DNA of 64,000 nt from Bacteroidota bacterium (GCA_018266615.1 JAFEAB010000058.1:4194-68193); one strand, 5' to 3'; positions 1 through 64,000 are shown, numbered from the stretch's first letter. The notes: generated by a model not told the origin, from the letters alone. Numbers and translations are program-made.

Positions 1-157
1 GCTTAAACTCAGGCGCTTTGGGAGTAGAGTCTGCCTTCATTATTTGAACGGTATCTTTGGCTATGGGCTGAGGTTCTTCTTTGGGTGCATTGTTGCAAGC
101 AGTAAATAAAACTATCAACGTAAACAGCCCCCCCATTTTAAAATTTAGTCGTTTCAT
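1..157 (-). CDS. N-terminal fragment of a putative lipoprotein (gene continues past the window start)
   Basis: ATG at 155-157 on the minus strand. Translation is MKRLNFKMGGLFTLIVLFTACNNAPKEE, a signal peptide with a lipobox-like LFTAC. The frame is open to position 1. Confidence 0.4.
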   Translation of the reverse strand, partial: MKRLNFKMGGLFTLIVLFTACNNAPKEEPQPIAKDTVQIMKADSTPKAPEFK

Positions 158-207
158 TTTCATTCATTTTAAAAATCAACAATGTTTAGAATTCAAAAAA
201 TCAATTT

Positions 208-1155
208 TCACTTTTTAAAGTTTTCAATTCCGTAATATGCCATTTCACTGATGATTTTGCCATCTGCATTAAACTCATCGGAAAAGTGATAGCCGACTGT
301 TAATTTCTTCTTGTCGGATTTCCGGATAAGATTGAACTTCCACCAGGATAACACAATCCGGGCATCTCCCATTTCATAGTGCAGGTAATCCGGATATCCG
401 ATTTCTTCTATACTAACAATTTGGTAATCGTTAATAAATTTCAACCAATCGGTACGGGTAGTTTCCATATTATCCGCTTTATCATAGGGCGTATTGTTAA
501 TGTCAAAAAACTTAGCATCTTTAGTGAAATAGCTTAGTGCTTTATCCACATCCCCTTTTTCAAATGCGTACATGGATTTCCGCACCGTGTTGATGTTTTC
601 GTGGTGGTTGTATATAGTACCATTTGTACGGGTGGTTAAACTTGCTCTTATTTCATTAAACACTTTCGAATTTTCATAAGAAATCATCCTCTTAATTTTC
701 CCATCGGCAGTTACAGCAAAGGAATAGTGTGCTGAAGCATCTATTTTAACCCCGGTTTTTTTATGGACTCCATTCAGCATCTTCCAGGAAAGGACCGTAA
801 TCATTTTATCCTTATTATCCTTTTGATACTCCAAAGCATCGGGGTAACTTCCGGGAAAATCAACAAATGAGAAATAATCAAACTGGTTTTTAAAACTGGC
901 CGCTTCGTTTAAAAATGTTTTCTTATCAATTGCACCGCCATCGCTTTGATTTGATGTACCATCATAGGCCTTAAAATCGTCGGTAAGCAAACTGGCCATT
1001 TTAGCCTCATCTCCGGCAATAAATGCATTGCAAAAGTCATTAACCACAGATAATGCAGGATGCTCAATGTAAATAGTCCCATTGGTCTTTTTTTGAGCCG
1101 AAACTGAAAATGCACAGGCAAAAGCCAGGAAGATAAATAATAATGTCTTTTTCAT
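208..1155 (-). CDS. Secreted two-domain SnoaL/NTF2-like protein (hypothetical)
   Basis: 315-aa ORF with an N-terminal signal peptide (MKKTLLFIFLAFACAFSVSAQ). Two internally similar halves (NGTIYIEHP.. / NGTIYNHHE..) are typical of NTF2-like folds. Confidence 0.45.
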   Translation of the reverse strand: MKKTLLFIFLAFACAFSVSAQKKTNGTIYIEHPALSVVNDFCNAFIAGDEAKMASLLTDDFKAYDGTSNQSDGGAIDKKTFLNEAASFKNQFDYFSFVDFPGSYPDALEYQKDNKDKMITVLSWKMLNGVHKKTGVKIDASAHYSFAVTADGKIKRMISYENSKVFNEIRASLTTRTNGTIYNHHENINTVRKSMYAFEKGDVDKALSYFTKDAKFFDINNTPYDKADNMETTRTDWLKFINDYQIVSIEEIGYPDYLHYEMGDARIVLSWWKFNLIRKSDKKKLTVGYHFSDEFNADGKIISEMAYYGIENFKK

Positions 1156-1233
1156 TTTAATGTTGTTTAAATGATTAAAATATTTTTCAATTATGAACCC
1201 AGGTGTTTTACAGGCTGCAATACTTTCACAGAA

Positions 1234-2175
1234 TTATCCATTGGAAAAACTATATAATGTTTCCCTCACCGGCCTAAAATCAACCGACAGGTCGGATTTT
1301 GCAAGGTTGTTCCTATAAACTGTAAGAGGTTTGTTATTGGGATCTTCCCCATTCAGCATCAATCGCAAATCAGATATCCGCCAGGATTCACTACTTAGGA
1401 GATAGTTCTTTCCATGAATCCCGTTTCGGGTTGCGGCTTTGTACACAGCTTCCGCCACATCCCTTACATCCACTATAGCGAAAAGAGCATCTACATCATA
1501 CAAGAATCGTATAAAATCATTGGGGGCAATCCCATTTTTAATCAGGAACTGTAGTCCGGAAGAAGTGGAATCTTCACGGGAAGATAAGGACCTGCCCATT
1601 ACCATCACCGGCGATACGGAACTGATTTCAAAATGAATGCCGGGATGCTCCTCTATATATTTCTCCACCGTTTGATTGGCAATAAATTTTGCCTGCGCGT
1701 AGGGGTGGCTTTCTTTACTGATAAATTTGGGAGATAATTCATCCATTACATCCAGCGGAGTTGTATTATCCGGAGGCAAGGGGAAATTGGTATTTAGGGA
1801 GGCAACGGAAGCAATGATTACAACCTTTTCAACAGAAGGAGTATTGCTGATTGCTTCTAAAAAATTTTCAGTCCCCCGAATTGTCGGGTCAAATAATTCG
1901 GACTTAGGGTCACTTACCTCTAATTGAAATGGGGTTCCACCATGAATTACCAAATCACAATCTTGTACAAACTGTTGCAATTGATTTTTATTCTCAATAT
2001 TCAGTTCTGTGATATACAGGTTGCCCGAATTTTCCAATTCGGTGAGGTGCTTATATTTATCCTGCCTGGAAATATCGGTAACTGATACTTTGGCCTCGAA
2101 ACCATGATTAAGGAAAACCCTGGTAATATGGCTGCCAATGAAGCCGGCGCCGCCTATTATGCCCACCTTTTTCAT
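1234..2175 (-). CDS. NAD(P)-dependent epimerase/dehydratase (extended SDR) family oxidoreductase
   Basis: N-terminal Rossmann motif GIIGGAGFIGSH. Length of 313 aa fits this family. Confidence 0.8.
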   Translation of the reverse strand: MKKVGIIGGAGFIGSHITRVFLNHGFEAKVSVTDISRQDKYKHLTELENSGNLYITELNIENKNQLQQFVQDCDLVIHGGTPFQLEVSDPKSELFDPTIRGTENFLEAISNTPSVEKVVIIASVASLNTNFPLPPDNTTPLDVMDELSPKFISKESHPYAQAKFIANQTVEKYIEEHPGIHFEISSVSPVMVMGRSLSSREDSTSSGLQFLIKNGIAPNDFIRFLYDVDALFAIVDVRDVAEAVYKAATRNGIHGKNYLLSSESWRISDLRLMLNGEDPNNKPLTVYRNNLAKSDLSVDFRPVRETLYSFSNG

Positions 2176-2412
2176 ACTGAAACAATTTAGGATTGGTTAT
2201 ACCCTCCATTCGTCAACTCTACTTTGCAGGGGAAGATTGCAAACAAACGGATTGGAAGTCAATTCGTAACCCGGGTTAAAGGTTCAACTGATTTCTCCTA
2301 CCTAAATAACAAAGAATACATGCCTGAAACAAGCCATTTAGGACGAAACCTGCATATTTCTGTACCAGGGTGAGGGCTTATTTACCGAAAAGAAAAGGAG
2401 GTGGAAGGAAGT

Positions 2413-3156
2413 TTAAATAGTATGCAGCCGGTTAAGCAATTCTTCCTTAAGGGGCTTGCTAACCGGAATAGCCGTACGCCCGATCACAATATGGCTGGTG
2501 GCAATCTCATCAATACGGGAAAGGTTTACAATAAAAGAACGGTGGACCCGGATAAAATGCTTTTGTGGTAACCGATCATCCATATCCTTTAGGGTCATCA
2601 CCAGCAGGTATTGTTTATCCTGAGCGTAAATACGGCAATAATTACGTTCTGCTTCAATGTAAAGAATGTCCTTAATGTCAACCTTCACCAGCTTATCATT
2701 ATTGCGAACAAAAAGGAAATCACTTAACACATACGCAGGTGGTTCGTTGCTAACGGCAGGTTTATAGTTATGTTTATCTAACTGAAGCTGTGCAATCGTT
2801 AGCTCAATGGCCCTTTGTAAGTCCAGGTTTTTAAAAGGTTTTGAAATAAAAGCAAAGGGATGAGTAATTTTTGCCCGGTTAAAATTGGCATCATCTGCAT
2901 TGGCCGTGAGGTAGATTACCGGAATATCAAATTCGGTCTGCATAATGTGGGCCGTTTCAACCCCGTCTAAATCCCCTCGTAACTGTATATCCAGGATTAC
3001 TATATCGGGTGGGTTTTGTTTTATATGATGCAATGCTTCCTCACCCCGGGGAATAATACCCGTTACATCGTATCCCAAATTTGTTAATTGTAAAGAGATG
3101 TTAGCCGCAATAAGCATTTCATCTTCTACAATTAATATTTTAACTGGGTCCTGCAT
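2413..3156 (-). CDS. LytTR-family response regulator (receiver + LytTR DNA-binding domain)
   Basis: CheY-like receiver (ILIVEDE.., DIVILDIQL) and a C-terminal LytTR-like segment (YIEAERNYCRIY...IRVHRSFIVN). Confidence 0.9.
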   Translation of the reverse strand: MQDPVKILIVEDEMLIAANISLQLTNLGYDVTGIIPRGEEALHHIKQNPPDIVILDIQLRGDLDGVETAHIMQTEFDIPVIYLTANADDANFNRAKITHPFAFISKPFKNLDLQRAIELTIAQLQLDKHNYKPAVSNEPPAYVLSDFLFVRNNDKLVKVDIKDILYIEAERNYCRIYAQDKQYLLVMTLKDMDDRLPQKHFIRVHRSFIVNLSRIDEIATSHIVIGRTAIPVSKPLKEELLNRLHTI

Positions 3157-5075
3157 TATGCAGCAGTTTTTATATGAAATTCAAATTCAACCACCGTGCC
3201 ATTCTTATTATATTCCTTCATTTGCCCATTCATTTGCCTGGTAAGCAGTGAAATGAGTTGTCTTCCAAATCCAGTGCCTTGGGGAGCCGAGCCTTCCTCC
3301 TTACCTACTCCCGTATCAGCAACCTTTAAAGTTAGCATTTCCTGAGAAGTCCGGATCAGGTTAATGAAAATATTTCCCTGCTCCCCCCCCGGGAAGGCAT
3401 ACTTGAGTGAATTGGTAATCAATTCATTTACAATTAATCCAATGGGGATTGCCGAATCCACATCCAATTCCAGCTTCTCCATATCGCAATCAATCTGTAC
3501 CCGGCCGGCGGCATTAAAACTGTCGAGGATACCCTCACCCAGATTAATAAAATAATCCTTCATTTCAATGCTGCCCGGATTCGTACCCTGATACAATTTT
3601 TGATGAATAATTCCCATGGATTGCACTCTGCTCTCGCTGGATTGCATGGCTTCCCTGGATGCCGGATCGGATAAACCGGCTGATTGCAAGGCGAGCAAAC
3701 TTTTTACCAATTCAAGGTTGTTTTTTACCCGATGATGAATTTCTTTCAACAGTAATTCATTCTGCTTATTACGTATATCCAGTTTTTGATTGAGGAGAGT
3801 CAGTTGCCTGTTCTTGCGCTGGCGCTTATGGTACGAATAAATTAACCCGAATAAAATAAATGCGAGAAGTCCTGCTAAAATAATATATAAGGTTTCCGCC
3901 CTCTTTTGTTGAGCAATGGTTGATTTTTGAAAAGAAATGGTTTTATCTTTCTTTTCGCTTTCAAATTGGGCCAACATTTCAGACATTACTTTATCGCTTT
4001 CTTCCTTTGCGGTACTATCCCGCATTTGCCTGGCTTTCTTTTGATAAAATAACGCATGTTTAAAATCTCCCAATTTCTCATAGATGGAACTTACATGCCC
4101 ATAATTCTCAGTCAGGTTCGAAACATCATGATTCTTTTCCTGCATGGCCACTGTTTTTAGTTGGTACTGCAATGCCTCCCGGTAATTTCCCAGGAGCATA
4201 TAGGTCTCGCCTAAATTTGCATAACTAACATATACCTGATTTTCATAATTTACTTCCTCTCCTATTTTCAGGCATTCGGTGTATTCAGCCAATGCCTCTT
4301 TGTATCTCCCCATTCGTTTTAATGCATTTGCCCGATCATTCTTAATATTCAAAATGGTAAAAATTGAGGCATTATTTTCTTTCAGGATGGTTAATGCAGA
4401 ATCATACCGCTTATAGGCTTCTGCCGGATTGCCAAGGGCAACATTCGCATCACCAGCAGATTTAAGTGCAATTGCAAGCGGCTCGAAAAAATTATGTTTT
4501 TTAGAAAATGCAATATTTCGTTCAGCATAATCCAGGGCTTCATCAAATCGCTCCTGACGATAGAGGTCTTCAGATATCCGGTTGTTGGCTTCTGCTATTC
4601 CTTCGTTGTTACTAATTTGTTCCATTAGTTTAAGCGCTTTCAGGTCAACATCCATCGCCTGCTTAATATTCCCTTTCCTTTTATAAACCCAACCAATCTT
4701 GAAGTAAGTAGTGGCCTGTCCTTCCAAATCCTTAGCGGCCGAATAACCCGCAAGGGCCTGGTCAAAATAAAAAGAGGCAGAATCGAGGTTAAGCAGGTTG
4801 GCGTACATTCTTCCCAGTCTTTCCTGAAATTTGGGTAGCCATTGCATATTTTGAGCATGAAAAGAGAGGTTTACTCCCTGGATGGCATAACGCTTTGCCC
4901 TTTCAAAATCTGATTGAAAGGCATCATCGGTAAGCCGGGCAATTATTTGGAGTTTCTTTTCAGTATTTTTTTCCTCCCTTAATAACTGATTCAAACTATC
5001 CTCTGTACTGGATTGAGCACATACGGAAACCGTGCCAGCCAGAAATGATAATAAAGCAAAAACCAAAAGCCTCAT
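3156..5075 (-). CDS. TPR-repeat sensor histidine kinase (HisKA_2-type H-box)
   Basis: Signal peptide, TPR-like repeats, one TM segment (LYIILAGLLAFILFGLIY), H-box EIHHRVKNNL and a HATPase region. Overlaps the downstream response-regulator gene by 1 nt. Confidence 0.85.
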   Translation of the reverse strand: MRLLVFALLSFLAGTVSVCAQSSTEDSLNQLLREEKNTEKKLQIIARLTDDAFQSDFERAKRYAIQGVNLSFHAQNMQWLPKFQERLGRMYANLLNLDSASFYFDQALAGYSAAKDLEGQATTYFKIGWVYKRKGNIKQAMDVDLKALKLMEQISNNEGIAEANNRISEDLYRQERFDEALDYAERNIAFSKKHNFFEPLAIALKSAGDANVALGNPAEAYKRYDSALTILKENNASIFTILNIKNDRANALKRMGRYKEALAEYTECLKIGEEVNYENQVYVSYANLGETYMLLGNYREALQYQLKTVAMQEKNHDVSNLTENYGHVSSIYEKLGDFKHALFYQKKARQMRDSTAKEESDKVMSEMLAQFESEKKDKTISFQKSTIAQQKRAETLYIILAGLLAFILFGLIYSYHKRQRKNRQLTLLNQKLDIRNKQNELLLKEIHHRVKNNLELVKSLLALQSAGLSDPASREAMQSSESRVQSMGIIHQKLYQGTNPGSIEMKDYFINLGEGILDSFNAAGRVQIDCDMEKLELDVDSAIPIGLIVNELITNSLKYAFPGGEQGNIFINLIRTSQEMLTLKVADTGVGKEEGSAPQGTGFGRQLISLLTRQMNGQMKEYNKNGTVVEFEFHIKTAA

Positions 5076-5181
5076 ACCCGCTATTTAATGCAGTGAGGAA
5101 AGAAGGATTAACATATAAATATAACAATATTTATCAATATCTTTTATTCTTTGGATCTAAAAGAATTTCCGGGAATATTTT

Positions 5182-5211
5182 AAAAAAATAGCCCCATTGG
5201 AAGAATGGGGC
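5182..5211 (-). terminator. Rho-independent terminator after the T9SS cargo gene
   Basis: Minus strand reads GCCCCATT-CTTCC-AATGGGGC followed by TATTTTTTT. That is an 8-bp stem, a 5-nt loop and a U-tract. Confidence 0.55.
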
Positions 5212-5282
5212 GACCTCAAACTCATCTCTATGGTACTGTTTATAGATTCAACAGTACATTAATAAGCAAACAGGCTTTCTGC

Positions 5283-8200
5283 TTATTCCTTAACGATTTT
5301 CAAATTATACTTCTTTAAGCCTTGAACTACATTTACATTATATAATCCGGGTAAGAAATTGCGTCCTATCTCATATTGCAACCTGCCTATCCCTTCTTCT
5401 TGAAAAACAACCCGCCCCAATAAATCAGTTACGGTAATACTTACTTTATCATTCATCCGAAATCCAATCAGGCTCAATTTAAAATATGAAATGGATGGAT
5501 TGGGAAAAGCTTCCACATACGTTTTGGCCTCCTGCTGCAATGAAGCCGGATGGCCAATTCGGGTATTGTTGTTGCAATTTTCAGGCCCGATAATAATAAC
5601 TCCTTCTATTGTTTGCCCAATACAGGTTTTATAGTCTTTCACAAATCCTGTATAAGTACCAGGTGGGAGGTTGCTGAAAGAATTCTCCGGTTGGTAGGTA
5701 TTACCATCGATACTGTAAGTATAGGGGCCGGAACCGCCGGTAATAAATAATTTTATAGAGCCAGTTCCGGAACAGTTTATTGCATCCGATTTATAAAAGG
5801 TAACAACCATGTTATTTATATTAATAGCAGTATTTGCTGTACCCTGGCAGCCTCTTGCATCTAAAACCTTGACTACATAATTCCCTGCCCCTAAACCTGA
5901 AAAGTTGTTGCTATTTTGAGAAGGGCCTTCGTTAAGGGAAAATAGATAGGGGCCAACACCTCCGGAAACATTAACCTGGATAGATCCATCATTTACGCAG
6001 GCACTTGTGCTTGCCTGGTTAAGGGTAACATTCAAACCAGTACCTTGATCTACGGTCACGCTTTGGGTAGCCGTACAACCTTTTGAATCCTTAATAGTTA
6101 CCGAGTGGATTCCGGCTGAAAGACCTGAAAAATAATTTGTATTTACAAAGGCACCCCCATCTACCGAATAAGAAAAAGGAGGGATTCCACCAGACCTGTA
6201 AATACGAATTGCCCCATCGTCATTACAACTGGACGCTTTATATACATAGGAAGTGAAACCCAATGCAGGAGCAGCGCCTACGGTTACAATTTTTGTATTG
6301 GTGCATCCCCTGAAATCGATTACCGTAACCATATGACTTCCAGCGTTTACATTTTGAAATATGTTATCATCAAGTATTGCGCCTCCATCCAATTGATATT
6401 TATACGGACTTACTCCTGCTGAGGCATAAACTATAATAGAACCAGAAGCATTACAACTTGCTGAACTGCTGCCTCCCGTTGTTATTACGGGCAGAAATGC
6501 TTTTGAGACGTGAATATTATTGAAAGTAACAGAGCCGCATCCTCCATCATCCGTTATGGTAACATTATAAAAACCATATTGTAGCCCGGAAATATTAGCC
6601 ACGTTTCCAGGATCAGGAAAAGGCGTTGTGGAGGGATTGCCCGACCCAATGGTTCCAGTCCAGCTATATGACACATACCCTTCGCTACCCCCATGGGGAG
6701 ATACAAAAATTTGTCCATCAGGTGTACCGGCGCATGCACTCAAATTCAATACGGTATAATCAGCGGTAAAAGCCGGTTGTACCATTGCCAGGGAAGAAAG
6801 GGTAACGGGTGTAGGCCCTTCGTAATAACAACCTTCATTCACCGTAATGGTACAGGAAACCTGCTCACCACCCACGGGTGTAAAATCAAACATGGGAGAA
6901 TTTACATTTTGATTTACGTTATTTACAAACCATTGGTATTGGGGTGTAGTTTCTGCACCTAAAACATCAGCACTAAAATTATGATGTTGGCCTGCGCAAA
7001 GTATGGGGTCTGGATGATTCACTGCAACAGACAAATCATGGAATGGTTTTACCGTTACCATCGCCGGTTCTGATGTCATATTTCCACAGGGAGATGATAA
7101 AACACAATAATAATAATGGGTACCCGGTGTAACAGCGGGAGGGATATAACTGCTTCCAACGCCCACACTTTCTCCACTCATGCTTCCACCATTGTCGTTC
7201 ATAAACCATTCATAATTATCGATAGTACCCGTTGCTTCCACAGAAAGGGTGGTTGGGGTTGCATCCTGGCAAAGCTCCTGGTTGGCCAGAGGCTGCTGGG
7301 TTATAAAAATAGGCTCGCAGGGGGGTGGGTCGACAAATTGTAAAAAACTCTTATTCTGGTTGTTCCATAATAAAGCTGGAGATAAATATCCCCCCAACAC
7401 AACCGATTTATCAGGAAGGGAAAGAATCCCAGTTTCATTTCGATTTTGAACATTGGTATTCACAGGTACAGAAGCAACTTCAGGGTCTACGCAATTAGTA
7501 CAAAAGGAGCCGGAAGAGAGAATTACATACCGTTCAAAATTATTTCCATTCTGAACTGAAAGAAATATTTTCGAATCCCCTGCATATACAAATTGAGCCG
7601 AAGAAAAGAGTGATCCGTTACCAAGGAAGGAATATCCCAAACCGGCATTTGCTCCATTCGGGTCCCCGGTACCCACACCTAAAAAGGGTTGGCCATCCGG
7701 CTGGAATTTTTCCCAAATAATCCGCAAATTATCAGCCGAAATGGCACAGAAATAAATTTCATCATTGGGGCCAACAAACAAAGCCCCGCTGCCCTGTACA
7801 GATGAGCCTAAATCCACAATTCCTGAATTTCCAAAATTCAGATCCGGGGTTCCATCCGGGGCATACTTCCGAATCTGATTATTATAGAATCCATTTAAAT
7901 AATATTCAACCTGACAAACAAAGGAACCGCTGCTTTGCAATTGGATATTATTTATAAATATATTTGAAGCCCCATTAATATTAATGACACCTGCATTAGC
8001 AGAAAATCCGGTATTCTCGGATCCATCTGCATTAAGGTGCAATAAAGACGCCCCTGGAGAAGATTGCACAGAAACCAGGAGGGTACCATCATTTAGGGCT
8101 TTTCGTCCCTGTAAAAGAGAGGGTTGAACATAATTATATAAAGCTACTCCGGCCGAACCAAAGGCCGGATCCGGAGTACCATTGGGCAGAAAATGGAGTA

Positions 8201-9809
8201 TTTTCAACTTGGAGCTGTTATCCATCCCAATTGCATAAGTTGCTCCATCATCCTGCGTTTCTATACATTTCATATAACTATTGGCGCTAAACGAAGAAAT
8301 ATCAGAAATTGAATTATTTCCAAAACTGTTATCCGGAGATCCGGTAGCATTAAACCGTCTTAAATAATATTGGTTTCCAAAGGATTCCAGGGCGGAAATT
8401 TTTTCATTATCATATTGGATGCTAATTACCTTGCCACTTATTCCTTTAAGTTGAGCACATACCTGTCCGGTTTGGTTAAAAGTGAGGTCGGGTAAACCAA
8501 AATTGGGTTCATATTTTATCAGACTATACCGGCTCCCATCGGGTGTAAACCCTGTTGTGGAACCACCTTCCATTAAGGACCCATCACTTAATTGAGCAAT
8601 AGATTTGGGGTAATCATTTTGCGACGCAGAACCAAATTTTGTTACAGCCGTCGCATTGTTCCCATAATTAAACCAGCCAAAAGGAGTTCCGTTAGCGCCT
8701 AAAGCAATCACTCCAAAACCATCATAATAAGCGCCACTAACCACTCCGTAGCACCCAAGGAAAATTTTTCTCGTCGTGTTGTTTCCAGGGGTTACAATAA
8801 TTTCAGAACAATCGTAAAAGATATTCCCCTCCAAATTTCTAAAATACAATTTACCATCCGAATCAAAACTATTATCGAGTGAACCATTCGTATTAAACCT
8901 TGCTATTGCCACATAAACACTATTATTATATCGTGCCTTACCTCCTACCACAATTTTACCATCGCTTTGTAAACCGCAGGCATTTCCGTAATCCCATTCC
9001 TGACTAGGATCATCACTCATATTTACTATTGAATACCCGGTACCATTAAAGGCAGGATCAAATGAACCGTTAGAAAGCAGCCTGCCTGCCATAAGATTAT
9101 CCCAAGCTCCATTATTGCCACCTATATTGGAGGTTGTACCACAAAAGATAATGTTTCCGTCTTCATCAAAATGAACATCAGTAATATAGGCTCCCAGGCT
9201 TCCCAGGCTAGTTTCCACCTTTCCATTAGTTCCAAAATCCAAATCAAGGGCTCCGGATGAAAGGAACTTTGTAAAATCTGCATGTATGAATCCAGAATAA
9301 CCATATTGGGAATTATCTCCCCCCACAATAATAGATCCATCATCGTACACATCAATACTGGTGGCTGAAGTGGCATTTCCTCCATACGCAAAGTACGGAT
9401 TTGAAAAGGTAGGGTCTGGTGTTCCATCCGGTTGAACCCGCCCAACCATACAAAATGAATGTGAAGAATAATTACAAACAAAAACAATATTCCCTGAATT
9501 ATTATCCATAGCCATATCCGCAATTGCATACCCTGTAATTGGCCCTGCAATTCCGTTAAAGGAAAAGGATGGATCGGGGGTTCCATCTGCATTTAGTTTT
9601 ACAATTTGTGCTCCGGCAGCAGAATTAATGGCTATAAATGATTTTCCATATTGAGCAGGCAATATTTTAGTAACTCCTGAATTATTATCTGTGCCATCTG
9701 CAAAATATTTCATTCCATCTGTACCAGCCGAAGTATTAAAATGATAGCCTTGGGAAAATAGAGTAAGTGTTGCGAACAGCCAACATACCGACACAACAAT
9801 CTTTTTCAT
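5283..9809 (-). CDS. Giant secreted T9SS cargo/adhesin-like protein (beta-propeller-like NGTPDPSF repeats, SprB/Ig-like Cys-containing repeats, C-terminal sorting domain)
   Basis: 1508 aa with a signal peptide. Repeated D/NGxPDxxF motifs, then repeated C..DG.I.V...GG..PY.YS modules. The C-terminal roughly 80 aa (FPNPS...LYNVNVVQG..KIVKE) resembles a Por secretion tail. Confidence 0.8.
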   Translation of the reverse strand: MKKIVVSVCWLFATLTLFSQGYHFNTSAGTDGMKYFADGTDNNSGVTKILPAQYGKSFIAINSAAGAQIVKLNADGTPDPSFSFNGIAGPITGYAIADMAMDNNSGNIVFVCNYSSHSFCMVGRVQPDGTPDPTFSNPYFAYGGNATSATSIDVYDDGSIIVGGDNSQYGYSGFIHADFTKFLSSGALDLDFGTNGKVETSLGSLGAYITDVHFDEDGNIIFCGTTSNIGGNNGAWDNLMAGRLLSNGSFDPAFNGTGYSIVNMSDDPSQEWDYGNACGLQSDGKIVVGGKARYNNSVYVAIARFNTNGSLDNSFDSDGKLYFRNLEGNIFYDCSEIIVTPGNNTTRKIFLGCYGVVSGAYYDGFGVIALGANGTPFGWFNYGNNATAVTKFGSASQNDYPKSIAQLSDGSLMEGGSTTGFTPDGSRYSLIKYEPNFGLPDLTFNQTGQVCAQLKGISGKVISIQYDNEKISALESFGNQYYLRRFNATGSPDNSFGNNSISDISSFSANSYMKCIETQDDGATYAIGMDNSSKLKILHFLPNGTPDPAFGSAGVALYNYVQPSLLQGRKALNDGTLLVSVQSSPGASLLHLNADGSENTGFSANAGVININGASNIFINNIQLQSSGSFVCQVEYYLNGFYNNQIRKYAPDGTPDLNFGNSGIVDLGSSVQGSGALFVGPNDEIYFCAISADNLRIIWEKFQPDGQPFLGVGTGDPNGANAGLGYSFLGNGSLFSSAQFVYAGDSKIFLSVQNGNNFERYVILSSGSFCTNCVDPEVASVPVNTNVQNRNETGILSLPDKSVVLGGYLSPALLWNNQNKSFLQFVDPPPCEPIFITQQPLANQELCQDATPTTLSVEATGTIDNYEWFMNDNGGSMSGESVGVGSSYIPPAVTPGTHYYYCVLSSPCGNMTSEPAMVTVKPFHDLSVAVNHPDPILCAGQHHNFSADVLGAETTPQYQWFVNNVNQNVNSPMFDFTPVGGEQVSCTITVNEGCYYEGPTPVTLSSLAMVQPAFTADYTVLNLSACAGTPDGQIFVSPHGGSEGYVSYSWTGTIGSGNPSTTPFPDPGNVANISGLQYGFYNVTITDDGGCGSVTFNNIHVSKAFLPVITTGGSSSASCNASGSIIVYASAGVSPYKYQLDGGAILDDNIFQNVNAGSHMVTVIDFRGCTNTKIVTVGAAPALGFTSYVYKASSCNDDGAIRIYRSGGIPPFSYSVDGGAFVNTNYFSGLSAGIHSVTIKDSKGCTATQSVTVDQGTGLNVTLNQASTSACVNDGSIQVNVSGGVGPYLFSLNEGPSQNSNNFSGLGAGNYVVKVLDARGCQGTANTAININNMVVTFYKSDAINCSGTGSIKLFITGGSGPYTYSIDGNTYQPENSFSNLPPGTYTGFVKDYKTCIGQTIEGVIIIGPENCNNNTRIGHPASLQQEAKTYVEAFPNPSISYFKLSLIGFRMNDKVSITVTDLLGRVVFQEEGIGRLQYEIGRNFLPGLYNVNVVQGLKKYNLKIVKE

Positions 9810-9987
9810 TTGTTGAAAATTAACTGTAAGGAAAAATGTTGGTCAGCTAAATTCCTGGGAACGGAGGAACACTAAATGTAGGATAAAGTAAAATTATAAT
9901 CAAATTTTTCTATGGGTATCCTACCTGAATCTGAAGTCAGAAAATACCATAAATACAGGAGTTAAGAAGTCGAATTAAAAATCCTCA

Positions 9988-10947
9988 TTAATTCACCGAC
10001 ATCTTTTGTTTAAGGTAATTCTTAAGGGTAGTGTTTGTGATATTGCGAAGCAAGTCGTATTGAATGCCTCTGGCAGCCGCATCGGCTTCGATACCTGAAA
10101 TGGTGGTGCGGAAATCCTGCCAGGTATGGGGGTTTCCGGAGGAGGATAAGTACAGTTGGTTTTCATTGGGCATGGTAACAGCGAGTACTTTGGCGGAAGT
10201 ATCAATCCGGCTGAAATCCATAATTCCCTTAGGAATGATAATGGCAATTTTAAAGACCTTTTCAGGTACTGTTACATGGCTGTTATCGAGCGTATAAACC
10301 TCTGCATTATTGGGAGAATTTTTGGGGATTCCTCCCTCGCCATAGGCTCCCATAACGATGAATGCTTCGTAGTTAGAACCCACCAATGTATTTCGGATAT
10401 AATTCTCCAATACGGCCCAGGGTCCCTGGTTTAAAGCCGGTGCCTGCGGGATCATATTTGTCATATAAAAGGTAGATGAGTTGGCAGCAACCGAAGAGGT
10501 GCGATCTGCGGAAGGGCAATTATGTCCACGATCAAAGCCACTCCCGGAATATGCCCAGGCCTGAACCAGGTAAAAAATATTGGGAGGCAGGTTATCATCC
10601 GGCCTAAAATCGTTTTGCCGGGGGGTAGAACCTAAATCGGAGGATTCCAAATGCCAACTTACCCATAAGGGAATTCCGCGTTGATTAGAATATCCTTCTA
10701 TATAATATTGATGATCGAGCAAATAATTGTCCGGATACTGTATAAATCTTTCGGCCCGGGTTGGGTTACCCAATAACATATTGTCGTTATCTGCCGGAGG
10801 AAAACAAGGCCCGGCAACCACACCGGTATCTACACTACTAACGGGTGGCAGAGATGAAGGCTGTGGTTTAAATACCTCCTCTTTTTTACAGGCAGAAAAT
10901 ACGAGTAATAAAATAATACTCGCGGAAAAGATTCTCCGTGGAAACAT
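9988..10947 (-). CDS. Secreted DNA/RNA non-specific endonuclease
   Basis: Signal/lipobox-like N-terminus (LLLVFSAC) and the catalytic DRGH motif (FDRGHNCPSADR) of the NUC/beta-beta-alpha-Me family. Confidence 0.85.
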   Translation of the reverse strand: MFPRRIFSASIILLLVFSACKKEEVFKPQPSSLPPVSSVDTGVVAGPCFPPADNDNMLLGNPTRAERFIQYPDNYLLDHQYYIEGYSNQRGIPLWVSWHLESSDLGSTPRQNDFRPDDNLPPNIFYLVQAWAYSGSGFDRGHNCPSADRTSSVAANSSTFYMTNMIPQAPALNQGPWAVLENYIRNTLVGSNYEAFIVMGAYGEGGIPKNSPNNAEVYTLDNSHVTVPEKVFKIAIIIPKGIMDFSRIDTSAKVLAVTMPNENQLYLSSSGNPHTWQDFRTTISGIEADAAARGIQYDLLRNITNTTLKNYLKQKMSVN

Positions 10948-11113
10948 ATACTGGGTCTGGCGTGCAATTTACTCGAAAAAACAATGAAATACAAGCCGGG
11001 AAATGAACTAAAATAGTTGAAGTAAACCTTAAAAAATCCAATGTTAAACTGGCAAATTGCGGTAAGGCAATTATCAATTAAAGAGAATTAGGATTGGAGT
11101 TTAGGAGAAAGGT

Positions 11114-11482
11114 CTATTGTTCTTTAAACTGACCGAAATGCCAAAGTATGCCTGAGGGGTCATGAAGGTAACATTCGCTACCCCAATCAAAATGGCGAAC
11201 TGCTGTGAGCCGTACAAAGGGAAATTTCTCCTCTAACTTCAATTCAATCAGTTCATCCCAAAAGGAGAATATATTATCAACTTCCATAAAGACCATGGTA
11301 TTTTCCACCCAATCGGGGATATAACTATCCTGGAGATAAAAACTGAAACCCTGTAATCCGAAAACAGACAATACCGGGCTGAGTTCCGTTTCTTTGAATC
11401 CCATGGTCCGATAAAACCTTCGAGACACTTCAAAATCCCTGGCACCAATAAATGGCCTTATAGACCTGATTTCTGTTTGCAT
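11114..11482 (-). CDS. VOC (glyoxalase/bleomycin-resistance) family protein
   Basis: MQTEIRSIRPFIGARDFEVSRRFY... is typical of small VOC proteins. I prefer the internal ATG at 11482 over the ORF-track start at 11530. Confidence 0.65.
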   Translation of the reverse strand: MQTEIRSIRPFIGARDFEVSRRFYRTMGFKETELSPVLSVFGLQGFSFYLQDSYIPDWVENTMVFMEVDNIFSFWDELIELKLEEKFPFVRLTAVRHFDWGSECYLHDPSGILWHFGQFKEQ

Positions 11483-11793
11483 TTTCTTTCCTGAATTATT
11501 CCCCGCAATTAAGCAACTAAGGTGAAGCACGCTAAAAAATTACCTGCTTTTTCCAAAAGTAAATCCGGGCAAAAATACTAAACACAAATTGCCGAAAATC
11601 AATTTTAGCATTTATAAAAGAAAAAGCAAAACGGAAACCCGAAAATGAGAACAGGATGCATGCAGCACCAATATTTATCCTATTATTTCCCAAAATTCTC
11701 CATGCTTTCCAGCAACCAAAATGGAGAAAATATATCCATCCGGAACAGGATGGGAAGTGTATGTTTTTCTGCGAAAAGCCTAAACCCAAATTA

Positions 11794-12738
11794 TTAAGAA
11801 GATGCAATATTCAATTTCAACAAGTCATCTTTATCGAGTTGTAGGGAAACGGCGGAAATTATTACTTCCAATTGCTTAATTGAAGTGGCACTAACAATGG
11901 GCGCGGAAATGGTTGGCTGAGCCAATAGCCAGGCAAGGGCAATGGCTGCAGGCTTTGTGTTATGTTTTTGAGAAACTTCATCCAAGGCAGCTAAAACGGT
12001 TAATCCCTTTTCATTAAGGTATTTTTTGACGCCCTTTCCCCGAACACTTTTTTGGAGGTCTGCTTCGGATCGATACTTCCCTGTTAGAAAACCGGCTGCC
12101 AAAGACCAATATGGGAAAACGGAAAATCCAAATTTGTTCACCAATGGCGCATAGTCGTGCTCGTAATGCAGCCTTTCCACCAGGTTATATTGGGGTTGAA
12201 GGGCCACATATTTAGCATACCCATTCATTTCTGATGCCTCCATAGATTCGATCAATCTCTTGGGGGATACATTGGAAGCAGCAGGGTAGCGAATCATTCC
12301 TCTTTTCACCAATTGATCGAAGGCTTGCATGGTTTCTGCCACTGCTGTTTTCTCATCGTCAAAATGCGTGTAATACAAATCGATATAAGATGTTTGCAAC
12401 CTTTGAAGGGATTCTTCTGCGGAAGAAAGGATGTGGGCTGCACTGCTGTCAACCGGATGATTTTTGGTTTTTGATCCGGTTTTTGTGGCTATGATTATTT
12501 TATCCCGGTTTCCCCTGCTTTTCATCCATTTACCAAGGATGGTTTCAGATTGGCCTCCTACTCCATTCACCCACCAGGCGTAGGTGTTTGCCGTATCAAT
12601 AAAATTGAATCCTGCCGCAACAAATGCATCCAGGATAAGGAAAGATTCATTTTCATTAAGCGTCCACCCAAATACATTCCCCCCAAAACATATTCTTCCA
12701 ATTTTCAGGTTGGTATGGTTCAACGATCTCATTTGCAT
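11794..12738 (-). CDS. Aldo/keto reductase
   Basis: 314 aa. N-terminal LKIGRICFGGNVFGW and FIDTANTY motifs are characteristic of the AKR family. Confidence 0.9.
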   Translation of the reverse strand: MQMRSLNHTNLKIGRICFGGNVFGWTLNENESFLILDAFVAAGFNFIDTANTYAWWVNGVGGQSETILGKWMKSRGNRDKIIIATKTGSKTKNHPVDSSAAHILSSAEESLQRLQTSYIDLYYTHFDDEKTAVAETMQAFDQLVKRGMIRYPAASNVSPKRLIESMEASEMNGYAKYVALQPQYNLVERLHYEHDYAPLVNKFGFSVFPYWSLAAGFLTGKYRSEADLQKSVRGKGVKKYLNEKGLTVLAALDEVSQKHNTKPAAIALAWLLAQPTISAPIVSATSIKQLEVIISAVSLQLDKDDLLKLNIASS

Positions 12739-12904
12739 TATAAATACTTTTTAAACTTAACGGCACTGAGAAATAATTGTTCGGAGGCTGTGATCATTCT
12801 ATTCTATTTAAAAAATATGCCGGGAGGCGAAGAAGCGACCCGGCAATGCTCAATGTATGTAAAGGGTTAGTAGGATATGCCTCTAAAAGAGGCAACTGGA
12901 TTTA

Positions 12905-13699
12905 TTAAAAGTGTGCAATAAACATGGGTGTATCAATATTACGCAACAAAATATCGGCGGTACTCCTTTCGTTGGTAATCATTTTTCGGCCATAGGCACC
13001 CATCACAAGCAGGGAATTCTTTTTACCCACAAATTGCCGGAATAATTCAATTTCCGCCTCCTCCCCTTCACGGGCAGTAAAACTCAGGGAATTGTAATGG
13101 AATTTCAACAGGTCAATTAGTTTATTTTGACCCGGATTTTTTTCTGCGCCGGCAGGCAATATTTGAAGAACGGAAACAGGGGTCTCGCTAAAATCAGGGA
13201 AAAGGTAGGTAAACTGTTTAATGGCGTACATGCTGGTATCGGAGCCATCATAGGTAAATACAATCTCTTCGAGTTCATCAAATTTAACCGGAGCTACCAC
13301 CACAGGGCACTTGGCATCTGCCAGCACTTTCCTGACAAATGGCGAGAGGCCAAGCCCGAGGTTAACAGGAGAAAGACTGGCATCACAAACCAGAACATCT
13401 GCAAATCTTGTTTCCTCCTGAATCTCCTGCAGAATGTCATTTTTCAAAATTTGGATACTATGCTGGATGCCTTTCATGGTTGCTACCGATTGAAACTCGG
13501 TAATAGCAGCAGGGACTGTAATGGCCTGGGTTGCTACATCTTCATCTGAATTAAAGGCATCGAATGATGCCGTGTCGTTAGATCCGGAAAAAAACAGCCC
13601 TTTCAGGTGGAATCCTTTTCCTTTTCCAAGATAGTTCGCAAAATCGAGCGAATTTCTTGACAGAACCTGACTGGTGGAGAGTAATAATACCTTTCTCAT
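12905..13699 (-). CDS. Tandem universal stress protein (UspA-like) family protein
   Basis: 264 aa with two Usp-like halves. C-terminal LLVMGAYGR....ST....L...DTPMFIAH resembles the Usp ATP-binding tail. Confidence 0.55.
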   Translation of the reverse strand: MRKVLLLSTSQVLSRNSLDFANYLGKGKGFHLKGLFFSGSNDTASFDAFNSDEDVATQAITVPAAITEFQSVATMKGIQHSIQILKNDILQEIQEETRFADVLVCDASLSPVNLGLGLSPFVRKVLADAKCPVVVAPVKFDELEEIVFTYDGSDTSMYAIKQFTYLFPDFSETPVSVLQILPAGAEKNPGQNKLIDLLKFHYNSLSFTAREGEEAEIELFRQFVGKKNSLLVMGAYGRKMITNERSTADILLRNIDTPMFIAHF

Positions 13700-14036
13700 A
13701 GCTTTATATTATGATGTGAAAAATAAATTTGATCGATATAACTGATTAAAAAATTTCCATAAAACACCGCCAAATCCATCCCTGAATTTAAGAAATTCCG
13801 CTGATATAATTAAAAGATATTGGGTACGAAATCCCCGGAAATCAGGGCGGTTTTTATGTCCCTGGAATTATCCTGCAAGTTCGATAAATCAATCTTCGTG
13901 CCGAATGATAGGCATCACTCCAAAAAATGATTTTGGTTTAAATAAAAAAAGGGATACCCTAAAGAGAGTACCCCTGATATCTAACCTAAAAAATGGAAAA
14001 ATGTTAAATAGAAGGAAGAAAGAGAAGGAAATTCGG

Positions 14037-14378
14037 TTAAAGAAGCGCGTGAAGCACACAATAAATAATAATCAGAACTTCCACAGCCCATGCTCCAAAT
14101 AGTGCCGGAATAGTGACTTTGGTTGGCATCGCGGCAAGGTTCATAATTAACACGGGTACATTAATAGCGAGAATAATTAACCAAAGGAAAAAACTATTCC
14201 CACCCAACAGCATTACTGCAGCAGCCGTTAGCGGAATGGCGGCTCCAACCTGCACAAATAAGGCAACGGCAAGCCATAAAATCCGGTTATTTTTTTGAGA
14301 ATCAGACCAGGCTAAAAAACGGCCAAGCGCAGAATGATGTTGAACCTGATCTGGTGCGGAACTCATTTGATATGTCAT
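14037..14378 (-). CDS. Small integral membrane protein (hypothetical)
   Basis: 113-aa ORF with three hydrophobic helices. No recognisable family. Confidence 0.4.
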   Translation of the reverse strand: MTYQMSSAPDQVQHHSALGRFLAWSDSQKNNRILWLAVALFVQVGAAIPLTAAAVMLLGGNSFFLWLIILAINVPVLIMNLAAMPTKVTIPALFGAWAVEVLIIIYCVLHALL

Positions 14379-14536
14379 TTTAATTAATTTATAACCCTGT
14401 TATTACACAGATATGCTGCAATATAATAATGAAATCCGGATCAACGTCCATTTTCCACCAAAAAATAAAGCAGCGAACTGGTAACCATCCCTTTATAATA
14501 GACCCCTAATTACTTATTTTTGGGAAAACAGAACAT

Positions 14537-17305
14537 TTGAAAAAAATCCATCTTCTGGTCGCCTTCTTATGTACCATTTCCCATTTAAGCGCACAGCATT
14601 ACTGGCAGCAGGAGGTAGATTATAAAATAAAGGTTTCGTTAATCGACAGCACCCGAAGCCTGGATGCCAGCCTTGATTTCAGGTATAAAAATAACAGCCC
14701 CGATACCCTCCATTTTATCTGGGTACATCTTTGGCCCAATGCCTATAAAAACGACCGGACGGCCTTTTGCGACCAGCTACTGGAAGACGGAAATACGAGT
14801 TTCTATTTTTCGGATGAATCAAAAAGAGGATATATAAACAGGTTAAACTTTACCAGCGGCGGAGACGAGTTGAAAACCGAAGACCATCCCCAACACCAGG
14901 ACATTATAAAACTTCTGCTTCCGGCTCCCCTTCCTCCTGGCAAATCAATAGAAATTAGTACCCCCTTCAGGGTAAAACTTCCATTTGCCTTCTCCCGCAT
15001 GGGTTATTATGGGCCTTCTTTCCAGGTTACCCAATGGTACCCAAAACCGGCAGTTTACGACAAGAACGGATGGCATCCCATGCCGTATTTAAATAATGGG
15101 GAATTTTACAGCGAATTTGGAAGTTTTAATGTAACCATTTCAGTACCGGAAAAATATACCGTAGCTGCCACCGGAAATCTGATGTCGGAAAAGTTGTTAG
15201 ACGGAAAAAAGATATTGCAATTTGAAGAATCCAACATTCACGATTTTGCCTGGTTTGCTGATTCAACCTATTTAGTTAAAAAGGGCGAAACAGATGTTGA
15301 TGGAAAACCTGTTGCTATGGAGGTGTACTTCCATAAAAAATCAGAAAAAAAGTGGGATTCGGCCATTTCATTTATTCAACAGACCCTGTTTACAAGGGGA
15401 AAATGGATAGGCAATTATCCATACAAAACGGTGAAAGTGGTTGAAAGCCTTGTTCCCAATGCAGGCGGAATGGAATATCCAACCATCACCATAATAGCCA
15501 CTCCAACTGATAATGATGACCTGGCAAATCTTATTGGGCATGAGGTAGGCCATAATTGGTTCTATGGGATGCTGGGTACAAATGAAAGAATGTACCCCTG
15601 GATGGACGAAGGCATGAACAGCTATTTTGATACCCGTTATGAAGACTGGAGAAATTCACAATCGAAATCTCATTCAAAAAAAGTGAATTTATTTTTCCCG
15701 GATGATTCAGGCTTAGGAGAAATAGCGGCCCATACCCTTATTTCCATCAACAAAGACCAACCAATAAATACTCCATCTGAAAAGTTCAGTTTACTAAATT
15801 ACAATGCAATTGCCTATGGTAAAACATCAATATGGATGGCTTTGCTGGAAGAAAAGTTAGGAAGCCGGACTTTTGATGAGATGATCCAGGAATATTTTAA
15901 TACCTGGAAATTCAAGCACCCGCAACCTTCCGATTTCAAAACGATAGCCGCAAAGTACCTACACTCCGATACGGATTCAATCTTTGCTCTTCTTGATTCC
16001 CGGGGGTATATTAATAAGCCAAAAAGAAAAGGCCTTGCCTTAAGGCCCTTTATCGGATTCAGCAATACCGAATCCAGAAATAATATTTTCATTTCGCCGG
16101 CACTGGGTTACAATATTTACGATGGATGGATGGCAGGGGTCCTATTCCATAATTATACCTTGCCAGTAACCCGGTTCCGGTTCGTGGTTGCTCCCTTGTT
16201 TGCAACACAACCCCGCGAATTTAATTTCATTGGTAAAATTGGGTACCATTATTATTCCAAAAATGGAAGTCAGTTGGAGTTTAGTGTAAACGGAGCCAGG
16301 TTTACAATGAATAGTTTTAAGGATTCAACCGGAAAGAAAAATTTTCTTGGCTTCCAAAAAATTGTGCCTACACTGCGCTATAGCCTGGCCAACAAATCGG
16401 CGAGGAGCACCATGAAAAAATATATCCAATGGAAGACCTTCCTGATAAATGAAACAGGGATCAATTTCAGAAGAGATACGGTGATTCAGCAGGATGTAAT
16501 TACCTATCCCAAATCATCCCGATACCTGAACCAGCTCTCGCTGGTAGTAGAAAACAGCAGGGCGTTGTATCCTTACAGTGCTGTATTTCAGGCAGAGCAG
16601 GCCGATGGCTTCATCAGATTAAATCTTACCACTAATTATTATTTCAATTTTGCAAAAGGCGGAGGACTGAATTTCCGCTTCTTCGCCGGTAAGTTTATTT
16701 ATACCACAGAAAAGACTTCACTTACTCGTTATAAGACGGACCGGTTCCATTTAAATATGACAGGACCAAAAGGAGATGAAGATTATACCTACCACGATTA
16801 CTTTGTAGGACGAAACGAATTTGCATACACTGTTTATGATCCCAAAATTTCAACCACAAAAAATTTTACCCGTGGGCTTCCGGTTGCCCAAATCATGCAA
16901 CGGGATGGTTTCTTTAAAATCAGAACCGATCTCTTAAGCAATAAAATTGGTAAAACGGACGATTGGCTAACGGCAATCAACATAAGTTCAACCATCCCTA
17001 ATTCTGTAAACCCGTTGAGTTTACTCCCGTTCAAAATCCCTCTTAAAATATTTCTGGATGTAGGCACCTATGCCGGTGCCTGGGATAAGGATAACTCCAA
17101 TGGAAGGTTCCTGTATGATGCCGGATTGCAATTATCATTATTGAAAAATTCAATCAATATTTATTTCCCGATTTTGTACAGTAAGGTATACAAGGATTAT
17201 GTAAACTCCGTAATAGTAGATAAAAAGTTTCTTAAAAACATTTCCTTTAGTATAGACCTTCAAAATCTTGCCCTTAATAAATTATTTTCACTTAGCCCTT
17301 TCTGA
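14537..17305 (+). CDS. M1-family zinc metallopeptidase, secreted
   Basis: TTG start and a signal peptide. Gluzincin motif HEVGHNWFYG followed by WMDEGMNSY (HEXXH-X18-E). Confidence 0.85.
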   Translation: MKKIHLLVAFLCTISHLSAQHYWQQEVDYKIKVSLIDSTRSLDASLDFRYKNNSPDTLHFIWVHLWPNAYKNDRTAFCDQLLEDGNTSFYFSDESKRGYINRLNFTSGGDELKTEDHPQHQDIIKLLLPAPLPPGKSIEISTPFRVKLPFAFSRMGYYGPSFQVTQWYPKPAVYDKNGWHPMPYLNNGEFYSEFGSFNVTISVPEKYTVAATGNLMSEKLLDGKKILQFEESNIHDFAWFADSTYLVKKGETDVDGKPVAMEVYFHKKSEKKWDSAISFIQQTLFTRGKWIGNYPYKTVKVVESLVPNAGGMEYPTITIIATPTDNDDLANLIGHEVGHNWFYGMLGTNERMYPWMDEGMNSYFDTRYEDWRNSQSKSHSKKVNLFFPDDSGLGEIAAHTLISINKDQPINTPSEKFSLLNYNAIAYGKTSIWMALLEEKLGSRTFDEMIQEYFNTWKFKHPQPSDFKTIAAKYLHSDTDSIFALLDSRGYINKPKRKGLALRPFIGFSNTESRNNIFISPALGYNIYDGWMAGVLFHNYTLPVTRFRFVVAPLFATQPREFNFIGKIGYHYYSKNGSQLEFSVNGARFTMNSFKDSTGKKNFLGFQKIVPTLRYSLANKSARSTMKKYIQWKTFLINETGINFRRDTVIQQDVITYPKSSRYLNQLSLVVENSRALYPYSAVFQAEQADGFIRLNLTTNYYFNFAKGGGLNFRFFAGKFIYTTEKTSLTRYKTDRFHLNMTGPKGDEDYTYHDYFVGRNEFAYTVYDPKISTTKNFTRGLPVAQIMQRDGFFKIRTDLLSNKIGKTDDWLTAINISSTIPNSVNPLSLLPFKIPLKIFLDVGTYAGAWDKDNSNGRFLYDAGLQLSLLKNSINIYFPILYSKVYKDYVNSVIVDKKFLKNISFSIDLQNLALNKLFSLSPF

Positions 17306-17306
17306 T

Positions 17307-18209
17307 GTGAAAACAATCCTGCTAAAACATGACGAGGTGGATATTGAAAAGTGGGATGAATGCATTGCACAATCACCCAATGGATTAATTTATGCGGAAT
17401 CCCGATTTCTTAATCACATGTCGCCGGGATGGTATGGAATTGTTGCAGGAGATTACCAGGCTGTAATGCCACTATGCCAACGTACCAAGTTAGGGATAAG
17501 GTATCTGTATCAGCCTGCCTTTTGCCAGCAGGGTGGGATATTTTTTAAAGAGGGTAACCTCGGAGAATTGGAGGCAGCATTTCTTCCAATGATTAATTCT
17601 TTCTGCCGTTTTGGAGAAATCAACCTCAATTTTGCCCAAAAGAACTCTACCGTGTTTGAAACCGGGAAAGAACGAAATAATTTTTTGAGAGACCTTTCCT
17701 GCCAGTCATTAAATGAATACATCAATACGCGGCTGAAAAGGCTGAAAAAATATGATTTGCAGTATCATGTTTCAGATAATGCCGAAGAAATAATTTCAAG
17801 CTACCGGCAATTATATTTAAATCGAATAAAATCCATAAAGAATAGAGATTTTGAAAATTTTCATCGCCTATCCGAACAAATGCAACGGAATAATCGGGTT
17901 ATTATTCGTAAGGTCACCCATTCGGGCGACAACAAAGTATTCGCTTCCTGCCTGTTATTAACAGATAGCCGGAGGATTTACAACATCATCAATAACCTCA
18001 TGCCTGAAGGAAGGAAAAGCCTTGCAAATTATTTTCTCTTCCAACAATTATTTCTGGAGTTTAAAGACTCCGGAAAGATATTTGATTTTGAGGGTTCCGA
18101 CCTGAAGGGTGTGGGTTACTTTTATGAAAAATTTGCAACCCGGAACGAGCCCTATTTTCCATATCGGTTCAATAATTTACCCAAAGCCATCCGGTGGGTA
18201 AAAGACTAA
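17307..18209 (+). CDS. FemAB/GNAT-fold-like acyltransferase family protein (hypothetical)
   Basis: The ORF track gives 17268-18209. A GTG at 17307 lies immediately after the peptidase stop (TGA 17303-17305). Weak resemblance to GNAT/FemAB-like proteins. Confidence 0.45.
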   Translation: MKTILLKHDEVDIEKWDECIAQSPNGLIYAESRFLNHMSPGWYGIVAGDYQAVMPLCQRTKLGIRYLYQPAFCQQGGIFFKEGNLGELEAAFLPMINSFCRFGEINLNFAQKNSTVFETGKERNNFLRDLSCQSLNEYINTRLKRLKKYDLQYHVSDNAEEIISSYRQLYLNRIKSIKNRDFENFHRLSEQMQRNNRVIIRKVTHSGDNKVFASCLLLTDSRRIYNIINNLMPEGRKSLANYFLFQQLFLEFKDSGKIFDFEGSDLKGVGYFYEKFATRNEPYFPYRFNNLPKAIRWVKD

Positions 18210-18370
18210 TTGGCGGAGACGTGGTGGGAGGATAAGAATAAATTATCATAAAAAGACCTGGCATTTAAATAATACCACCGAAAGTGAAAGAATACAAAAA
18301 TTGGGAATTTATACAACTCCCGGAATAATAAATTTTTGTGGCGATTTTGCAAAAGGATCCAAATTTCACA

Positions 18371-18440
18371 AACCAGTTTTCTGCCCCCACCCCGGGGGTA
18401 AAAATAGGGAGAAAAAAAGCACAGCAATCCATTTTTAACT
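18371..18440 (-). repeat. Dispersed promoter-like/GC-hairpin repeat, copy R1
   Basis: Core GCCCCCACCCCGGGGGTAAAAAT at 18383-18405. Minus strand reads TTG-N18-TATTTTTA-CCCCCGGGGTGGGGGCAG. Confidence 0.7.
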
Positions 18441-18638
18441 AAAGAAACTTCAGCGAGATCGTATATATATTCTGTTTGAAAAGCCGCCGTTCATTTAGAT
18501 GGAAGGCATAAAAAATTGACTGTTACCGCACAATCAGGATAAAAATACGAATGCCCTGGAATGAAGGCGATTCAACTTAAATTCAAATAATGGATAACCA
18601 GTGGAAATGCATTGCCCCCACTGGCAAATTAAAATTTG

Positions 18639-19136
18639 CTATTCCTCGGACAACATTGGTTCATACCCCGATTGCTGGTGAAAAAATTGAATGGCTTCAA
18701 TGATTTCTTCTTCCGATTTATTCTGTGTATTTCCCAATTTAATTTTGATGATAAATGAATTAGGGGCATTGGGTTTAAAATACTCCATCATCAAAACAAA
18801 ATTATCCGAAATGCGAAATGCCTTTTCTTCCTCCACATATTTAACAGAAATAAAATGTTTCCAATCTGTAATTAATCGCCCTAAATAATAGAACCCTCCT
18901 GCATTAATTTCAATAATTAATTTATGCCTCCTGGCTTTTACAAAGAAAAAAACGGCCGGAAACAGTGTGAGTAAGAAGGCAATATGTGGCGAGGAAAGGG
19001 AAAAATTTTTAAAATCGATTGTAAACAAAGTGGAGAAAAAGATCACCAGGAAAATTAACCCGAATACAATATTCACGCCCCGGGATTCATGCACTGTAAA
19101 ACTACCATTGGGATCCAGTTCCTGTTTTCTGCCCAT
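18639..19136 (-). CDS. Hypothetical membrane protein
   Basis: 165-aa ORF with two N-terminal hydrophobic helices. No recognisable family. Confidence 0.4.
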   Translation of the reverse strand: MGRKQELDPNGSFTVHESRGVNIVFGLIFLVIFFSTLFTIDFKNFSLSSPHIAFLLTLFPAVFFFVKARRHKLIIEINAGGFYYLGRLITDWKHFISVKYVEEEKAFRISDNFVLMMEYFKPNAPNSFIIKIKLGNTQNKSEEEIIEAIQFFHQQSGYEPMLSEE

Positions 19137-19243
19137 GTTGCTAATTTCGTGAAAATCGGCCTATTTATGTAATTGGCAGGAAGGGATTTTTCACCCTATG
19201 ATAGGTTAACTTTAAAAGCTACCACCAACCTCCTGTATTTTAC

Positions 19244-19918
19244 TCACCTGGTATTGAGGATATATTCTGCCAGGAAAAGGTCCGCGGGATGCGTAATTTT
19301 AATATTCTCCTCTTCTCCTTCAATCAGGTAAAGTTTTAATCCAAAGGACTCCACTACGGAGGCCTCATCTGTAAACTTATCTTTATAATCAATCTGAAAG
19401 GCAGGCAATAAAATCTTGCTATAAAAAGTTTGTGGAGTCTGAACTAATTTCACCATTTCTCTTCGTAACATTTCATTTCCTTCATCGGTAAGAATACGAA
19501 CACTGTCTTTACAGGCTATCACCGGAACTGCAGAACCAAAACTCAGTGTCGCCTCAAAGCAATTCCGGATAAGCGTGGGGGTAACCAGACACCGAACGGC
19601 ATCGTGTACAAAAACCACACTTTCCTCCAATACAAGCCTTAAGCCATTTTGAACAGAATGAAACCGGGTCCTTCCACCAACGGTAATGGATACGCGTTGA
19701 TGATCAAAATAGGCATCAATTATTTCCTGGCCGGTACCGATGTGTTCTTCGGGTAAAACAAGAATAATTTGAATATCAGCAAAAGCATCAAAAAATGCTT
19801 TGAGCGTATAGTATAGAAGAGGTTTCCCGTTTAGAAGAAGGAATTGTTTGGGTGTAGTGGTTCCCATTCTGGTTCCCGCACCTCCTGCCACAATAACCGC
19901 ATATTTTGAAATATCCAT
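19244..19918 (-). CDS. ispD: 2-C-methyl-D-erythritol 4-phosphate cytidylyltransferase
   Basis: AVIVAGGAGTRMG...PKQFL..NGKPLL is the IspD signature. Length is 224 aa. Confidence 0.9.
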   Translation of the reverse strand: MDISKYAVIVAGGAGTRMGTTTPKQFLLLNGKPLLYYTLKAFFDAFADIQIILVLPEEHIGTGQEIIDAYFDHQRVSITVGGRTRFHSVQNGLRLVLEESVVFVHDAVRCLVTPTLIRNCFEATLSFGSAVPVIACKDSVRILTDEGNEMLRREMVKLVQTPQTFYSKILLPAFQIDYKDKFTDEASVVESFGLKLYLIEGEEENIKITHPADLFLAEYILNTR

Positions 19919-19939
19919 AAAAGGAAGACCTGATTAAAA

Positions 19940-20911
19940 TTAATCCTGGTATATACCCACGGCAAAATCGCCCTTACTGTTCTTCATCGCCCGGTACATT
20001 CCGGCACTGTTGAAAATCATGGAGATATTTCCCTGTGCGTCTACCCCAATCATTCCGCCTTCCCCTTCCATTTCAACCAGTTTTACCATTACTACTTCAT
20101 GCATGGCATCATGAAGCGAAAGGTTCTTATACTCCATCATCGCGCTAACATCATGAGCAGCTACCGCACAAATAAAGGGTTCTCCATGCCCGGTACAACT
20201 AATGGCGCAAGTTCCATTGTTGGCATAGGTGCCGGAACCAATCAATGGGCTGTCACCAATTCGGCCGTATTTTTTATTTGTCATCCCACCAGTACTGGTA
20301 GCCGCGGCAATATTTCCTTCGCTATCACAGGCAACGGCTCCAACCGTTCCAAATTTTTTATCTTTCATGAGTTCCTCCAGGCCCTGGTGGGTATGGTCGA
20401 GCGAATAATTATCGCTGTCTCGCATTACTTTCCACTGATCGTACCGGAATTGAGAAAAAAAGTATTCATCGGGCTCCAGTTTCACCCCTTGTTTTATGGC
20501 AAAATCGTTAGCCCCTTTTCCACTTAGGAAAACATGGTTGCTGTTTTTCATTACTTCGGCCGCCAGCTCAATCGGGTTCCTAACATTTCTAACTCCGGCT
20601 ATGGCTCCGGCGGCCAACTTTTTACCGTCCATAATAGCGGCATCCATCTCCTGAACGCCTTTTTTTGTAAATACGGATCCTCTTCCGGCATTAAAAAGCA
20701 AATTATCTTCCAATATTACCACCGCTGCCTTCACTGCATTAATGGCCGATCCGCCTTCTTCCAAAACGGCATAACCTGCATTTACCGCATCTTCCAGCCC
20801 ACGGGCATAAGCCTGTTCCAGGTCGCTTGTCATATCCGATTTGAGAATGGTTCCCGCACCGCCGTGAATGGCTATTGAAAATGGACGCATTTTTTTGGAA
20901 TTTGACTGCAA
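19940..20911 (-). CDS. Isoaspartyl peptidase / L-asparaginase (Ntn hydrolase)
   Basis: IAIHGGAG at the N-terminus and the autoprocessing site FGTVGAVA. Confidence 0.9.
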   Translation of the reverse strand: MQSNSKKMRPFSIAIHGGAGTILKSDMTSDLEQAYARGLEDAVNAGYAVLEEGGSAINAVKAAVVILEDNLLFNAGRGSVFTKKGVQEMDAAIMDGKKLAAGAIAGVRNVRNPIELAAEVMKNSNHVFLSGKGANDFAIKQGVKLEPDEYFFSQFRYDQWKVMRDSDNYSLDHTHQGLEELMKDKKFGTVGAVACDSEGNIAAATSTGGMTNKKYGRIGDSPLIGSGTYANNGTCAISCTGHGEPFICAVAAHDVSAMMEYKNLSLHDAMHEVVMVKLVEMEGEGGMIGVDAQGNISMIFNSAGMYRAMKNSKGDFAVGIYQD

Positions 20912-21000
20912 AATTACCTCCTTTACCTTCAGAGAATATCCATTCTTTTTGCCACCTATTTAAACAGGAACTAAAAAAACAGGAAAGGTTTTGGAATCCG

Positions 21001-21996
21001 TTAATTATGGGATGTAAGCAGCGTTTTACATTCTTTCAGCAAACGTTCCCTATTTATGGCTACCGTTCCTACTTCTTCACAAACTAAGCCTCCGGCAATA
21101 TTAGCCACCTCAGCCATTAGATTTACATTGCGGGTAGCGGCATAAAGAACGGAAGCTACCGCAATTACCGTATCGCCCGCTCCACTCACATCGGCAATGC
21201 TGCGTACATGGGTAGGAATTATCCGGCTGTGGGCCCCCTCCTGATAAAAAACACCCTTTTCGGAAAGGGTAATAAATGAAATTTTATGCCCCAACTTACT
21301 ATGTAACTGCTGGTGAATATGGTGCATAAATTCGGGCGTTACTTTATCCGCAATCAGGTTCAAACCTTGCCTCGCTTCCAGCAAATTAGGTTTAAAAATA
21401 TCTACCCCCCGGTATTCGAAAAAATTACTGCGTTTAGGGTCTACGGTGGTTATTACATCCTGGCTTTTACAAAGCGAAATTACTTCTGAAATTACTCTTT
21501 TACTCAACACCCCTTTATTATAATCTTCCAGAACCACTACCTGAGGAGATTTGGTTTTCAGGAATTGCGTAAACCTTTCAATTAATAAATTTTCATCTCC
21601 TTCGCTCAGCGGTTGAGTAATTTCCGCATCGAGGCGCATCATTTGCTGGTTACGGCTGATGACCCTGATCTTATTGGTTGTAATACGCGATGGGCTTTCT
21701 AATAAATATTGGGTTTGAATACCCTGGTTATCAAATAATGCCTTAAGCCTGGAAGCCTCTTCATCTTTTCCTGTAACACTAATTATGTGTACATCGGCCC
21801 CAAGTGCTTTTACGTTCAAGGCTACATTGCCGGCACCTCCAATTCTTTCTTCTTTTTTCGAAAGGGCAACAATAGGTACGGGCGCCTCGGGAGAAATCCG
21901 GTCCACTCCGCCCCACCAGTAAGTATCCAACATTACGTCGCCCACAACGGCCACCCGCAAATCTTTTATTGAATTGAAGAGTTTATCAAAATCCAT
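21001..21996 (-). CDS. PfkB-family sugar kinase, RfaE domain-I-like (heptose-7-phosphate kinase-like)
   Basis: VAVVGDVMLDTYWWG at the N-terminus and DVSGAGDTV (PfkB signature 2) near the C-terminus. Confidence 0.8.
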   Translation of the reverse strand: MDFDKLFNSIKDLRVAVVGDVMLDTYWWGGVDRISPEAPVPIVALSKKEERIGGAGNVALNVKALGADVHIISVTGKDEEASRLKALFDNQGIQTQYLLESPSRITTNKIRVISRNQQMMRLDAEITQPLSEGDENLLIERFTQFLKTKSPQVVVLEDYNKGVLSKRVISEVISLCKSQDVITTVDPKRSNFFEYRGVDIFKPNLLEARQGLNLIADKVTPEFMHHIHQQLHSKLGHKISFITLSEKGVFYQEGAHSRIIPTHVRSIADVSGAGDTVIAVASVLYAATRNVNLMAEVANIAGGLVCEEVGTVAINRERLLKECKTLLTSHN

Positions 21997-23414
21997 CAGG
22001 TTGTTTTCTTTTTATTGGCTACTGCAAGATAATAAATTGGGATACCTGCCAGCACAATGATTAAACCGGGCCATGTGTAAGTTGGCTTATACAGAATCAG
22101 TAAAATACAAAATGCAATAGCCATCAGGATATAAACGGCAGGTAATACCGGATAACCAAATGCTTTGTAGGGCCTGTCCAAATCGGGCTTCTGCTTGCGC
22201 AGGATAAATATACCGGTAATAGTCAGGGCATAAAACATCACCACCACAAAAGAAATCATATCCAGCAGGTCGCCATACTTTCCGCTCAGGCATAAAATGC
22301 AGGCCACCAGGCATTGTATCCATAGGGCAAATTCGGGAACATTATATTTATTAAGAGTACCTGTTTTCTTAAAAAATAAGCCATCCCGGGCCATCGTGTG
22401 ATAAACCCTGGCACCGGCAAGAATAAGTCCGTTATTGCAGCCAAAAGTGGAAATCATAATCATGATGGCGATTACATAGGACCCGATATTACCAAAAATC
22501 GCCACACTTGCAGCAACCGCTACTCTGTCCTGGGGGGCTGAAGCAATATCCTTTACCGGCAATACGGCCAGGTACATGATATTTGCAAAAACATAAATTA
22601 CGGTAACAATGAGGGTACCCAGGAAAAGGCTGAGACCAATATTCCGTTTAGGGTTCTTCACCTCCCCGGCAATAAAGGTTACATTATTCCAGGCATCACT
22701 GCTGAAAATAGATCCCACCATTGAGGCTGCAATGGCACCTAAAGCGGCGGAACCTAATACAGGCCCAATAATATCCCCGGAGGAATCCAATTTCTTCATG
22801 GTCCAGGCATCGGCCCAGTTTGCCTGCCAGGCTCCACTTTTAGTGGCCACAATTAATCCGAAAATGATAAGTCCAAAAAGTGACAACAATTTAACACTGG
22901 TAAAAAAAGTCTGAATAATCTTCCCCCCTTCAATTCCCTTTGTGTTTACAAAAGTGAGGAATATGATTAACCCAATGGCCACAATCTGTCCTGCATTCAC
23001 TTTATACCACCCCAATTCCAGTAGTACATTTTCCGGTCCAAAAGCAGGATTAATGGTTCCGAGAAATTTGCTGAACGCCACCCCTACTGCCGCAATGGTG
23101 GCCGTTTGTATCACGGCAAAAAAGCTCCACCCGTATAAGAATCCGGCCAGTGGATTAAACGCTTCTTTCAGGTACACATATTGGCCTCCTGCCTTAGGAA
23201 ACATGGAGCTGAGTTCTCCATAACTGAGGGCAGCAGTAAGGGTCATAAACCCGGTGAGCAGCCAGATTACGATTAACCATCCGGCAGATCCTACATTGCG
23301 GGTAATATCGGCGCTCACTATAAATATCCCCGACCCTATCATGGATCCGGCTACTACCATGGTGGCATCAAAAAGGCTGAGAGATGGTTTGAAGGAATGT
23401 TGCGTTTCGGTCAT
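21996..23414 (-). CDS. APC-superfamily amino acid permease
   Basis: 472 aa with about 12 TM helices. N-terminal GSMIGSGIF motif. Confidence 0.85.
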   Translation of the reverse strand: MTETQHSFKPSLSLFDATMVVAGSMIGSGIFIVSADITRNVGSAGWLIVIWLLTGFMTLTAALSYGELSSMFPKAGGQYVYLKEAFNPLAGFLYGWSFFAVIQTATIAAVGVAFSKFLGTINPAFGPENVLLELGWYKVNAGQIVAIGLIIFLTFVNTKGIEGGKIIQTFFTSVKLLSLFGLIIFGLIVATKSGAWQANWADAWTMKKLDSSGDIIGPVLGSAALGAIAASMVGSIFSSDAWNNVTFIAGEVKNPKRNIGLSLFLGTLIVTVIYVFANIMYLAVLPVKDIASAPQDRVAVAASVAIFGNIGSYVIAIMIMISTFGCNNGLILAGARVYHTMARDGLFFKKTGTLNKYNVPEFALWIQCLVACILCLSGKYGDLLDMISFVVVMFYALTITGIFILRKQKPDLDRPYKAFGYPVLPAVYILMAIAFCILLILYKPTYTWPGLIIVLAGIPIYYLAVANKKKTT

Positions 23415-23447
23415 AAAAAAATCCCGTCTTTAATTGCAGACGGGATT
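23415..23447 (-). terminator. Rho-independent terminator after the ompH-like gene
   Basis: Minus strand reads ATCCCGTCT-GCAATTAA-AGACGGGAT followed by T7. The T-run abuts the ATG of the permease. Confidence 0.65.
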
Positions 23448-23467
23448 CAAGATAATCAAAGCCTTTA

Positions 23468-24088
23468 TTATTTTTTGTTTTCCTTGGCAATTTTTTCATT
23501 CATTCCGGCAATTACATCATTGGTAATATTGAGGGTAGTATCCTTGAATACAAGGTAATCCAGCCCTGTGCCGGTGGTAAGTATGTACTTGTAGGTTCCG
23601 TTGCTGTTGTATTGGGCCAGGAAGTCTTTGAGTTTCTTTTGGATATCATCCATAAACTTGTAGCTCTTCTCTGTTAATTTTTGCGTAGCAGCCTGCCTTT
23701 TTTCTTCAATGGCCTGTTGTTCCTGTAAAAGCTGGGTTTGAAATTCGGCAGCCATTTCATCGGTTATTGCCTTTCCGTTGTCGTGCTTTTTGATGAATTC
23801 ATTTTTCTTATCATTAAGGGCACGAGATGCACTCATCCATTCGTTTTCAATGGCTTTTTGTTCTCCTTCCAATTCTTTTCTTTTATCCCGGATGAAGGCA
23901 ATTTTTTCATTCAGGGAGTCGAGATCCACATAAGCAATAGGTGCTTTTTCCAATTCACTGAGCGGAGCTTTTGGAACGGCCGTTTTCACCACTGAAACAG
24001 GTTTTTGATTACCTGAAAAATGCAGGTAATACAAAATTGCAACGGCAACAATCAATACAACATTTAGTACGATAGAAAAATTCTTCAT
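23468..24088 (-). CDS. OmpH/Skp-like periplasmic chaperone
   Basis: 206 aa with a signal anchor and a long coiled-coil K/E/Q-rich body, typical of the OmpH family. Confidence 0.8.
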   Translation of the reverse strand: MKNFSIVLNVVLIVAVAILYYLHFSGNQKPVSVVKTAVPKAPLSELEKAPIAYVDLDSLNEKIAFIRDKRKELEGEQKAIENEWMSASRALNDKKNEFIKKHDNGKAITDEMAAEFQTQLLQEQQAIEEKRQAATQKLTEKSYKFMDDIQKKLKDFLAQYNSNGTYKYILTTGTGLDYLVFKDTTLNITNDVIAGMNEKIAKENKK

Positions 24089-24284
24089 CTACAGATTTTA
24101 AATTAGCCGGCAAGATATAGAGAAAGCCTTTAAATAAGACAGGCTATAGTTTTATTTATGAAAGGGTTAACGGCAAAAGTATGTAGAAGGGATTTTCACT
24201 TGGATAATGGTAGAAAGTAGAAAAAGTTCCTGGTTGGGAGAAATAATGATTTCAATTTAGAATTTAGTAAACTGCTTTCAAAAC

Positions 24285-24368
24285 GTGTTGGGCGCTTTGC
24301 TGCCCCCACCCCGGGGGTAAAAATAATGCCAGGAAAAATTGGATCAATGGATTTTGACTAAAGTATAT
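24285..24368 (-). repeat. Dispersed promoter-like/GC-hairpin repeat, copy R2
   Basis: 84-bp block identical to 24542-24625 except for one base. Core at 24302-24324. Confidence 0.85.
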
Positions 24369-24541
24369 TCAGTTTTTGGTAAATTATTTTCAGTTTATAC
24401 ATAACAATAATGCTATTAGGGTAAATAGAGAGCTTTAGCCATTCAGCAAATGGGATATTCTTTCCAGGTTATGCCACCGGTTTTTGGATGCAAGGTGAAA
24501 ATGCTAGTACTGGCTCAATGAATGGAAGCTAAAACAAAAAA

Positions 24542-24625
24542 GTGTTGGGCGCTTTGCTGCCCCCGCCCCGGGGGTAAAAATAATGCCAGGAAAAATTGGA
24601 TCAATGGATTTTGACTAAAGTATAT
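24542..24625 (-). repeat. Dispersed promoter-like/GC-hairpin repeat, copy R3
   Basis: Near-identical twin of R2, 257 bp away. Core at 24559-24581 has an A to G change in the hairpin loop. Confidence 0.85.
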
Positions 24626-24675
24626 CCGGCCCAGCTAAAATTTATTTACCGCTTATTAATTTAAAACTATTCTTC

Positions 24676-24957
24676 CTATGCCTGAATAAGGATGAATAAT
24701 GAGCTTTCGCCCATGGGTTGCCGGATGCGCGCCAGACCCGGACGGGCAGGGTACAGCACTGCCTGTGCAACTTTGAAAACCCCAATTGGATTACTTTTCA
24801 GCTTATTAGCACAAGCAACTCCGGCATAATAAAGATATATCGCCCCAAAGCCCATAAAAAAATAAGGTCCGCCCCACTCAAAATAGAGCTCATTAATCTG
24901 GATGGCACCAAAAAAAACCCGGTATATAGCCGGGCTTTTCAGATTAAATACATCCAT
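24676..24957 (-). CDS. Hypothetical small hydrophobic protein immediately downstream of rpoC
   Basis: 93-aa ORF whose ATG (24955-24957) lies 2 nt after the rpoC stop. Hydrophobic, with no family recognised. Confidence 0.3.
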   Translation of the reverse strand: MDVFNLKSPAIYRVFFGAIQINELYFEWGGPYFFMGFGAIYLYYAGVACANKLKSNPIGVFKVAQAVLYPARPGLARIRQPMGESSLFILIQA

Positions 24958-24959
24958 AA

Positions 24960-27900
24960 TTATTCTTCTTCGTCAAAGCTCATCGCTTCTTTGGTGGTTT
25001 GCAACAGTTCATACTCCTGTTTGCTGCCCACAATCATATTTTCAAATTCACGCAAACCGGTGCCAGCGGGGATATGATGACCAGTAATTACATTTTCTTT
25101 CAGGCCCAGCATTCCATCGGTTTTACCCTGTATGGCTGCGGAGCTGAGTACTTTTGTAGTTTCCTGGAATGAAGCTGCAGAAATCCAACTTTGGGTACCC
25201 AGGGAAGCCTTTGTAATTCCCAACAATAAAGGCGAGGAGGTGGCGGGTTGTGCATCACGGAATTCAACCAGTTTCTTATCTGCACGGCGAAGGACTGAAT
25301 TCTCTTCGCGTACCTCCCTAAGGGTTATAATCTGGCCCGGGCGGAGTTTTGCGCTTTCGCCACTTTCTGTAACCACTTTTTTATCAAAAATGTAATCGTT
25401 CTCAGCGTTAAAGTCGAGGCGATCTTCCGTATCCCCTTCTAAGAATTTAGTATCCCCTGCATCTTCAATGGTTACCTTACGCATCATCTGCCGAACAATT
25501 ACTTCAATGTGCTTATCGTTGATCTTCACACCCTGAAGGCGATACACCTCCTGAATTTCGTTAACTACATACTCCTGAACGGCAAATGGTCCTTTGATAG
25601 CCAGGATATCGGCCGGTGAAATTTGCCCATCGCTTAATCCGGTTCCTGCTTTTACGAAGTCACCATCCTGCACCAGGATCTGGCGGCTAAGCGGCACCAG
25701 GTATTTACGTACCACGCCATCTTTGGCTTCCACAATTATTTCGCGGTTACCACGCTTGATGGCTCCAAAGGAAACAACCCCGTCAATTTCACAAACCACA
25801 GCCGGGTTGCTTGGGTTACGCGCTTCAAACAATTCGGTAACACGAGGCAGCCCTCCGGTGATATCTTTCAATTTGCTCAGCACCCGCGGTATTTTAACCA
25901 ATACCTGTCCATTCTTCACTGTATCCCCTTCTTCAACTGCCACATGGGATCCCACGGGGAGGTTATAGGTCTTTTTATCCTTTCCTTCCACAATAATAGC
26001 GGGAAGCTTGGTCTTATCCTTGGTTTCAATAACCACTTTTTCGCGGTGGCCGGTTTGCTCATCTGCTTCCTCACGGAAGGTTATCCCTTCAATAACCGAC
26101 TCAAACTTAATGGTACCGGGAGTTTCCGCAATGATTACGTTATTGTAAGGATCCCAACTACATATCACATCTCCCTTATTAATTTTTTGCCCGTCTTTTA
26201 CATTGAGCACAGAACCGTAAGGAATATGTGTGGTATTCAGCAGGCGGTCGCTCTTTACATCTATAATCCGGATTTCACCGGTACGTCCAATAACCATTTG
26301 AACTTTCTTACCCTGGTTGTCTTCAGAGGCAACGGTACGAAGCCCATCAAACTGTATGGTTCCTTCAAACTTTGAGCTAAGTGTAGATTCTACCGAAGCA
26401 GAACCTGCCACACCACCCACGTGGAAGGTACGAAGGGTAAGCTGTGTACCTGGTTCACCAATGGATTGGGCAGCAATGATACCTACCGCATCACCCCGTT
26501 GTGCCAACATACCACTGGCCAGGTTTTTACCATAGCATTTCACACACACACCCCGGCTGCTTTCGCAAGTAAGTACCGAACGAATGTCCACTACTTCTAT
26601 ACCGGCATTTTCCACTCTCTTTGCATCATCGGTTGTAATTTCTTCTCCTGCCCTCAGTAACAATTCATCGGTTACCGGATCAAACACATCGTGCAGGGAG
26701 GTACGTCCTTCGATGCGGTCGGCAAGGGGTTCAATAATATCTTCATTATCCTTCAAAGCAGAAATAGATATTCCACGCAGGGTTCCGCAATCTTCTTCAT
26801 TGATAACCACATCCTGTGCCACATCCACCAAACGGCGGGTAAGGTAACCGGCATCCGCCGTCTTCAGGGCGGTATCTGCCAACCCTTTACGGGCACCGTG
26901 GGTAGAAATAAAGTATTCCAATACACTAAGGCCATCTTTAAAGTTGGCGAGGATGGGATTCTCGATAATTTCACTACCGGAGGAACCGGATTTACGCGGT
27001 TTAGCCATCAGGCCTCTCAGTCCGGCCAACTGCTTAATTTGCGCCTTGCTACCACGAGCTCCCGAATCAAGCATCATATAAACCGAATTGAACCCTTGTT
27101 TATCGGAAGCTAATTCGCGAATAAGCGTTTCCGTTACTTTGGTATCTACCCGGCTCCAGATGTCAATAATCTGATTGTACCGCTCGTTATTGGTGATCAG
27201 CCCCATGTTGTAGCTTTCCCACACTTCCGATACTTCCTGCTGGGCAATTTCCACCAGTTCTGCCTTTACTTCCGGGATGATAAGGTCATTAATATTGAAC
27301 GACAGCCCACCCTTGAAAGCCATGTGGTATCCCAGGGTCTTGATGTCATCAAGGAATTTTGCAGTGATGGGTACACTGGTCCATTTAATGATGTCGCCAA
27401 TGATTTCCCGCAATGTTTTCTTGGTAATGAGGGCATTAATAAAGCCTACTTCTTTGGGAACAAACTGGTTAAAAATCACCCTTCCAACTGTAGTATCAAT
27501 CAGTTTATGCTCCAGGCTGCCGTCTTTTTTACGGACATCCACTTTTACTTTTATATTGGCATGTAGATCCGCCCGCTTTTCATTGAAAGCGATAATCACT
27601 TCCTCTGCCGAATAGAACGCCTTTCCTTCTCCTTTAATAACCAGGTCGCCCTCTGTTTTTCTACCCTTGGTAATATAGTACAACCCAAGTACCATGTCCT
27701 GCGAGGGAAGAGTAATAGGCGTACCATTTTGTGGGTTGAGGATATTATGCGATGAAAGCATTAATAACTGGGCCTCCAAAACGGCCGCATTGCTCAAGGG
27801 TACATGCACAGCCATTTGGTCACCATCAAAGTCGGCGTTGAAAGCGGTTGTAACCAATGGATGCAACTGGATCGCCTTCCCTTCAATCAGTTTGGGTTGA

Positions 27901-29252
27901 AACGCCTGGATGGACAGTCTGTGCAGTGTTGGAGCCCGGTTCAGCATTACCGGGTGGCCTTTTAGAATATTTTCGAGGATATCCCAGATAATGGCTTCTT
28001 TTTTATCAACCAGCTTGCGGGCACTCTTCACAGTTTTTACAATTCCTCTTTCAATCAACTTACGGATAATAAAAGGTTTAAACAGTTCAGCGGCCATATC
28101 CTTTGGCAATCCGCATTCATGCATTTTTAATTCGGGGCCTACCACAATTACCGAACGTCCCGAATAGTCAACGCGTTTACCCAACAGGTTCTGCCGGAAA
28201 CGCCCTTGTTTACCTTTCAGTACATCACTTAACGATTTAAGGGCACGGCCACCTTCTGCTTTTACGGCGTTGGATTTACGGCTGTTATCAAACAGGGAGT
28301 CAATCGCTTCCTGTAGCATGCGTTTTTCATTCCGCAGAATCACTTCAGGGGCTTTAATTTCCAGCAGCCTCTTCAACCGGTTGTTACGGATAATAACCCG
28401 GCGGTAAAGGTCATTCAGGTCGGATGACGCAAAACGGCCTCCGTCCAATGGAACAAGCGGACGCAACTCCGGAGGGATTACCGGGATGTATTGCATCACC
28501 ATCCATTCGGGCCGGTTGTGAATTCGGGTATTGGCTTCACGGAAACTTTCTACTACGCTTAAACGCTTAAGGGCATCTGCTTTCCTTTGTTGGGAAGTTT
28601 CATTAGCCGCAGAATTACGCAGATCGAAGCTGAGCTGGTCGAGGTCGAGCCTTTCCAGCATAGCATGTACGGCTTCTGCCCCCATCTTGGCGATGAATTT
28701 TTCTGGATCTTCATCCGGCAACAACTGGTTGTCTTTGGGAAGAGCATCCAAAATATCGAGGTATTCTTCCTCGGTGAGCAGGTCGGCATAATTTTGTCCC
28801 TTATCGGCCCGAACCCCGGGTTGAATTACCACAAAGCGTTCGTAATAAATAATGGTTTCCAGTTTCTTGGAACTCATGCCGAGGAGGTAACCAATTTTAT
28901 TAGGCAGCGATTTAAAGTACCAGATGTGTACTACCGGAACTACCAGTTTAATGTGGCCCATTCTTTCGCGGCGTACTTTTTTCTCTGTTACTTCCACCCC
29001 ACAACGGTCGCAAACAATTCCCTTATAACGGATACGCTTATACTTTCCGCAAGCGCATTCATAATCTTTTACAGGACCAAAAATCCTTTCGCAGAATAAG
29101 CCATCCCGTTCGGGCTTATAAGTACGGTAATTTATCGTTTCCGGTTTCAACACTTCGCCATAGCTGCGCTCCAGGATGGTATCCGGCGAAGCCAGGCCAA
29201 TGGTAATTTGCGAGAATGTTGATTTTGGACGGTTTTCCTTTTTAATGGCCAT
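24960..29252 (-). CDS. rpoC: DNA-directed RNA polymerase subunit beta-prime
   Basis: 1430 aa. Zn-binding CACGKY..C..CGVEV, catalytic [12 protein letters not shown], and trigger-loop/bridge-helix regions are recognisable. Confidence 0.99.
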
Positions 29253-29362
29253 AGTATAATATGGTTTATTTTTTTTGTTTTTAAATCAACCGGGGTTCAA
29301 AGCCCGGCTTCATTGGCGTCGCACTCTTGTACAGGATATCCTCACTGTACTAACGTTAACTA

Positions 29363-32300
29363 CTAATCGAATGTAAGGTTCAATCCCAGACCCCTCAATT
29401 CGTGCACCAGTACGTTAAACGATTCGGGTATGCCTGCCCTTGGGATGTTATCACCTTTAACAATGGCTTCATAGGTCTTAGCCCTTCCAATGATATCATC
29501 CGATTTAAGGGTGAGCAGTTCCTGCAGGATATTGGAAGCGCCGTATGCTTCGAGCGCCCAAACTTCCATTTCCCCAAAACGCTGGCCACCAAACTGGGCT
29601 TTACCTCCCAACGGCTGTTGGGTAATTAGGCTGTATGGCCCGATGGAACGTGCGTGCATCTTATCATCTACCATGTGGTGTAGTTTAATCATATAGATAA
29701 TACCCACTGTGGCTTTCTGATCGAAACGTTCGCCGGTTTCCCCGTCGTACAGGTATGTATGTCCAAACTTTGGAAGCTTGGCTTCATTGAGTTTACCGTC
29801 AATTTCTTCGGGAGATGCCCCATCAAAAATGGGGGTTGCAAATCGCACACCCAGTTTTTCGCCGGCCCATCCTAATACCGTTTCGTAAATCTGTCCGATA
29901 TTCATACGGCTGGGTACCCCCAGTGGATTCAGTACGATATCAACCGGTGTTCCGTCTTCCAGGAAGGGCATATCTTCTGCACGTACAATTTTGGCAACAA
30001 TCCCTTTATTTCCGTGACGCCCCGCCATCTTATCTCCCACCTTCAGTTTACGTTTCACGGCCATATAAACTTTTGCCAGTTTCAATACCCCGGCGGGCAA
30101 TTCATCCCCTATCGAAATATTGAACTTTTCACGTTTATACCTTCCCAGTTCTTCGTTGTACTTGATATTGTAGTTGTGAAGCAGGGTGTTGATGAGATCA
30201 TCCGTTTTAGCATCGCCGCTCCATCCCAGTGGGTTTACATTCTGGTAGTCGATATTGGCAAGGTTTTTTGCATTAAACTTCGCGCCTTTTCCAATAAGCA
30301 CCTCTCCAAAGTTATTGGTTACACCCTGGCTGGCTTTTTCTTTCAGTAATTGCAGCAACTTATCCTGCAATAATTGAAGCAATTCCTCTTCATTCTTTTC
30401 GTGGGTCTTTTCAATCTTTTCGAGCTGTGCTTTCTCCCTTACTTTGGCATTCTTATCTTTCTTGGCCCGTTGGAAAAGTTTCTTATTTATTACAACCCCT
30501 TCGGTACCGCTTGGGGCTTTCAATGAAGCATCTTTTGCATCGCCCGCCTTATCGCCAAAGATGGCGCGGAGCAATTTTTCTTCCGGAGTTGGGTCGCTCT
30601 CTCCTTTCGGTGTGATTTTACCAATAATGATATCGCCTTCTTTAATGGAGGCACCGATGCGGATGATCCCGTTCTGGTCGAGGTCTTTTGTGGCTTCCTC
30701 ACTTACGTTCGGAATATCGGGGGTAAGTTCTTCTTCACCCAGTTTAGTATCCCTCACTTCCGTTTCAAACTCACTGATATGGATAGACGTAAACAAATCT
30801 TCCTTCACCACTTTTTCAGATATCACGATCGCATCTTCAAAGTTATACCCCTTCCAGGGCATGAATGCCACTTTCAGGTTACGGCCCAGTGCGAGCTCGC
30901 CATTTTTGGTGGCATATCCTTCGGTAAGGAAATCCCCTTCCAGGATTTTCTGCCCTTTCGCCACGGCCGGGCGGAGGTTAATACAGGTTTCCTGGTTAGT
31001 GCGTACAAACTTGGTGAGCTTATACACTTTCAGGTCGTCTTCAAAACTAACAAGGCGTTGGTTTTCGCTGCGTTTATACCGTACATGGATTTCGTTCGCA
31101 TCTACAAATTCTACTACGCCATCTCCTTCCGCATGGATCTGAATACGAGCATCCCGGGCGGCTTTACCTTCGAGGCCGGTTCCTACAATCGGAACTTCCG
31201 GACGAATCAGGGGTACTGCCTGGCGCTGCATGTTCGATCCCATCAGGGCGCGGTTGGCATCATCATGTTCGAGGAATGGAATCAACGATGCGCTCAGCCC
31301 TACAATCTGGTTGGGGGCTACATCCATGTATTCCACTTCATGCTTATCGAGGATGGGGAAATCGCCGGTTTGGCGACTGTTCACCATTTCGTTTACAAAA
31401 TTTCCTTTCTCATCCATTGCACTGTTTGCCTGCGCAATTTTTGCGGTATCTTCTTCTTCGGCGCTGAGGAAGGTGATTTTTTTCAGATCGGCGCGGCCAT
31501 CCGTTACTTTAAGATATGGCGTTTCAATAAAGCCCATATCATTAATCTTCGCATGAACACAAAGTGTAGAAATCAGTCCAATGTTTGGCCCTTCTGGTGT
31601 TTCAATCGTACAAAGGCGGCCGTAGTGCGAGTAGTGTACATCGCGCACTTCAAACCCGGCCCGTTCGCGGCTCAAACCACCGGGCCCGAGAGCGGAAATA
31701 CGGCGTTTATGCGTAATCTCACTCAAGGGGTTGGTTTGATCGAGGAATTGCGATAACTGTGAGGTTCCGAAGAAAGAATTAATCACAGATGAAAGGGTAC
31801 GCGCATTAATAAGATCAACCGGCGTAAACACTTCATTATCCCGCACATTCATTCTTTCGCGGATGGTGCGGGCCATACGGGCCAGCCCTACCCCAAATTG
31901 AGCATAGAGTTGTTCACCCACAGTGCGTACACGGCGGTTGGAAAGGTGATCGATATCATCCACTTCACTCTTACCATTGGTTAATTGTACGAGGGTTTTA
32001 ATGATGGCAATAATATCATCTTTCGTAAGTACCTTCTTTTCGATTGGCATGTTGAGGCCGAGACGGCGGTTTATTTTATACCGTCCCACTTCACCCAGGT
32101 CGTACCGTTTATCGGAAAAGAATAATTTATCGATGATGCCGCGCGCGGTTTCATCATCGGGTGCATCGGCACCGCGAAGTTGTTTATATATATGTTGTAC
32201 TGCTTCCAGCTCGCTATTGGAAGTATCTTTATTCAGGGTATTATAAATGATGGCATAATCGCCGCTCACTTCTTCCTTCTGAACAAACACGCTCTTCACG

Positions 32301-33172
32301 CCCATTTCCAGGATCATGGCAATGTTTTCTTCATCGAGGACAGAATCGCGTTCGAGGATGATTTCGTTTCTTTCGAGCGACACCACCTCGCCGGTATCTT
32401 CATCCACAAAATCTTCCACCCAGGTACGCAGTACACGGGCGGCCAGACGTTTGCCTACTTGTTTCTCGAGATTCTTTTTATCGGCTTTCACTTCATCAGC
32501 CATACCAAAAAGTTCAAGAATATCTTTATCTGTTTCATACCCGATAGAACGCAGTAAGGTAGTAACCGGGAATTTCTTCTTCCGGTCGATGTATGCAAAC
32601 ATTACGTTGTTGATATCAGTAGCAAATTCCATCCAGGCTCCCTTAAACGGAATTACACGGGCAGAATAAATTTTAGTCCCATTGGGGTGCATCGATTGGC
32701 CGAAGAACACGCCGGGAGAACGGTGCAACTGGCTCACCACCACCCGTTCAGCACCATTAATAACAAAAGTACCGCGGGGGGTCATGTAAGGGATATTTCC
32801 CAAAAACACATCCTGAACGATGGTTTGAAAGTCAACATGTTCTTCATCGTTACAACTTAGGCGAAGTTTAGCTTTAAGAGGAACGGCATAGGTTAGCCCC
32901 CGTTCAATACATTCATCGATGGAATACCGTGGTGGATCTACGAAATAATCAAGAAACTCCAGCACGAAAATATTCCGGGTATCGGTAATGGGGAAGTTTT
33001 CCTTAAACACACGGAAAAGCCCTTCCACATTACGTTTGTCGGGGGTAGTTTCTAACTGGAAAAAGTCTTTAAACGACTGGATCTGGATTCCTAACAAATC
33101 CGGGGTTTCCGCCAGGAATTCAACTTTTCCGAAGTTAATTCTCTGTGCAGAATGATTGTTTGTTGCAGACAT
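29363..33172 (-). CDS. rpoB: DNA-directed RNA polymerase subunit beta
   Basis: 1269 aa. Conserved blocks include [43 protein letters not shown] and [12 protein letters not shown]. Confidence 0.99.
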
Positions 33173-33629
33173 AAAGTAGTTAAAACGTTTTAATGAGAGA
33201 GGTCTTTAACTCAGGGCAGAAATTGTGAATTCAGAAACCGGTATCACTGAATGCCACTGACCCTAAATTAAAGGAGCGCAAAGATACTAAATTCCGGGCA
33301 ATATTTTTTGAATTTTTAAGGAATTTTATATAATTGGTTCAGTTTTTGCTCAAATGGCGACTCCTTAAAAATTTAAGGAGAATTAGGCATGAACAGGGAA
33401 AAGCAGATCGATCCAATAACATTTTTATTTAATATTAACAAGTCCAGAAATTAATTCATAGGCTGATACATCATTTTTCACCTTTTTTCGGTTTTTAGAA
33501 ACCCATGGGTTGCCGGGGCAACCAGGATATAAAATCGATATGCTAAAAATACGAACCAGGAAAAATTCTAACACGGATAATGGTGAATGTTTGTATAGAG
33601 CCAGTAGCAACCAGGGATAAAAATGATGG

Positions 33630-33715
33630 CCTCTTGTTGCCCCCACCCCGGGGGTAAAAATATAGGAAAGGAAATTTCGAACAAAGAATATTAACTGAAG
33701 AAAATTCAGTTTTAC
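33630..33715 (-). repeat. Dispersed promoter-like/GC-hairpin repeat, copy R4
   Basis: Core at 33639-33661, lying 184 bp from copy R5 (tandem arrangement). About 460 nt upstream of the rpoB start. Confidence 0.8.
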
Positions 33716-33877
33716 ATTAATTTTTTTTGGGAAATTTCCTTGAACCGGAAGAGAAAATATTTATTCTCCAAACCTGGCAATTTGAGAAATTCACGAGCGA
33801 CCAAAGAAAAATTTAGGCACGTTGCTGCCCCCACCCCTGGGGTAAAAATATAGGAAAGGAAAATTCGATCAAAGAAT
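33710..33877 (-). repeat. 168-bp long direct repeat A (contains core copy R5 at 33827-33849)
   Basis: Aligns with 35902-36068 with about 10 substitutions and one 1-nt indel, counted by eye. Confidence 0.85.
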
Positions 33878-34450
33878 ATTTTTCTGGGAGTGAAATAAAA
33901 AGTATTAGGTATAGGGTTCAATATCTTGCGGCGTTTGCATAGTGTTTTAAATCTTATAAGATAGTAAAACATTGCCTCGTGCATATATTTGTAATATATT
34001 TTACCTTTTTCCCACTCTATATTTCCTGTAGCCCCTTCAATAATTATAAAATCAAAAAAGGTCTTTAGCCTTCCTTGGTTTACTGCATTTTTCACTACAT
34101 AGGTCATGCTTTGTATATTATCAGGATAGTTATAAATCGATGCCCCATTTTGCAGTTCTTTAAAAAATAAATTGCATTCGTCAAAACAAAAATGTTCTGC
34201 ACTTGAACATACTTGTTTATAATCTTTGCTTTCCATGAACAGGCCGCTCAACAATTTATTATTCCTGAATAAACAGAAAGTGCCTGTGTTATAATCATGC
34301 CGATTGCTGATTACATCATGATTGTTCAAAACTTCTTCTGTCACAAAATCACGGATATTACCATATACCACATCAATGCCGCCATGTCCCTAAAAATCGT
34401 AGCCTTTTTCTATTTCTGCGAATAGAAATTCAAAGGCTAGTTTAAAATCG
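33712..34450 (-). pseudogene. Decayed remnant of a DUF6625-like (capsule-locus glycosyltransferase-like) gene
   Basis: The ORF lacks an N-terminal domain. The upstream in-frame continuation ..IEKGYDF*GHGGIDVVYGNIRDF.. is broken by a TAG. The 3-prime end runs into the repeat element (..IFTPGVGAA.. is translated repeat). The family assignment comes from my recollection of the GDIR.F / G.F.L.RN motifs. Confidence 0.45.
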
Positions 34451-34717
34451 CAGAGTTTGTATAGGTAAACTATGTTGATTTGAAATTCTATTTTTTTGAT
34501 GCGGTGTTTTGAATTTCTTCGATTGTAATGTGAATTATTTTGCATTACTTGGTTTGTTTGGAATGGCTTCTTGATTAAAAGTTTTAATTATAAAATCGAT
34601 TGTTGGATTGTGGGAGCATGAGTGAATGAAGAATAGTCCATACTAGCAGGTGAGAATGGCGACTGAGCTTTGCGGATATTCTATACATATAGTTTTACAG
34701 GCGTTTTAAATTTTTGT

Positions 34718-35860
34718 TTAACGTATTAGTTCTTGTAACAACTCGCTAAGCTTTTCTAAGTTATCATTATCCTCCCGTTGAGCACTGCTATAAACGATAG
34801 AGCCAGTTGGGGAAATTAAATAAATAGCTGGAATTGAAGTGATGCCAAATTTCTTTTGAATATCTAAATCATTGAAGTTTTCCCAATCTAATTTATATCT
34901 ATTTACTGCTGACTTCCACTTGTTGCTGTCAATATCAATAGATACAGAAATAATCCGAAGCTTTTCTTTAGGATATTTTTCCTTAATATTTTTTATGGCT
35001 GGTATTTCTCTGATGCATGGTACACACCATGAAGCCCAAAATTGTAATAATGTATAATTATCAGCTAAATCTTTATAACTAAATTTTTTTATATTTCCAT
35101 TAAAATCCTTTGAGATAAAGTTGGGTGAATATGCTCCTTCAACAATTTGTCTCTTAGAGATTAAATATTTTGAAATTTGTTTGCCTTCTTTACTATGAAT
35201 ACGAGTCTTGGGAAAAACTTTGTAAAAAAACTTTAATAGAGAATCAGCATTACTAAAATTGGCTCTGTTTACAAAATAGGAATTAAAATAGTCGAGCGAA
35301 AAATAAGAATTAGGATTCATCTCAATAAATAAAAGTATTTTATTCCTATATATCTCTCTATTATGTAAAAAAATAATTTTTAAAGAATCTTTGCTTTGAA
35401 TATTGGAAAATTTAAATTCTCTATAGGAGTACATATATTTTTGGTACTCATCTTCAATACTACCATACAAATTATCGATGATGTTTTGAAAGCACGCATT
35501 GATGACTTTACTCCTCAGGAATGGTTTTTTGGATGTGTCATTAGGTTCGCAAATTAGTTGAAAAGGCTTTTGACCAAAATAAAACGATGTATCAATGCTT
35601 GCCGAGTCTTTTGTCAGATAAATATAAGCAGATGAATATTTGGTCTTCATAACCCCTTTTAAATTGACTACTTTATTTTTTATTTTTAGTTTGTACGATT
35701 TATTTTCAAAAATATTATTAATATCAATATTTAAACTATCTCCTTCAAAACAAGTTGGCATTTCTATATGGATATTGAACTGATTTTGGCCAAATGATTT
35801 ATTGTTACTAAGACAAATCCAAACGAAGAAAAAAACAAAGCATGACAAATTCCATTTCAT
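34718..35860 (-). CDS. TlpA-like thiol:disulfide oxidoreductase (thioredoxin fold, AhpC/TSA family) with an N-terminal extra domain
   Basis: 380 aa with a signal peptide. C-terminal thioredoxin-fold domain has the active site FWASWCVPC. The gene is visibly more AT-rich than the flanking rpoB and rplL. Confidence 0.8.
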   Translation of the reverse strand: MKWNLSCFVFFFVWICLSNNKSFGQNQFNIHIEMPTCFEGDSLNIDINNIFENKSYKLKIKNKVVNLKGVMKTKYSSAYIYLTKDSASIDTSFYFGQKPFQLICEPNDTSKKPFLRSKVINACFQNIIDNLYGSIEDEYQKYMYSYREFKFSNIQSKDSLKIIFLHNREIYRNKILLFIEMNPNSYFSLDYFNSYFVNRANFSNADSLLKFFYKVFPKTRIHSKEGKQISKYLISKRQIVEGAYSPNFISKDFNGNIKKFSYKDLADNYTLLQFWASWCVPCIREIPAIKNIKEKYPKEKLRIISVSIDIDSNKWKSAVNRYKLDWENFNDLDIQKKFGITSIPAIYLISPTGSIVYSSAQREDNDNLEKLSELLQELIR

Positions 35861-35901
35861 AGAATAATTTGTAAGTTTTAATTTGGCTGAATAAAATACA
35901 A

Positions 35902-36068
35902 TTTTACATTAATTTTTTTTGAAAATTTCCTTGAACCGGGAGAGAAAATATGTATCCGCCAAACCTGGCAATTTGAGAAATTCACGAGCGACCAAAGAAA
36001 AATTTTGGCCCGTTGCTGCCCCCACCCCGGGGGTAAAAATAAAGGAAAGGAAAATTCGATCAAAGAAT
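35902..36068 (-). repeat. 167-bp long direct repeat B (contains core copy R6 at 36018-36040)
   Basis: About 93 percent identical by eye to 33710-33877. Lies directly upstream of the TlpA-like gene. Minus strand reads TTTG-N19-TATTTTTA-CCCCCGGGGTGGGGGCAGCAA. Confidence 0.85.
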
Positions 36069-36453
36069 TTCAGCTCAAGTAAATTCAGTTTTGGAAAACT
36101 CTTTTCACCTCCTTATTGAAATAAGATAAATTCCTTACCAAATGGTTTATAAGAGCAAAATCATTTTCATTATCGCTGATATGAATTTCGGTAAGGAAAA
36201 GGAATATTCCTTTAAGTTTAGACCTGCACCTAAACAGCAATCACAAAAAAAGTTTTTTACTTATTTGTATGGTAGAGATGGTTCTTTCCCTACCACCATT
36301 AAATTCGTTAATAGGATCATATTAAAGTCAGGAAAAAATAATGGGTTCTGCACTAAAAAATTATATCCATTAAAAAGTGGTCTTTCAAAAAACATTTTGA
36401 TACTTTTTTTGGAATTGAGTGCTTTCACCCCTCTATTGAATATCTACACCTAG

Positions 36454-36485
36454 AAAAAAAGCTGCCTCCAAATGGAGGCAGCTTC
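36454..36485 (-). terminator. Strong rho-independent terminator after rplL
   Basis: Minus strand reads AAGCTGCCTCC-ATTT-GGAGGCAGCTT followed by a T-run. The stem is 10-11 bp and perfect. Confidence 0.85.
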
Positions 36486-36504
36486 CTTAAAAGAAATAAT
36501 CGAA

Positions 36505-36882
36505 TTAAGCAATTTCTACTTCAGCGCCTGCTTCGGTGAGCTTCGCCTTCAGTTCTTCTGCAGAAGCTTTGTCAACACCTTCTTTTACAGGTTTGGGGGC
36601 CTGGTCAACCAGGTCTTTTGCTTCTTTCAGACCGAGGCCGGTAAGTTCTTTAACGATTTTAACAACAGCCAGTTTGTTGGCGCCACCGCTTTTCAGGATA
36701 ACGTTGAATGAAGTCTTTTCTTCGGCTGCTGCTGCGCCACCGCCATCGCCACCACCGCTTACTACAACTGCTGCTGCAGCCGGTTCGATGCCGTATTCGG
36801 ATTTCAAAAATTCAGCTAATTCCTGTACTTCCTTTACGGTAAGGTTTACCAGGTTTTCTGCGAGTGATTTTACGTCTGCCAT
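36505..36882 (-). CDS. rplL: 50S ribosomal protein L7/L12
   Basis: [23 protein letters not shown].. plus an Ala/Gly hinge and the C-terminal domain ..[16 protein letters not shown] prefer the ATG at 36882 over the track start at 36906. Confidence 0.95.
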
Positions 36883-36992
36883 AATCTTGATTTTTTCCGG
36901 CTTCATATTCGCACCAGGCGAATCCGTCGGAGGGTTTAAAAAAATGAATTTAGTGTGCCTTTGGTTCCCGTCGGCCAGGGATATTCAGATGA

Positions 36993-37625
36993 TTATTCTG
37001 CTTTTGGTTCTTCAGCAGCAGGTTCACTGCCTTCAGCTTTTGGGGCTTCAGGAGCAGTAGCTTCTGGTGCATTTTCTTCAGTTGCTGCTTCGGCTGCCTT
37101 CGCTTCTACCGGCGCCGGAGTTGCTGATGGTTTAACTGCGTTTTCCTTGTTTTCCAGGGCGCCAATTACGCGCTGGATGGGAGAAAGTAACAGCCCAACG
37201 ATTTCACCAATAAGTTCATTTTTGGTTTTAATCTTGGTTAATGCATTTAACTGGTTATCGCCAACAAATACATCGCCATTAATGAAGGCGGCTTTCAGTA
37301 CCGGTTTCTCCTGGTTGCCTGCCTTGCGGAAGCTGCTGATGATAACTGCCGGTTCTTTGGGATTATCGCAAAACATAAGTGCGGTAACCTTATTTAAAGA
37401 ATCGTATACACCGCTGTATTTATCAGCATCAATGCTTTCAAGTGCTTTGCGGATAAGGGTATTCTTAGCCACTTTCATTTCTACTTGTTTATTGTAGCAA
37501 TGTTTGCGGAGTTCATTTACCTGAGCAACGGTCAGGCTCTCTGTATCGGTAACATAGAAATTGCTGTACTGGGAGAATTTGCCCTTCAGCACTTCTATCA
37601 CTTCGTTTTTTTCCTGTTTTGTCAT
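36993..37625 (-). CDS. rplJ: 50S ribosomal protein L10 with an acidic Ala/Glu/Pro-rich C-terminal extension
   Basis: MTKQEKNEVIEVLKGKF... is typical of L10. At 210 aa it is long, with a roughly 45-aa low-complexity tail. Confidence 0.95.
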   Translation of the reverse strand: MTKQEKNEVIEVLKGKFSQYSNFYVTDTESLTVAQVNELRKHCYNKQVEMKVAKNTLIRKALESIDADKYSGVYDSLNKVTALMFCDNPKEPAVIISSFRKAGNQEKPVLKAAFINGDVFVGDNQLNALTKIKTKNELIGEIVGLLLSPIQRVIGALENKENAVKPSATPAPVEAKAAEAATEENAPEATAPEAPKAEGSEPAAEEPKAE

Positions 37626-37656
37626 AACAATGGTTTTTTAACCCGGGATTGCCGAA

Positions 37657-38346
37657 TTAGTTTTGAACAGATTTTGTGTCAATCATAATGCCCGGGCTCA
37701 TCGTACTGGCCAGGCTTACGCCTTTAAGGTAGGTACCTTTGGCAGTAGCCGGTTTGAGTTTAATGATGGCATTGATCAGTTCCTGGCAGTTTTCAGCAAT
37801 CTTTTCAGGTGTAAAACTTACCCGGCCAATAGATGCATGAATGATACCTACCTTATCCACCTTAAAGGCAATCTTTCCTCCTTTGAGATCATTAACTGCT
37901 GCTGCTACATCGTTGGTAACAGTTCCGGTTTTGGGGTTTGGCATCAGGTTTCGCGGACCGAGCACTTTACCCAACCTACCAATTTTTGGCATTACGGCAG
38001 GCGTGGCCACGATCACATCAATATCCGTCCATCCACCTTCAATTTTGCTTATAAATTCATCCAGGCCAACATGGTCGGCACCGGCAGAATTTGCTTCCGC
38101 TTCTTTATCGGGGGTACAAAGAACAAGTACTCTTTTGGTTTTTCCGGTACCGTGGGGAAGTGATACGGTTCCACGGATTGCCTGGTCGGCTTTCTTAGGG
38201 TCAACACCCAGGCGAACATGCACATCCACAGAACTGTCGAATTTAGTGGTGTTCACTTCCTTCACTAAGGTAGAGGCTTCTTTCAGCGAGTATGCTTTAT
38301 TTGCATCAACCTTAGCATTGGCTATTTTTCTAGCTTTTGTAATCAT
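37657..38346 (-). CDS. rplA: 50S ribosomal protein L1
   Basis: 229 aa. ..[29 protein letters not shown].. is the L1 signature. Confidence 0.97.
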
Positions 38347-38375
38347 TTCTTTATTGATAATTTAAGGTTGATGAA

Positions 38376-38822
38376 TTAATTATTTTCCCATGGAGCAGTA
38401 CCTTCAACGGTGATTCCCATACTGCGGGCAGTACCAGCAACCATCGTCATAGCACTTTTCAGGGTGAACGCATTAAGGTCTTCCATTTTATCTTTTGCAA
38501 TTTCTTCTACCTGATTCCAGGAAACCTTACCTACTTTGCTACGATTGGGTTCTTTACTGCCACTTTTCAGTTTAGCAGCTTCCATTAATTGAACGGCAGC
38601 AGGCGGGGTTTTAATTACAAAGTCGAACGACTTATCCGCATAAACAGTGATGAGAACAGGAAGTACTTTTCCTTGTTTGTCCTGGGTTCTAGCATTAAAT
38701 TGTTTGCAGAACTCCATGATGTTGATCCCTTTAGAACCGAGCGCCGGACCAATGGGGGGGGCAGGGTTGGCTTGTCCTCCTTTGCATTGGAGTTTCACAT
38801 AGCCGGTAATTTCTTTAGCCAT
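38376..38822 (-). CDS. rplK: 50S ribosomal protein L11
   Basis: [43 protein letters not shown] is the L11 signature. Confidence 0.97.
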
Positions 38823-39221
38823 TGTAAAAATTTTTGGTGTTAGCGTTCCGGGATATTCCTGGAACTCCCAATTTCCCTTGCGGGAGTCGTAAAAGAACTA
38901 TTTGGGGCGGCAAAGGTAATAGAAATTTAAATAGCCCCAAAATCTTTTCAACCATATTGCCCCTCAACTGGAATATCGCCTTATTGATATTGAAAAAAGG
39001 TTTGGGAGCCGACATAAAGGTACGGTTTTCAGCGCTTTATGCAACAACCTCGCTATAAATATATTAGCCAGGAATGCACGAATGAAATGCATTATCCACG
39101 TATTAAGTTTCTCCTTTATAATCTGCTTTTTAATATAGGGAAAGGTTTGCCACCCGTATTTCAAGAATAAACACCTGCTCAATTGCTTTCGCAGTTAAGG
39201 GATTTCGGAAAAAAAGTTAGG

Positions 39222-39310
39222 GTAGTTTGCTGCCCCCACCCCGGGGGTAAAAATAATGACAGAAAAAATTCGAACAAAGTAATTTGACTGATGAATTTTT
39301 AGTTTGACTT
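39222..39310 (-). repeat. Dispersed promoter-like/GC-hairpin repeat, copy R7 (about 430 nt upstream of rplK)
   Basis: Core at 39232-39254. Minus strand has TTTG (39275-39278), N19, TATTTTTA (39248-39255), then CCCCCGGGGTGGGGGCAGCAAA. Confidence 0.8.
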
Positions 39311-39352
39311 TATTCCTGTTTAGTTGGAAGTAGAGTGGAGAATTTGTCAGGG

Positions 39353-39913
39353 CCACGAATGCACGAATAAAATACCTAAGCCACGAATGCACAAATAAAT
39401 TCCATAAGCCACGAATGCACGAATGAAATCCCTAAGCCACGAATGCACGAATAAAATACCTAAGTCACGAATGCACAAATTAAATATCTAAGCCACGAAT
39501 GCACGAATGAAATACCTAAGCCACGAATGCACAAATGAAATACCTAAGCCACGAATGCACAAATTAAATATCTAAGCCACGAATGCACGAATGAAATACC
39601 TAAGCCACGAATGCACGAATAAAATACCTAAGTCACGAATGCACGAATGAAATACCTAAGCCACGAATGCACAAATAAATTCCATAAGCCACGAATGCAC
39701 GAATGAAATACCTAAGCCACGAATGCACAAATAAATTCCATAAGCCACGAATGCACAAATGAAATACCTAAGCCACGAATGCACGAATAAAATACCTAAG
39801 CCACGAATGCACGAATGAAATCCCTAAGCCACGAATGCACGAATAAAATACCTAAGTCACGAATGCACGAATAAAATACCTAAGCCACGAATGCACGAAT
39901 GAAATTACCTAAA
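39353..39913. repeat. Tandem array of 20 units of 28 bp (consensus CCACGAATGCACGAATGAAATACCTAAG), no spacers
   Basis: Unit starts fall exactly at 39353+28k for k=0-19. Each unit holds two 8-bp direct half-repeats (CACGAATG CACGAAT.). Substitutions are restricted to a few positions. 28 is not a multiple of 3, and stops occur in every frame. Confidence 0.95.
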
Positions 39914-39955
39914 AGGAAAAAATATCAACCGCTTGAGGGGCTATTCCAAATGGTT

Positions 39956-42607
39956 TCAAAATTGCCAGTTTACCATTAACATCGCATAGGGCTTAGCCAC
40001 TGCTGTTTCCATTTTAAATTCATTGTTTACATCATTGAACTGCATCCGATAATTTTTCTGGGCAAATACATTAATAAATTTCAAATCCACCCGTAATGAA
40101 GGGGAAATTTGCCAGGAACTGAAAATATCTGCCTGGTTAAAATGTCCAAAGCTGTATTTATAATAGTTGTATGCTGCCCCAATAAAGAAGGATTTAGAAA
40201 TATCTAGTCGCTGCGAAAGGTAAAGCAGCACATCCCGATTTTTTGTCTTTAACAGCTCTGCCCCCGTCTGCCTGAAAAAATTTAAGTTATTCATATAGGA
40301 TACTTCAAAATTCCAAATGGTCTTGTAATTGCTTACATATTTTATGGAGGTATTGATGCTGTTAATAACCCGATTTACCAAAAGAGAATTTGATTCTCCT
40401 TTGTTAAACTTATTTTCAAATCCCGCATTCAAATAAAAGGTGCCTCTCAATTTTAAAGAATACACTTTAATGTTCCCCTTTATTGCGTTGTTCCATCCTC
40501 CGGAAAATAATTTATAATAATAAATGCTGAGTTGGGGATTATAAATGATTTCCGGTTCCAGGCTCCGGGGCCTCCACTTTACCTGGTAGCTTACCCGGTA
40601 ATCAACCCAACCGGTTCGGGTTAGGGTAAGTGAGGCCAGATGCATTGAAACTGGTTTATACTGATGTGAGATCAATCGCATAACCGATACGCCCTCAATC
40701 AGGCTGTCTTTTAAAATCATTTCGGGTGCAGGCAGGAAATTATAACTTCCCAGATCGGCGCCGAAATGAATCCTTGCATTCAATCGCCCCGATAAATTCC
40801 CATATATTTTATAATGTAGGTAGGTGCGAGAAACAGGTTGCATTAAATTATAAAATCCTGAAGAAGCATATAGTTCAAGATCCTGGCCGGCATCATTTCT
40901 GTTCTTATGAATAAACTGAACTGTGTTTTTATTAAAAGCTAACCGGTTAATGCCCATAGATACCATTTTCGGTTTCATAAATTGCGTGGAAGAATCCATT
41001 TCAATATTCCGGTGGAGCCGGTTATCATAATGAATGAATGATAATTTGAACGTATTGCTCCCCCGCTTTAACCTGCGTAAATAAAAAATATCTCCCAAAA
41101 TAACTTTATTTTCCTGACCAACCTGCTGCTGAAGGAATTTGTTATATGCCGGCTGTTGATAGAACCCTAAAAACCGATCTGTGGAAAACCGGATGGCTCC
41201 ATCCTCTTTAATAAAATAACTGTTTAACGAAAACCCCAAAACCTGTTTGTAGGATAATCGATAGGCCCCCGATGCCGTAAGTGAATATTTCGTGAAATGA
41301 ATTTTCGAATCACTATACAACGTATCTGAATAATCACCGCTTTGAAGTTGTTGATACTCATTTTTTGTTACCCGATGTTGTATCCCTAAACCCAGGTCGA
41401 AGGCTGTTCTCTTTCTGCTGTCTATTTTCAGGGAAACTACACTATTCAAATCATTCGCTTTATGCTGCGAGCCGGCAAAATCGTTAACTTTATAAAAATC
41501 AAATTCAGAAATCCGGGTTTGGGTTGATTGAGTTTGTGATGCCATGCTGGAATTGGCCTCCACATTAGTTCGCCAGAATAATTTGACAGTCTTTGAAATA
41601 GGAATACTTAATGAGGGAAACACATTTTTTCTTGTGTCATTGGGCAAATAGTTTCCTGGTAAATTTAAATTCTTTAAGCTGTTAACCGGGGTAGGATTAA
41701 AATAAGCCACTTCGGAGCTTGTGCGGGTAATTAAATTGCTCTTTGTTCCAACCGTAAAAGAAGGATTTTTATTATCCCCCTCATTATTAAAATTTGAAAA
41801 CAATATACCCTGCTTCCGGTTTTTGATGGCAACCAGATCGATTCCGGCATTATAACGTTTAAAAAAAGAAGTGCCTGCATCTACACTTCCATTTAGTTTT
41901 CCTTCCAATTCCTCTTTGGTAACCAGGTTAACTGCAATATCGCCCGTTTTAAAAACTTCGCCTATAACGCGGTTCTCGCTAAAATTATCAATTACCTGTA
42001 CCCTGTCTAAGGTATTTGCATCAAGGTTCCGGGTAATAACTCCATAATTTGCGCCAGCCAGGTTATCGCCATTTAATAATACGGTTTGCACTTCACGGTT
42101 ATTATAACGTAATTGGCCATTTTTTGCCACCTCAAATCCGGGCAATTTTTTTAGGAGGTCTTCCACCTTTTTGGTTTGCACATCAGTAATACCCCGAACC
42201 AGAAATTCAGTAGTATCCTTGCTTTCCGGAGCCTTTGAATGTAACAATACCCCCTCCAGTGTTTTTGAAGAGGCGGTTAGGAAAAAATGAATTTCTCGCT
42301 GGAGGTGCTTCGGGTCGATTCGTTCGACTTTTGGAAGGTAGGAAATATGCCGACAGGATACCTCTGCAGAAATGCCTTCTGATAATACCAGTTTGATTTC
42401 AAATCGGCCCAAATCATTGGTAAGCCCATATCCAACTATTTGGCGGTTTTGTTGAATGATCACTGTTGCGCCGCTAATGGGTTTACTGCTCAGGGTATCA
42501 CGCACATCACCTTTAACCCATACGGGTGCCTGAGCAAAGGATACACTGGCGGCTGTAAAGCCGGCAAGTATCCAAAATATCCAAATAAGAATCTTCTGAT
42601 ATATCAT
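39956..42607 (-). CDS. Outer-membrane beta-barrel protein with CarboxypepD_reg-like and plug-like N-terminal domains (TonB-dependent-receptor-like)
   Basis: 883 aa with a signal peptide ending SFAQA. VKGDVRDTLSSKPISGATVII is CarboxypepD_reg-like. LKKLPGFEV..NG.L.YNNREVQTVLLNGD is plug-like. The barrel terminates in ..MLMVNWQF. Confidence 0.85.
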   Translation of the reverse strand: MIYQKILIWIFWILAGFTAASVSFAQAPVWVKGDVRDTLSSKPISGATVIIQQNRQIVGYGLTNDLGRFEIKLVLSEGISAEVSCRHISYLPKVERIDPKHLQREIHFFLTASSKTLEGVLLHSKAPESKDTTEFLVRGITDVQTKKVEDLLKKLPGFEVAKNGQLRYNNREVQTVLLNGDNLAGANYGVITRNLDANTLDRVQVIDNFSENRVIGEVFKTGDIAVNLVTKEELEGKLNGSVDAGTSFFKRYNAGIDLVAIKNRKQGILFSNFNNEGDNKNPSFTVGTKSNLITRTSSEVAYFNPTPVNSLKNLNLPGNYLPNDTRKNVFPSLSIPISKTVKLFWRTNVEANSSMASQTQSTQTRISEFDFYKVNDFAGSQHKANDLNSVVSLKIDSRKRTAFDLGLGIQHRVTKNEYQQLQSGDYSDTLYSDSKIHFTKYSLTASGAYRLSYKQVLGFSLNSYFIKEDGAIRFSTDRFLGFYQQPAYNKFLQQQVGQENKVILGDIFYLRRLKRGSNTFKLSFIHYDNRLHRNIEMDSSTQFMKPKMVSMGINRLAFNKNTVQFIHKNRNDAGQDLELYASSGFYNLMQPVSRTYLHYKIYGNLSGRLNARIHFGADLGSYNFLPAPEMILKDSLIEGVSVMRLISHQYKPVSMHLASLTLTRTGWVDYRVSYQVKWRPRSLEPEIIYNPQLSIYYYKLFSGGWNNAIKGNIKVYSLKLRGTFYLNAGFENKFNKGESNSLLVNRVINSINTSIKYVSNYKTIWNFEVSYMNNLNFFRQTGAELLKTKNRDVLLYLSQRLDISKSFFIGAAYNYYKYSFGHFNQADIFSSWQISPSLRVDLKFINVFAQKNYRMQFNDVNNEFKMETAVAKPYAMLMVNWQF

Positions 42608-42683
42608 TAAAATAAAAATGATAAGCCAGCGCTGTTATCAATACTGCACTAACTTATCAAATAAAAATAGTTGCTTAACAGGA

Positions 42684-43427
42684 TCAGTCCAAAAGGTTTT
42701 CAATAAAGGTATATCGCACAGTTACCCCCTCTCCACAATCCAAACAATTGGGGTCGGCTTCCCTACGGGCCTTATCTTTTTCAAGCCTTCGCAGATGCCA
42801 TTTTTTAAACAATGGCTTATAGAGGCTATAATCCCCATTCTCTTTACCAATGCCCAGGTTATATTCATTTGGAACCTTTTCGAAACTCGTCATCTCAAAA
42901 TTATATATACCCTTGCTATCCCCAAGTTTAACAATCAAACCTGGTAGCCCGCAAAACTTCCAGGGGCCATCCTGTATGGGAATATTCAACGCAAAGAAGG
43001 CAGTATACTCCCTTCCCCTAAAATTAGTAACCGCTTTTTGACAATAATTATTCTTTATGGTGGTAAACTGATTCACAATAGTCCAGTGCATGGCAGGTAA
43101 AGAGTCAGACCAGTAATCATTTACGGTATATTCCGGAATCATTGGACCCATAAAGTATAAAGTATGGTTTCCAAAGTCTTTCATAAGGTCAACCCTTGCG
43201 CCAATTTTACCATCCTTACCACGTACCCCTTCCCCAAAAAGACAATAGCTCTTATTTCCATCAATAATAATATACTGATTATTTGTTGATTCCGGGAATG
43301 GTGGGTTGTTGTAACTTCGCTTATAGATAATCTTTATAACAGAATCCCCATCGCTAAATGCACAAACCCGGGAGGCCGGGATAAAGAACATGAGGAAAAA
43401 AACAAACAGCCTAATTAATTTTTTCAT
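42684..43427 (-). CDS. GLPGLI-family protein, copy G1
   Basis: 247 aa with a signal peptide, the motif KFCGLPGLIVK, and the conserved tail KKWHLRRLEKDKARREADPNCLDCGEG. Confidence 0.85.
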   Translation of the reverse strand: MKKLIRLFVFFLMFFIPASRVCAFSDGDSVIKIIYKRSYNNPPFPESTNNQYIIIDGNKSYCLFGEGVRGKDGKIGARVDLMKDFGNHTLYFMGPMIPEYTVNDYWSDSLPAMHWTIVNQFTTIKNNYCQKAVTNFRGREYTAFFALNIPIQDGPWKFCGLPGLIVKLGDSKGIYNFEMTSFEKVPNEYNLGIGKENGDYSLYKPLFKKWHLRRLEKDKARREADPNCLDCGEGVTVRYTFIENLLD

Positions 43428-43510
43428 TTTTGGAAACAGGTTTTCTCATATAAAGTGCAAAAGTGCCTTTCTAATGCTATTGCAAATTAAAATGAAATAG
43501 TTTTTTCAAC

Positions 43511-43825
43511 CTATGGATTTTCAAATTCAGATACCTTGGGGCAATTCAAAGTTGGAGATGGCTCTAAACCAAAGCTCCTCACAGCATTGCATACATTCAG
43601 GTCGCGGCAATTCGCCGCATCGGCCTGGGCCTGGGCACACGAAGAGGCTGTCTTGGTGCAACTAACATCTGTTTCATTTCCACCCGGCCCATAATAGGTG
43701 CCATAAGCAGTGGCGGTACACTTTGAAACTGATTTTAAAATGGAATTCGTCCATGGCGTTTCCGAACTTGCAAATGCAAAAGAACTAACGGCAATTGCCA
43801 TAAAAAAGATTAATACCTTTTTCAT
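43511..43825 (-). CDS. Small secreted 6-Cys protein, copy S1 (unassigned family)
   Basis: 104 aa. Signal peptide MKKVLIFFMAIAVSSFAFA, six Cys, and a tail LEPSPTLNCPKVSEFENP shared with S2-S4. Confidence 0.75.
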   Translation of the reverse strand: MKKVLIFFMAIAVSSFAFASSETPWTNSILKSVSKCTATAYGTYYGPGGNETDVSCTKTASSCAQAQADAANCRDLNVCNAVRSFGLEPSPTLNCPKVSEFENP

Positions 43826-43842
43826 AAATTAAGGTTTGCCGC

Positions 43843-43863
43843 AATAATAATAATAATAATAAT
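43843..43863. repeat. (AAT)7 microsatellite 17 nt upstream of the S1 start codon
   Basis: Counted directly. The equivalent tracts differ in length in the other cassettes. Confidence 0.9.
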
Positions 43864-44034
43864 GGACATAAATTTAACAAACAAGTTATCCACAAGTTTG
43901 AGCATTATCCATTGATTTCGCTAAAAAGAAATTAACCACCTATGTATTTAAAAATTCCTTTTCATTGCAAAAAATAAGTTGGAACATTTTCGCTGAAAGC
44001 CCCAACTTATCAAAAAGTAAATAAAATTAGCCAA

Positions 44035-44778
44035 TCAGTCCAAAAGGTTTTCAATAAAGGTATATCCCACAGTTACCCCCTCACCACAATCCAAACAATT
44101 GGGGTCGGCTTCCCTACGGGCCTTATCTTTTTCAAGCCTTCGCAGATGCCATTTCTTAAACAACCGCTTAAACTGGTTATAATCTCCGTACACTTTTCCA
44201 ATTCCGAGGTTATATACATTCGGAATTTTCTCAAAATTTGACATTTCGTAATTAAAAATTTCCTTGCTATCTGAGATCTTAACGATTAACCCCGGTAGCC
44301 CACAAAATTTAAGGGGGCCATCTTGTATAGGTATATTCAATGCATAAAAGGCAGTATAATCCCTGCCTCTAAAAGTAGTAACCGCTTTTTGGCAGTAATT
44401 ATTATTAATGGTTATAAACTGATTCAAAATGGTCCACTTCATGGCAGGTAGTGAATCTGACCAATAAGAATCCAGGGAGTATTCGGGGTACATAGATCCA
44501 ATAAAGTATAAACATTGGTTACTCCAATCTTTCAATTGAGTTACTCTGGCTGAAATTTTCCCATCCTTACCCTTTTTGCCTTCTCCAAAAAAGAAAAAAC
44601 TCTTATTCCCATCAATAATCAAATACTCAACATTGACTGATTCAGGAAACGGAGGGTTATTATAAATTCGTTTATAGGTTACCTTTATAATGGAATCCCC
44701 ATTGGCAAATGCACTCACTTTCGTTGCAGGAAAAAAGAACAGAATCGCAATAATTAATAGTTCAACTAAATTTTTCAT
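44035..44778 (-). CDS. GLPGLI-family protein, copy G2
   Basis: 247 aa. Aligns with G1 without gaps at roughly three-quarters identity by eye. Motif CGLPGLIVK. Confidence 0.85.
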   Translation of the reverse strand: MKNLVELLIIAILFFFPATKVSAFANGDSIIKVTYKRIYNNPPFPESVNVEYLIIDGNKSFFFFGEGKKGKDGKISARVTQLKDWSNQCLYFIGSMYPEYSLDSYWSDSLPAMKWTILNQFITINNNYCQKAVTTFRGRDYTAFYALNIPIQDGPLKFCGLPGLIVKISDSKEIFNYEMSNFEKIPNVYNLGIGKVYGDYNQFKRLFKKWHLRRLEKDKARREADPNCLDCGEGVTVGYTFIENLLD

Positions 44779-44861
44779 AGTAAGAAACCCGGTTTTGCCA
44801 ATATGAAATTTTCTCCCGTTACCAGGTTAAAGCTAATTAATAAATGTAACTCGCCCTCAAC

Positions 44862-45176
44862 TTATGGATTCTCAAATTCAGAAACTTTTGGGCAATTCAA
44901 CGTTGGAGATGGCTCTAAACCAAAACTCCTCACAGCGTTGCATACATTCAGGTCGCGGCAATTCGCTGCATCGGCCTGCGCCTGGGCACACGAAGAGGCT
45001 GACTTGGTGCAACTAACGTCAACATTATTACCATTTGGGTAATGATAGGTTCCATAGGCAGTAACTGTACATTTTGAAACTGATTTTAAAATGGATTTTG
45101 CCAATGGCGTTTCCGAACTTGCAAATGCAAAAGTACTAACGGCAACTGCCATAAAAAAGATAAATAACTTTTTCAT
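44862..45176 (-). CDS. Small secreted 6-Cys protein, copy S2
   Basis: 104 aa. The C-terminal 42 aa are identical to S1, although the DNA differs at 9 synonymous sites. Confidence 0.8.
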   Translation of the reverse strand: MKKLFIFFMAVAVSTFAFASSETPLAKSILKSVSKCTVTAYGTYHYPNGNNVDVSCTKSASSCAQAQADAANCRDLNVCNAVRSFGLEPSPTLNCPKVSEFENP

Positions 45177-45193
45177 AAATTAGGGTTTGCCGT

Positions 45194-45226
45194 AATAATG
45201 ATAATAATAATAATAATAATAATAAT
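45194..45226. repeat. (AAT)2 GAT (AAT)8 microsatellite 17 nt upstream of the S2 start codon
   Basis: Counted directly. Confidence 0.9.
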
Positions 45227-45399
45227 GGACATAAATTTAACAAACAAGTTATCCACAAGTCTGACCATTAACCATTGATCTTTCTAAAAAGAAATTAACC
45301 TCATATGTATTTATAAATTCCTTTTCAATGCAAAAAATATGTTGGACCCAATTGAGATTAAAGTTCCAGCTTATCAAAAAAGTTAATAAAATTGACTAT

Positions 45400-46146
45400 T
45401 TAATCTAAAAGATTTTCATAAAACACATATCGTACATTACTCCCTTCTCCACATCCTAAACAATTGGGGTCTGCCTCCTTCCTGGCCTTATCTTTTTCCA
45501 GCCTTCGCAAATGCCATTTTTTAAACAACGTTTTATACCGATTGTAATCTCCATTTACTTTACCAATTCCTAAATTGAATTCATTTGGAACCTTTTCAAA
45601 ATTTGTCATCTCGAATTTAAATATGCCCTTACTATCCGAACCCATAACAATCAAGCCGGGCAAACCGCAAAATTTCCAGGGGCCATCCTGAATGGGAATA
45701 TTTACGGCAAAGAAAACAGTATAATCCCTGCCTCTAAAAGTAGTAACCGCTTTCTGGCAGTAATTATTATTTATGGTTAAAAACTGATTTAAAATGGTCC
45801 ATTTCATGGCGGGTAATGAATCTGACCAATAAGAATCCAGGCTGTACTCCGGATACATTGGGCCCATAAAGTACAGATTGTGGTTTTCCCAATCTTTCAT
45901 TTGACTAACACGGGCATTTATTTTCCCATCCTTTCCCTTCTTGCCTTCTCCAATAAAAAAAAAGCTCTTATTTCCATCAATAATCAGAAACTCCTCATCA
46001 TTATACTCTGGCCTTCCAGGTTCGGTAAAACTATATTTATAAGTTATTTTAATGACAGAATCTCCATATACAAATGCATATATTTTAGAAATTGGGATAA
46101 ACCCCAGAAAACAAATAACAAAAATTCCAATTATCTTTTTCATCAT
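45400..46146 (-). CDS. GLPGLI-family protein, copy G3
   Basis: 248 aa. Motif CGLPGLIVM and tail ..EADPNCLGCGEG. Confidence 0.85.
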   Translation of the reverse strand: MMKKIIGIFVICFLGFIPISKIYAFVYGDSVIKITYKYSFTEPGRPEYNDEEFLIIDGNKSFFFIGEGKKGKDGKINARVSQMKDWENHNLYFMGPMYPEYSLDSYWSDSLPAMKWTILNQFLTINNNYCQKAVTTFRGRDYTVFFAVNIPIQDGPWKFCGLPGLIVMGSDSKGIFKFEMTNFEKVPNEFNLGIGKVNGDYNRYKTLFKKWHLRRLEKDKARKEADPNCLGCGEGSNVRYVFYENLLD

Positions 46147-46207
46147 TAGAAAAGGAATTACAATCTGGCAAGTAGTTTAAGAATATATAATCACCTGAAT
46201 ATACACT

Positions 46208-46525
46208 TTATACTGGATCTTCAAATTCAGATACTTTGGGGCAATTTAAAGTAGGAGAAGGCTCAAGATGATAACTTCTCACCACAGTACAAATATTTAA
46301 ATCCCGGCAGTTCGCTGCATCGGCCTGGGCCTGTTCACAGGTTGCAGCTGACCTGGTACAATCAACAGGCACATATGAACCATCAGGCGCATGGCAGGTG
46401 CCATAAGCAGTGGCGGTACATTTGGCAAAAGGTTTTAAAATGGGGTTTTCTAAGGGCGCATCAGTATTTGCAAAGGCAAAAGTTCCAAAGAACAAGGCGA
46501 CAAAAATGAGGAATAAACTTTTCAT
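46208..46525 (-). CDS. Small secreted Cys-rich protein, copy S3 (7 Cys)
   Basis: I use the internal ATG at 46525 (MKSLFLIFVALFFGTFAFA..). The longer track ORF merely translates the upstream microsatellite (FFFYYYYYW). Confidence 0.75.
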   Translation of the reverse strand: MKSLFLIFVALFFGTFAFANTDAPLENPILKPFAKCTATAYGTCHAPDGSYVPVDCTRSAATCEQAQADAANCRDLNICTVVRSYHLEPSPTLNCPKVSEFEDPV

Positions 46526-46542
46526 ATTTTTAATTTTGCGCC

Positions 46543-46569
46543 AATAATAATAATAATAAAAAAAAAAAA
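46543..46569. repeat. (AAT)5 followed by A12 tract 17 nt upstream of the S3 start codon
   Basis: Counted directly. Confidence 0.9.
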
Positions 46570-46747
46570 TAAGGGACATAAATTTAACAATCAAGTTATC
46601 CACAAGCTTGACCATTAACCTTTTATTTCGCTGAAAAGACGATTAACCTTCTATGTTTTTTCCTATCCTGTTTCAATGCAAAATATAAGTTGGAACCATT
46701 TGAGATTAAAGTTCCAGCATATCAAAAAAGTTAATAAAATTGGCTAA

Positions 46748-47491
46748 TTAGTCCAAAAGGTTTTCAATAAAGGTATATCGCACAGTTACCCCCTCACTAC
46801 AATCCAAACAATTGGGATCGGCTTCCCTGCGGGCCTTATCTTTTTCAAGCCTCCGTAAATGCCATTTTTTAAACAAGGATTTGAACTGGCTATAATCTCC
46901 ATACACTTTTCCAATTCCCAAATCATAATCATTGGGAATCTTTTCAAAACTCGTCATTTCAAAATTAAAAATACCCTTGCTATCCGAAATCTTAACGATT
47001 AAGCCAGGGAGCCCACAGAATTTAAAAGGGCCATCCTGTATGGGAATATTTATGGCAAAGAACGCCGTATAATCCCTACCCCTGAACGAAGTAACCGCCT
47101 TTTGGCAATAATTATTTTTAATGGTTAAGAACTGATTCAAAATAGTCCACTTCATGGCAGGTAGTGAATCTGACCAATAGGAATCCAGGTTGTACTCGGG
47201 ATACATTGGGCCCATATAAAATAACCGGTGGTTTTCCCAGTCCTTCATCTGGTCTACTCTGGCACGTAATATTCCGTCTTTCCCCTTCGTTCCACTCCCA
47301 TAAATATAATAACTTATATTTCCAACAATGATCAGGCATTCTTCGCCAATAGATTCTGGGAATGGAGGGTTGTTATAGCTTCGTTTATAGGTTACCTTTA
47401 TGATGGAATCCCCATTGGCAGATGCCCTCACTTTCGTTGCAGGAAAAAAGAACAGAATCGAAATAATTAATAGTTCAGCTAAATTTTTCAT
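46748..47491 (-). CDS. GLPGLI-family protein, copy G4
   Basis: 247 aa. Motif CGLPGLIVK and tail ..EADPNCLDCSEG. Confidence 0.85.
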   Translation of the reverse strand: MKNLAELLIISILFFFPATKVRASANGDSIIKVTYKRSYNNPPFPESIGEECLIIVGNISYYIYGSGTKGKDGILRARVDQMKDWENHRLFYMGPMYPEYNLDSYWSDSLPAMKWTILNQFLTIKNNYCQKAVTSFRGRDYTAFFAINIPIQDGPFKFCGLPGLIVKISDSKGIFNFEMTSFEKIPNDYDLGIGKVYGDYSQFKSLFKKWHLRRLEKDKARREADPNCLDCSEGVTVRYTFIENLLD

Positions 47492-47574
47492 AGTAAAAAA
47501 CCAGGTTTTGCCAATTTGGAATTCCCTTCCGATACCAGGTTAAAGCTAAATAATAAATGTAACTCCCCTTCAAT

Positions 47575-47889
47575 CTATGGATTCTCAAATTCAGAAACTT
47601 TTGGGCAATTCAGCATTGGAGAAGGCTCCAAGCCGTTATTCCTCACTGCGGTACAGACATTCAAATCTCCGCAGTTTGCTGCATCTGCTATAGCCTGTTC
47701 ACAAGATGCTGCTGTCCTGGTGCAACTAACGTCAATAGGAGTGCCACTTGGCCCATAATAGGTACCATAGGCAGTAGCTGTACACTTTGAAACTGATTTT
47801 AAAATGGATTTCTACCATGGCATTTCCGAAATTGCAAATGCAAAAGAACTAACGGCAACTGCCATAAAAAAGATAAATAACTTTCTCAT
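47575..47889 (-). pseudogene. Small secreted 6-Cys protein, copy S4, interrupted by an in-frame TAG at codon 26
   Basis: Same 315-nt length as S1 and S2. Reads MRKLFIFFMAVAVSSFAFAISEMPW*KSILKSVSKCTATAYGTYYGPSGTPIDVSCTRTAASCEQAIADAANCGDLNVCTAVRNNGLEPSPMLNCPKVSEFENP. The TAG is at 47812-47814 on the minus strand. Confidence 0.7.
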
Positions 47890-48002
47890 AAATTAAGGTT
47901 TGCCGCAGTAATAATAATACCAACTTTTATATATATTTTCTTTAATGGATAAAAAACATTCAAAATAATTGGCTCAAAATGCCCTGCTTTTGAATACCAG
48001 AT

Positions 48003-49850
48003 TTAATTTTTATTTGTTGCCGGAAGCGAATCGCGATGCAAAAAGTCATTGTAAAACACCTGTTGTAAAGCCTTTCCATATTTAATGGTTAAGGAATCCA
48101 CCTTCCCGGATTGGAATACGGGTCTTTTTCCCACATTATCGTAAACCAGTTTAGAAGAATCAGTAATAAAACCAAAACCGTTCACAAAAGAGAACCAGGC
48201 CCAGGGACGGTACCCCGGAGAAAGAATATTACGGCTATAATGAAATGCTTCGGAAGAATACCCCAAAATATGGAGCAGGGTAGCTGCTAAATCCGTTTGA
48301 GAACCCACTTTGTGTACAAGCTGCGGTTTGATTCCACCACCCAGCAACAGCAGCGGTATCCTGAACTGGTTACTCTCCATGGGATCGGGCGGATACCGGT
48401 GGCCATGATCAGCTACGATTACAAGGATGGTATTATTCCACCAGGGCATTTGCCGGCAACCATCTACAAATTGTTTCAATACGGCATCCGTATAGTGTAG
48501 GGAATTTAAAAATTTTGAAACATCATCGTTGCCCTTAATTACTACAGGCACCGGGGTTTCGTAAGGCTCATGGCTGCTCAGGGTGAGCCAGGTTGCAAAA
48601 AATGGCTGGGGAAGGGTTTTCAATTTATTCAACAGGAATTGCATCACCACGCCATCATGCGCACCCCATTTAGAGTTGCGGTCAGATTCGCTAAATGAAT
48701 TAACATCCACTATATCATCGAGCCTGCCATGCAACAGGTAGGATTTGATGTTGGCAAACTCCGGCTCTCCACCATAATAAAAGCCGGTATAATACCCATC
48801 CCTGGCCAGCACATTGGTAAGCATGGGAAGCGACCGGGTTTTATTGGGAAATTTCACAATAGAGTTAATGGGTTGTGAGGGATAGCCGCTTAAAACCCCA
48901 ACAATTCCCTTATCGGTACGATCGCCGGTGGCGTAAATATTGCTGAAATACAAACCTTCCTTTTTCAGTTGATTAAACCGGGGGGTTATTTCCACACCAT
49001 GATAATCTTTATCCAGCACTTTTTCTGTAAAGCTTTCCCAAACCACCAGTATCACATTCTTTCGTTTAACCGAATCCGTTAGTAACTGATCCTGTTTAAG
49101 TAACAGGGGGGATATCAGTTCCTTTGCTTTAGCCATATCCATAAAAACAAAAGGGTTCACCTCGGATTTTCTTTCCAGCTTAACAGAATGAATAAAATTC
49201 CAAACCGGGTTAATGGCAGACTGGTTGGCGTAATTATTTTCAGAAAAATACACGCTACTCTGGTTTATGGGGGCTAGCTGTACACCACCCCTCATAGGAA
49301 TAATGGCCAGGCCGGCGAGCAAAACAATCATCAGGCTCACCCACCACCTGTTGGCGGGAGGAAAGGGAATAAATCTTCGAATACCCCTCACCGTTAAAAT
49401 AATAATTAGCAGGATAGTAATGATGACACCCAGGAATATCCAACCTACCGGCAAATTGGATACAGAGGCCCATGCTTCCTTTGGATTTTGCAGGTAACGC
49501 AGCACACCTGCCTCCAGGTGGTGGCCCCAGGCATTATATGAATACCCATCCGACACATACAGCAGCAAAACAGGAATCAGTAATAAAATACTGTAAACAA
49601 CAAACGGCAAACGACGATTAAGGATCGGTATCCAGGTTCCGGCAAGCATTAGTATTAATACAGGAACGGTGAAATAGGTGGCGGTAGAAATATCCATCAG
49701 CAAACCATGGCGAAAAACACCCCAGCATTCGTTAAACCCGGCCACCTCACCTACCCTATAAGTAATCCACAAAAAGAATACCCTGCCGAGGATAAACAGG
49801 AAAACCCAGAAAAAAAAGTAAGCAGCTAAAAAAGAAAGCCTCGGCTTCAT
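48003..49850 (-). CDS. LtaS-like / sulfatase (alkaline-phosphatase superfamily) membrane enzyme
   Basis: 615 aa. About 5 N-terminal TM helices, then an extracytoplasmic sulfatase-like domain (ILVVWESFT, ...LSSHEPY, VADHGH). Confidence 0.85.
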   Translation of the reverse strand: MKPRLSFLAAYFFFWVFLFILGRVFFLWITYRVGEVAGFNECWGVFRHGLLMDISTATYFTVPVLILMLAGTWIPILNRRLPFVVYSILLLIPVLLLYVSDGYSYNAWGHHLEAGVLRYLQNPKEAWASVSNLPVGWIFLGVIITILLIIILTVRGIRRFIPFPPANRWWVSLMIVLLAGLAIIPMRGGVQLAPINQSSVYFSENNYANQSAINPVWNFIHSVKLERKSEVNPFVFMDMAKAKELISPLLLKQDQLLTDSVKRKNVILVVWESFTEKVLDKDYHGVEITPRFNQLKKEGLYFSNIYATGDRTDKGIVGVLSGYPSQPINSIVKFPNKTRSLPMLTNVLARDGYYTGFYYGGEPEFANIKSYLLHGRLDDIVDVNSFSESDRNSKWGAHDGVVMQFLLNKLKTLPQPFFATWLTLSSHEPYETPVPVVIKGNDDVSKFLNSLHYTDAVLKQFVDGCRQMPWWNNTILVIVADHGHRYPPDPMESNQFRIPLLLLGGGIKPQLVHKVGSQTDLAATLLHILGYSSEAFHYSRNILSPGYRPWAWFSFVNGFGFITDSSKLVYDNVGKRPVFQSGKVDSLTIKYGKALQQVFYNDFLHRDSLPATNKN

Positions 49851-49954
49851 AACCTTAGGTTAACTATAAATAAATACCCTGTTTCGCATTATACCAGGTT
49901 GTGATCAAATAAAAGAATAATGCTTTGATTAAAATCGCATGTAGAGTCAAAATT

Positions 49955-49981
49955 AAAAAAGGCCATCCAAACAGGATAGCC
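49955..49981 (-). terminator. Rho-independent terminator after the DUF4920 gene
   Basis: Minus strand reads GGCTATCC-TGTTT-GGATGGCC (one G-U pair) followed by T6. Confidence 0.6.
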
Positions 49982-50005
49982 TTCTAATTTAAAATGTTTT
50001 TAAGA

Positions 50006-50413
50006 TTAATCTGCCACAACCAGGCATTTTGCCTGTAATACGGGTTCTTTTGAAGGTTTAGTAATGGCGTCAATTTCTGCTTTAGATTTTCCGGCATCTT
50101 CGGCATAATGGCGCAGCATGGCCACTGATACTTCTTTAACCTGTGCAGGCCCTTCCACCATTACCTTACGGCCTACCAATGAAACAGGAACCAGAAAAGC
50201 GTGATCTTTCATCCGCACCATCATGGCGCCATCGGCTGTCTTCAATTTAAGCCAGCAGCCTTCATTCTGGCATACTTCCACAACTTCTCCGGATACTTTG
50301 TATTCCGCTTTATTATTATCAGATTGGGCAATCGTAGTGGCCAATTCGTCTGTTGAAATCGCTTTTGCATCTGAAATTTTAGCACCAAAAGTCATGCCTT
50401 TGGTCACTTCCAT
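50006..50413 (-). CDS. DUF4920-domain protein
   Basis: ..VSGEVVEVCQNEGCWLKLK..MVRMKDHAFLVP...VSVAMLRHYAEDAGKSKAEI matches my recollection of DUF4920. The true start is probably further upstream (see findings). Confidence 0.7.
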   Translation of the reverse strand: MEVTKGMTFGAKISDAKAISTDELATTIAQSDNNKAEYKVSGEVVEVCQNEGCWLKLKTADGAMMVRMKDHAFLVPVSLVGRKVMVEGPAQVKEVSVAMLRHYAEDAGKSKAEIDAITKPSKEPVLQAKCLVVAD

Positions 50414-50502
50414 TTGCGGGGGCTGTGCTGCCAGGGCAAAGGAGAAAAGTAGGGTGATAGCAAGCGTAGTAATCGTTTTGATAGCAGTAAATTTTAAAGT
50501 GA

Positions 50503-51129
50503 TTAAGCAATTTTTTCCACCTGCATATAGCTGAGCTCAACAGGTGTAGCACGTCCAAAGATTTTTACCTGAACTTTCAGCTTTTTCTTTTCGTCGTACA
50601 CTTCTTCAATAACGCCGTTAAAATCATTAAATGGACCGTCAATGATTTTAATGGTTTCACCCACAATAAAAGGTTCGCTCATGGTTACGCCACCGGCGTC
50701 GCTCATCTCATCCATTTTGCCCAGCATTTTATTCACTTCGGCTTTACGCAGAGAGATTACATTTCCCTTTGATCCTTTACCATCGGTAAGGAAATGCATC
50801 ACATTGCTGATATTGCTTACATGCTGGATAATATCATCTGCCAGTGTATCGCCCACCACTTCAATCATGATATAACCGGGGTAAAAGTTCCTTTCGCGCA
50901 TTACCTTTTTCCCGTTTACCACTTTATACACTTTCTCAACGGGAAGGAATACCTGCACAATTACTTTATCCCAGCCATTGCGAACGATGTCTTTATCGAG
51001 GTATTCTTTAATCTTCTTTTCCTTGCCACTTACCACGCGAAGCACATACCACTTGGTTTCCTTTCCGGACTTTTCCGAAGGATTTGCGGCATGCTGAACG
51101 CCCTGTTCTGCACTTTTCGTTTCTTCCAT
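50503..51129 (-). CDS. nusG: Transcription termination/antitermination factor NusG
   Basis: KWYVLRVVSGKEKK..(NGN domain) and a C-terminal KOW (GETIKIIDGPFNDFNGVIEEV). Confidence 0.95.
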   Translation of the reverse strand: MEETKSAEQGVQHAANPSEKSGKETKWYVLRVVSGKEKKIKEYLDKDIVRNGWDKVIVQVFLPVEKVYKVVNGKKVMRERNFYPGYIMIEVVGDTLADDIIQHVSNISNVMHFLTDGKGSKGNVISLRKAEVNKMLGKMDEMSDAGGVTMSEPFIVGETIKIIDGPFNDFNGVIEEVYDEKKKLKVQVKIFGRATPVELSYMQVEKIA

Positions 51130-51326
51130 TATGCTTTAAAAAAGGAGTAAATAAATTTCATGCCACCATTGGCGATAAAGTCCATCAGTGCTACCACGGC
51201 CGTAATAAACAGCGTGGCGCCGAGAACAATAACCGTTGATTGTTGCAATTCATCCCATTTGGGCCAGGATACCTTCTCGGTTAATTCCTTATAGGAATCT
51301 TTAACAAATTTTGAAATCTTGTTCAT
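51129..51326 (-). CDS. secE: Preprotein translocase subunit SecE
   Basis: 65 aa with ..ELTEKVSWPKWDELQQSTVIVL.. and a single TM. Overlaps the nusG start by 1 nt. Confidence 0.85.
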   Translation of the reverse strand: MNKISKFVKDSYKELTEKVSWPKWDELQQSTVIVLGATLFITAVVALMDFIANGGMKFIYSFFKA

Positions 51327-51460
51327 TCATTTCGCTTTAACGATGGAGTGGGAAATCTTTCCCAAACCTACACCGCAATTTAATTTTCTTTTCCGAAAGC
51401 CCTTCCACAAACCAATTCCACACGGTGAAATCAGAAAATAAGAGAGGCTGGCTTTCGCTG

Positions 51461-51531
51461 CACGGGCACTAGGATTCGAACCCAGATCAAAGGTTTTGGA
51501 GACCCGTATGCTACCATTGCACCATGCCCGT
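51461..51531 (-). tRNA. tRNA-Trp(CCA): tRNA-Trp (anticodon CCA)
   Basis: Minus strand reads ACGGGCATGGTGCAATGGTAGCATACGGGTCTCCAAAACC...GGTTCGAATCCTAGTGCCCGTG. The acceptor stem pairs, the anticodon loop is CTCCAAA, and the T-arm is GGTTCGAATCC. Confidence 0.9.
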
Positions 51532-51540
51532 AAATAAGCT

Positions 51541-51574
51541 AAAAGCTATCCACCAACCGGCAGACAGCTTTTAG
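51541..51574 (-). terminator. Hairpin between tuf and tRNA-Trp (weak terminator or processing site)
   Basis: Minus strand reads AGCTGTCTGCC-GGTT-GGTGGATAGCT (3 G-U pairs) followed by only TTTT. Confidence 0.4.
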
Positions 51575-51645
51575 ATTATAATGTAAAGATAAATTAATAT
51601 CTATAACAATAAGCCGTGCACCAGCGTTTTACGCTGAGCGTAAGC

Positions 51646-52833
51646 TTATTTAATGATCTCGGTAACCTGGCCGGCACCTACTGTACGTCCTCCTTCGCGA
51701 ATCGCGAATTTCAGACCTTTTTCCATTGCGATTGGAGCAATGAGTTTTACAGTAAGGCTGGTGTTATCGCCAGGCATCACCATTTCTGTACCTGCTGCCA
51801 GTTCCACTTCTCCGGTTACGTCGGTAGTACGGAAATAGAACTGAGGACGGTATTTGTTGAAGAATGGAGTATGACGTCCACCCTCTTCTTTGCTCAACAC
51901 ATAAACTTCCCCTTTAAATTCGGTGTGAGGAGTGATTGAGCCGGGTTTGCAAAGTACCATACCACGGCGGATTTGGTTCTTTTCAATACCACGTAGCAGT
52001 AATCCTGCGTTATCACCTGCTTCCCCTTCGTCTAACAATTTCTTAAACATTTCCACACCGGTGCAGGTAGTAGGCAGTGGTTTTTCCATCAAGCCCACGA
52101 TTTCGATTGCCTCACCAACTTTAATGCGGCCACGTTCGATACGGCCGGTAGCTACGGTACCACGACCGGTGATAGAGAACACGTCTTCTACCGACATCAG
52201 GAACGGCTGATCAACCAACCGGGGAGGAAGCGGGATATAAGTATCTACAGCTTCCATGAGTTCGTTGATTTTGGCAACCCATTTTTCTTCGCCGGCAAGA
52301 GCACCGGTTGCAGAACCCTGGATGATTGGTGTGTTATCGCCATCAAAGCCATAAGAGCTAAGTAATTCGCGAATTTCCATTTCAACCAATTCAAGCAGTT
52401 CGGGATCATCAACAAGGTCAACCTTGTTCATGAATACCACAATACGAGGTACCCCTACCTGGCGGGCCAGAAGGATATGTTCTTTGGTTTGTGGCATCGG
52501 ACCGTCGGTAGCAGCAACCACGAGAATTGCGCCATCCATCTGAGCGGCACCGGTAATCATATTTTTTACATAGTCGGCGTGGCCTGGGCAGTCAACGTGC
52601 GCATAGTGGCGGTTAGCGGTTGCATATTCCACGTGCGCTGTATTGATCGTGATACCCCTTTCTTTTTCTTCCGGAGCACCGTCGATATCATCATAGTTTC
52701 TTTTTTCCGCTAAACCTTTTTTTGACAAAACATCGGTAATAGCGGCGGTAAGTGTTGTTTTTCCATGGTCAACGTGACCGATAGTTCCAACGTTTAAGTG
52801 GGGTTTATCCCTCTTGAAAGATTCTTTTGCCAT
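51646..52833 (-). CDS. tuf: Elongation factor Tu
   Basis: 395 aa. [31 protein letters not shown]. Confidence 0.99.
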
Positions 52834-53035
52834 TGTTTAATTTTTAAAAATTGTTGTTTGTTGATTGGTTGTTCTGATTTTGCGTCGCTGAACTCCGACG
52901 AAAATTTGCAAAGTAAAACCCCGCAGCAATTATAAAGGAGGGCATTTCCCAAATAATAGAAATTCCTGCTGAAAGATTCTATTACCAATTCCTTCTAAAA
53001 AGCCTGGGTTTAAACCCTAAAGCTGAGCCATAGGT

Positions 53036-53107
53036 GAGAATCGAACTCACGACCCCTTCCCTACCAAGGAAGTGCTCTACCCCTGAGCTACCACGGCGTT
53101 CCAATTC
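53036..53107 (-). tRNA. tRNA-Thr(GGT): tRNA-Thr (anticodon GGT)
   Basis: Minus strand reads GCCGTGGTAGCTCAGGGGTAGAGCACTTCCTTGGTAGGGAAG...GGTTCGATTCTCACCTATGGCT. The anticodon loop contains GGT. Confidence 0.85.
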
Positions 53108-53140
53108 CTGCCGTAGCAGGTAAAACATAGAGCGGAAGAC

Positions 53141-53213
53141 GAGGCTCGAACTCGCCACCTATAGCTTGGAAGGCTATCGCTCTACCAAATGAGCTACTTC
53201 CGCTTTTATTGTT
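53141..53213 (-). tRNA. tRNA-Gly(TCC): tRNA-Gly (anticodon TCC)
   Basis: Minus strand reads GCGGAAGTAGCTCATTTGGTAGAGCGATAGCCTTCCAAGCTATAG..GAGTTCGAGCCTCGTCTTCCGCT. Confidence 0.9.
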
Positions 53214-53277
53214 TTCGATGTACAATTACTTTATTGTACGAAACAAAGAACTCGTTCAACATACAGCCTGGGCTGTT

Positions 53278-53363
53278 TGGTGGGCAGTGGTGGATTCGAA
53301 CCACCGAAGTCGAAAGACAGCGGATTTACAGTCCGCCCCATTTGGCCGCTCTGGAAACTGCCC
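53278..53363 (-). tRNA. tRNA-Tyr(GTA): tRNA-Tyr (anticodon GTA), long variable arm, CCA encoded
   Basis: Minus strand reads GGGCAGTTTCCAGAGCGGCCAAATGGGGCGGACTGTAAATCCGCTG..(variable arm)..GGTTCGAATCCACCACTGCCCACCA. Confidence 0.9.
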
Positions 53364-53374
53364 ATTTTACACAG

Positions 53375-53447
53375 AGCCGAAGAAGGGAGTCGAACCCCCG
53401 ACCTACTGATTACAAATCAGTTGCTCTACCAGCTGAGCTACTTCGGC
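53375..53447 (-). tRNA. tRNA-Thr(TGT): tRNA-Thr (anticodon TGT)
   Basis: Minus strand reads GCCGAAGTAGCTCAGCTGGTAGAGCAACTGATTTGTAATCAGTAGG..GGGTTCGACTCCCTTCTTCGGCT. Confidence 0.9.
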
Positions 53448-53591
53448 ATTAAGATTTCCAAACGGGAAACCACTGGAAAGAACTCAACTTAAACGACACA
53501 CAAAGCCCCGTCATTTTTTGGGAAGGCAAAGGTAAGAGAAATTGCTTAATACCAAAACTTTGCAAAAAAAAATTTTGGCGGGTTTTTACAC

Positions 53592-53617
53592 AAAAAATCC
53601 CCCGCTTTGCGGGGGAT
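53592..53617 (-). terminator. Rho-independent terminator after hpf
   Basis: Minus strand reads ATCCCCCGC-AAA-GCGGGGGAT followed by T6. Confidence 0.7.
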
Positions 53618-53635
53618 AATAAGGAGACAGAAGAT

Positions 53636-53935
53636 TTAAGCGGCCTGTTTTTGCTTCTTTCTTTTGATTTGATTTACCACGGCATCCATGGCCACATCAA
53701 AGCTTTCTTCAAAAGACTTGGTAGATGATTTCCCAAAGAATTCGTACCGGGGGATATTCACCTTTATTTCCACCACCTTATCTTTTATGGTATGGGCAAT
53801 ATTATCGAGTTTGAGATACACATCCACATTCGTTATCCGATCGTGGAACTGGTTGAGTTTGGCAATTTTCTTTTCAATGAACTGAAGGAGTTTAGAATCC
53901 GCATCAAAGCGAACTGTTTGAATGTTCATGTTCAT
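53636..53935 (-). CDS. hpf: Ribosome hibernation-promoting factor (HPF/RaiA family, short form)
   Basis: 99 aa. NIQTVRFDADSKLLQFIEKKIAKLNQFHDRI..VDVYLK is typical of this family. Confidence 0.85.
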   Translation of the reverse strand: MNMNIQTVRFDADSKLLQFIEKKIAKLNQFHDRITNVDVYLKLDNIAHTIKDKVVEIKVNIPRYEFFGKSSTKSFEESFDVAMDAVVNQIKRKKQKQAA

Positions 53936-54099
53936 AACATCTGAAATTTAAAGTAAAAAATAAATTAAAGGTAAAATCAAGCCATAGGCAGCTTTCTTGC
54001 TAGTTGTAAGGATAAGAAATTTATCCCCATCAAGTTAGGTTAAGAAACGAAAACTTCAAAATAAATATTATGTACGGCAAATAAAATGAGCTAAACAAA

Positions 54100-54999
54100 C
54101 TATGCCCGCGGGTGGGCTTTTTTAAAAACGTCCTTTAACTTTTCAATACTATTATGGGTATAAACCTGGGTAGCAGCCAGGCTGCTGTGCCCCAACAACT
54201 CTTTTACGGCATTCAGTTCTGCCCCATTATTCATCAGGTGGGTGGCAAAACTATGCCTGAAGATATGCGGACTCTTCTTATCGATGGTCGTAACTTTTGC
54301 CAGGTAAGTATTTGCTACATTATATACATATTTTGGATAAAGGGGTAACCCTTTTTCCGTAACAAATACCTGCTGACAACCTGTGCCAAATAAACGATGT
54401 TTTTCTGCAATATGAGCCCGTATTGCCTCCACCATTTCGCGGGATGTGGGGATAATCCTTTCCTTATTTCCTTTCCCCAATACCTTCAACGTAGCATTTG
54501 AAAAATCCACCTGGTTCTCTTTCAATCCTATTAACTCAGCTCTCCGCATGCCGGTAAAATACAGCAGGTTGAGAATCAACTTTTGCATATTTCCTAACCA
54601 TCCCTGCGGAAATACCACCTCGGTAAACAGGGCTGAAATGTCCTCAGTTTCTATAAACTGGGGTAATCTTTTCCGGTTTTTAGGAGAAATAATGGTTGCC
54701 AGGGGAGTGGTTTCAACCTTTCCCTCCCGAAGCAGGTATTTAAAAAAGGATTTAAGGGTGGAAATCTTCCGGTTGAGGGACCGGGATTCCATTCCCTCCA
54801 GTTTCAAGGAAGCAAGCCAGCTACGGATGTATTCGGTTCTGATTTTTCCCGGATCACTCTCTTCATATTGCAACTGGCAATAATCGAAAAACTGCCCAAG
54901 ATCCGTTGCATACGACAATATCGTATGGGCGGAATACCGTTTTTGGAACTCCAGGAAGTGAAGGAAATCCTGTATGTGCGGATGGTTGGTTTCGGGCAT
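54100..54999 (-). CDS. Tyrosine site-specific recombinase, XerC/XerD family
   Basis: 299 aa. C-terminal catalytic region ..HIFRHSFATHLMNNGAELNAVKELLGHSSLAATQVYTH. Confidence 0.85.
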   Translation of the reverse strand: MPETNHPHIQDFLHFLEFQKRYSAHTILSYATDLGQFFDYCQLQYEESDPGKIRTEYIRSWLASLKLEGMESRSLNRKISTLKSFFKYLLREGKVETTPLATIISPKNRKRLPQFIETEDISALFTEVVFPQGWLGNMQKLILNLLYFTGMRRAELIGLKENQVDFSNATLKVLGKGNKERIIPTSREMVEAIRAHIAEKHRLFGTGCQQVFVTEKGLPLYPKYVYNVANTYLAKVTTIDKKSPHIFRHSFATHLMNNGAELNAVKELLGHSSLAATQVYTHNSIEKLKDVFKKAHPRA

Positions 55000-55034
55000 A
55001 AAAAAACTGATACCAAATTTACGGGGTATCAGTT
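55000..55034 (-). terminator. Rho-independent terminator after rpsU
   Basis: Minus strand reads ACTGATACC-CCGTAAATTT-GGTATCAGT followed by T7. The T-run abuts the ATG of the recombinase gene. Confidence 0.65.
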
Positions 55035-55054
55035 TGAATTATTTGCCGGTAAAA

Positions 55055-55252
55055 TTATTTTTCTATTTTTCCGGAGGCGATTTGTTGTTTGTACACGGCC
55101 TTCAATACCTGGGTGCGGCGTCGCACAGAGGGCTTGGTAAAAGATTGCCTTTCACGTAATTGTAGCAAAACACGACTTTTTTCGAATTTCTTCTTATATT
55201 TCTTAAGCGCCTTGTCTATGTTTTCGCAATCTTTTGAATCGATAATAAGCAT
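55055..55252 (-). CDS. rpsU: 30S ribosomal protein S21
   Basis: 65 aa. ..IDKALKKYKKKFEKSRVLLQLRERQSFTKPSVRRR. Confidence 0.9.
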   Translation of the reverse strand: MLIIDSKDCENIDKALKKYKKKFEKSRVLLQLRERQSFTKPSVRRRTQVLKAVYKQQIASGKIEK

Positions 55253-55371
55253 AAATAATTAGTATATACCTCCTTTGGTGAAAAATTCTGCTTTTCTGGC
55301 AGGGCCGCAAAGATAGGGCAGAATAATTAATTAAAAAAAATATTCCACTTAAAAATTACGAATTTCGGGGC

Positions 55372-55974
55372 ATGTTTACGGGTATCATAGAAACGACCGG
55401 GGAGGTTATATCGGTTGAAAACCAGGGTACTAATCTCCGTTTCACCATTAAATCAGAGATTTCTCCACAACTTAAGGCCGATCAAAGCGTAGCCCATAAC
55501 GGTGTTTGCCTCACCGTAGAGGAGGTGAATAATGGGATACACCGGGTTACAGCAATTTCGGAAACCCTCCAAAAAACTAACCTTGGCTCCTGGCGGCCTG
55601 GTACCCGCATCAATCTGGAACGCTGCCTTAAAATGAATGGTCGCCTCGATGGCCATATTGTGCAGGGCCATACGGACGGTACGGCTACCTGCCTCTCCAT
55701 TGATCCGTTGGAGGGAAGTTTTGAAATCCGTTTTCGGCTAAATAGCCCGGATGCAGGATTGGTTATTGAAAAGGGATCCATTTGCATTAACGGGATTAGT
55801 TTAACCTGCTTTAAGGTAAAAGAAAATTGTTTTTCCGTGGGGATTATCCCTTACACATTCGCTCATACCAATATTTCGGAACTTAAACAAGCAGATCTGG
55901 TTAATATTGAATTTGATGTGATTGGAAAATATATTCAAAGAATGATCGGGCTCCGATTAGGAAAAAATGTTTAA
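55372..55974 (+). CDS. ribE: Riboflavin synthase (alpha chain)
   Basis: MFTGIIETTGEV.. and two lumazine-binding repeats (..NGVCLTV.. / ..NGISLT..). Confidence 0.9.
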   Translation: MFTGIIETTGEVISVENQGTNLRFTIKSEISPQLKADQSVAHNGVCLTVEEVNNGIHRVTAISETLQKTNLGSWRPGTRINLERCLKMNGRLDGHIVQGHTDGTATCLSIDPLEGSFEIRFRLNSPDAGLVIEKGSICINGISLTCFKVKENCFSVGIIPYTFAHTNISELKQADLVNIEFDVIGKYIQRMIGLRLGKNV

Positions 55975-57064
55975 GCCCGCAGCCTCCAATATTTTTTTTG
56001 GCAACCTGGATGCGTTACGGTTCCTGGCGTTCCTTTCGGTATTTATTTCTCATGTTCTTTTCTTACCCGAACCCACCAGCCAATTGGGAGAGCTGGTGCA
56101 GGCCTCCCTCACCCTTATCTTTTTGGGTGTGCCCTTTTTTTTCACCCTTTCCAGTTTCCTCATTACTTACCGGCTCCTTACCGAATCGGAAAGAAAAGGA
56201 AGGATATCGCTTGAGTCGTTTTATAAAAACAGAATCCTGCGAATTTGGCCCGCCTATATTCTTTTGTTGCTGATTTGCTTTGCCGGCATTCCGCTGGTTA
56301 CCCATTTTTTTCCCATATCCGGTTTTTCTCTGCCCCCGCTTTGGCCTTTCCTTGCCTTTGTAGTAAATTTTTACATAATCAAATATGGCGCCGGTTTCAG
56401 TTTTGCCCTAACTATATTATGGTCGATATCCATTGAGGAACAATTTTATTTTTTCTGGGGATGGGCTATGCGTTTCCTTAAAAATTGGATCGGATTACTT
56501 ACGGCCCTACTCCTGTTGACAAGTATCATTTTTAGCTGGTTTTGGTTGTACCGATGGCATTTCCAGCCCAATAACCTGGCAGTACATTCTGTTTATGTAA
56601 TTCAGGATTTTGCAGCCGGTATCTGGCTGGCCATCTTTGCCAAAAAAAATTCCGGATTATTTCAAAAACTAAAATCAATCCATTTTTCATATTTCCTCCT
56701 GCCCTATATCCTGCTTCCACTGGCAGCCGTTTTTGTAACGGAAATGATTACCCTAAACCTAATTAAAAGCGGATGTTTCGCATTAATCCTATTTCATCAG
56801 TGTTTTCACGAAAAGCCGGTATTTCGGTTTGGAAAATGGAAGCTGTTTAACTACCTGGGAAAAATATCTTACGGATTGTATATCTACCATGCATTAGTGA
56901 TTACAGCATTCAATTACTTCTTACATACAGAAACAACAACGGGCATTCAGCGAAACTTTATTTACCCCGTTATTATGCTCCTGGTAACCATCATCTATTC
57001 TTCCATTAGTTACGAATTGATAGAAAAAAGATTCCTGAAACTAAAAGCCCGTACCCTGGCTTAA
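55967..57064 (+). CDS. Acyltransferase family 3 (membrane O-acyltransferase)
   Basis: 365 aa, polytopic. The N-terminal LDALRFLAFLSVFISH motif is typical of Acyl_transf_3. Confidence 0.8.
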   Translation: MFKPAASNIFFGNLDALRFLAFLSVFISHVLFLPEPTSQLGELVQASLTLIFLGVPFFFTLSSFLITYRLLTESERKGRISLESFYKNRILRIWPAYILLLLICFAGIPLVTHFFPISGFSLPPLWPFLAFVVNFYIIKYGAGFSFALTILWSISIEEQFYFFWGWAMRFLKNWIGLLTALLLLTSIIFSWFWLYRWHFQPNNLAVHSVYVIQDFAAGIWLAIFAKKNSGLFQKLKSIHFSYFLLPYILLPLAAVFVTEMITLNLIKSGCFALILFHQCFHEKPVFRFGKWKLFNYLGKISYGLYIYHALVITAFNYFLHTETTTGIQRNFIYPVIMLLVTIIYSSISYELIEKRFLKLKARTLA

Positions 57065-57084
57065 CTTTAGGTACCCGGAATATT

Positions 57085-59118
57085 ATGAACAAGACCTCCA
57101 TTGAACATAGCCGCGCATTCCTGCTTTTTGTAGTAACGGCATTGCTGTTTCTCTGGCCCCTTAGTCTCCATATTTTCACTTTCAAGAATGATGCCCTCAC
57201 CTATTATTACCCGGTACGGACACTCATTAGTGATGCGCTAAACCATGGAGAGCTCCCCTTGTGGACTCCCTACATTAATATGGGGTACCCGTTGCATGCC
57301 GATTTCCAATCTGGCGCCTGGAACCCCTTTGTTTGGTTATTCAGCTATGCCACAGGATACCCCTTAGTGGCAATGCATTACGAATGTATTTTGTATTTCT
57401 GCCTGGCCGGTATGGGCATGTATCTTTTGGCGAGAGAATATGGGGCGGAAATACGGATAGCCCTATTGGCCGGCCTGGCATACCAGTTTTCGGGATTTAT
57501 GCTTGATTCCATTCAATTTTTTACCTGCATTTCATCCGCCTGCTGGATTCCCTACATCTTTTTATATTTCAGGAAGACGCTGAATGAAAACTATTTGAAA
57601 AACCCCGCCCTCCTTTCTTTGTTTCTTGCCCTGCTATTGCTTTGTGGATATCCGGCCTTTCTTATTATAACATTCTATCTTCTTTTATTTTACCTGATAA
57701 TTTTCATCTGGTACAACCGAAAACAAAATACAGGTTGGGGAATCAAGGTTAGTCAACTGGGTTTATCATTATTCCTTTTTCTTTTACTAACGGCCCCGGC
57801 TATCCTTTCTTATTATTACCATCTTCCATTCATCAATAGGGGAAGCAGCCAATCGCTCGAAGTTGTACAACAAAACTCGATGAACCCGGCTACCGTTATA
57901 TCGCTCCTTTTCCCTTTTTCATCTCTTGCACCAAATAGTTTCCTTGATTCTGAACTGCTGATGCGGACAATCTATATAGGCATCCTTCCGCTTTGTTTGT
58001 TGTTTTCAATTTGGCGTCAACCAAAATGTGAAGGAAGAAAGAAAGGATTGTTTTATTTGTCATTGGCCGTCCTCATGCTCTTTTTTGCATTTGGGAAATA
58101 TTTTTTCTTAAGGAAGCTGGCGTTTGAAATCCTCCCGGGAATGGACATGTTCAGGCACCCGGGACTGTTCCGGTTATTTTTCATTTTCTTTTGCCTCGTT
58201 GCCATCACCAGGGCATTTCCCCATGTTGCAACGGGTATTTCAGACATAAAAAAACAAGGTTTGGCTTTTTTTGTAATTGCCACCTTATTATGGTCATTCG
58301 GTTTGTTTTTGAGGATATCGGGCAAAGCAGCGTATATCCCATTTGATACCTCTTTTTTTAATGCGGCAGGATTTTGGCAGAGAATATTTTTTGAGGCATT
58401 ATTTGTGGCTGGATTCTCCCTGCTGTTGGTATTTATTCCAAAACAATCTGTTTCAAAATATGTAATTGCCCTGGTTATTATGGACCTTTTCATTTCCACC
58501 CAAATACACCAGGTTGTTACGGGTGTTGGTGCTAAGCCTTACCAGCAAATTGTGGCAAGCCTTAATCGCAATAAAATTCTTTTTCCATTACCCGATCAAT
58601 CATCAGTTGCCGAAAATTCGAAAGGTAGTACTGATAGCCTTTTTGAGGCCGGAAGCAGGATGCCATTTCGAAAATTAGTGGGAAGAAACGACTATTTTAT
58701 CACCCCTGGAAACCTGTTGATGCAGGACTCTTTTTATCAATCTGTCCTTCGCGACAGTCTGTTCAAACGTCCGTTGATTTCACTTTTCAATAATCATTCC
58801 CAGGTAAAGATTACCTATATGGGAGCCAACAAAATAGAGGGGAGCTTTTTTTCCTCCAATACCGACAGCCTCCTGCTATTGCAGAACAATTATCCCGGCT
58901 GGAAGGCTTATATTGATGGTAAGGAAACAAGGATCAGCACGTCTGCCATTTGTTTTATGGCAGTTCCAGTAAACACAGGAAACCATACCTTTCAATTCAT
59001 TTATTCCCCTTCCTATCTTCGATGGGCAATTTGGCTGCCCTTGGCCGGTTTACTGCTAATTATAATTTTTTGGAAACTTTCCAGAGTCCAATCAGAGAAA
59101 CTCCAAATGGAAATTTAA
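57085..59118 (+). CDS. YfhO-like polytopic membrane glycosyltransferase-type protein
   Basis: 677 aa, with more than 10 TM helices, then a C-terminal soluble region and a final TM. The architecture and the neighbouring GtrB-like GT2 gene fit the YfhO family. Confidence 0.65.
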   Translation: MNKTSIEHSRAFLLFVVTALLFLWPLSLHIFTFKNDALTYYYPVRTLISDALNHGELPLWTPYINMGYPLHADFQSGAWNPFVWLFSYATGYPLVAMHYECILYFCLAGMGMYLLAREYGAEIRIALLAGLAYQFSGFMLDSIQFFTCISSACWIPYIFLYFRKTLNENYLKNPALLSLFLALLLLCGYPAFLIITFYLLLFYLIIFIWYNRKQNTGWGIKVSQLGLSLFLFLLLTAPAILSYYYHLPFINRGSSQSLEVVQQNSMNPATVISLLFPFSSLAPNSFLDSELLMRTIYIGILPLCLLFSIWRQPKCEGRKKGLFYLSLAVLMLFFAFGKYFFLRKLAFEILPGMDMFRHPGLFRLFFIFFCLVAITRAFPHVATGISDIKKQGLAFFVIATLLWSFGLFLRISGKAAYIPFDTSFFNAAGFWQRIFFEALFVAGFSLLLVFIPKQSVSKYVIALVIMDLFISTQIHQVVTGVGAKPYQQIVASLNRNKILFPLPDQSSVAENSKGSTDSLFEAGSRMPFRKLVGRNDYFITPGNLLMQDSFYQSVLRDSLFKRPLISLFNNHSQVKITYMGANKIEGSFFSSNTDSLLLLQNNYPGWKAYIDGKETRISTSAICFMAVPVNTGNHTFQFIYSPSYLRWAIWLPLAGLLLIIIFWKLSRVQSEKLQMEI

Positions 59119-59791
59119 GAGCCGGCATGAGCCTTGCCTCAAAACCAAAAATATGCTTTAATATCCGATTAGTTAAGGAACCCGCTTTAAAGGTTTCAAA
59201 ATCGGATTGGGGCGAAATTCTATTTCGATAGGGCCATTTCCTCGCTATCCAAACGGGGATATACAAAATGGAATTAAAATAACTTAGGTAGATACTTTTC
59301 ATACCACTACCCAACCTGTTGAAGTCAGCAATCTGGTACCTTATGAAATGCTGGTTAACCACATCATGCCCACTCCACAATTTTCGATCGGCAGGTACGG
59401 TAATACAGATGAAGCCATCTCCCCTGCACACCCTTTTCATTTCCGCCATAGCTTTTTGATCATCCTCCACATGCTCCACCACATCAAAAGCACAAACCAA
59501 ATCAAAACAGGAATCAACAAATGGCAGGCGGGTGATAGAACCTTCTACAATATCCTTTCCTGAATTTTTCAGGTGTTCAATAAAAAAGGAATCATTTTCT
59601 ACGGAAGTAACTTTACCAAAATGGGATAACCATTGGCTGGATTCGCCACCGGCTACGCCAATATTTAAAATAGAGATGGGTTGCTGAGGCATGAATTTAT
59701 TTAATACAGCAGAAATAATTGCTGCCCGGGCAAGAAACCACCAATGCGTTTTCTCCAATTCAATGTATTGAAGGGAATATGCTTTATCCAT
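59060..59791 (-). CDS. Class I SAM-dependent methyltransferase
   Basis: Motif I ILNIGVAGGE and post-I/II regions (FDLVCAFDVVEHVED). The 3-prime end overlaps the convergent YfhO-like gene by 59 nt. Confidence 0.8.
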   Translation of the reverse strand: MDKAYSLQYIELEKTHWWFLARAAIISAVLNKFMPQQPISILNIGVAGGESSQWLSHFGKVTSVENDSFFIEHLKNSGKDIVEGSITRLPFVDSCFDLVCAFDVVEHVEDDQKAMAEMKRVCRGDGFICITVPADRKLWSGHDVVNQHFIRYQIADFNRLGSGMKSIYLSYFNSILYIPVWIARKWPYRNRISPQSDFETFKAGSLTNRILKHIFGFEARLMPALKFPFGVSLIGLWKVSKKL

Positions 59792-60755
59792 CTATAAATT
59801 CTCCTTTCACAATCCGGGAACGGACTATATATAGGGGGCGCTTTTTTACCTGAAAGAAAATCCGTAAAACATATTCTCCTATAATCCCCAATGCCAAAAG
59901 CTGTACACCGGCAAATAATACGATGGCAAATATTAAGGCGGTAAATCCCGCGGGAACAGTGCCATAGGCCAGTTTCTTAAACAGGGTAAGGGCCAGGTAC
60001 CCTAATGAAATTAAGACACTTATCATCCCAACATAACCAATAAACCGAATTGGGAATTCGCTAAAATTAAACAAGCCGTTAAATGCGAGCCGGAACAACA
60101 TACGCCAGGAATATTTTGAATTTCCATCTGCCCGGCCATCCCGGCTGTAGGGAATCCCAATTTGTTTAAACCCCACCCAGCTTCGCATTCCTCTCAGGTA
60201 ACGGCTTTCTTCAGGCATTTGGTTGAGAATGGATACTACTTTGCCACTCAGGAGGGCAAAATCACCTGCATCCAGCGGGGTATGCACATTTGAAAACCTT
60301 TTCAGGAGGCGATAATAGGTTTTGTAAGCCATCATCTTAAAAAATCCTTCCTTTCGGTTTTTCCTGATTCCATATACTACATCAAACCCTTCCTCCATTT
60401 TCTTCACAAAGGTCCCTAAAAGCTCCGGGGGGTCCTGGAGGTCGCCGTCCATAATAAACACGGCATCAGGGTGGCCTAACAACTCCTGCAAGCCGGCCGT
60501 AATGGCTGCGGCATGGCCAAAATTCCGGGACAGGGAAATAGCGGAAAATCCGGTTCTTCCGCTCAATTCCTTATGCAGCAGGTAGGCGGTACCGTCAGTG
60601 CTCCCATCATCTACCAGCATTACTTCTACTTCAAAATCAGGGTTATCCGCCACTTGCGATAACCGTTCCAGGAGTGCCGGGAGCACCGCTTCTTCATTAA
60701 ACAGGGGAACCAATATAGCCACCCGCTTTACCTTCATCATATTTTGAAGGTACAA
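59784..60755 (-). CDS. GT2 polyprenol-phosphate glycosyltransferase (GtrB/ArnC/CsbB-like)
   Basis: VAILVPLFNEE...VDDGSTDGT, a DxD region (MDGDLQD), and two C-terminal TM helices. Confidence 0.9.
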   Translation of the reverse strand: MYLQNMMKVKRVAILVPLFNEEAVLPALLERLSQVADNPDFEVEVMLVDDGSTDGTAYLLHKELSGRTGFSAISLSRNFGHAAAITAGLQELLGHPDAVFIMDGDLQDPPELLGTFVKKMEEGFDVVYGIRKNRKEGFFKMMAYKTYYRLLKRFSNVHTPLDAGDFALLSGKVVSILNQMPEESRYLRGMRSWVGFKQIGIPYSRDGRADGNSKYSWRMLFRLAFNGLFNFSEFPIRFIGYVGMISVLISLGYLALTLFKKLAYGTVPAGFTALIFAIVLFAGVQLLALGIIGEYVLRIFFQVKKRPLYIVRSRIVKGEFIDG

Positions 60756-60824
60756 CTAAAGATCATTGCGGCATCGCATCCCACCAATTTTCAATTATAT
60801 TGTAGGGCCAAGCCGAGTAACAAC

Positions 60825-62201
60825 ATGCTTTTTAATTCAATTGAATTCCTGGTATTTTTCCCCCTTGTTACGCTTTTGTACTTCCTGGTACCCAAAAAAC
60901 TGAGGTGGCTGCACCTGCTTATCGCCTCCTGCATTTTTTATGGCGCTTTTATCCCCTCCTATTTATTTATTCTTTTTGGGTTGATTTGTATTGATTACAG
61001 TGCGGGGTTATTCATATCCCATGGGAAAAATAAGAAGGCCTGGCTTATCCTGAGCATCATTGCCAACTTGCTTTTATTAGGCCTATTCAAGTATCACGAC
61101 TTTTTCATTTCCAATGTGAACCGGCTGACAGGGACCGATTTCATTTTATTTCATTGGATACTCCCCATTGGACTTTCATTCCATACGTTTCAATCGATGA
61201 GTTATACCATTGAAGTGTACAGGGGAAAGCAAAAAGCGATTACTCATCCGGGTTACTATGCGTTATACGTAATGTTTTATCCGCAATTAGTGGCAGGCCC
61301 TATCGAAAGGCCACAACATTTATTTCCGCAACTATTTCATCCGAAAGATTTTTCCTCTACCAACCTTCTTTCCGGACTCAGGCTAATGGCCTGGGGTTTT
61401 TTTAAGAAAGTTGTAGTAGCCGACAGGCTGGCAATTTACGTGGATGGCACCTTTAACAGCTCCGACCACAGTGGGATATCCTCATTGCTGGCCATCCTAT
61501 TTTTCAGTTTCCAGATCTATGCCGATTTTTCGGGGTATTCCGATATTGCCATTGGCGCAGCAAAGTGTATGGGAATAAACCTCACTCTAAATTTCAATCG
61601 ACCCTATTTCTCCAAAAATATCGGAGAATTCTGGCAACGGTGGCATATCTCTTTATCCAACTGGTTCCGCGATTATGTGTATATCCCCTTAGGCGGAAAT
61701 AAAGTCAGCAAAGTAAAATGGGTTTCCAACATACTGGTTACATTTTTCCTAAGTGGGTTTTGGCACGGCGCCGGCTGGACCTTTATAACCTGGGGTTTAT
61801 TGCATGCTGTTTACCTTATCGGCTACAGACTCTTTTTTCAAAATTCCGGTAACCCATTACCGAAATACCTCTCCATAATCCTTTGTTTTTTAGCGGTAAC
61901 CTTTGCCTGGACTTTTTTTAGGGCTAACTCCATGCTGCAGGTGGCAGATATGCTTCAATCTTTATTTTCCTGGAGTGAGGGTGGTTGGCAGATAGTGGGT
62001 ATAAAATTTGGCAATTTTACTCTGGCCTTAAGCTTTGGATTTATCCTTTTAATGCTTTCTATTGAGGCAGTGGTTACGCCCTTAATGCTTGAAATGAACG
62101 CTAGGAAGTGGGCCGATATGACTTTTCTTACCGCCCTCACCGTCCTCATTATTTTTTTTGGGATATTCAGGAACAATAGTTTTATTTATTTCCAGTTCTG
62201 A
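60825..62201 (+). CDS. MBOAT-family O-acyltransferase (AlgI/DltB-like)
   Basis: MLFNSIEFLVFFP.. N-terminus. I prefer the ATG at 60825 over the track start at 60744. Conserved FWQRWHISLSNWFRDYVYIPLGG contains the catalytic His. Confidence 0.9.
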   Translation: MLFNSIEFLVFFPLVTLLYFLVPKKLRWLHLLIASCIFYGAFIPSYLFILFGLICIDYSAGLFISHGKNKKAWLILSIIANLLLLGLFKYHDFFISNVNRLTGTDFILFHWILPIGLSFHTFQSMSYTIEVYRGKQKAITHPGYYALYVMFYPQLVAGPIERPQHLFPQLFHPKDFSSTNLLSGLRLMAWGFFKKVVVADRLAIYVDGTFNSSDHSGISSLLAILFFSFQIYADFSGYSDIAIGAAKCMGINLTLNFNRPYFSKNIGEFWQRWHISLSNWFRDYVYIPLGGNKVSKVKWVSNILVTFFLSGFWHGAGWTFITWGLLHAVYLIGYRLFFQNSGNPLPKYLSIILCFLAVTFAWTFFRANSMLQVADMLQSLFSWSEGGWQIVGIKFGNFTLALSFGFILLMLSIEAVVTPLMLEMNARKWADMTFLTALTVLIIFFGIFRNNSFIYFQF

Positions 62202-63148
62202 TGAAATTATATCGTTTCATACTGCCCCTCCTTTCTTCGCTTCTCCTGGCTTATGCAATTGGAGTATGGATGGATTTTCGTTACCGCGAAAGATGGAGCT
62301 CCCTGTTTTTTAATATGTCGGATGAATTAATATCAAGCCATACTAAATATGACATGATATTGTTAGGGAACTCCAGGGTGCACTTTGGCATTAACCCATA
62401 TTATTTGGATTCGGCAAGTGGCCTCAGTGCCTATAATTTCGCCAATGGCGGTGCCGATGTAAATGATATCCTTCTCACATCCAAACTCTATTTAGAACAT
62501 CATCCCAAGCCCAAAATAGTTTTAATTTCAGTGGATCCAGGAATGCTTAAGAAAATGGAAAGTCTTCAAACGCTTTATCATTATTTATTTTACCTGAAGG
62601 ATACAACTATGCGCCGGTTTATGAAAGATGCCGGCCATCCGGTTACGCTTATTCGCCTGTTCCCTTTTCTGAAATATGCGTTGATGAATGAATACAACCG
62701 GACATCCATTTTTGTGAAGCCTCCAAACTATCCGGTATTTGATCATAATATATACCGGGGTTACCTGAATATCAGTAAAGATACAGGGATCCAAAACCAG
62801 GATCTCTTTAATACAAATCGTTATATTGATGATAGCATTTGGGAGCCCTCCATTGGTCAGTTTGATGAATTAATTAATCTGTGGCAAAAAAATGCTGTGC
62901 AGGTTATTTTTACCTATCCACCCGAGAATCCCAATTCCCCCTTTAAATCCTGGAAGTATTATATTAAAGGGATGGGGATATTTGATTCCCTGGCAAAATC
63001 AAATCATATCCCGGCCTTCCATTTCGAAAACGACAAGGATTTTGTAAGCGGTTACTTCGTAGATGAAATCCATTTAAATAATCCCGGCGCCACTTTATAT
63101 TCTATTAAATTGGGAGATTCTATTCGAAGATTTATGGGGTCAGATTGA
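62201..63148 (+). CDS. Putative MBOAT partner protein (DltD/AlgX/DUF1574-like, SGNH-like)
   Basis: N-terminal TM anchor and ILLGNSRVHFGINP (an SGNH block-I-like GNS). Start is coupled to the MBOAT stop (ATGA overlap). Confidence 0.45.
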   Translation: MKLYRFILPLLSSLLLAYAIGVWMDFRYRERWSSLFFNMSDELISSHTKYDMILLGNSRVHFGINPYYLDSASGLSAYNFANGGADVNDILLTSKLYLEHHPKPKIVLISVDPGMLKKMESLQTLYHYLFYLKDTTMRRFMKDAGHPVTLIRLFPFLKYALMNEYNRTSIFVKPPNYPVFDHNIYRGYLNISKDTGIQNQDLFNTNRYIDDSIWEPSIGQFDELINLWQKNAVQVIFTYPPENPNSPFKSWKYYIKGMGIFDSLAKSNHIPAFHFENDKDFVSGYFVDEIHLNNPGATLYSIKLGDSIRRFMGSD

Positions 63149-64000
63149 TTTCCCTTTCATTGCAGATGCCACGGCTTCGTCCATAATCCGTTCTGCATAG
63201 GGTTTTGAAATCTCATTTAATGCGGTATGTTTTTCCAATATCAGGTTTTTATCTTCCATAGTCAGGGAGAGTTGCAAAGCCTGCATAGCATGGGCGGTAT
63301 CCAGCAATTCCTGATGAGTTAAATGAGCAGAATTTTTCTGAAGAAACCTTTCTGTTGTTTTCAATAATTGCTCTCCTTCATTCCGGGCTTCACCCAAGGC
63401 CCGCGCCTGTATATCAGATTCGGCATGGGTGATGGAATCTGATAGCATGCGTTCTACGTCTGCATCAGTTAACCCGTATTGCGGTTTTACTTCAATAGAT
63501 TGCTCCACCCCACTGCGAAGTTCCTTTGCCCGCACTGTAAGAATTCCATCTGCATCAATCATAAAACTGATTTCAACTTTGGCCAAACCGGCTGGCATAC
63601 CGGGGATACCACTTAAGATAAACTCGGCCAGTTTCCGGTTATGTTGAACAAGGTCTCTTTCGCCCTGAAAAACGGATATGCGCATTCCGGCTTGTCCATC
63701 CACCTGAGTGGTATATTGTCTGGCTGCCCTCGTAGGAATTTTTGAATTTCGGGGAATGAGTACATCCATTAACCCTCCGGAGGTTTCAATACCCAAACTA
63801 AGCGGGGTAATATCCAGCAACAAAAAATCGCGGTTGTTTCCTGCCAGGATATCGGCCTGAATGGCTGCTCCAAGCGCAACCACCTCATCCGGATTTAAAG
63901 AATCGTTTACTTCCCTGCCAAAAAAACCGGTTACCGCCTTCTTTACATAAGGAACCCTTGTACTACCCCCCACCATTACAATGGCATCAATTTCCGTAAT
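63140..64000 (-). CDS. hscA: Hsp70-type Fe-S cluster assembly chaperone HscA, C-terminal part (gene continues past the window end)
   Basis: ..VGGSTRVPYVKKAVTGFFGREVNDSLNPDEVVALGAAIQADILAG.. and the substrate-binding/lid domains. The frame is open to position 64000. Confidence 0.85.
   Translation of the reverse strand: MTEIDAIVMVGGSTRVPYVKKAVTGFFGREVNDSLNPDEVVALGAAIQADILAGNNRDFLLLDITPLSLGIETSGGLMDVLIPRNSKIPTRAARQYTTQVDGQAGMRISVFQGERDLVQHNRKLAEFILSGIPGMPAGLAKVEISFMIDADGILTVRAKELRSGVEQSIEVKPQYGLTDADVERMLSDSITHAESDIQARALGEARNEGEQLLKTTERFLQKNSAHLTHQELLDTAHAMQALQLSLTMEDKNLILEKHTALNEISKPYAERIMDEAVASAMKGKSI

What the first reader, a model, noticed from the sequence alone, without database searches (positions are those of the whole stretch)
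24285..24625. Dispersed repeat of about 85 bp combining a Bacteroidota-type promoter motif with a GC hairpin: seven co-oriented copies in 64 kb
Core GCCCCCACCCCGGGGGTAAAAAT (plus strand) occurs at 18383, 24302, 24559, 33639, 33827, 36018 and 39232, always in the same orientation. R2 (24285-24368) and R3 (24542-24625) are 84-bp twins with one mismatch. On the minus strand every copy reads (T)TTG, N18-19, TATTTTTA, then CCCCCGGGG(T/C)GGGGGCAGCAA. A short second stem and a T-run follow 10-20 nt later. Established knowledge: the Bacteroidota sigma-A promoter consensus is -33 TTTG and -7 TAnnTTTG with a spacing of about 19 nt. Six of the seven copies lie upstream of minus-strand genes (the ompH-like gene, rpoB, the TlpA-like gene and rplK). 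R1 instead faces the 3-prime end of a plus-strand gene. Inference: this is a mobile or recombinogenic promoter cassette, or a family of very short hairpin RNAs (promoter, then 5-prime hairpin, then weak terminator). It supplies transcription starts to the fragments of the interrupted ribosomal/RNAP operon.
Basis: partly seen in the sequence, partly recalled or inferred. Interest (0 to 1): 0.65.

Follow-up and report, generated by a model that had tools for sequence, protein, structure and literature searches.

The report
Dispersed intergenic repeat with promoter-like core
The seven repeats are real copies of a lineage-specific family of 110-135 bp intergenic repeats (a few dozen to about 100 per genome) in a wastewater Ferruginibacter-like bacterium; they look like promoters, but the neighbouring ribosomal and RNA polymerase genes use their own older promoters.

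Summary
The 23-nt core occurs seven times on one strand, against 0 expected. R2 and R3 are 84-nt twins with one mismatch.

The unit is longer than stated, about 110-135 bp. Read on the minus strand it is: hairpin CTGAA-N6-TTYAG, TTTG, 19 nt with a T-run, TATTTTTA, CCCCCGGGGNGGGGG, CAGCAA, a weak stem, then a T-run.

I found 89 copies at 45 distinct loci in the window, one Ferruginibacter MAG (94% identical to the window over rpoB-rpoC) and two wastewater metagenomes. Metagenome depth suggests a few dozen to about 100 copies per genome.

Two more distant relatives with the same gene order have no copy. Their rpoC-ompH spacer is 132-137 bp, against 871 bp here. They keep the same rpoB and ompH upstream sequences and their own terminators.

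Metatranscriptome contigs put the RNA 5' ends at 33252-33261 (rpoB) and 38886-38896 (rplK). That is about 340-380 nt downstream of R4 and R7. The rplK end lies just below a canonical TTTG-N19-TACCTTTG promoter.

Across loci, half of the classifiable sites lie between convergent genes. In 25 of 37 sites the promoter-like side faces a gene's 3' end.

Best reading: a new REP/BOX/BrickBuilt-like dispersed repeat that changes by tandem duplication and gene conversion. It does not supply the operon promoters. Why a 29-nt block stays almost invariant is unexplained.

The parts
18360..18491 (-). R1, the most diverged copy (no T-run, CAGAAA). It lies between convergent genes.
   Evidence: nhmmer 74.6 bits. 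The relative L066 has only 64 bp at this site, against 429 bp here.
24276..24402 (-). R2. On the minus strand: TATTTTTA 24325-24318, palindrome CCCCCGGGGTGGGGG 24317-24303.
   Evidence: An orthologous copy is present in the relative that is 94% identical to the window here (L033).
24531..24657 (-). R3. Its central 84 nt are a twin of R2 (one mismatch), while its hairpin arm and both flanks differ, as a gene-conversion tract would leave them.
33614..33741 (-). R4, 442 nt upstream of the rpoB ATG.
   Evidence: Orthologous to the third copy in L010.
33799..33933 (-). R5 (core variant CCCCAGGGG). It has a 12-nt insertion after the upstream hairpin.
35992..36116 (-). R6, 132 nt upstream of the TlpA-like gene.
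39206..39345 (-). R7, long form. TTTG 39278-39275, TATTTTTA 39255-39248, palindrome 39247-39233, CAGCAA 39232-39227, T-run 39215-39209.
39340..39920 (-). Array of 20-21 tandem 28-bp units (TTAGGTATTTCATTCGTGCATTCGTGGC) directly upstream of R7. The same unit precedes many copies in relatives.
   Evidence: families D1 and D6.
39056..39103 (-). Single 28-bp-like unit that closes the repeated module downstream of R7.
   Evidence: D6 reference copy.
33722..33877 (-). One arm of a 156-bp direct repeat (R5 core plus its downstream module). Its partner is 35913-36068.
   Evidence: family D12 (94% identity).
35913..36068 (-). The other arm of the 156-bp direct repeat (R6 core plus its downstream module). 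The two arms bracket the TlpA-like gene and a truncated DUF6625 gene.
   Evidence: family D12.
38911..38941 (-). Not part of the repeat. This is the canonical promoter of the rplK operon, TTTG-N19-TACCTTTG. RNA 5' ends lie at 38896 and 38886.
33252..33270 (-). Not part of the repeat. It holds the rpoB -7-like box TAATTTAG (33270-33263) and RNA 5' ends at 33261-33252.
   Evidence: Conserved in L010, L066 and L068.
24910..24939 (-). Not part of the repeat. This is the rpoC intrinsic terminator, AAAAGCCCGGCTATATACCGGGTTTTTTTT, homologous to the terminators of the relatives.
   Evidence: Read from the alignment.
36453..36482 (-). Not part of the repeat. This is the rplL intrinsic terminator, GGAAGCTGCCTCCATTTGGAGGCAGCTTTTTTT.
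   Evidence: RNA contigs end at 36516-36524.

Best explanation
R1-R7 belong to a lineage-restricted family of non-coding, non-autonomous repeats that sit in intergenic spacers of the core genome. The window comes from an uncultured Ferruginibacter-like (Chitinophagaceae) bacterium from activated sludge. The family is of the same general kind as REP/BIME, the pneumococcal BOX element and the Porphyromonas BrickBuilt element.

Shown:
- The copies are absent from the same spacers in two more distant syntenic relatives. Those spacers already carried terminators and promoters.
- Copy number at one locus changes by tandem duplication, and neighbouring copies are homogenised over short tracts.
- Copies mark the edges of at least one duplication that brackets foreign genes (the TlpA-like gene and a DUF6625 fragment).

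Inferred:
- The promoter-like TTTG-N19-TATTTTTA, the GC palindrome and the T-run travel as parts of the repeat. Any transcription from them is weak or ends at the element's own T-run. The neighbouring genes therefore neither need it nor are visibly driven by it.
- The nearly invariant 29-nt block TATTTTTACCCCCGGGGNGGGGGCAGCAA is kept either by a sequence-specific process (recognition by an unidentified protein, or biased gene conversion) or by selection.

The machinery that first spread the copies is unknown.
For: Family and copy number:
- The exact core occurs in only one of 185,579 species representatives, a Ferruginibacter MAG with 26 matches in 19 stretches; one further match is in an unrelated flank.
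- 35 more stretches come almost entirely from two metagenomes, with none in viral contigs.
- An nhmmer profile finds 89 copies in 63 clusters at 45 distinct loci.
- Core depth relative to unique flanks is 24-96x in four DNA metagenomes and 32-43x in three DNA-like runs.

Absence in relatives:
- The syntenic 20-kb regions L066-L069 have no copy at nhmmer E<=10.
- Their rpoC-ompH spacer is 132-137 bp against 871 bp here, and the R1 site is 64 bp against 429 bp.

Placement:
- Of 30 fully classified loci, 15 are convergent, 8-9 tandem co-oriented, 4 tandem anti-oriented and 2-3 divergent.
- The neighbours are ordinary housekeeping genes, and no family recurs among the 25 most frequent.

Turnover:
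- L017 has two copies where L050 has one, and L013 has three where L030 has one.
- L010 carries an exact tandem repeat of about 195 bp where the window has a different spacer.
- R2 and R3 are twins over 84 nt only.
- A 156-bp direct repeat brackets the TlpA-like gene and the DUF6625 fragment.

Not the operon promoters:
- RNA 5' ends and conserved promoters lie elsewhere.
- Only 1 of about 13 metatranscriptomes that hold the rplK operon holds the segment just downstream of R7.

No known RNA family matches.
Against: - No terminal inverted repeats, target-site duplication, clean empty site between close relatives, or nearby transposase were found, so true transposition is not shown.
- The promoter-like motif and the 29-nt block are much better conserved than the rest. 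Every position of the block is at least 90% conserved, even in 31 copies that were not used to fetch the loci, against 30-80% elsewhere.
- Orthologous pairs differ at 1.9% of core positions, against 18.8% in the rest of the element and 16.5% in the flanks. This comparison carries an ascertainment caveat, because most loci were fetched by the core.
- A sister subfamily keeps the hairpin and TTTG-N20-TATTTTTA but has a different GC hairpin.

The last three points argue for a constraint that a purely neutral repeat would not have.
Confidence: 0.6

Rival explanations
1. Each copy is a self-contained mini-gene: a sigma-A promoter, a transcript of about 35-45 nt that begins in or at the GC palindrome, and its own terminator. 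Together they would form a multicopy family of tiny RNAs, or weak outward promoters that give sense or antisense transcripts.
For: - TTTG-N19-TAnnTTT is conserved at 80-99% per position in 76 distinct copies, and also in a subfamily with a different GC hairpin.
- A T-run follows 30-40 nt after the box in most copies.
- G-U pairs are tolerated only in this orientation.
- Low-depth RNA contigs lie just downstream of R7 (X30, 39001-39203) and R4 (X29, 33445-33587), while the genes upstream of them show no RNA.
Against: - The last base of the -7 box is A in about 97% of copies, while the two clear promoters of the window have TACCTTTG.
- No 5' end maps to a copy.
- One RNA contig runs through the -7 box of another copy.
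- The TlpA-like gene 132 nt below R6 shows essentially no RNA.
- The low-depth contigs are sporadic (1 of about 13 runs) and look like single fragments.
- There is no significant covariation (75 of 500 shuffles reach the score).
- Two thirds of the sites would fire into a convergent gene.
Confidence: 0.22
2. The element acts in the RNA of the upstream gene as a terminator or a 3'-end protective hairpin, as REP sequences do for some E. coli mRNAs. That is why it sits at gene 3' ends and between convergent genes.
For: - Half of the classifiable sites are convergent, and the upstream gene is co-oriented in 30 of 38 sites.
- The element has a GC hairpin, a weak stem GGGCA/UGCCC (72% of cells paired) and a T-run.
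- R3 starts 19 nt after a called ORF.
Against: - rpoC, rplL and ompH each have a separate canonical terminator, and the relatives terminate without the element.
- The T-run is 3-6 nt away from a 4-6 bp stem, and the terminator scan called only one of seven copies.
- The distance from the upstream stop codon ranges from 7 to 785 nt.
- In tandem gene contexts outside the window the orientation is about random.
- Co-orientation with the upstream gene is automatic in convergent spacers.
Confidence: 0.08
3. The invariant palindrome with its AT-rich, T-tract flanks is a DNA site for a protein. One version is a recombinase that inserts or excises cassettes bounded by co-oriented copies, in an integron-like or Xer-like way. 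Another is a nucleoid or uptake-signal protein.
For: - The 29-nt block is nearly invariant while its flanks drift.
- Co-oriented copies bracket the TlpA-like gene and DUF6625 fragment here, and HipA_2 plus DUF3037 in L001.
- The loop base of the palindrome is free to vary (C, T or A).
Against: - The other intervals between copies hold housekeeping genes such as GMP synthase.
- No recombinase recurs next to copies.
- The TlpA duplication extends 100 nt or more beyond the core, as homologous recombination would give rather than site-specific recombination.
- The arms of the palindrome are only 5 bp long.
Confidence: 0.08

Closest known systems
BrickBuilt MITE-like element of Porphyromonas gingivalis (PMC4596501)
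   Same: Same phylum. It is species-restricted, always intergenic and present in tens of copies. It contains a spacer-less minisatellite (23-nt units there, 28-bp units here) flanked by leader and tail parts, and it carries promoter elements.
   Different: BrickBuilt has small inverted-repeat ends and promoter activity measured in both directions. Here no terminal inverted repeats were found, only some copies carry the minisatellite, the hallmark is an invariant GC palindrome, and promoter activity is not shown. There is no sequence similarity that I could test.
BOX elements of Streptococcus pneumoniae (from my own knowledge; not looked up)
   Same: Modular intergenic repeats of roughly 100 copies per genome, with an internal module repeated in tandem a variable number of times. 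They have no transposase of their own and can fold as hairpins.
   Different: Different phylum and sequence. BOX elements are not known for a phylum-type promoter consensus, and they lack a 29-nt invariant block.
REP/BIME and REPIN-RAYT systems of Proteobacteria (from my own knowledge)
   Same: A short GC-rich imperfect palindrome in extragenic space, enriched at gene 3' ends and between convergent genes, species-specific, with a core kept far better than its surroundings.
   Different: REPINs are inverted pairs tied to a RAYT gene. Here the pairs are co-oriented and 190-365 bp apart, and no Y1 transposase was seen in about 0.4 Mb of flanking DNA. The conserved unit is 110-135 bp with AT-rich promoter-like parts.
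Bacteroidota sigma-A promoters (-33 TTTG, -7 TAnnTTTG; summarised in PMC7366714)
   Same: TTTG, 19 nt, TAnnTTT at the right spacing in nearly every copy.
   Different: The final G is A in about 97% of copies. No transcription start is mapped to a copy. The bona fide promoters of the window (rplK, tRNA-tuf) read TACCTTTG.
Correia/NEMIS elements of Neisseria (from my own knowledge)
   Same: Small dispersed repeats that carry promoter and terminator-like signals and alter or insulate the transcription of neighbours.
   Different: Correia elements have clear terminal inverted repeats and a TA target duplication. Neither was found here.

Membership tests
Bacteroidota sigma-A promoter | -33 TTTG and -7 TAnnTTTG about 19 nt apart | tested here: inconclusive
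   TTTG-N19-TATTTTTA is the family consensus. The -7 box is at least 90% conserved at every position and TTTG at 80-90%. The last base is A, not G, except in 2-3 copies. Four of the seven window copies match TTTG-N18-20-TAnnTTTR exactly.
Bacteroidota sigma-A promoter | Transcripts start a few nt downstream of the -7 box | tested here: not met
   The RNA 5' ends of rpoB (33252-33261) and rplK (38886-38896) lie about 340-380 nt downstream of R4 and R7. No contig ends at a copy. Only assembled contigs were available, so short or rare RNAs are not excluded.
MITE | Terminal inverted repeats | tested here: not met
   Only one 12-nt candidate pair lies around the R7 composite. About 1.6 such pairs are expected by chance, and the motif is absent from all 20 loci then held.
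MITE | Target-site duplication and filled versus empty sites | tested here: inconclusive
   The sites are empty in distant relatives, but the spacers are too diverged to place the junctions. Among closer loci no clean empty site was found, only changes in copy number.
MITE | A related autonomous element with a transposase | tested here: inconclusive
   Among 116 neighbouring proteins no family recurred among the 25 most frequent. The whole genome was not available.
REP/REPIN-RAYT | Short GC-rich palindrome, extragenic, many copies, species-specific | tested here: met
REP/REPIN-RAYT | Inverted pairs (REPINs) and a RAYT gene flanked by them | tested here: not met
   Copies within a cluster are co-oriented. 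No Y1 transposase appeared among the families listed for the neighbours. A genome-wide search was not possible.
BOX/BrickBuilt-type modular repeat | Modules that include an internal unit repeated in tandem a variable number of times | tested here: met
   The 28-bp unit occurs 20-21 times before R7, once after its downstream module, and in 1 to many copies before many copies in relatives.
Structured small RNA family | Covariation that supports a conserved structure | tested here: not met
   RNAalifold finds only the invariant CCCCC/GGGGG stem. For the two named helices 74% of cells are paired, but 75 of 500 shuffles reach the covariation score. No Rfam family matches.
Intrinsic terminator | GC-rich stem immediately followed by a U-tract, at the 3' end of a transcription unit | tested here: inconclusive
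   The scan called one of seven copies. The stem is 4-6 bp and lies 3-6 nt before the T-run. The flanking genes have separate canonical terminators.
Integron attC / cassette array | Cassettes bounded by recombination sites, with an integrase nearby | tested here: not met
   The intervals hold both housekeeping and unknown genes. No integrase appeared among the families listed. The duplication around the TlpA-like gene extends well beyond the core.

The most novel reading that the evidence does not exclude
The copies are not junk. The invariant 29-nt block, with its sigma-A-like box, would be the working part of a new Bacteroidota system. One version is about 50-100 mini-genes, each making a tiny RNA that starts with a 5' hairpin. 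The other is the recognition site of an undiscovered recombinase or domesticated transposase that keeps the sites identical and lets gene cassettes (the TlpA-like gene here, HipA_2 plus DUF3037 in L001) enter operon junctions.
Probability: 0.15. Interest if true: 0.7.

Novelty: new member of a known kind. Interest (0 to 1): 0.35.

Why it matters
Dispersed intergenic repeats are poorly charted in Bacteroidota, and not at all, as far as I could find, in Chitinophagaceae from wastewater.

This family shows that a sequence can carry a near-perfect phylum-type promoter consensus and sit upstream of rplK, rpoB and, in a relative, rpsJ, and still not be their promoter. That is a caution for motif-based promoter annotation.

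The repeats also break metagenome assemblies: contigs of several runs end in the core. They also mark sites of local rearrangement around essential operons.

The selective or mechanistic reason for the nearly invariant 29-nt block is a concrete open question, and it is testable.

Tried and rejected
- Rfam at gathering and at E<=1 found nothing on the repeats; the only hits were chance hits on the rplL terminator.
- Consensus folding and pair counting showed no significant covariation.
- Terminal inverted repeats: one 12-nt candidate around the R7 composite is at chance level and absent from the other loci.
- A sigma-54 reading (TGGCAC-N5-TTAC): the GGCAC part varies between copies and the -12 GC is AC, so I rejected it by inspection.
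- A replication-strand bias of the kind shown by IS200/IS605 or REP elements: element orientation against locus GC skew gave 12 against 13, although the window itself lies on one replichore.
- A recurrent neighbouring transposase or recombinase: none among the 25 most frequent families for 116 neighbours.
- An integron-like cassette content: mixed.
- A viral origin: 0 matches in IMG/VR.
- An automatic search for empty sites among fetched loci found only copy-number differences.
- An exact-protein look-up with rplL returned only the same arrangement.
- RNA over R1 and its neighbours: no coverage, so uninformative.
- Three 'RNA' runs (X25, X34, X41) proved to be DNA-like, with flat depth.
- An upstream module without the core: only one further instance in the DNA held at that point (window plus L001-L055), so the modules are coupled.

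Full report
**Observation.** The 23-nt core occurs seven times in the window, always on the + strand. None is expected by chance. R2 and R3 are identical over exactly 84 nt except for position 24308. Alignment of the seven copies and a profile search show that the conserved unit is about 110-135 bp, and that the window holds no further diverged copies. All neighbouring genes lie on the minus strand. In order they are: ompH-like, rpoC, rpoB, a truncated DUF6625 gene, a TlpA-like thioredoxin gene, rplL, rplJ, rplA and rplK.

**Anatomy.** Read on the minus strand, the consensus of 76 distinct copies has these parts:
- a hairpin, CTGAA-N6-TTYAG;
- TTTG;
- a 19-nt spacer with a well-kept T-run;
- TATTTTTA;
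- the palindrome CCCCCGGGGNGGGGG, whose central base is free (C, T or A);
- CAGCAA;
- a weak stem, GGGCA/TGCCC;
- a T-run.

The block TATTTTTACCCCCGGGGNGGGGGCAGCAA is at least 90% conserved at every position. This holds even among 31 copies that were not used to fetch their locus. The rest of the unit is 30-80% conserved.

Many copies are 'long forms'. These are preceded by one or many 28-bp units (TTAGGTATTTCATTCGTGCATTCGTGGC) and a connector of about 45 nt. In the window, 20-21 such units (39340-39920) precede R7. Several downstream modules also recur in subsets of copies. A sister subfamily keeps the hairpin and TTTG-N20-TATTTTTA but has another GC hairpin.

**Distribution.** The exact core is found in one species representative out of 185,579. 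That is an uncultured Ferruginibacter MAG, with 26 matches in 19 stretches. The only other match, in a Marinimicrobia contig, has unrelated flanks. The MAG is 94% identical to the window over rpoB-rpoC.

One metagenome scan gave 35 more stretches, almost all from two samples. Viral contigs gave none. The window sequence is present in activated-sludge and wastewater runs.

In four DNA metagenomes the summed depth of contigs over the core is 24-96 times that of the unique flanks. In three DNA-like runs it is 32-43 times. This suggests a few dozen to about 100 copies per genome. It may be an overestimate if related strains are present in the same samples.

**Context.** The profile finds 89 copies in 63 clusters at 45 distinct loci. 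Using simple ORF calls, 30 loci could be fully classified: 15 are between convergent genes, 8-9 are tandem and co-oriented, 4 are tandem and anti-oriented, and 2-3 are divergent.

The downstream gene is on the same strand in 12 sites and on the opposite strand in 25. Outside the window, orientation in tandem contexts is about even. Orientation does not follow GC skew either (12 against 13 loci). The neighbours are ordinary housekeeping genes, and no family recurs among the 25 most frequent. In the MAG, three copies lie upstream of rpsJ.

**The copies are absent from more distant relatives.** I searched with the ompH-like protein and fetched two syntenic relatives: L066/L067 (83% amino-acid identity) and L068/L069 (69%). 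The gene order from rplL to the M1 peptidase is the same, but the profile finds no copy at E<=10.
- Their rpoC-ompH spacer is 132-137 bp, consisting of a terminator followed by the ompH-proximal sequence. The window has 871 bp there, with R3 and R2.
- The R1 site is 64 bp in L066, against 429 bp here.
- The 180 nt before rpoB and the roughly 110 nt before ompH are conserved across all of them.
- Each genome has its own terminators after rplL and rpoC.

So the rplKAJL, rpoBC and ompH units were already separate transcription units before the repeats arrived.

**Transcription.**
- Metatranscriptome contigs end at 33257 (X27, X33), 33261 (X28, X32) and 33252 (X29). Adapter is joined directly to the end in X27 and X28.
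- They also end at 38886 (X27, X33) and 38896 (X28), all with adapter joined directly.
- The rplK end lies just below a canonical TTTG-N19-TACCTTTG promoter at 38941-38911. The same TACCTTTG box precedes the tRNA-tuf cluster at 53556-53527.
- The rpoB end lies 2-6 nt below TAATTTAG.
- R2-R6 show essentially no RNA coverage, and the TlpA-like gene shows depth 0 in two runs and one low-depth contig in a third, while rplL has depth 20-100.
- Only one of about 13 true metatranscriptomes holds the segment just below R7.
- Two sporadic low-depth contigs lie just downstream of R7 (X30) and R4 (X29). They are compatible with weak activity, but also with stray fragments.

Only assembled contigs were available, so RNAs of about 40 nt cannot be seen.

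**Dynamics.**
- Orthologous loci differ in copy number: L017 has two copies and L050 one; L013 has three and L030 one.
- The MAG has an exact tandem repeat of about 195 bp where the window has R5, a different spacer, and R4.
- R2 and R3 share only the central 84 nt, as a gene-conversion tract would.
- A 156-bp direct repeat (94% identity), consisting of the R5 or R6 core plus its downstream module, brackets the TlpA-like gene and the truncated DUF6625 gene. A decayed hairpin remnant precedes the TlpA-like gene (family D12).
- In orthologous pairs the core differs at 1.9% of positions, the rest of the element at 18.8% and the flanks at 16.5%. Most loci were fetched by the core, so this contrast is inflated by ascertainment.

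**Structure.** RNAalifold predicts only the invariant stem. For the two variable helices 74% of cells pair, against 23-44% when the partner is slid, but covariation is not significant. Rfam has no match.

**Interpretation.** The evidence fits a new family of dispersed intergenic repeats of the REP, BOX or BrickBuilt kind (PMC4596501 for BrickBuilt). It carries a promoter-like module that matches the sigma-A consensus given in PMC7366714, except for the last base.

The idea that it supplies the starts of the operon fragments is not. What keeps the 29-nt block constant, and how the copies first spread, remain open. No inverted ends, target duplication or transposase were found.

Noticed in passing
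window 39340-39920: A spacer-less array of 20-21 tandem 28-bp units (TTAGGTATTTCATTCGTGCATTCGTGGC on the minus strand), each holding the 8-mer CATTCGTG twice. The same unit, alone or in arrays, sits upstream of many repeat copies in relatives. TTCGTG/CACGAA also forms hairpins in one downstream module.
   Followed up: partly
window 42578-47869: Four tandem copies, with a period of about 1350 bp and 63-92% identity in pieces, each carrying a 247-248-aa gene with a weak Porph_ging (PF09697) match. A 135-aa ORF lies between two of them.
   Followed up: partly
window 38823-50502: About 11.7 kb separates nusG (50503-51129) from rplK (38376-38822). It holds a DUF4920 gene, a sulfatase-family gene, the four Porph_ging paralogues, an 883-aa CarboxypepD_reg protein and the 28-bp array. 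The usual tuf-secE-nusG-rplK cluster is therefore split here too.
   Followed up: partly
window 33712-35860: A TlpA-like thioredoxin gene (34718-35860) and a DUF6625 gene that lacks about its first 100 profile positions (33712-34371; its ORF runs into R5) lie between rplL and rpoB. Relatives have other content there: a 195-aa ORF on the opposite strand in L066, and nothing in L068.
   Followed up: partly
window 24676-24957: The 93-aa ORF after rpoC has no Pfam match, and its start overlaps the rpoC terminator (24939-24910). It is absent from relatives and is probably not a gene.
   Followed up: partly
window 24700-24760: A GC-rich stretch (CAGGCAGTGCTGTACCCTGCCCGTCCGGGTCTGGCGCGCATCCGGC) inside the expanded rpoC-ompH spacer has three other matches in the fetched loci. 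It may be another small repeat.
   Followed up: no
window 53527-53556 and 38911-38941: Two exact TTTG-N18/19-TACCTTTG promoters, upstream of the tRNA-tuf cluster and of rplK. They give a local standard for strong promoters in this organism.
   Followed up: yes
L019 880-1150, L012 3700-3800, L022 11-215: A sister repeat subfamily with the same hairpin and TTTG-N20-TATTTTTA but another GC hairpin (GGGGGAAGGGGCGGCAGCCCCGGGG). It occurs in tandem in L019.
   Followed up: partly
window 36142-36453 (+): A 103-aa ORF on the opposite strand just after the rplL terminator. It is called as a gene in most of the ten fetched contigs that carry this rplL, and it has no Pfam match.
   Followed up: no
window 23000-40200, run X26: A run labelled as transcriptomic RNA-seq of a coded organism A covers this bacterial region at flat depth (about 9-17), genes and spacers alike. 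The bacterium is present there, and the signal behaves like DNA.
   Followed up: no
window 36505, run X33: One metatranscriptome contig matches rplL up to its stop codon and then continues into a different terminator (TTTTGCAGTTTACTGCAAAA) that is absent from the window. A related strain with another rplL-rpoB spacer is therefore present in that sample.
   Followed up: partly

Follow-up and report, generated by a model that had tools for sequence, protein, structure and literature searches.

A conserved three-gene envelope module of Bacteroidota couples a cysteine-rich mini-protein to a GLPGLI-family protein and an outer-membrane protein

Genes for a mini-protein (S), a GLPGLI-family protein (G), and an outer-membrane protein (OMP) make up a conserved three-gene envelope module, the S–G part of which is tandemly amplified in the window, that is, the whole 64,000-nucleotide stretch analysed here (GCA_018266615.1 JAFEAB010000058.1:4194-68193). 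The host is a sludge bacterium (Ferruginibacter), and its array consists of four tandem S–G gene pairs, one of them broken, with one OMP gene downstream (Table 1). The module is a variant of the already known, uncharacterised GLPGLI–OMP pair, in which the S gene and a C-terminal DPNCxxC tail on G are new.

All nine minus-strand open reading frames, first proposed from the nucleotides alone (the sequence-only reading), were re-derived with identical coordinates, and the measured cassette period of 1351, 1365, and 1348 bp agrees with the 1348–1365 bp originally given. The repeat is far beyond chance, because synteny is family-wide and conservation is of the coding type. The four-copy array is real, with the qualification that S4, taken at first for an intact 104-aa frame, is interrupted at codon 26 (MPW*KS), a stop that L007, a separately made assembly of this species, also has; an intact S4 allele (P0009) is found elsewhere. 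The intact S genes number three (S1, S2, and S3). The S3 frame is readable back to 46615, its homologous start being 46525, and a protein identical to S1 occurs on 18 contigs.

Table 1. Features of the S–G array and its OMP gene, numbered from the first letter of the window.
Feature	Position	Strand	Basis or remark
S4, mini-protein pseudogene	47575..47889	-	translation: in-frame TAG at codon 26
G4, GLPGLI protein, C-terminal DPNCLDC	46748..47491	-	
(ATT)5 microsatellite upstream of S3 start	46543..46557	-	
S3, intact mini-protein, 105 aa	46208..46525	-	most divergent copy, one extra Cys
G3, GLPGLI protein, 248 aa	45400..46146	-	
(ATT)8 microsatellite upstream of S2 start	45203..45226	-	
S2, intact mini-protein, 104 aa	44862..45176	-	
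G2, GLPGLI protein, 247 aa	44035..44778	-	
Hairpin plus U-run just 3' of G2	43966..44011	-	-17.1 kcal/mol, z -1.9
(ATT)7 microsatellite, 17 nt upstream of S1 start	43843..43863	-	
S1, intact mini-protein, 104 aa	43511..43825	-	
G1, GLPGLI protein, 247 aa	42684..43427	-	TIGR01200 match, structure model, Foldseek
Hairpin plus U-run, G1–OMP spacer (76 nt)	42608..42659	-	fold energy -19.4 kcal/mol, z -3.7
OMP, 883 aa	39956..42607	-	

The spacers of the array carry elements of their own. The hairpin between G1 and OMP is, from its computed fold, a candidate attenuator or partial terminator. Weaker homologues of the hairpin after G2 follow G3 (about 45335-45375) and G4 (46682-46723), and among the elements after G2, G3, and G4 only that of G2 folds clearly. 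The ATT tract upstream of S1 has 10 units in L007, that upstream of S2 has four in L001-L006 and L023, and that upstream of S3 has six in L024.

An exhaustive search of about 1.84 billion representative proteins for relatives of S recovered only eight further clusters, each with a GLPGLI gene immediately downstream. Homologues thus exist elsewhere, and their adjacency to GLPGLI and OMP genes is systematic: S precedes G in 11/11 S lineages recovered, and G precedes OMP in all nine lineages whose contigs continue, the OMP homologues there measuring 870–897 aa. In several lineages the module genes overlap or are spaced by less than 60 nt, and the identities of S, G, and OMP co-vary between lineages (r 0.82–0.90). 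The S–G pair occurs as tandem copies in four lineages or more; the module is single-copy in L008, L009, L016, L022, and L027. It is chromosomal and vertically inherited, with a different set of neighbours in each lineage. Linked metabolic or regulatory genes were not found, nor were metal-homeostasis genes, glycan- or heme-related genes, or a link to LolCDE or LolB. GLPGLI–OMP pairs lacking S are widespread, as in Mucilaginibacter ginkgonis (L029), and their core function is therefore independent of S. Since S is systematically coupled to G and, via G, to OMP, the module is a candidate undescribed envelope system, much as the sequence-only reading had supposed.

The signal peptide ending FAFA, the six aligned cysteines (36, 56, 63, 73, 79, and 95), and the near-invariant tail ascribed to S are all present; the mature protein, put earlier at about 82 aa, measures about 85 aa. 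In the structure model of S1, the signal peptide (1–19) is followed by a beta-sheet (36–60), a helix (63–84), and an extended tail (85–104), the core being formed by the sheet and the helix with pLDDT of 80–94 across residues 31–90. As modelled, S is a Sec-exported protein, cleaved after FAFA, that forms a small domain of beta-sheet plus helix, which three disulfides probably lock. A four-cysteine variant in L022 has lost Cys5, Cys6, and the tail jointly, which implies a C79–C95 disulfide. S has no lipobox Cys and is not a lipoprotein.

The proposed family pattern, drawn from a 15-sequence alignment and borne by the S sequences, is a signal peptide followed by C-T-x-T-A-[YF]...C-T-x-[TS]-[AG]-x-x-C-x(9)-C-R-[DN]-x-[NK]-[IV]-C...L-[NG]-C, and at all loci the next gene downstream encodes a CxxC-tailed GLPGLI protein. 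Cysteines and core residues are retained down to 26–40% identity between lineages. Profile searches of Pfam and NCBIfam, and Foldseek searches of the model against the PDB and viral folds (BFVD), returned no match, in keeping with the initial failure to place S in any named family. Low dN/dS, a confident model, and the paired Cys loss in L022 establish S as a real, constrained protein family, previously undescribed and with no named relatives.

The four G proteins are 247–248 aa long and 71–82% identical. The gap-free alignment claimed for them holds apart from one additional N-terminal Met in G3, and all four bear the FCGLPGLIV motif and the conserved tail KKWHLRRLEKDKAR.EADPNCL.C.EG that had been noted. 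TIGR01200 matches G with E 1.7e-31 (109.8 bits for G1 and 106.5 for G3, cut-off 50) and PF09697 with 28.9 and 25.1 bits (cut-off 25), while the GLPGLI motif and an upstream FRGR...DGPWKF block are invariant in G1–G4 and in 98 homologues. By these matches G is a member of the GLPGLI family (TIGR01200 / PF09697 Porph_ging), many homologues of which are also matched by PF22252. It resembles the G of pairs with CarboxypepD_reg/OMP_b-brl_3 (PF14905) proteins in its TIGR01200 score (107–110 bits), its GLPGLI motif, and its place directly upstream of OMP. In contrast to those pairs, the module has an additional first gene, S, and its G ends in a helix and then DPNCxxC, a tail found in 18/18 S-linked G proteins and in none of 91 other GLPGLI homologues; the G of the S-less Mucilaginibacter pair does not carry it. 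The S-linked subfamily has gained the motif.

The model of G1 (pLDDT 87.8) is an open beta bowl of 12 strands with a C-terminal helix (200–224) and a flexible CxxC segment (228/231; pLDDT 61–82). Its top Foldseek match is the N-terminal NBL domain of PNGase F-II (PDB 4R4X/4R4Z; PF22252), with E 1.5e-7 over 198 columns, 19% identity, and TMq 0.5 (4r4z); that domain is an accessory part of an enzyme, whereas G stands alone with no catalytic domain. LolA, LolB, RseB, and MucB follow with E 2e-4 to 3e-2 and probability 0.94–1.0, and for LolA/LolB/RseB the TM-scores are low (0.23–0.47; rmsd 5.5–13 A; identity 5–14%). A thioredoxin fold was not among the Foldseek results for G. From the model, G is predicted to be a soluble periplasmic protein with a LolA/RseB-type open beta-bowl fold. 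Members of the LolA superfamily work in the periplasm, where they carry or bind a partner and pass it on to a component of the outer membrane. G differs from them in having an extra long helix at its C terminus and a CxxC tail, and S differs in being no lipoprotein.

The OMP combines a signal peptide, a CarboxypepD_reg-like N-terminal extension (31–120), a TonB-box-like TLEGVLL, a plug motif VEDLLKKLPGFEV conserved in its family, and the C-terminal Phe typical of barrel proteins. CarbopepD_reg_2 (PF13715) scores 29.1 bits (E 1e-6), just below the cut-off of 32.2, and the family profile aligns with SusC (5t3r_D, E 1.7e-10) along the N-terminal extension up to and including the DEVVV TonB box, SSKTLEGVLLHS of the OMP falling on SusC QMVDEVVVTG; the extension is of the CarboxypepD_reg type. 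TL[SE]E[VI] and VEDLLKxLPGFEV are conserved across all S-linked OMPs. Among 31 OMP relatives, PF13715 is present in 30, PF14905 in 16, Plug in three, and PF00593 in one, and distant homologues bear PF13715/PF13620, PF14905, Plug, or TonB_dep_Rec_b-barrel domains. The OMP is thus predicted to be built like a SusC/Oar-type TonB-dependent transporter. For the window OMP, Plug (PF07715) reaches 13.9 bits (cut-off 23.9, E 0.079), and profile searches gave no PF14905 or PF00593 (barrel) match, the module clade being too divergent from ordinary GLPGLI partners for a PF14905 score; this lack of a Plug or barrel match above threshold counts against the explanation favoured below.

The paralogues are old (dS 0.35–1.6), mosaic, and under purifying selection. 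S evolves with dN/dS of 0.13–0.31 and abundant synonymous change, its helix and tail showing pN of about 0.05–0.09 and pS of 0.39–0.72, and half of S is invariant between paralogues. The copy-specific diversification proposed earlier is not positive selection (dN/dS 0.12–0.31 overall; 0.61 in the most variable S loop). Between S1 and S2, identity is 91–97% across the upstream region and most of the gene, and about 66–75% in the variable loop; between G1 and G2 it is only 58–65% in the 5' half. Within a cassette, the identity profiles of S and G do not agree. Such patterns mark the copies as old mosaics shuffled by gene conversion. Nor is the pairing strictly one-to-one, as had been thought: S copies are repeatedly nonsense-mutated, truncated, or missing beside an intact G, and G therefore has a role independent of a cognate S.

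TonB-dependent transporters overwhelmingly import, which counts against reading this one as an exporter, and to our knowledge export by such a transporter has been documented once. In Myxococcus xanthus, PopC leaves the periplasm through Oar, a TonB-dependent transporter whose N-terminal extension is likewise of the CarboxypepD_reg type (PMC6434023). By analogy, our favoured explanation, a tentative one and one possibility among several, is that G may ferry S across the periplasm and deliver it to the TonB-type OMP, which would export or display it. G would bind S there, the invariant helix and tail of S meeting the invariant parts of G (core, C-terminal helix, and CxxC tail), and would hand it to the shared OMP, which would translocate or display it over the outer membrane TonB-dependently, as Oar does PopC. 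Isoform-specific, outward-facing specificity would lie in two parts of S, its N-terminal arm and its variable beta-hairpin loop, and the hairpins after each G, with S as first gene, would leave S and G more abundant than OMP.

The module OMP resembles Oar in its N-terminal extension and in its TonB-box-like and plug-like motifs, a likeness limited to the general transporter layout, and PopC too is held in the periplasm before it crosses the outer membrane (PMC6434023). However, PopC is a 50-kDa protease with neither signal peptide nor dedicated carrier (PMC6434023), whereas S is an 8.7-kDa, Sec-dependent, disulfide-rich candidate passenger with a LolA-fold partner, the export of which we infer. 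In favour of carriage and export are the unbroken synteny, the constraint on S, the bowl fold and CxxC tail of G, the transporter-like build of the OMP, and the Oar precedent. Three further observations count against them: S has no recognisable export signal other than its Sec signal peptide, G copies stay intact once their S has decayed, and GLPGLI–OMP pairs work where S is missing.

Those same S-less pairs, whose core function has no need of S, would suit an import module, a reading we consider doubtful. Here, the OMP would be a TonB-dependent importer of a hydrophobic or scarce ligand, G a periplasmic acceptor shielding it in the LolA-like bowl, and S an accessory capture or hand-over protein, hemophore-like if released and a periplasmic adaptor if not, with several S–G isoforms feeding one channel. 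The G fold suits hydrophobic cargo, the OMP layout is that of a TonB-dependent transporter, and several binding proteins per transporter are a common design. Nutrient regulation of a PF14905 transporter in Flavobacterium points the same way (PMC8115612). As in SusC/SusD pairs and HasA/HasR hemophores, one TonB-dependent barrel has dedicated small partners encoded alongside, and it can be aligned with a SusC homologue over the extension and the TonB-box region; G and S, however, are not lipoproteins, are unrelated to SusD or HasA, and G is encoded upstream of the barrel. S also lacks an evident ligand-binding motif or cavity and resembles no known fold, export of a hemophore-like S would itself require a route, and linked metabolic or regulatory genes are missing beside neighbours that change with lineage.

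Amplified cassettes of a small secreted protein and its partner, in which the first gene decays and the second is kept, recall bacteriocin arrays with orphan immunity genes. S would then be a Sec-exported, disulfide-stabilised toxin, G its periplasmic immunity protein, and OMP an exporter or receptor, the extra cassettes serving as a store of toxin/immunity variants and of orphan immunity genes. Small size, disulfides, and secretion are typical of bacteriocins, tandem amplification is seen in several lineages, and recombination shuffles the cassettes. Yet this likeness, raised by the sequence-only reading, fares poorly and we consider it improbable: S and G fail to co-diverge, positive selection is absent and half of S invariant, the module is vertically inherited and often single-copy, toxin, defence, phage, and plasmid collections (Pfam, NCBIfam, and PADLOC among the searches) gave no match, and G belongs to a large family that is ancestrally an accessory of such OMPs, ordinarily partnered with them and not with S.

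The exact co-occurrence of S with the G CxxC tail could instead denote a redox relay, or a device for handing metal (Cu/Zn) over, that serves the OMP, with cysteines that are more than structural disulfides. CxxC is a classic motif of thiol-disulfide oxidoreductases and Cu(I) chaperones, and the segment is flexible in the model. We rate this very improbable, given that G has no thioredoxin fold, the paired Cys loss in L022 fits structural disulfides, S shows no His, Met, or Asp metal-site pattern, and metal-homeostasis genes are not linked. That the S frames are nonfunctional, being either annotation noise or conserved sequence that serves the G genes as a leader or in regulation, as the stop codon in one copy, the rarity of the family, and its absence from databases might suggest, is scarcely credible against cross-lineage conservation of cysteines and core, coding-type substitution, canonical signal peptides in all copies, and a confident structure model.

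If carriage of S by G to the OMP for export or display is taken in its broadest form, the module would be a previously unrecognised two-step Bacteroidota export route, in which a LolA-fold GLPGLI chaperone delivers a disulfide-knotted mini-protein to an outward-running, TonB-dependent-transporter-like barrel; we regard this as unlikely. Were it true, the large family of GLPGLI/PF14905 pairs would be a general carrier-plus-channel system moving cargo between periplasm and cell surface. With the module, the GLPGLI family, so far uncharacterised, becomes open to testing for the first time.

The mini-protein S, the GLPGLI-family protein G, and the outer-membrane protein OMP constitute a conserved module whose genes are arranged and inherited together. 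A word-indexed protein search and a scan of GTDB genomes placed S in the window's own species only, and an exhaustive HMMER search of 1.84 billion representative proteins recovered eight further clusters of small proteins (P0131–P0138), 33–54% identical. The association with GLPGLI genes predicted by the sequence-only reading was borne out, as a GLPGLI gene lies directly downstream of every one of these, the two genes often overlapping or less than 60 nt apart, and an OMP homologue of 870–897 aa then follows G wherever the contig continues. The S-G-OMP order was likewise encountered in three other compared loci (L020, L022, and L027). Across 29 uniformly HMM-annotated loci, which comprise 11 S lineages, S precedes G in all that could be judged and G precedes OMP in nine of nine. 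Furthermore, S, G, and OMP co-vary in identity across lineages (r 0.82–0.90), and the three genes thus appear to be inherited as a unit. Amplification of the S-G cassette recurs in L012, L019, and L020.

S represents a real new protein family. The signal peptide ending in FAFA, the six aligned cysteines, and the near-invariant tail described from the sequence are all present, and the protein indeed falls outside every named family: there was no usable match in Pfam, NCBIfam, or PADLOC, the best PDB match by sequence was FeoB (E 0.51, judged noise), and Foldseek yielded nothing usable by fold (best E 1.2 against PDB and 0.21 against BFVD). A mobile-element or phage origin was dropped, S being absent by tblastn from 72,556 plasmids and 50,697 phages. 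Two long proteins matched by the S profile (P0139 and P0140) were judged spurious, as they are internally repetitive and lack consistent domains. Between S paralogues, dS is 0.35–1.24 and dN/dS 0.13–0.31; in the invariant helix and tail, pN is 0.05–0.09 versus a pS of 0.39–0.72, so these parts are held invariant by selection rather than by recent gene conversion. The AlphaFold2 model, built on a 14-row alignment, reaches a pLDDT of 80–94 over residues 31–90 and consists of four short strands (36–60), a long helix (63–84), and an extended tail. That S is non-coding or an artefact is effectively excluded. In a shorter version of 91 aa with four cysteines, located beside a more distant OMP homologue in L022, Cys5, Cys6, and the tail are all missing at once; this joint loss argues for a predicted disulfide between C79 and C95. 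On a 770-nt ENA contig, a 107-aa protein (P0010) joins the first 35 residues of S2 to a C-terminal transketolase segment (PF02780); this contig is probably a metagenome chimera.

On the minus strand, the genes run in the order tuf, secE, nusG; DUF4920; an LtaS-like sulfatase; S4-G4-S3-G3-S2-G2-S1-G1; OMP (883 aa); a 28-nt minisatellite; and rplK, rplA, rplJ, rplL. The gene coordinates first read from the sequence are all correct, as is the cassette period, measured here at 1351, 1365, and 1348 bp. S4, however, had been taken for an intact gene, and on translation carries a TAG at codon 26. Given that this stop recurs in L007, assembled independently from the same species, and that an intact allele (P0009) exists in another sample, S4 is best regarded as a recent pseudogene, which leaves three intact S genes in the window. 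HMM annotation of the 64 kb found no extra S, G, or OMP homologues outside the array. The tuf-secE-nusG-rplKAJL cluster is normally contiguous; here it is interrupted by the array together with the DUF4920 and sulfatase genes (window 38376–52833). In L019 the module adjoins rplK, as it does in the window, and in L009–L011 it comes after rplL; flanking genes otherwise vary from lineage to lineage. The DUF4920 and sulfatase genes were dropped as system members, since outside the window's own species they do not stand beside the module. The minisatellite, present at 22, 8, 8, 7, 4, and 19 copies in related contigs, was found in none of the loci of other lineages.

Coordinates of features in the window and in compared loci
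Feature	Locus	Coordinates	Strand	Description
DUF4920 gene	window	50006-50413	minus	
LtaS-like sulfatase gene	window	48003-49850	minus	
tRNA gene	window	51461-51531	minus	between tuf and secE
Terminator-like hairpin	window	49957-49985	minus	strong, 12 pairs plus T-run; between DUF4920 and sulfatase genes
28-nt minisatellite	window	39352-39912		between OMP stop and rplK; unit TTAGGTATTTTATTCGTGCATTCGTGGC (coding strand), ~21 copies, 89% matches
(ATT)n microsatellites	window	43843-43863, 45203-45226, 46543-46557		17-20 nt upstream of each intact S start
Decayed first S	L019	511-792		truncated after second Cys; adjoining G intact
Decayed S	L020	8951-9190		5'-deleted, fused onto end of upstream G; adjoining G intact
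OMP N-terminal remnant	L012	1404-1622		72-aa ORF between two G genes; signal peptide and start of CarboxypepD_reg domain

The G proteins are of 247–248 aa, as first described, and 71–82% identical; they bear FCGLPGLIV and the described tail KKWHLRRLEKDKAR.EADPNCL.C.EG, and are clear members of TIGR01200 (E 1.7e-31). A search of the PDB by sequence alone returned nothing for G. Its model (pLDDT 87.8, pTM 0.83) combines an open beta structure of 12 strands with a basic C-terminal helix (200–224) and a flexible tail bearing C228-x-x-C231. Foldseek ranks the bowl-like N-terminal domain of PNGase F-II first (E 1.5e-7), followed by LolA, LolB, RseB/MucB, and VioE, which belong to the LolA carrier superfamily. 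As modelled, G thus has a carrier-type fold to which an S-specific CxxC is added. This C-terminal motif, usually DPNCxxC, is present in all four G proteins of the window and in 14 of 14 from other S modules; 91 other GLPGLI homologues all lack it, and it is missing from an ordinary S-less G-OMP pair in Mucilaginibacter ginkgonis. Judged from these sequences, the CxxC of G tracks S exactly. Co-variation of the motif with the S tail was rejected, as the L022 protein lacks the tail and Cys5/6 and yet its G keeps the CxxC.

The close family of OMP consists of S-linked proteins only (36–100% identity), beyond which similarity falls to CarboxypepD_reg and PF14905 "outer membrane beta-barrel / TonB-dependent receptor" proteins. 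The protein carries the hallmarks of a TonB-dependent transporter: a profile of the family can be aligned with a SusC homologue over the latter's N-terminal extension and TonB-box region (E 1.7e-10), a TL[SE]E[VI] motif and a plug-like VEDLLKxLPGFEV are conserved, and the C-terminal residue is Phe. The window OMP misses the Pfam thresholds of the plug and barrel families, and sequence search alone found nothing for it in the PDB.

Sliding-window identity reveals the cassettes to be mosaics. Cassettes 1 and 2 share 91–97% identity over the region upstream of S and most of S; this drops to 38–65% across the spacer between S and G and the 5′ half of G, then rises to 96–100% at the 3′ end of G. 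Cassettes 2 and 4 are 85–96% identical from the 3′ end of S to the 5′ end of G. Cognate S and G are therefore not co-diverging; their segments have been shuffled by gene conversion. Even within a converted tract, the S beta-hairpin loop (aa 44–54) is the most different part. Positive selection on this loop was not detected, and its pN/pS of 0.61 indicates relaxed constraint. S decays repeatedly while the neighbouring G stays intact, as in window S4, L019, L020, and L012, where one G stands without any S. As the OMP remnant located between the L012 cassettes shows, earlier duplications included OMP.

A hairpin with a U-run follows each G, most clearly in the spacer of 76 nt between G1 and OMP (−19.4 kcal/mol, z −3.7). 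If these hairpins act as expression signals, OMP would be made by read-through, because the spacer hairpin leaves no room for a promoter; it cannot be a universal device, since G and OMP overlap in other lineages. A sigma-70 scan, which targets the wrong promoter type for Bacteroidota, gave 38 sites versus 35 expected, and Rfam families within 36–53 kb amount to the one tRNA. The number of (ATT)n units upstream of the same S gene differs between strains (8 vs. 4; 7 vs. 10; 5 vs. 6), and (ATT)6 occupies this position in the distant L008. The tract may form an A/U-rich leader without structure, or it may tune expression through slippage.

S, G, and OMP are all exported to the cell envelope, and half of S does not vary between paralogues served by one OMP. 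G would bind S through the invariant surfaces and bring it to OMP. Small multi-disulfide proteins are typically extracellular. For this reason, and because S is all that the module adds to a G-OMP pair also found on its own, our tentative preference, as one possible reading, is that S is transferred outward or displayed on the surface via OMP. Export has a precedent in the Oar transporter, which shares the type of N-terminal extension found in OMP (PMC6434023). It is rather unlikely that the genes form an import module with S as an accessory or capture protein. A bacteriocin/immunity array, which the tandem S-G pairs might call to mind, is improbable: S is under purifying selection, S and G do not co-diverge, and the G-OMP partnership is ancestral. 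A thiol or metal device based on the CxxC motif that accompanies S is the least probable of these. Under the favoured outward transfer or display, S would be the exported protein and G its carrier.

Activated-sludge and related metagenomes supply 18 contigs with an identical S1, and one of these is a Chitinophagaceae MAG; in GTDB, the species is represented by an uncultured Ferruginibacter sp. Among related contigs, L001–L003 carry a three-cassette 3-2-1 set and L007 carries 4*-3-1′ (4* denotes the stop-bearing S4 copy, 1′ a copy resembling S1). Cassette number and composition therefore vary, though short-read collapse could contribute. The module is rare and so far limited to uncultured Chitinophagaceae-like bacteria: its known spread is about 11 lineages, all metagenomic and none from cultured isolates, and the source descriptions seen were activated sludge. 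Its practical reach is thus limited for now.

Few unexplained paralogous gene pairs in Bacteroidota are as common as those of GLPGLI proteins with their CarboxypepD_reg/beta-barrel partners. The GLPGLI-OMP pair itself is already known and widely annotated, with no function in the literature searched; new here are the S family, its obligatory place before a CxxC-tailed GLPGLI subfamily, and the tandem S-G amplification. The S-linked subfamily adds a defined candidate protein partner and a G motif present exactly when S is. Together, S and the CxxC open GLPGLI function to binding, localisation, and mutagenesis work and provide the first concrete experimental handle. Should S prove to be exported through OMP, this would be just the second case in which a TonB-dependent transporter secretes a protein, and the first in which such a transporter has a dedicated periplasmic carrier.
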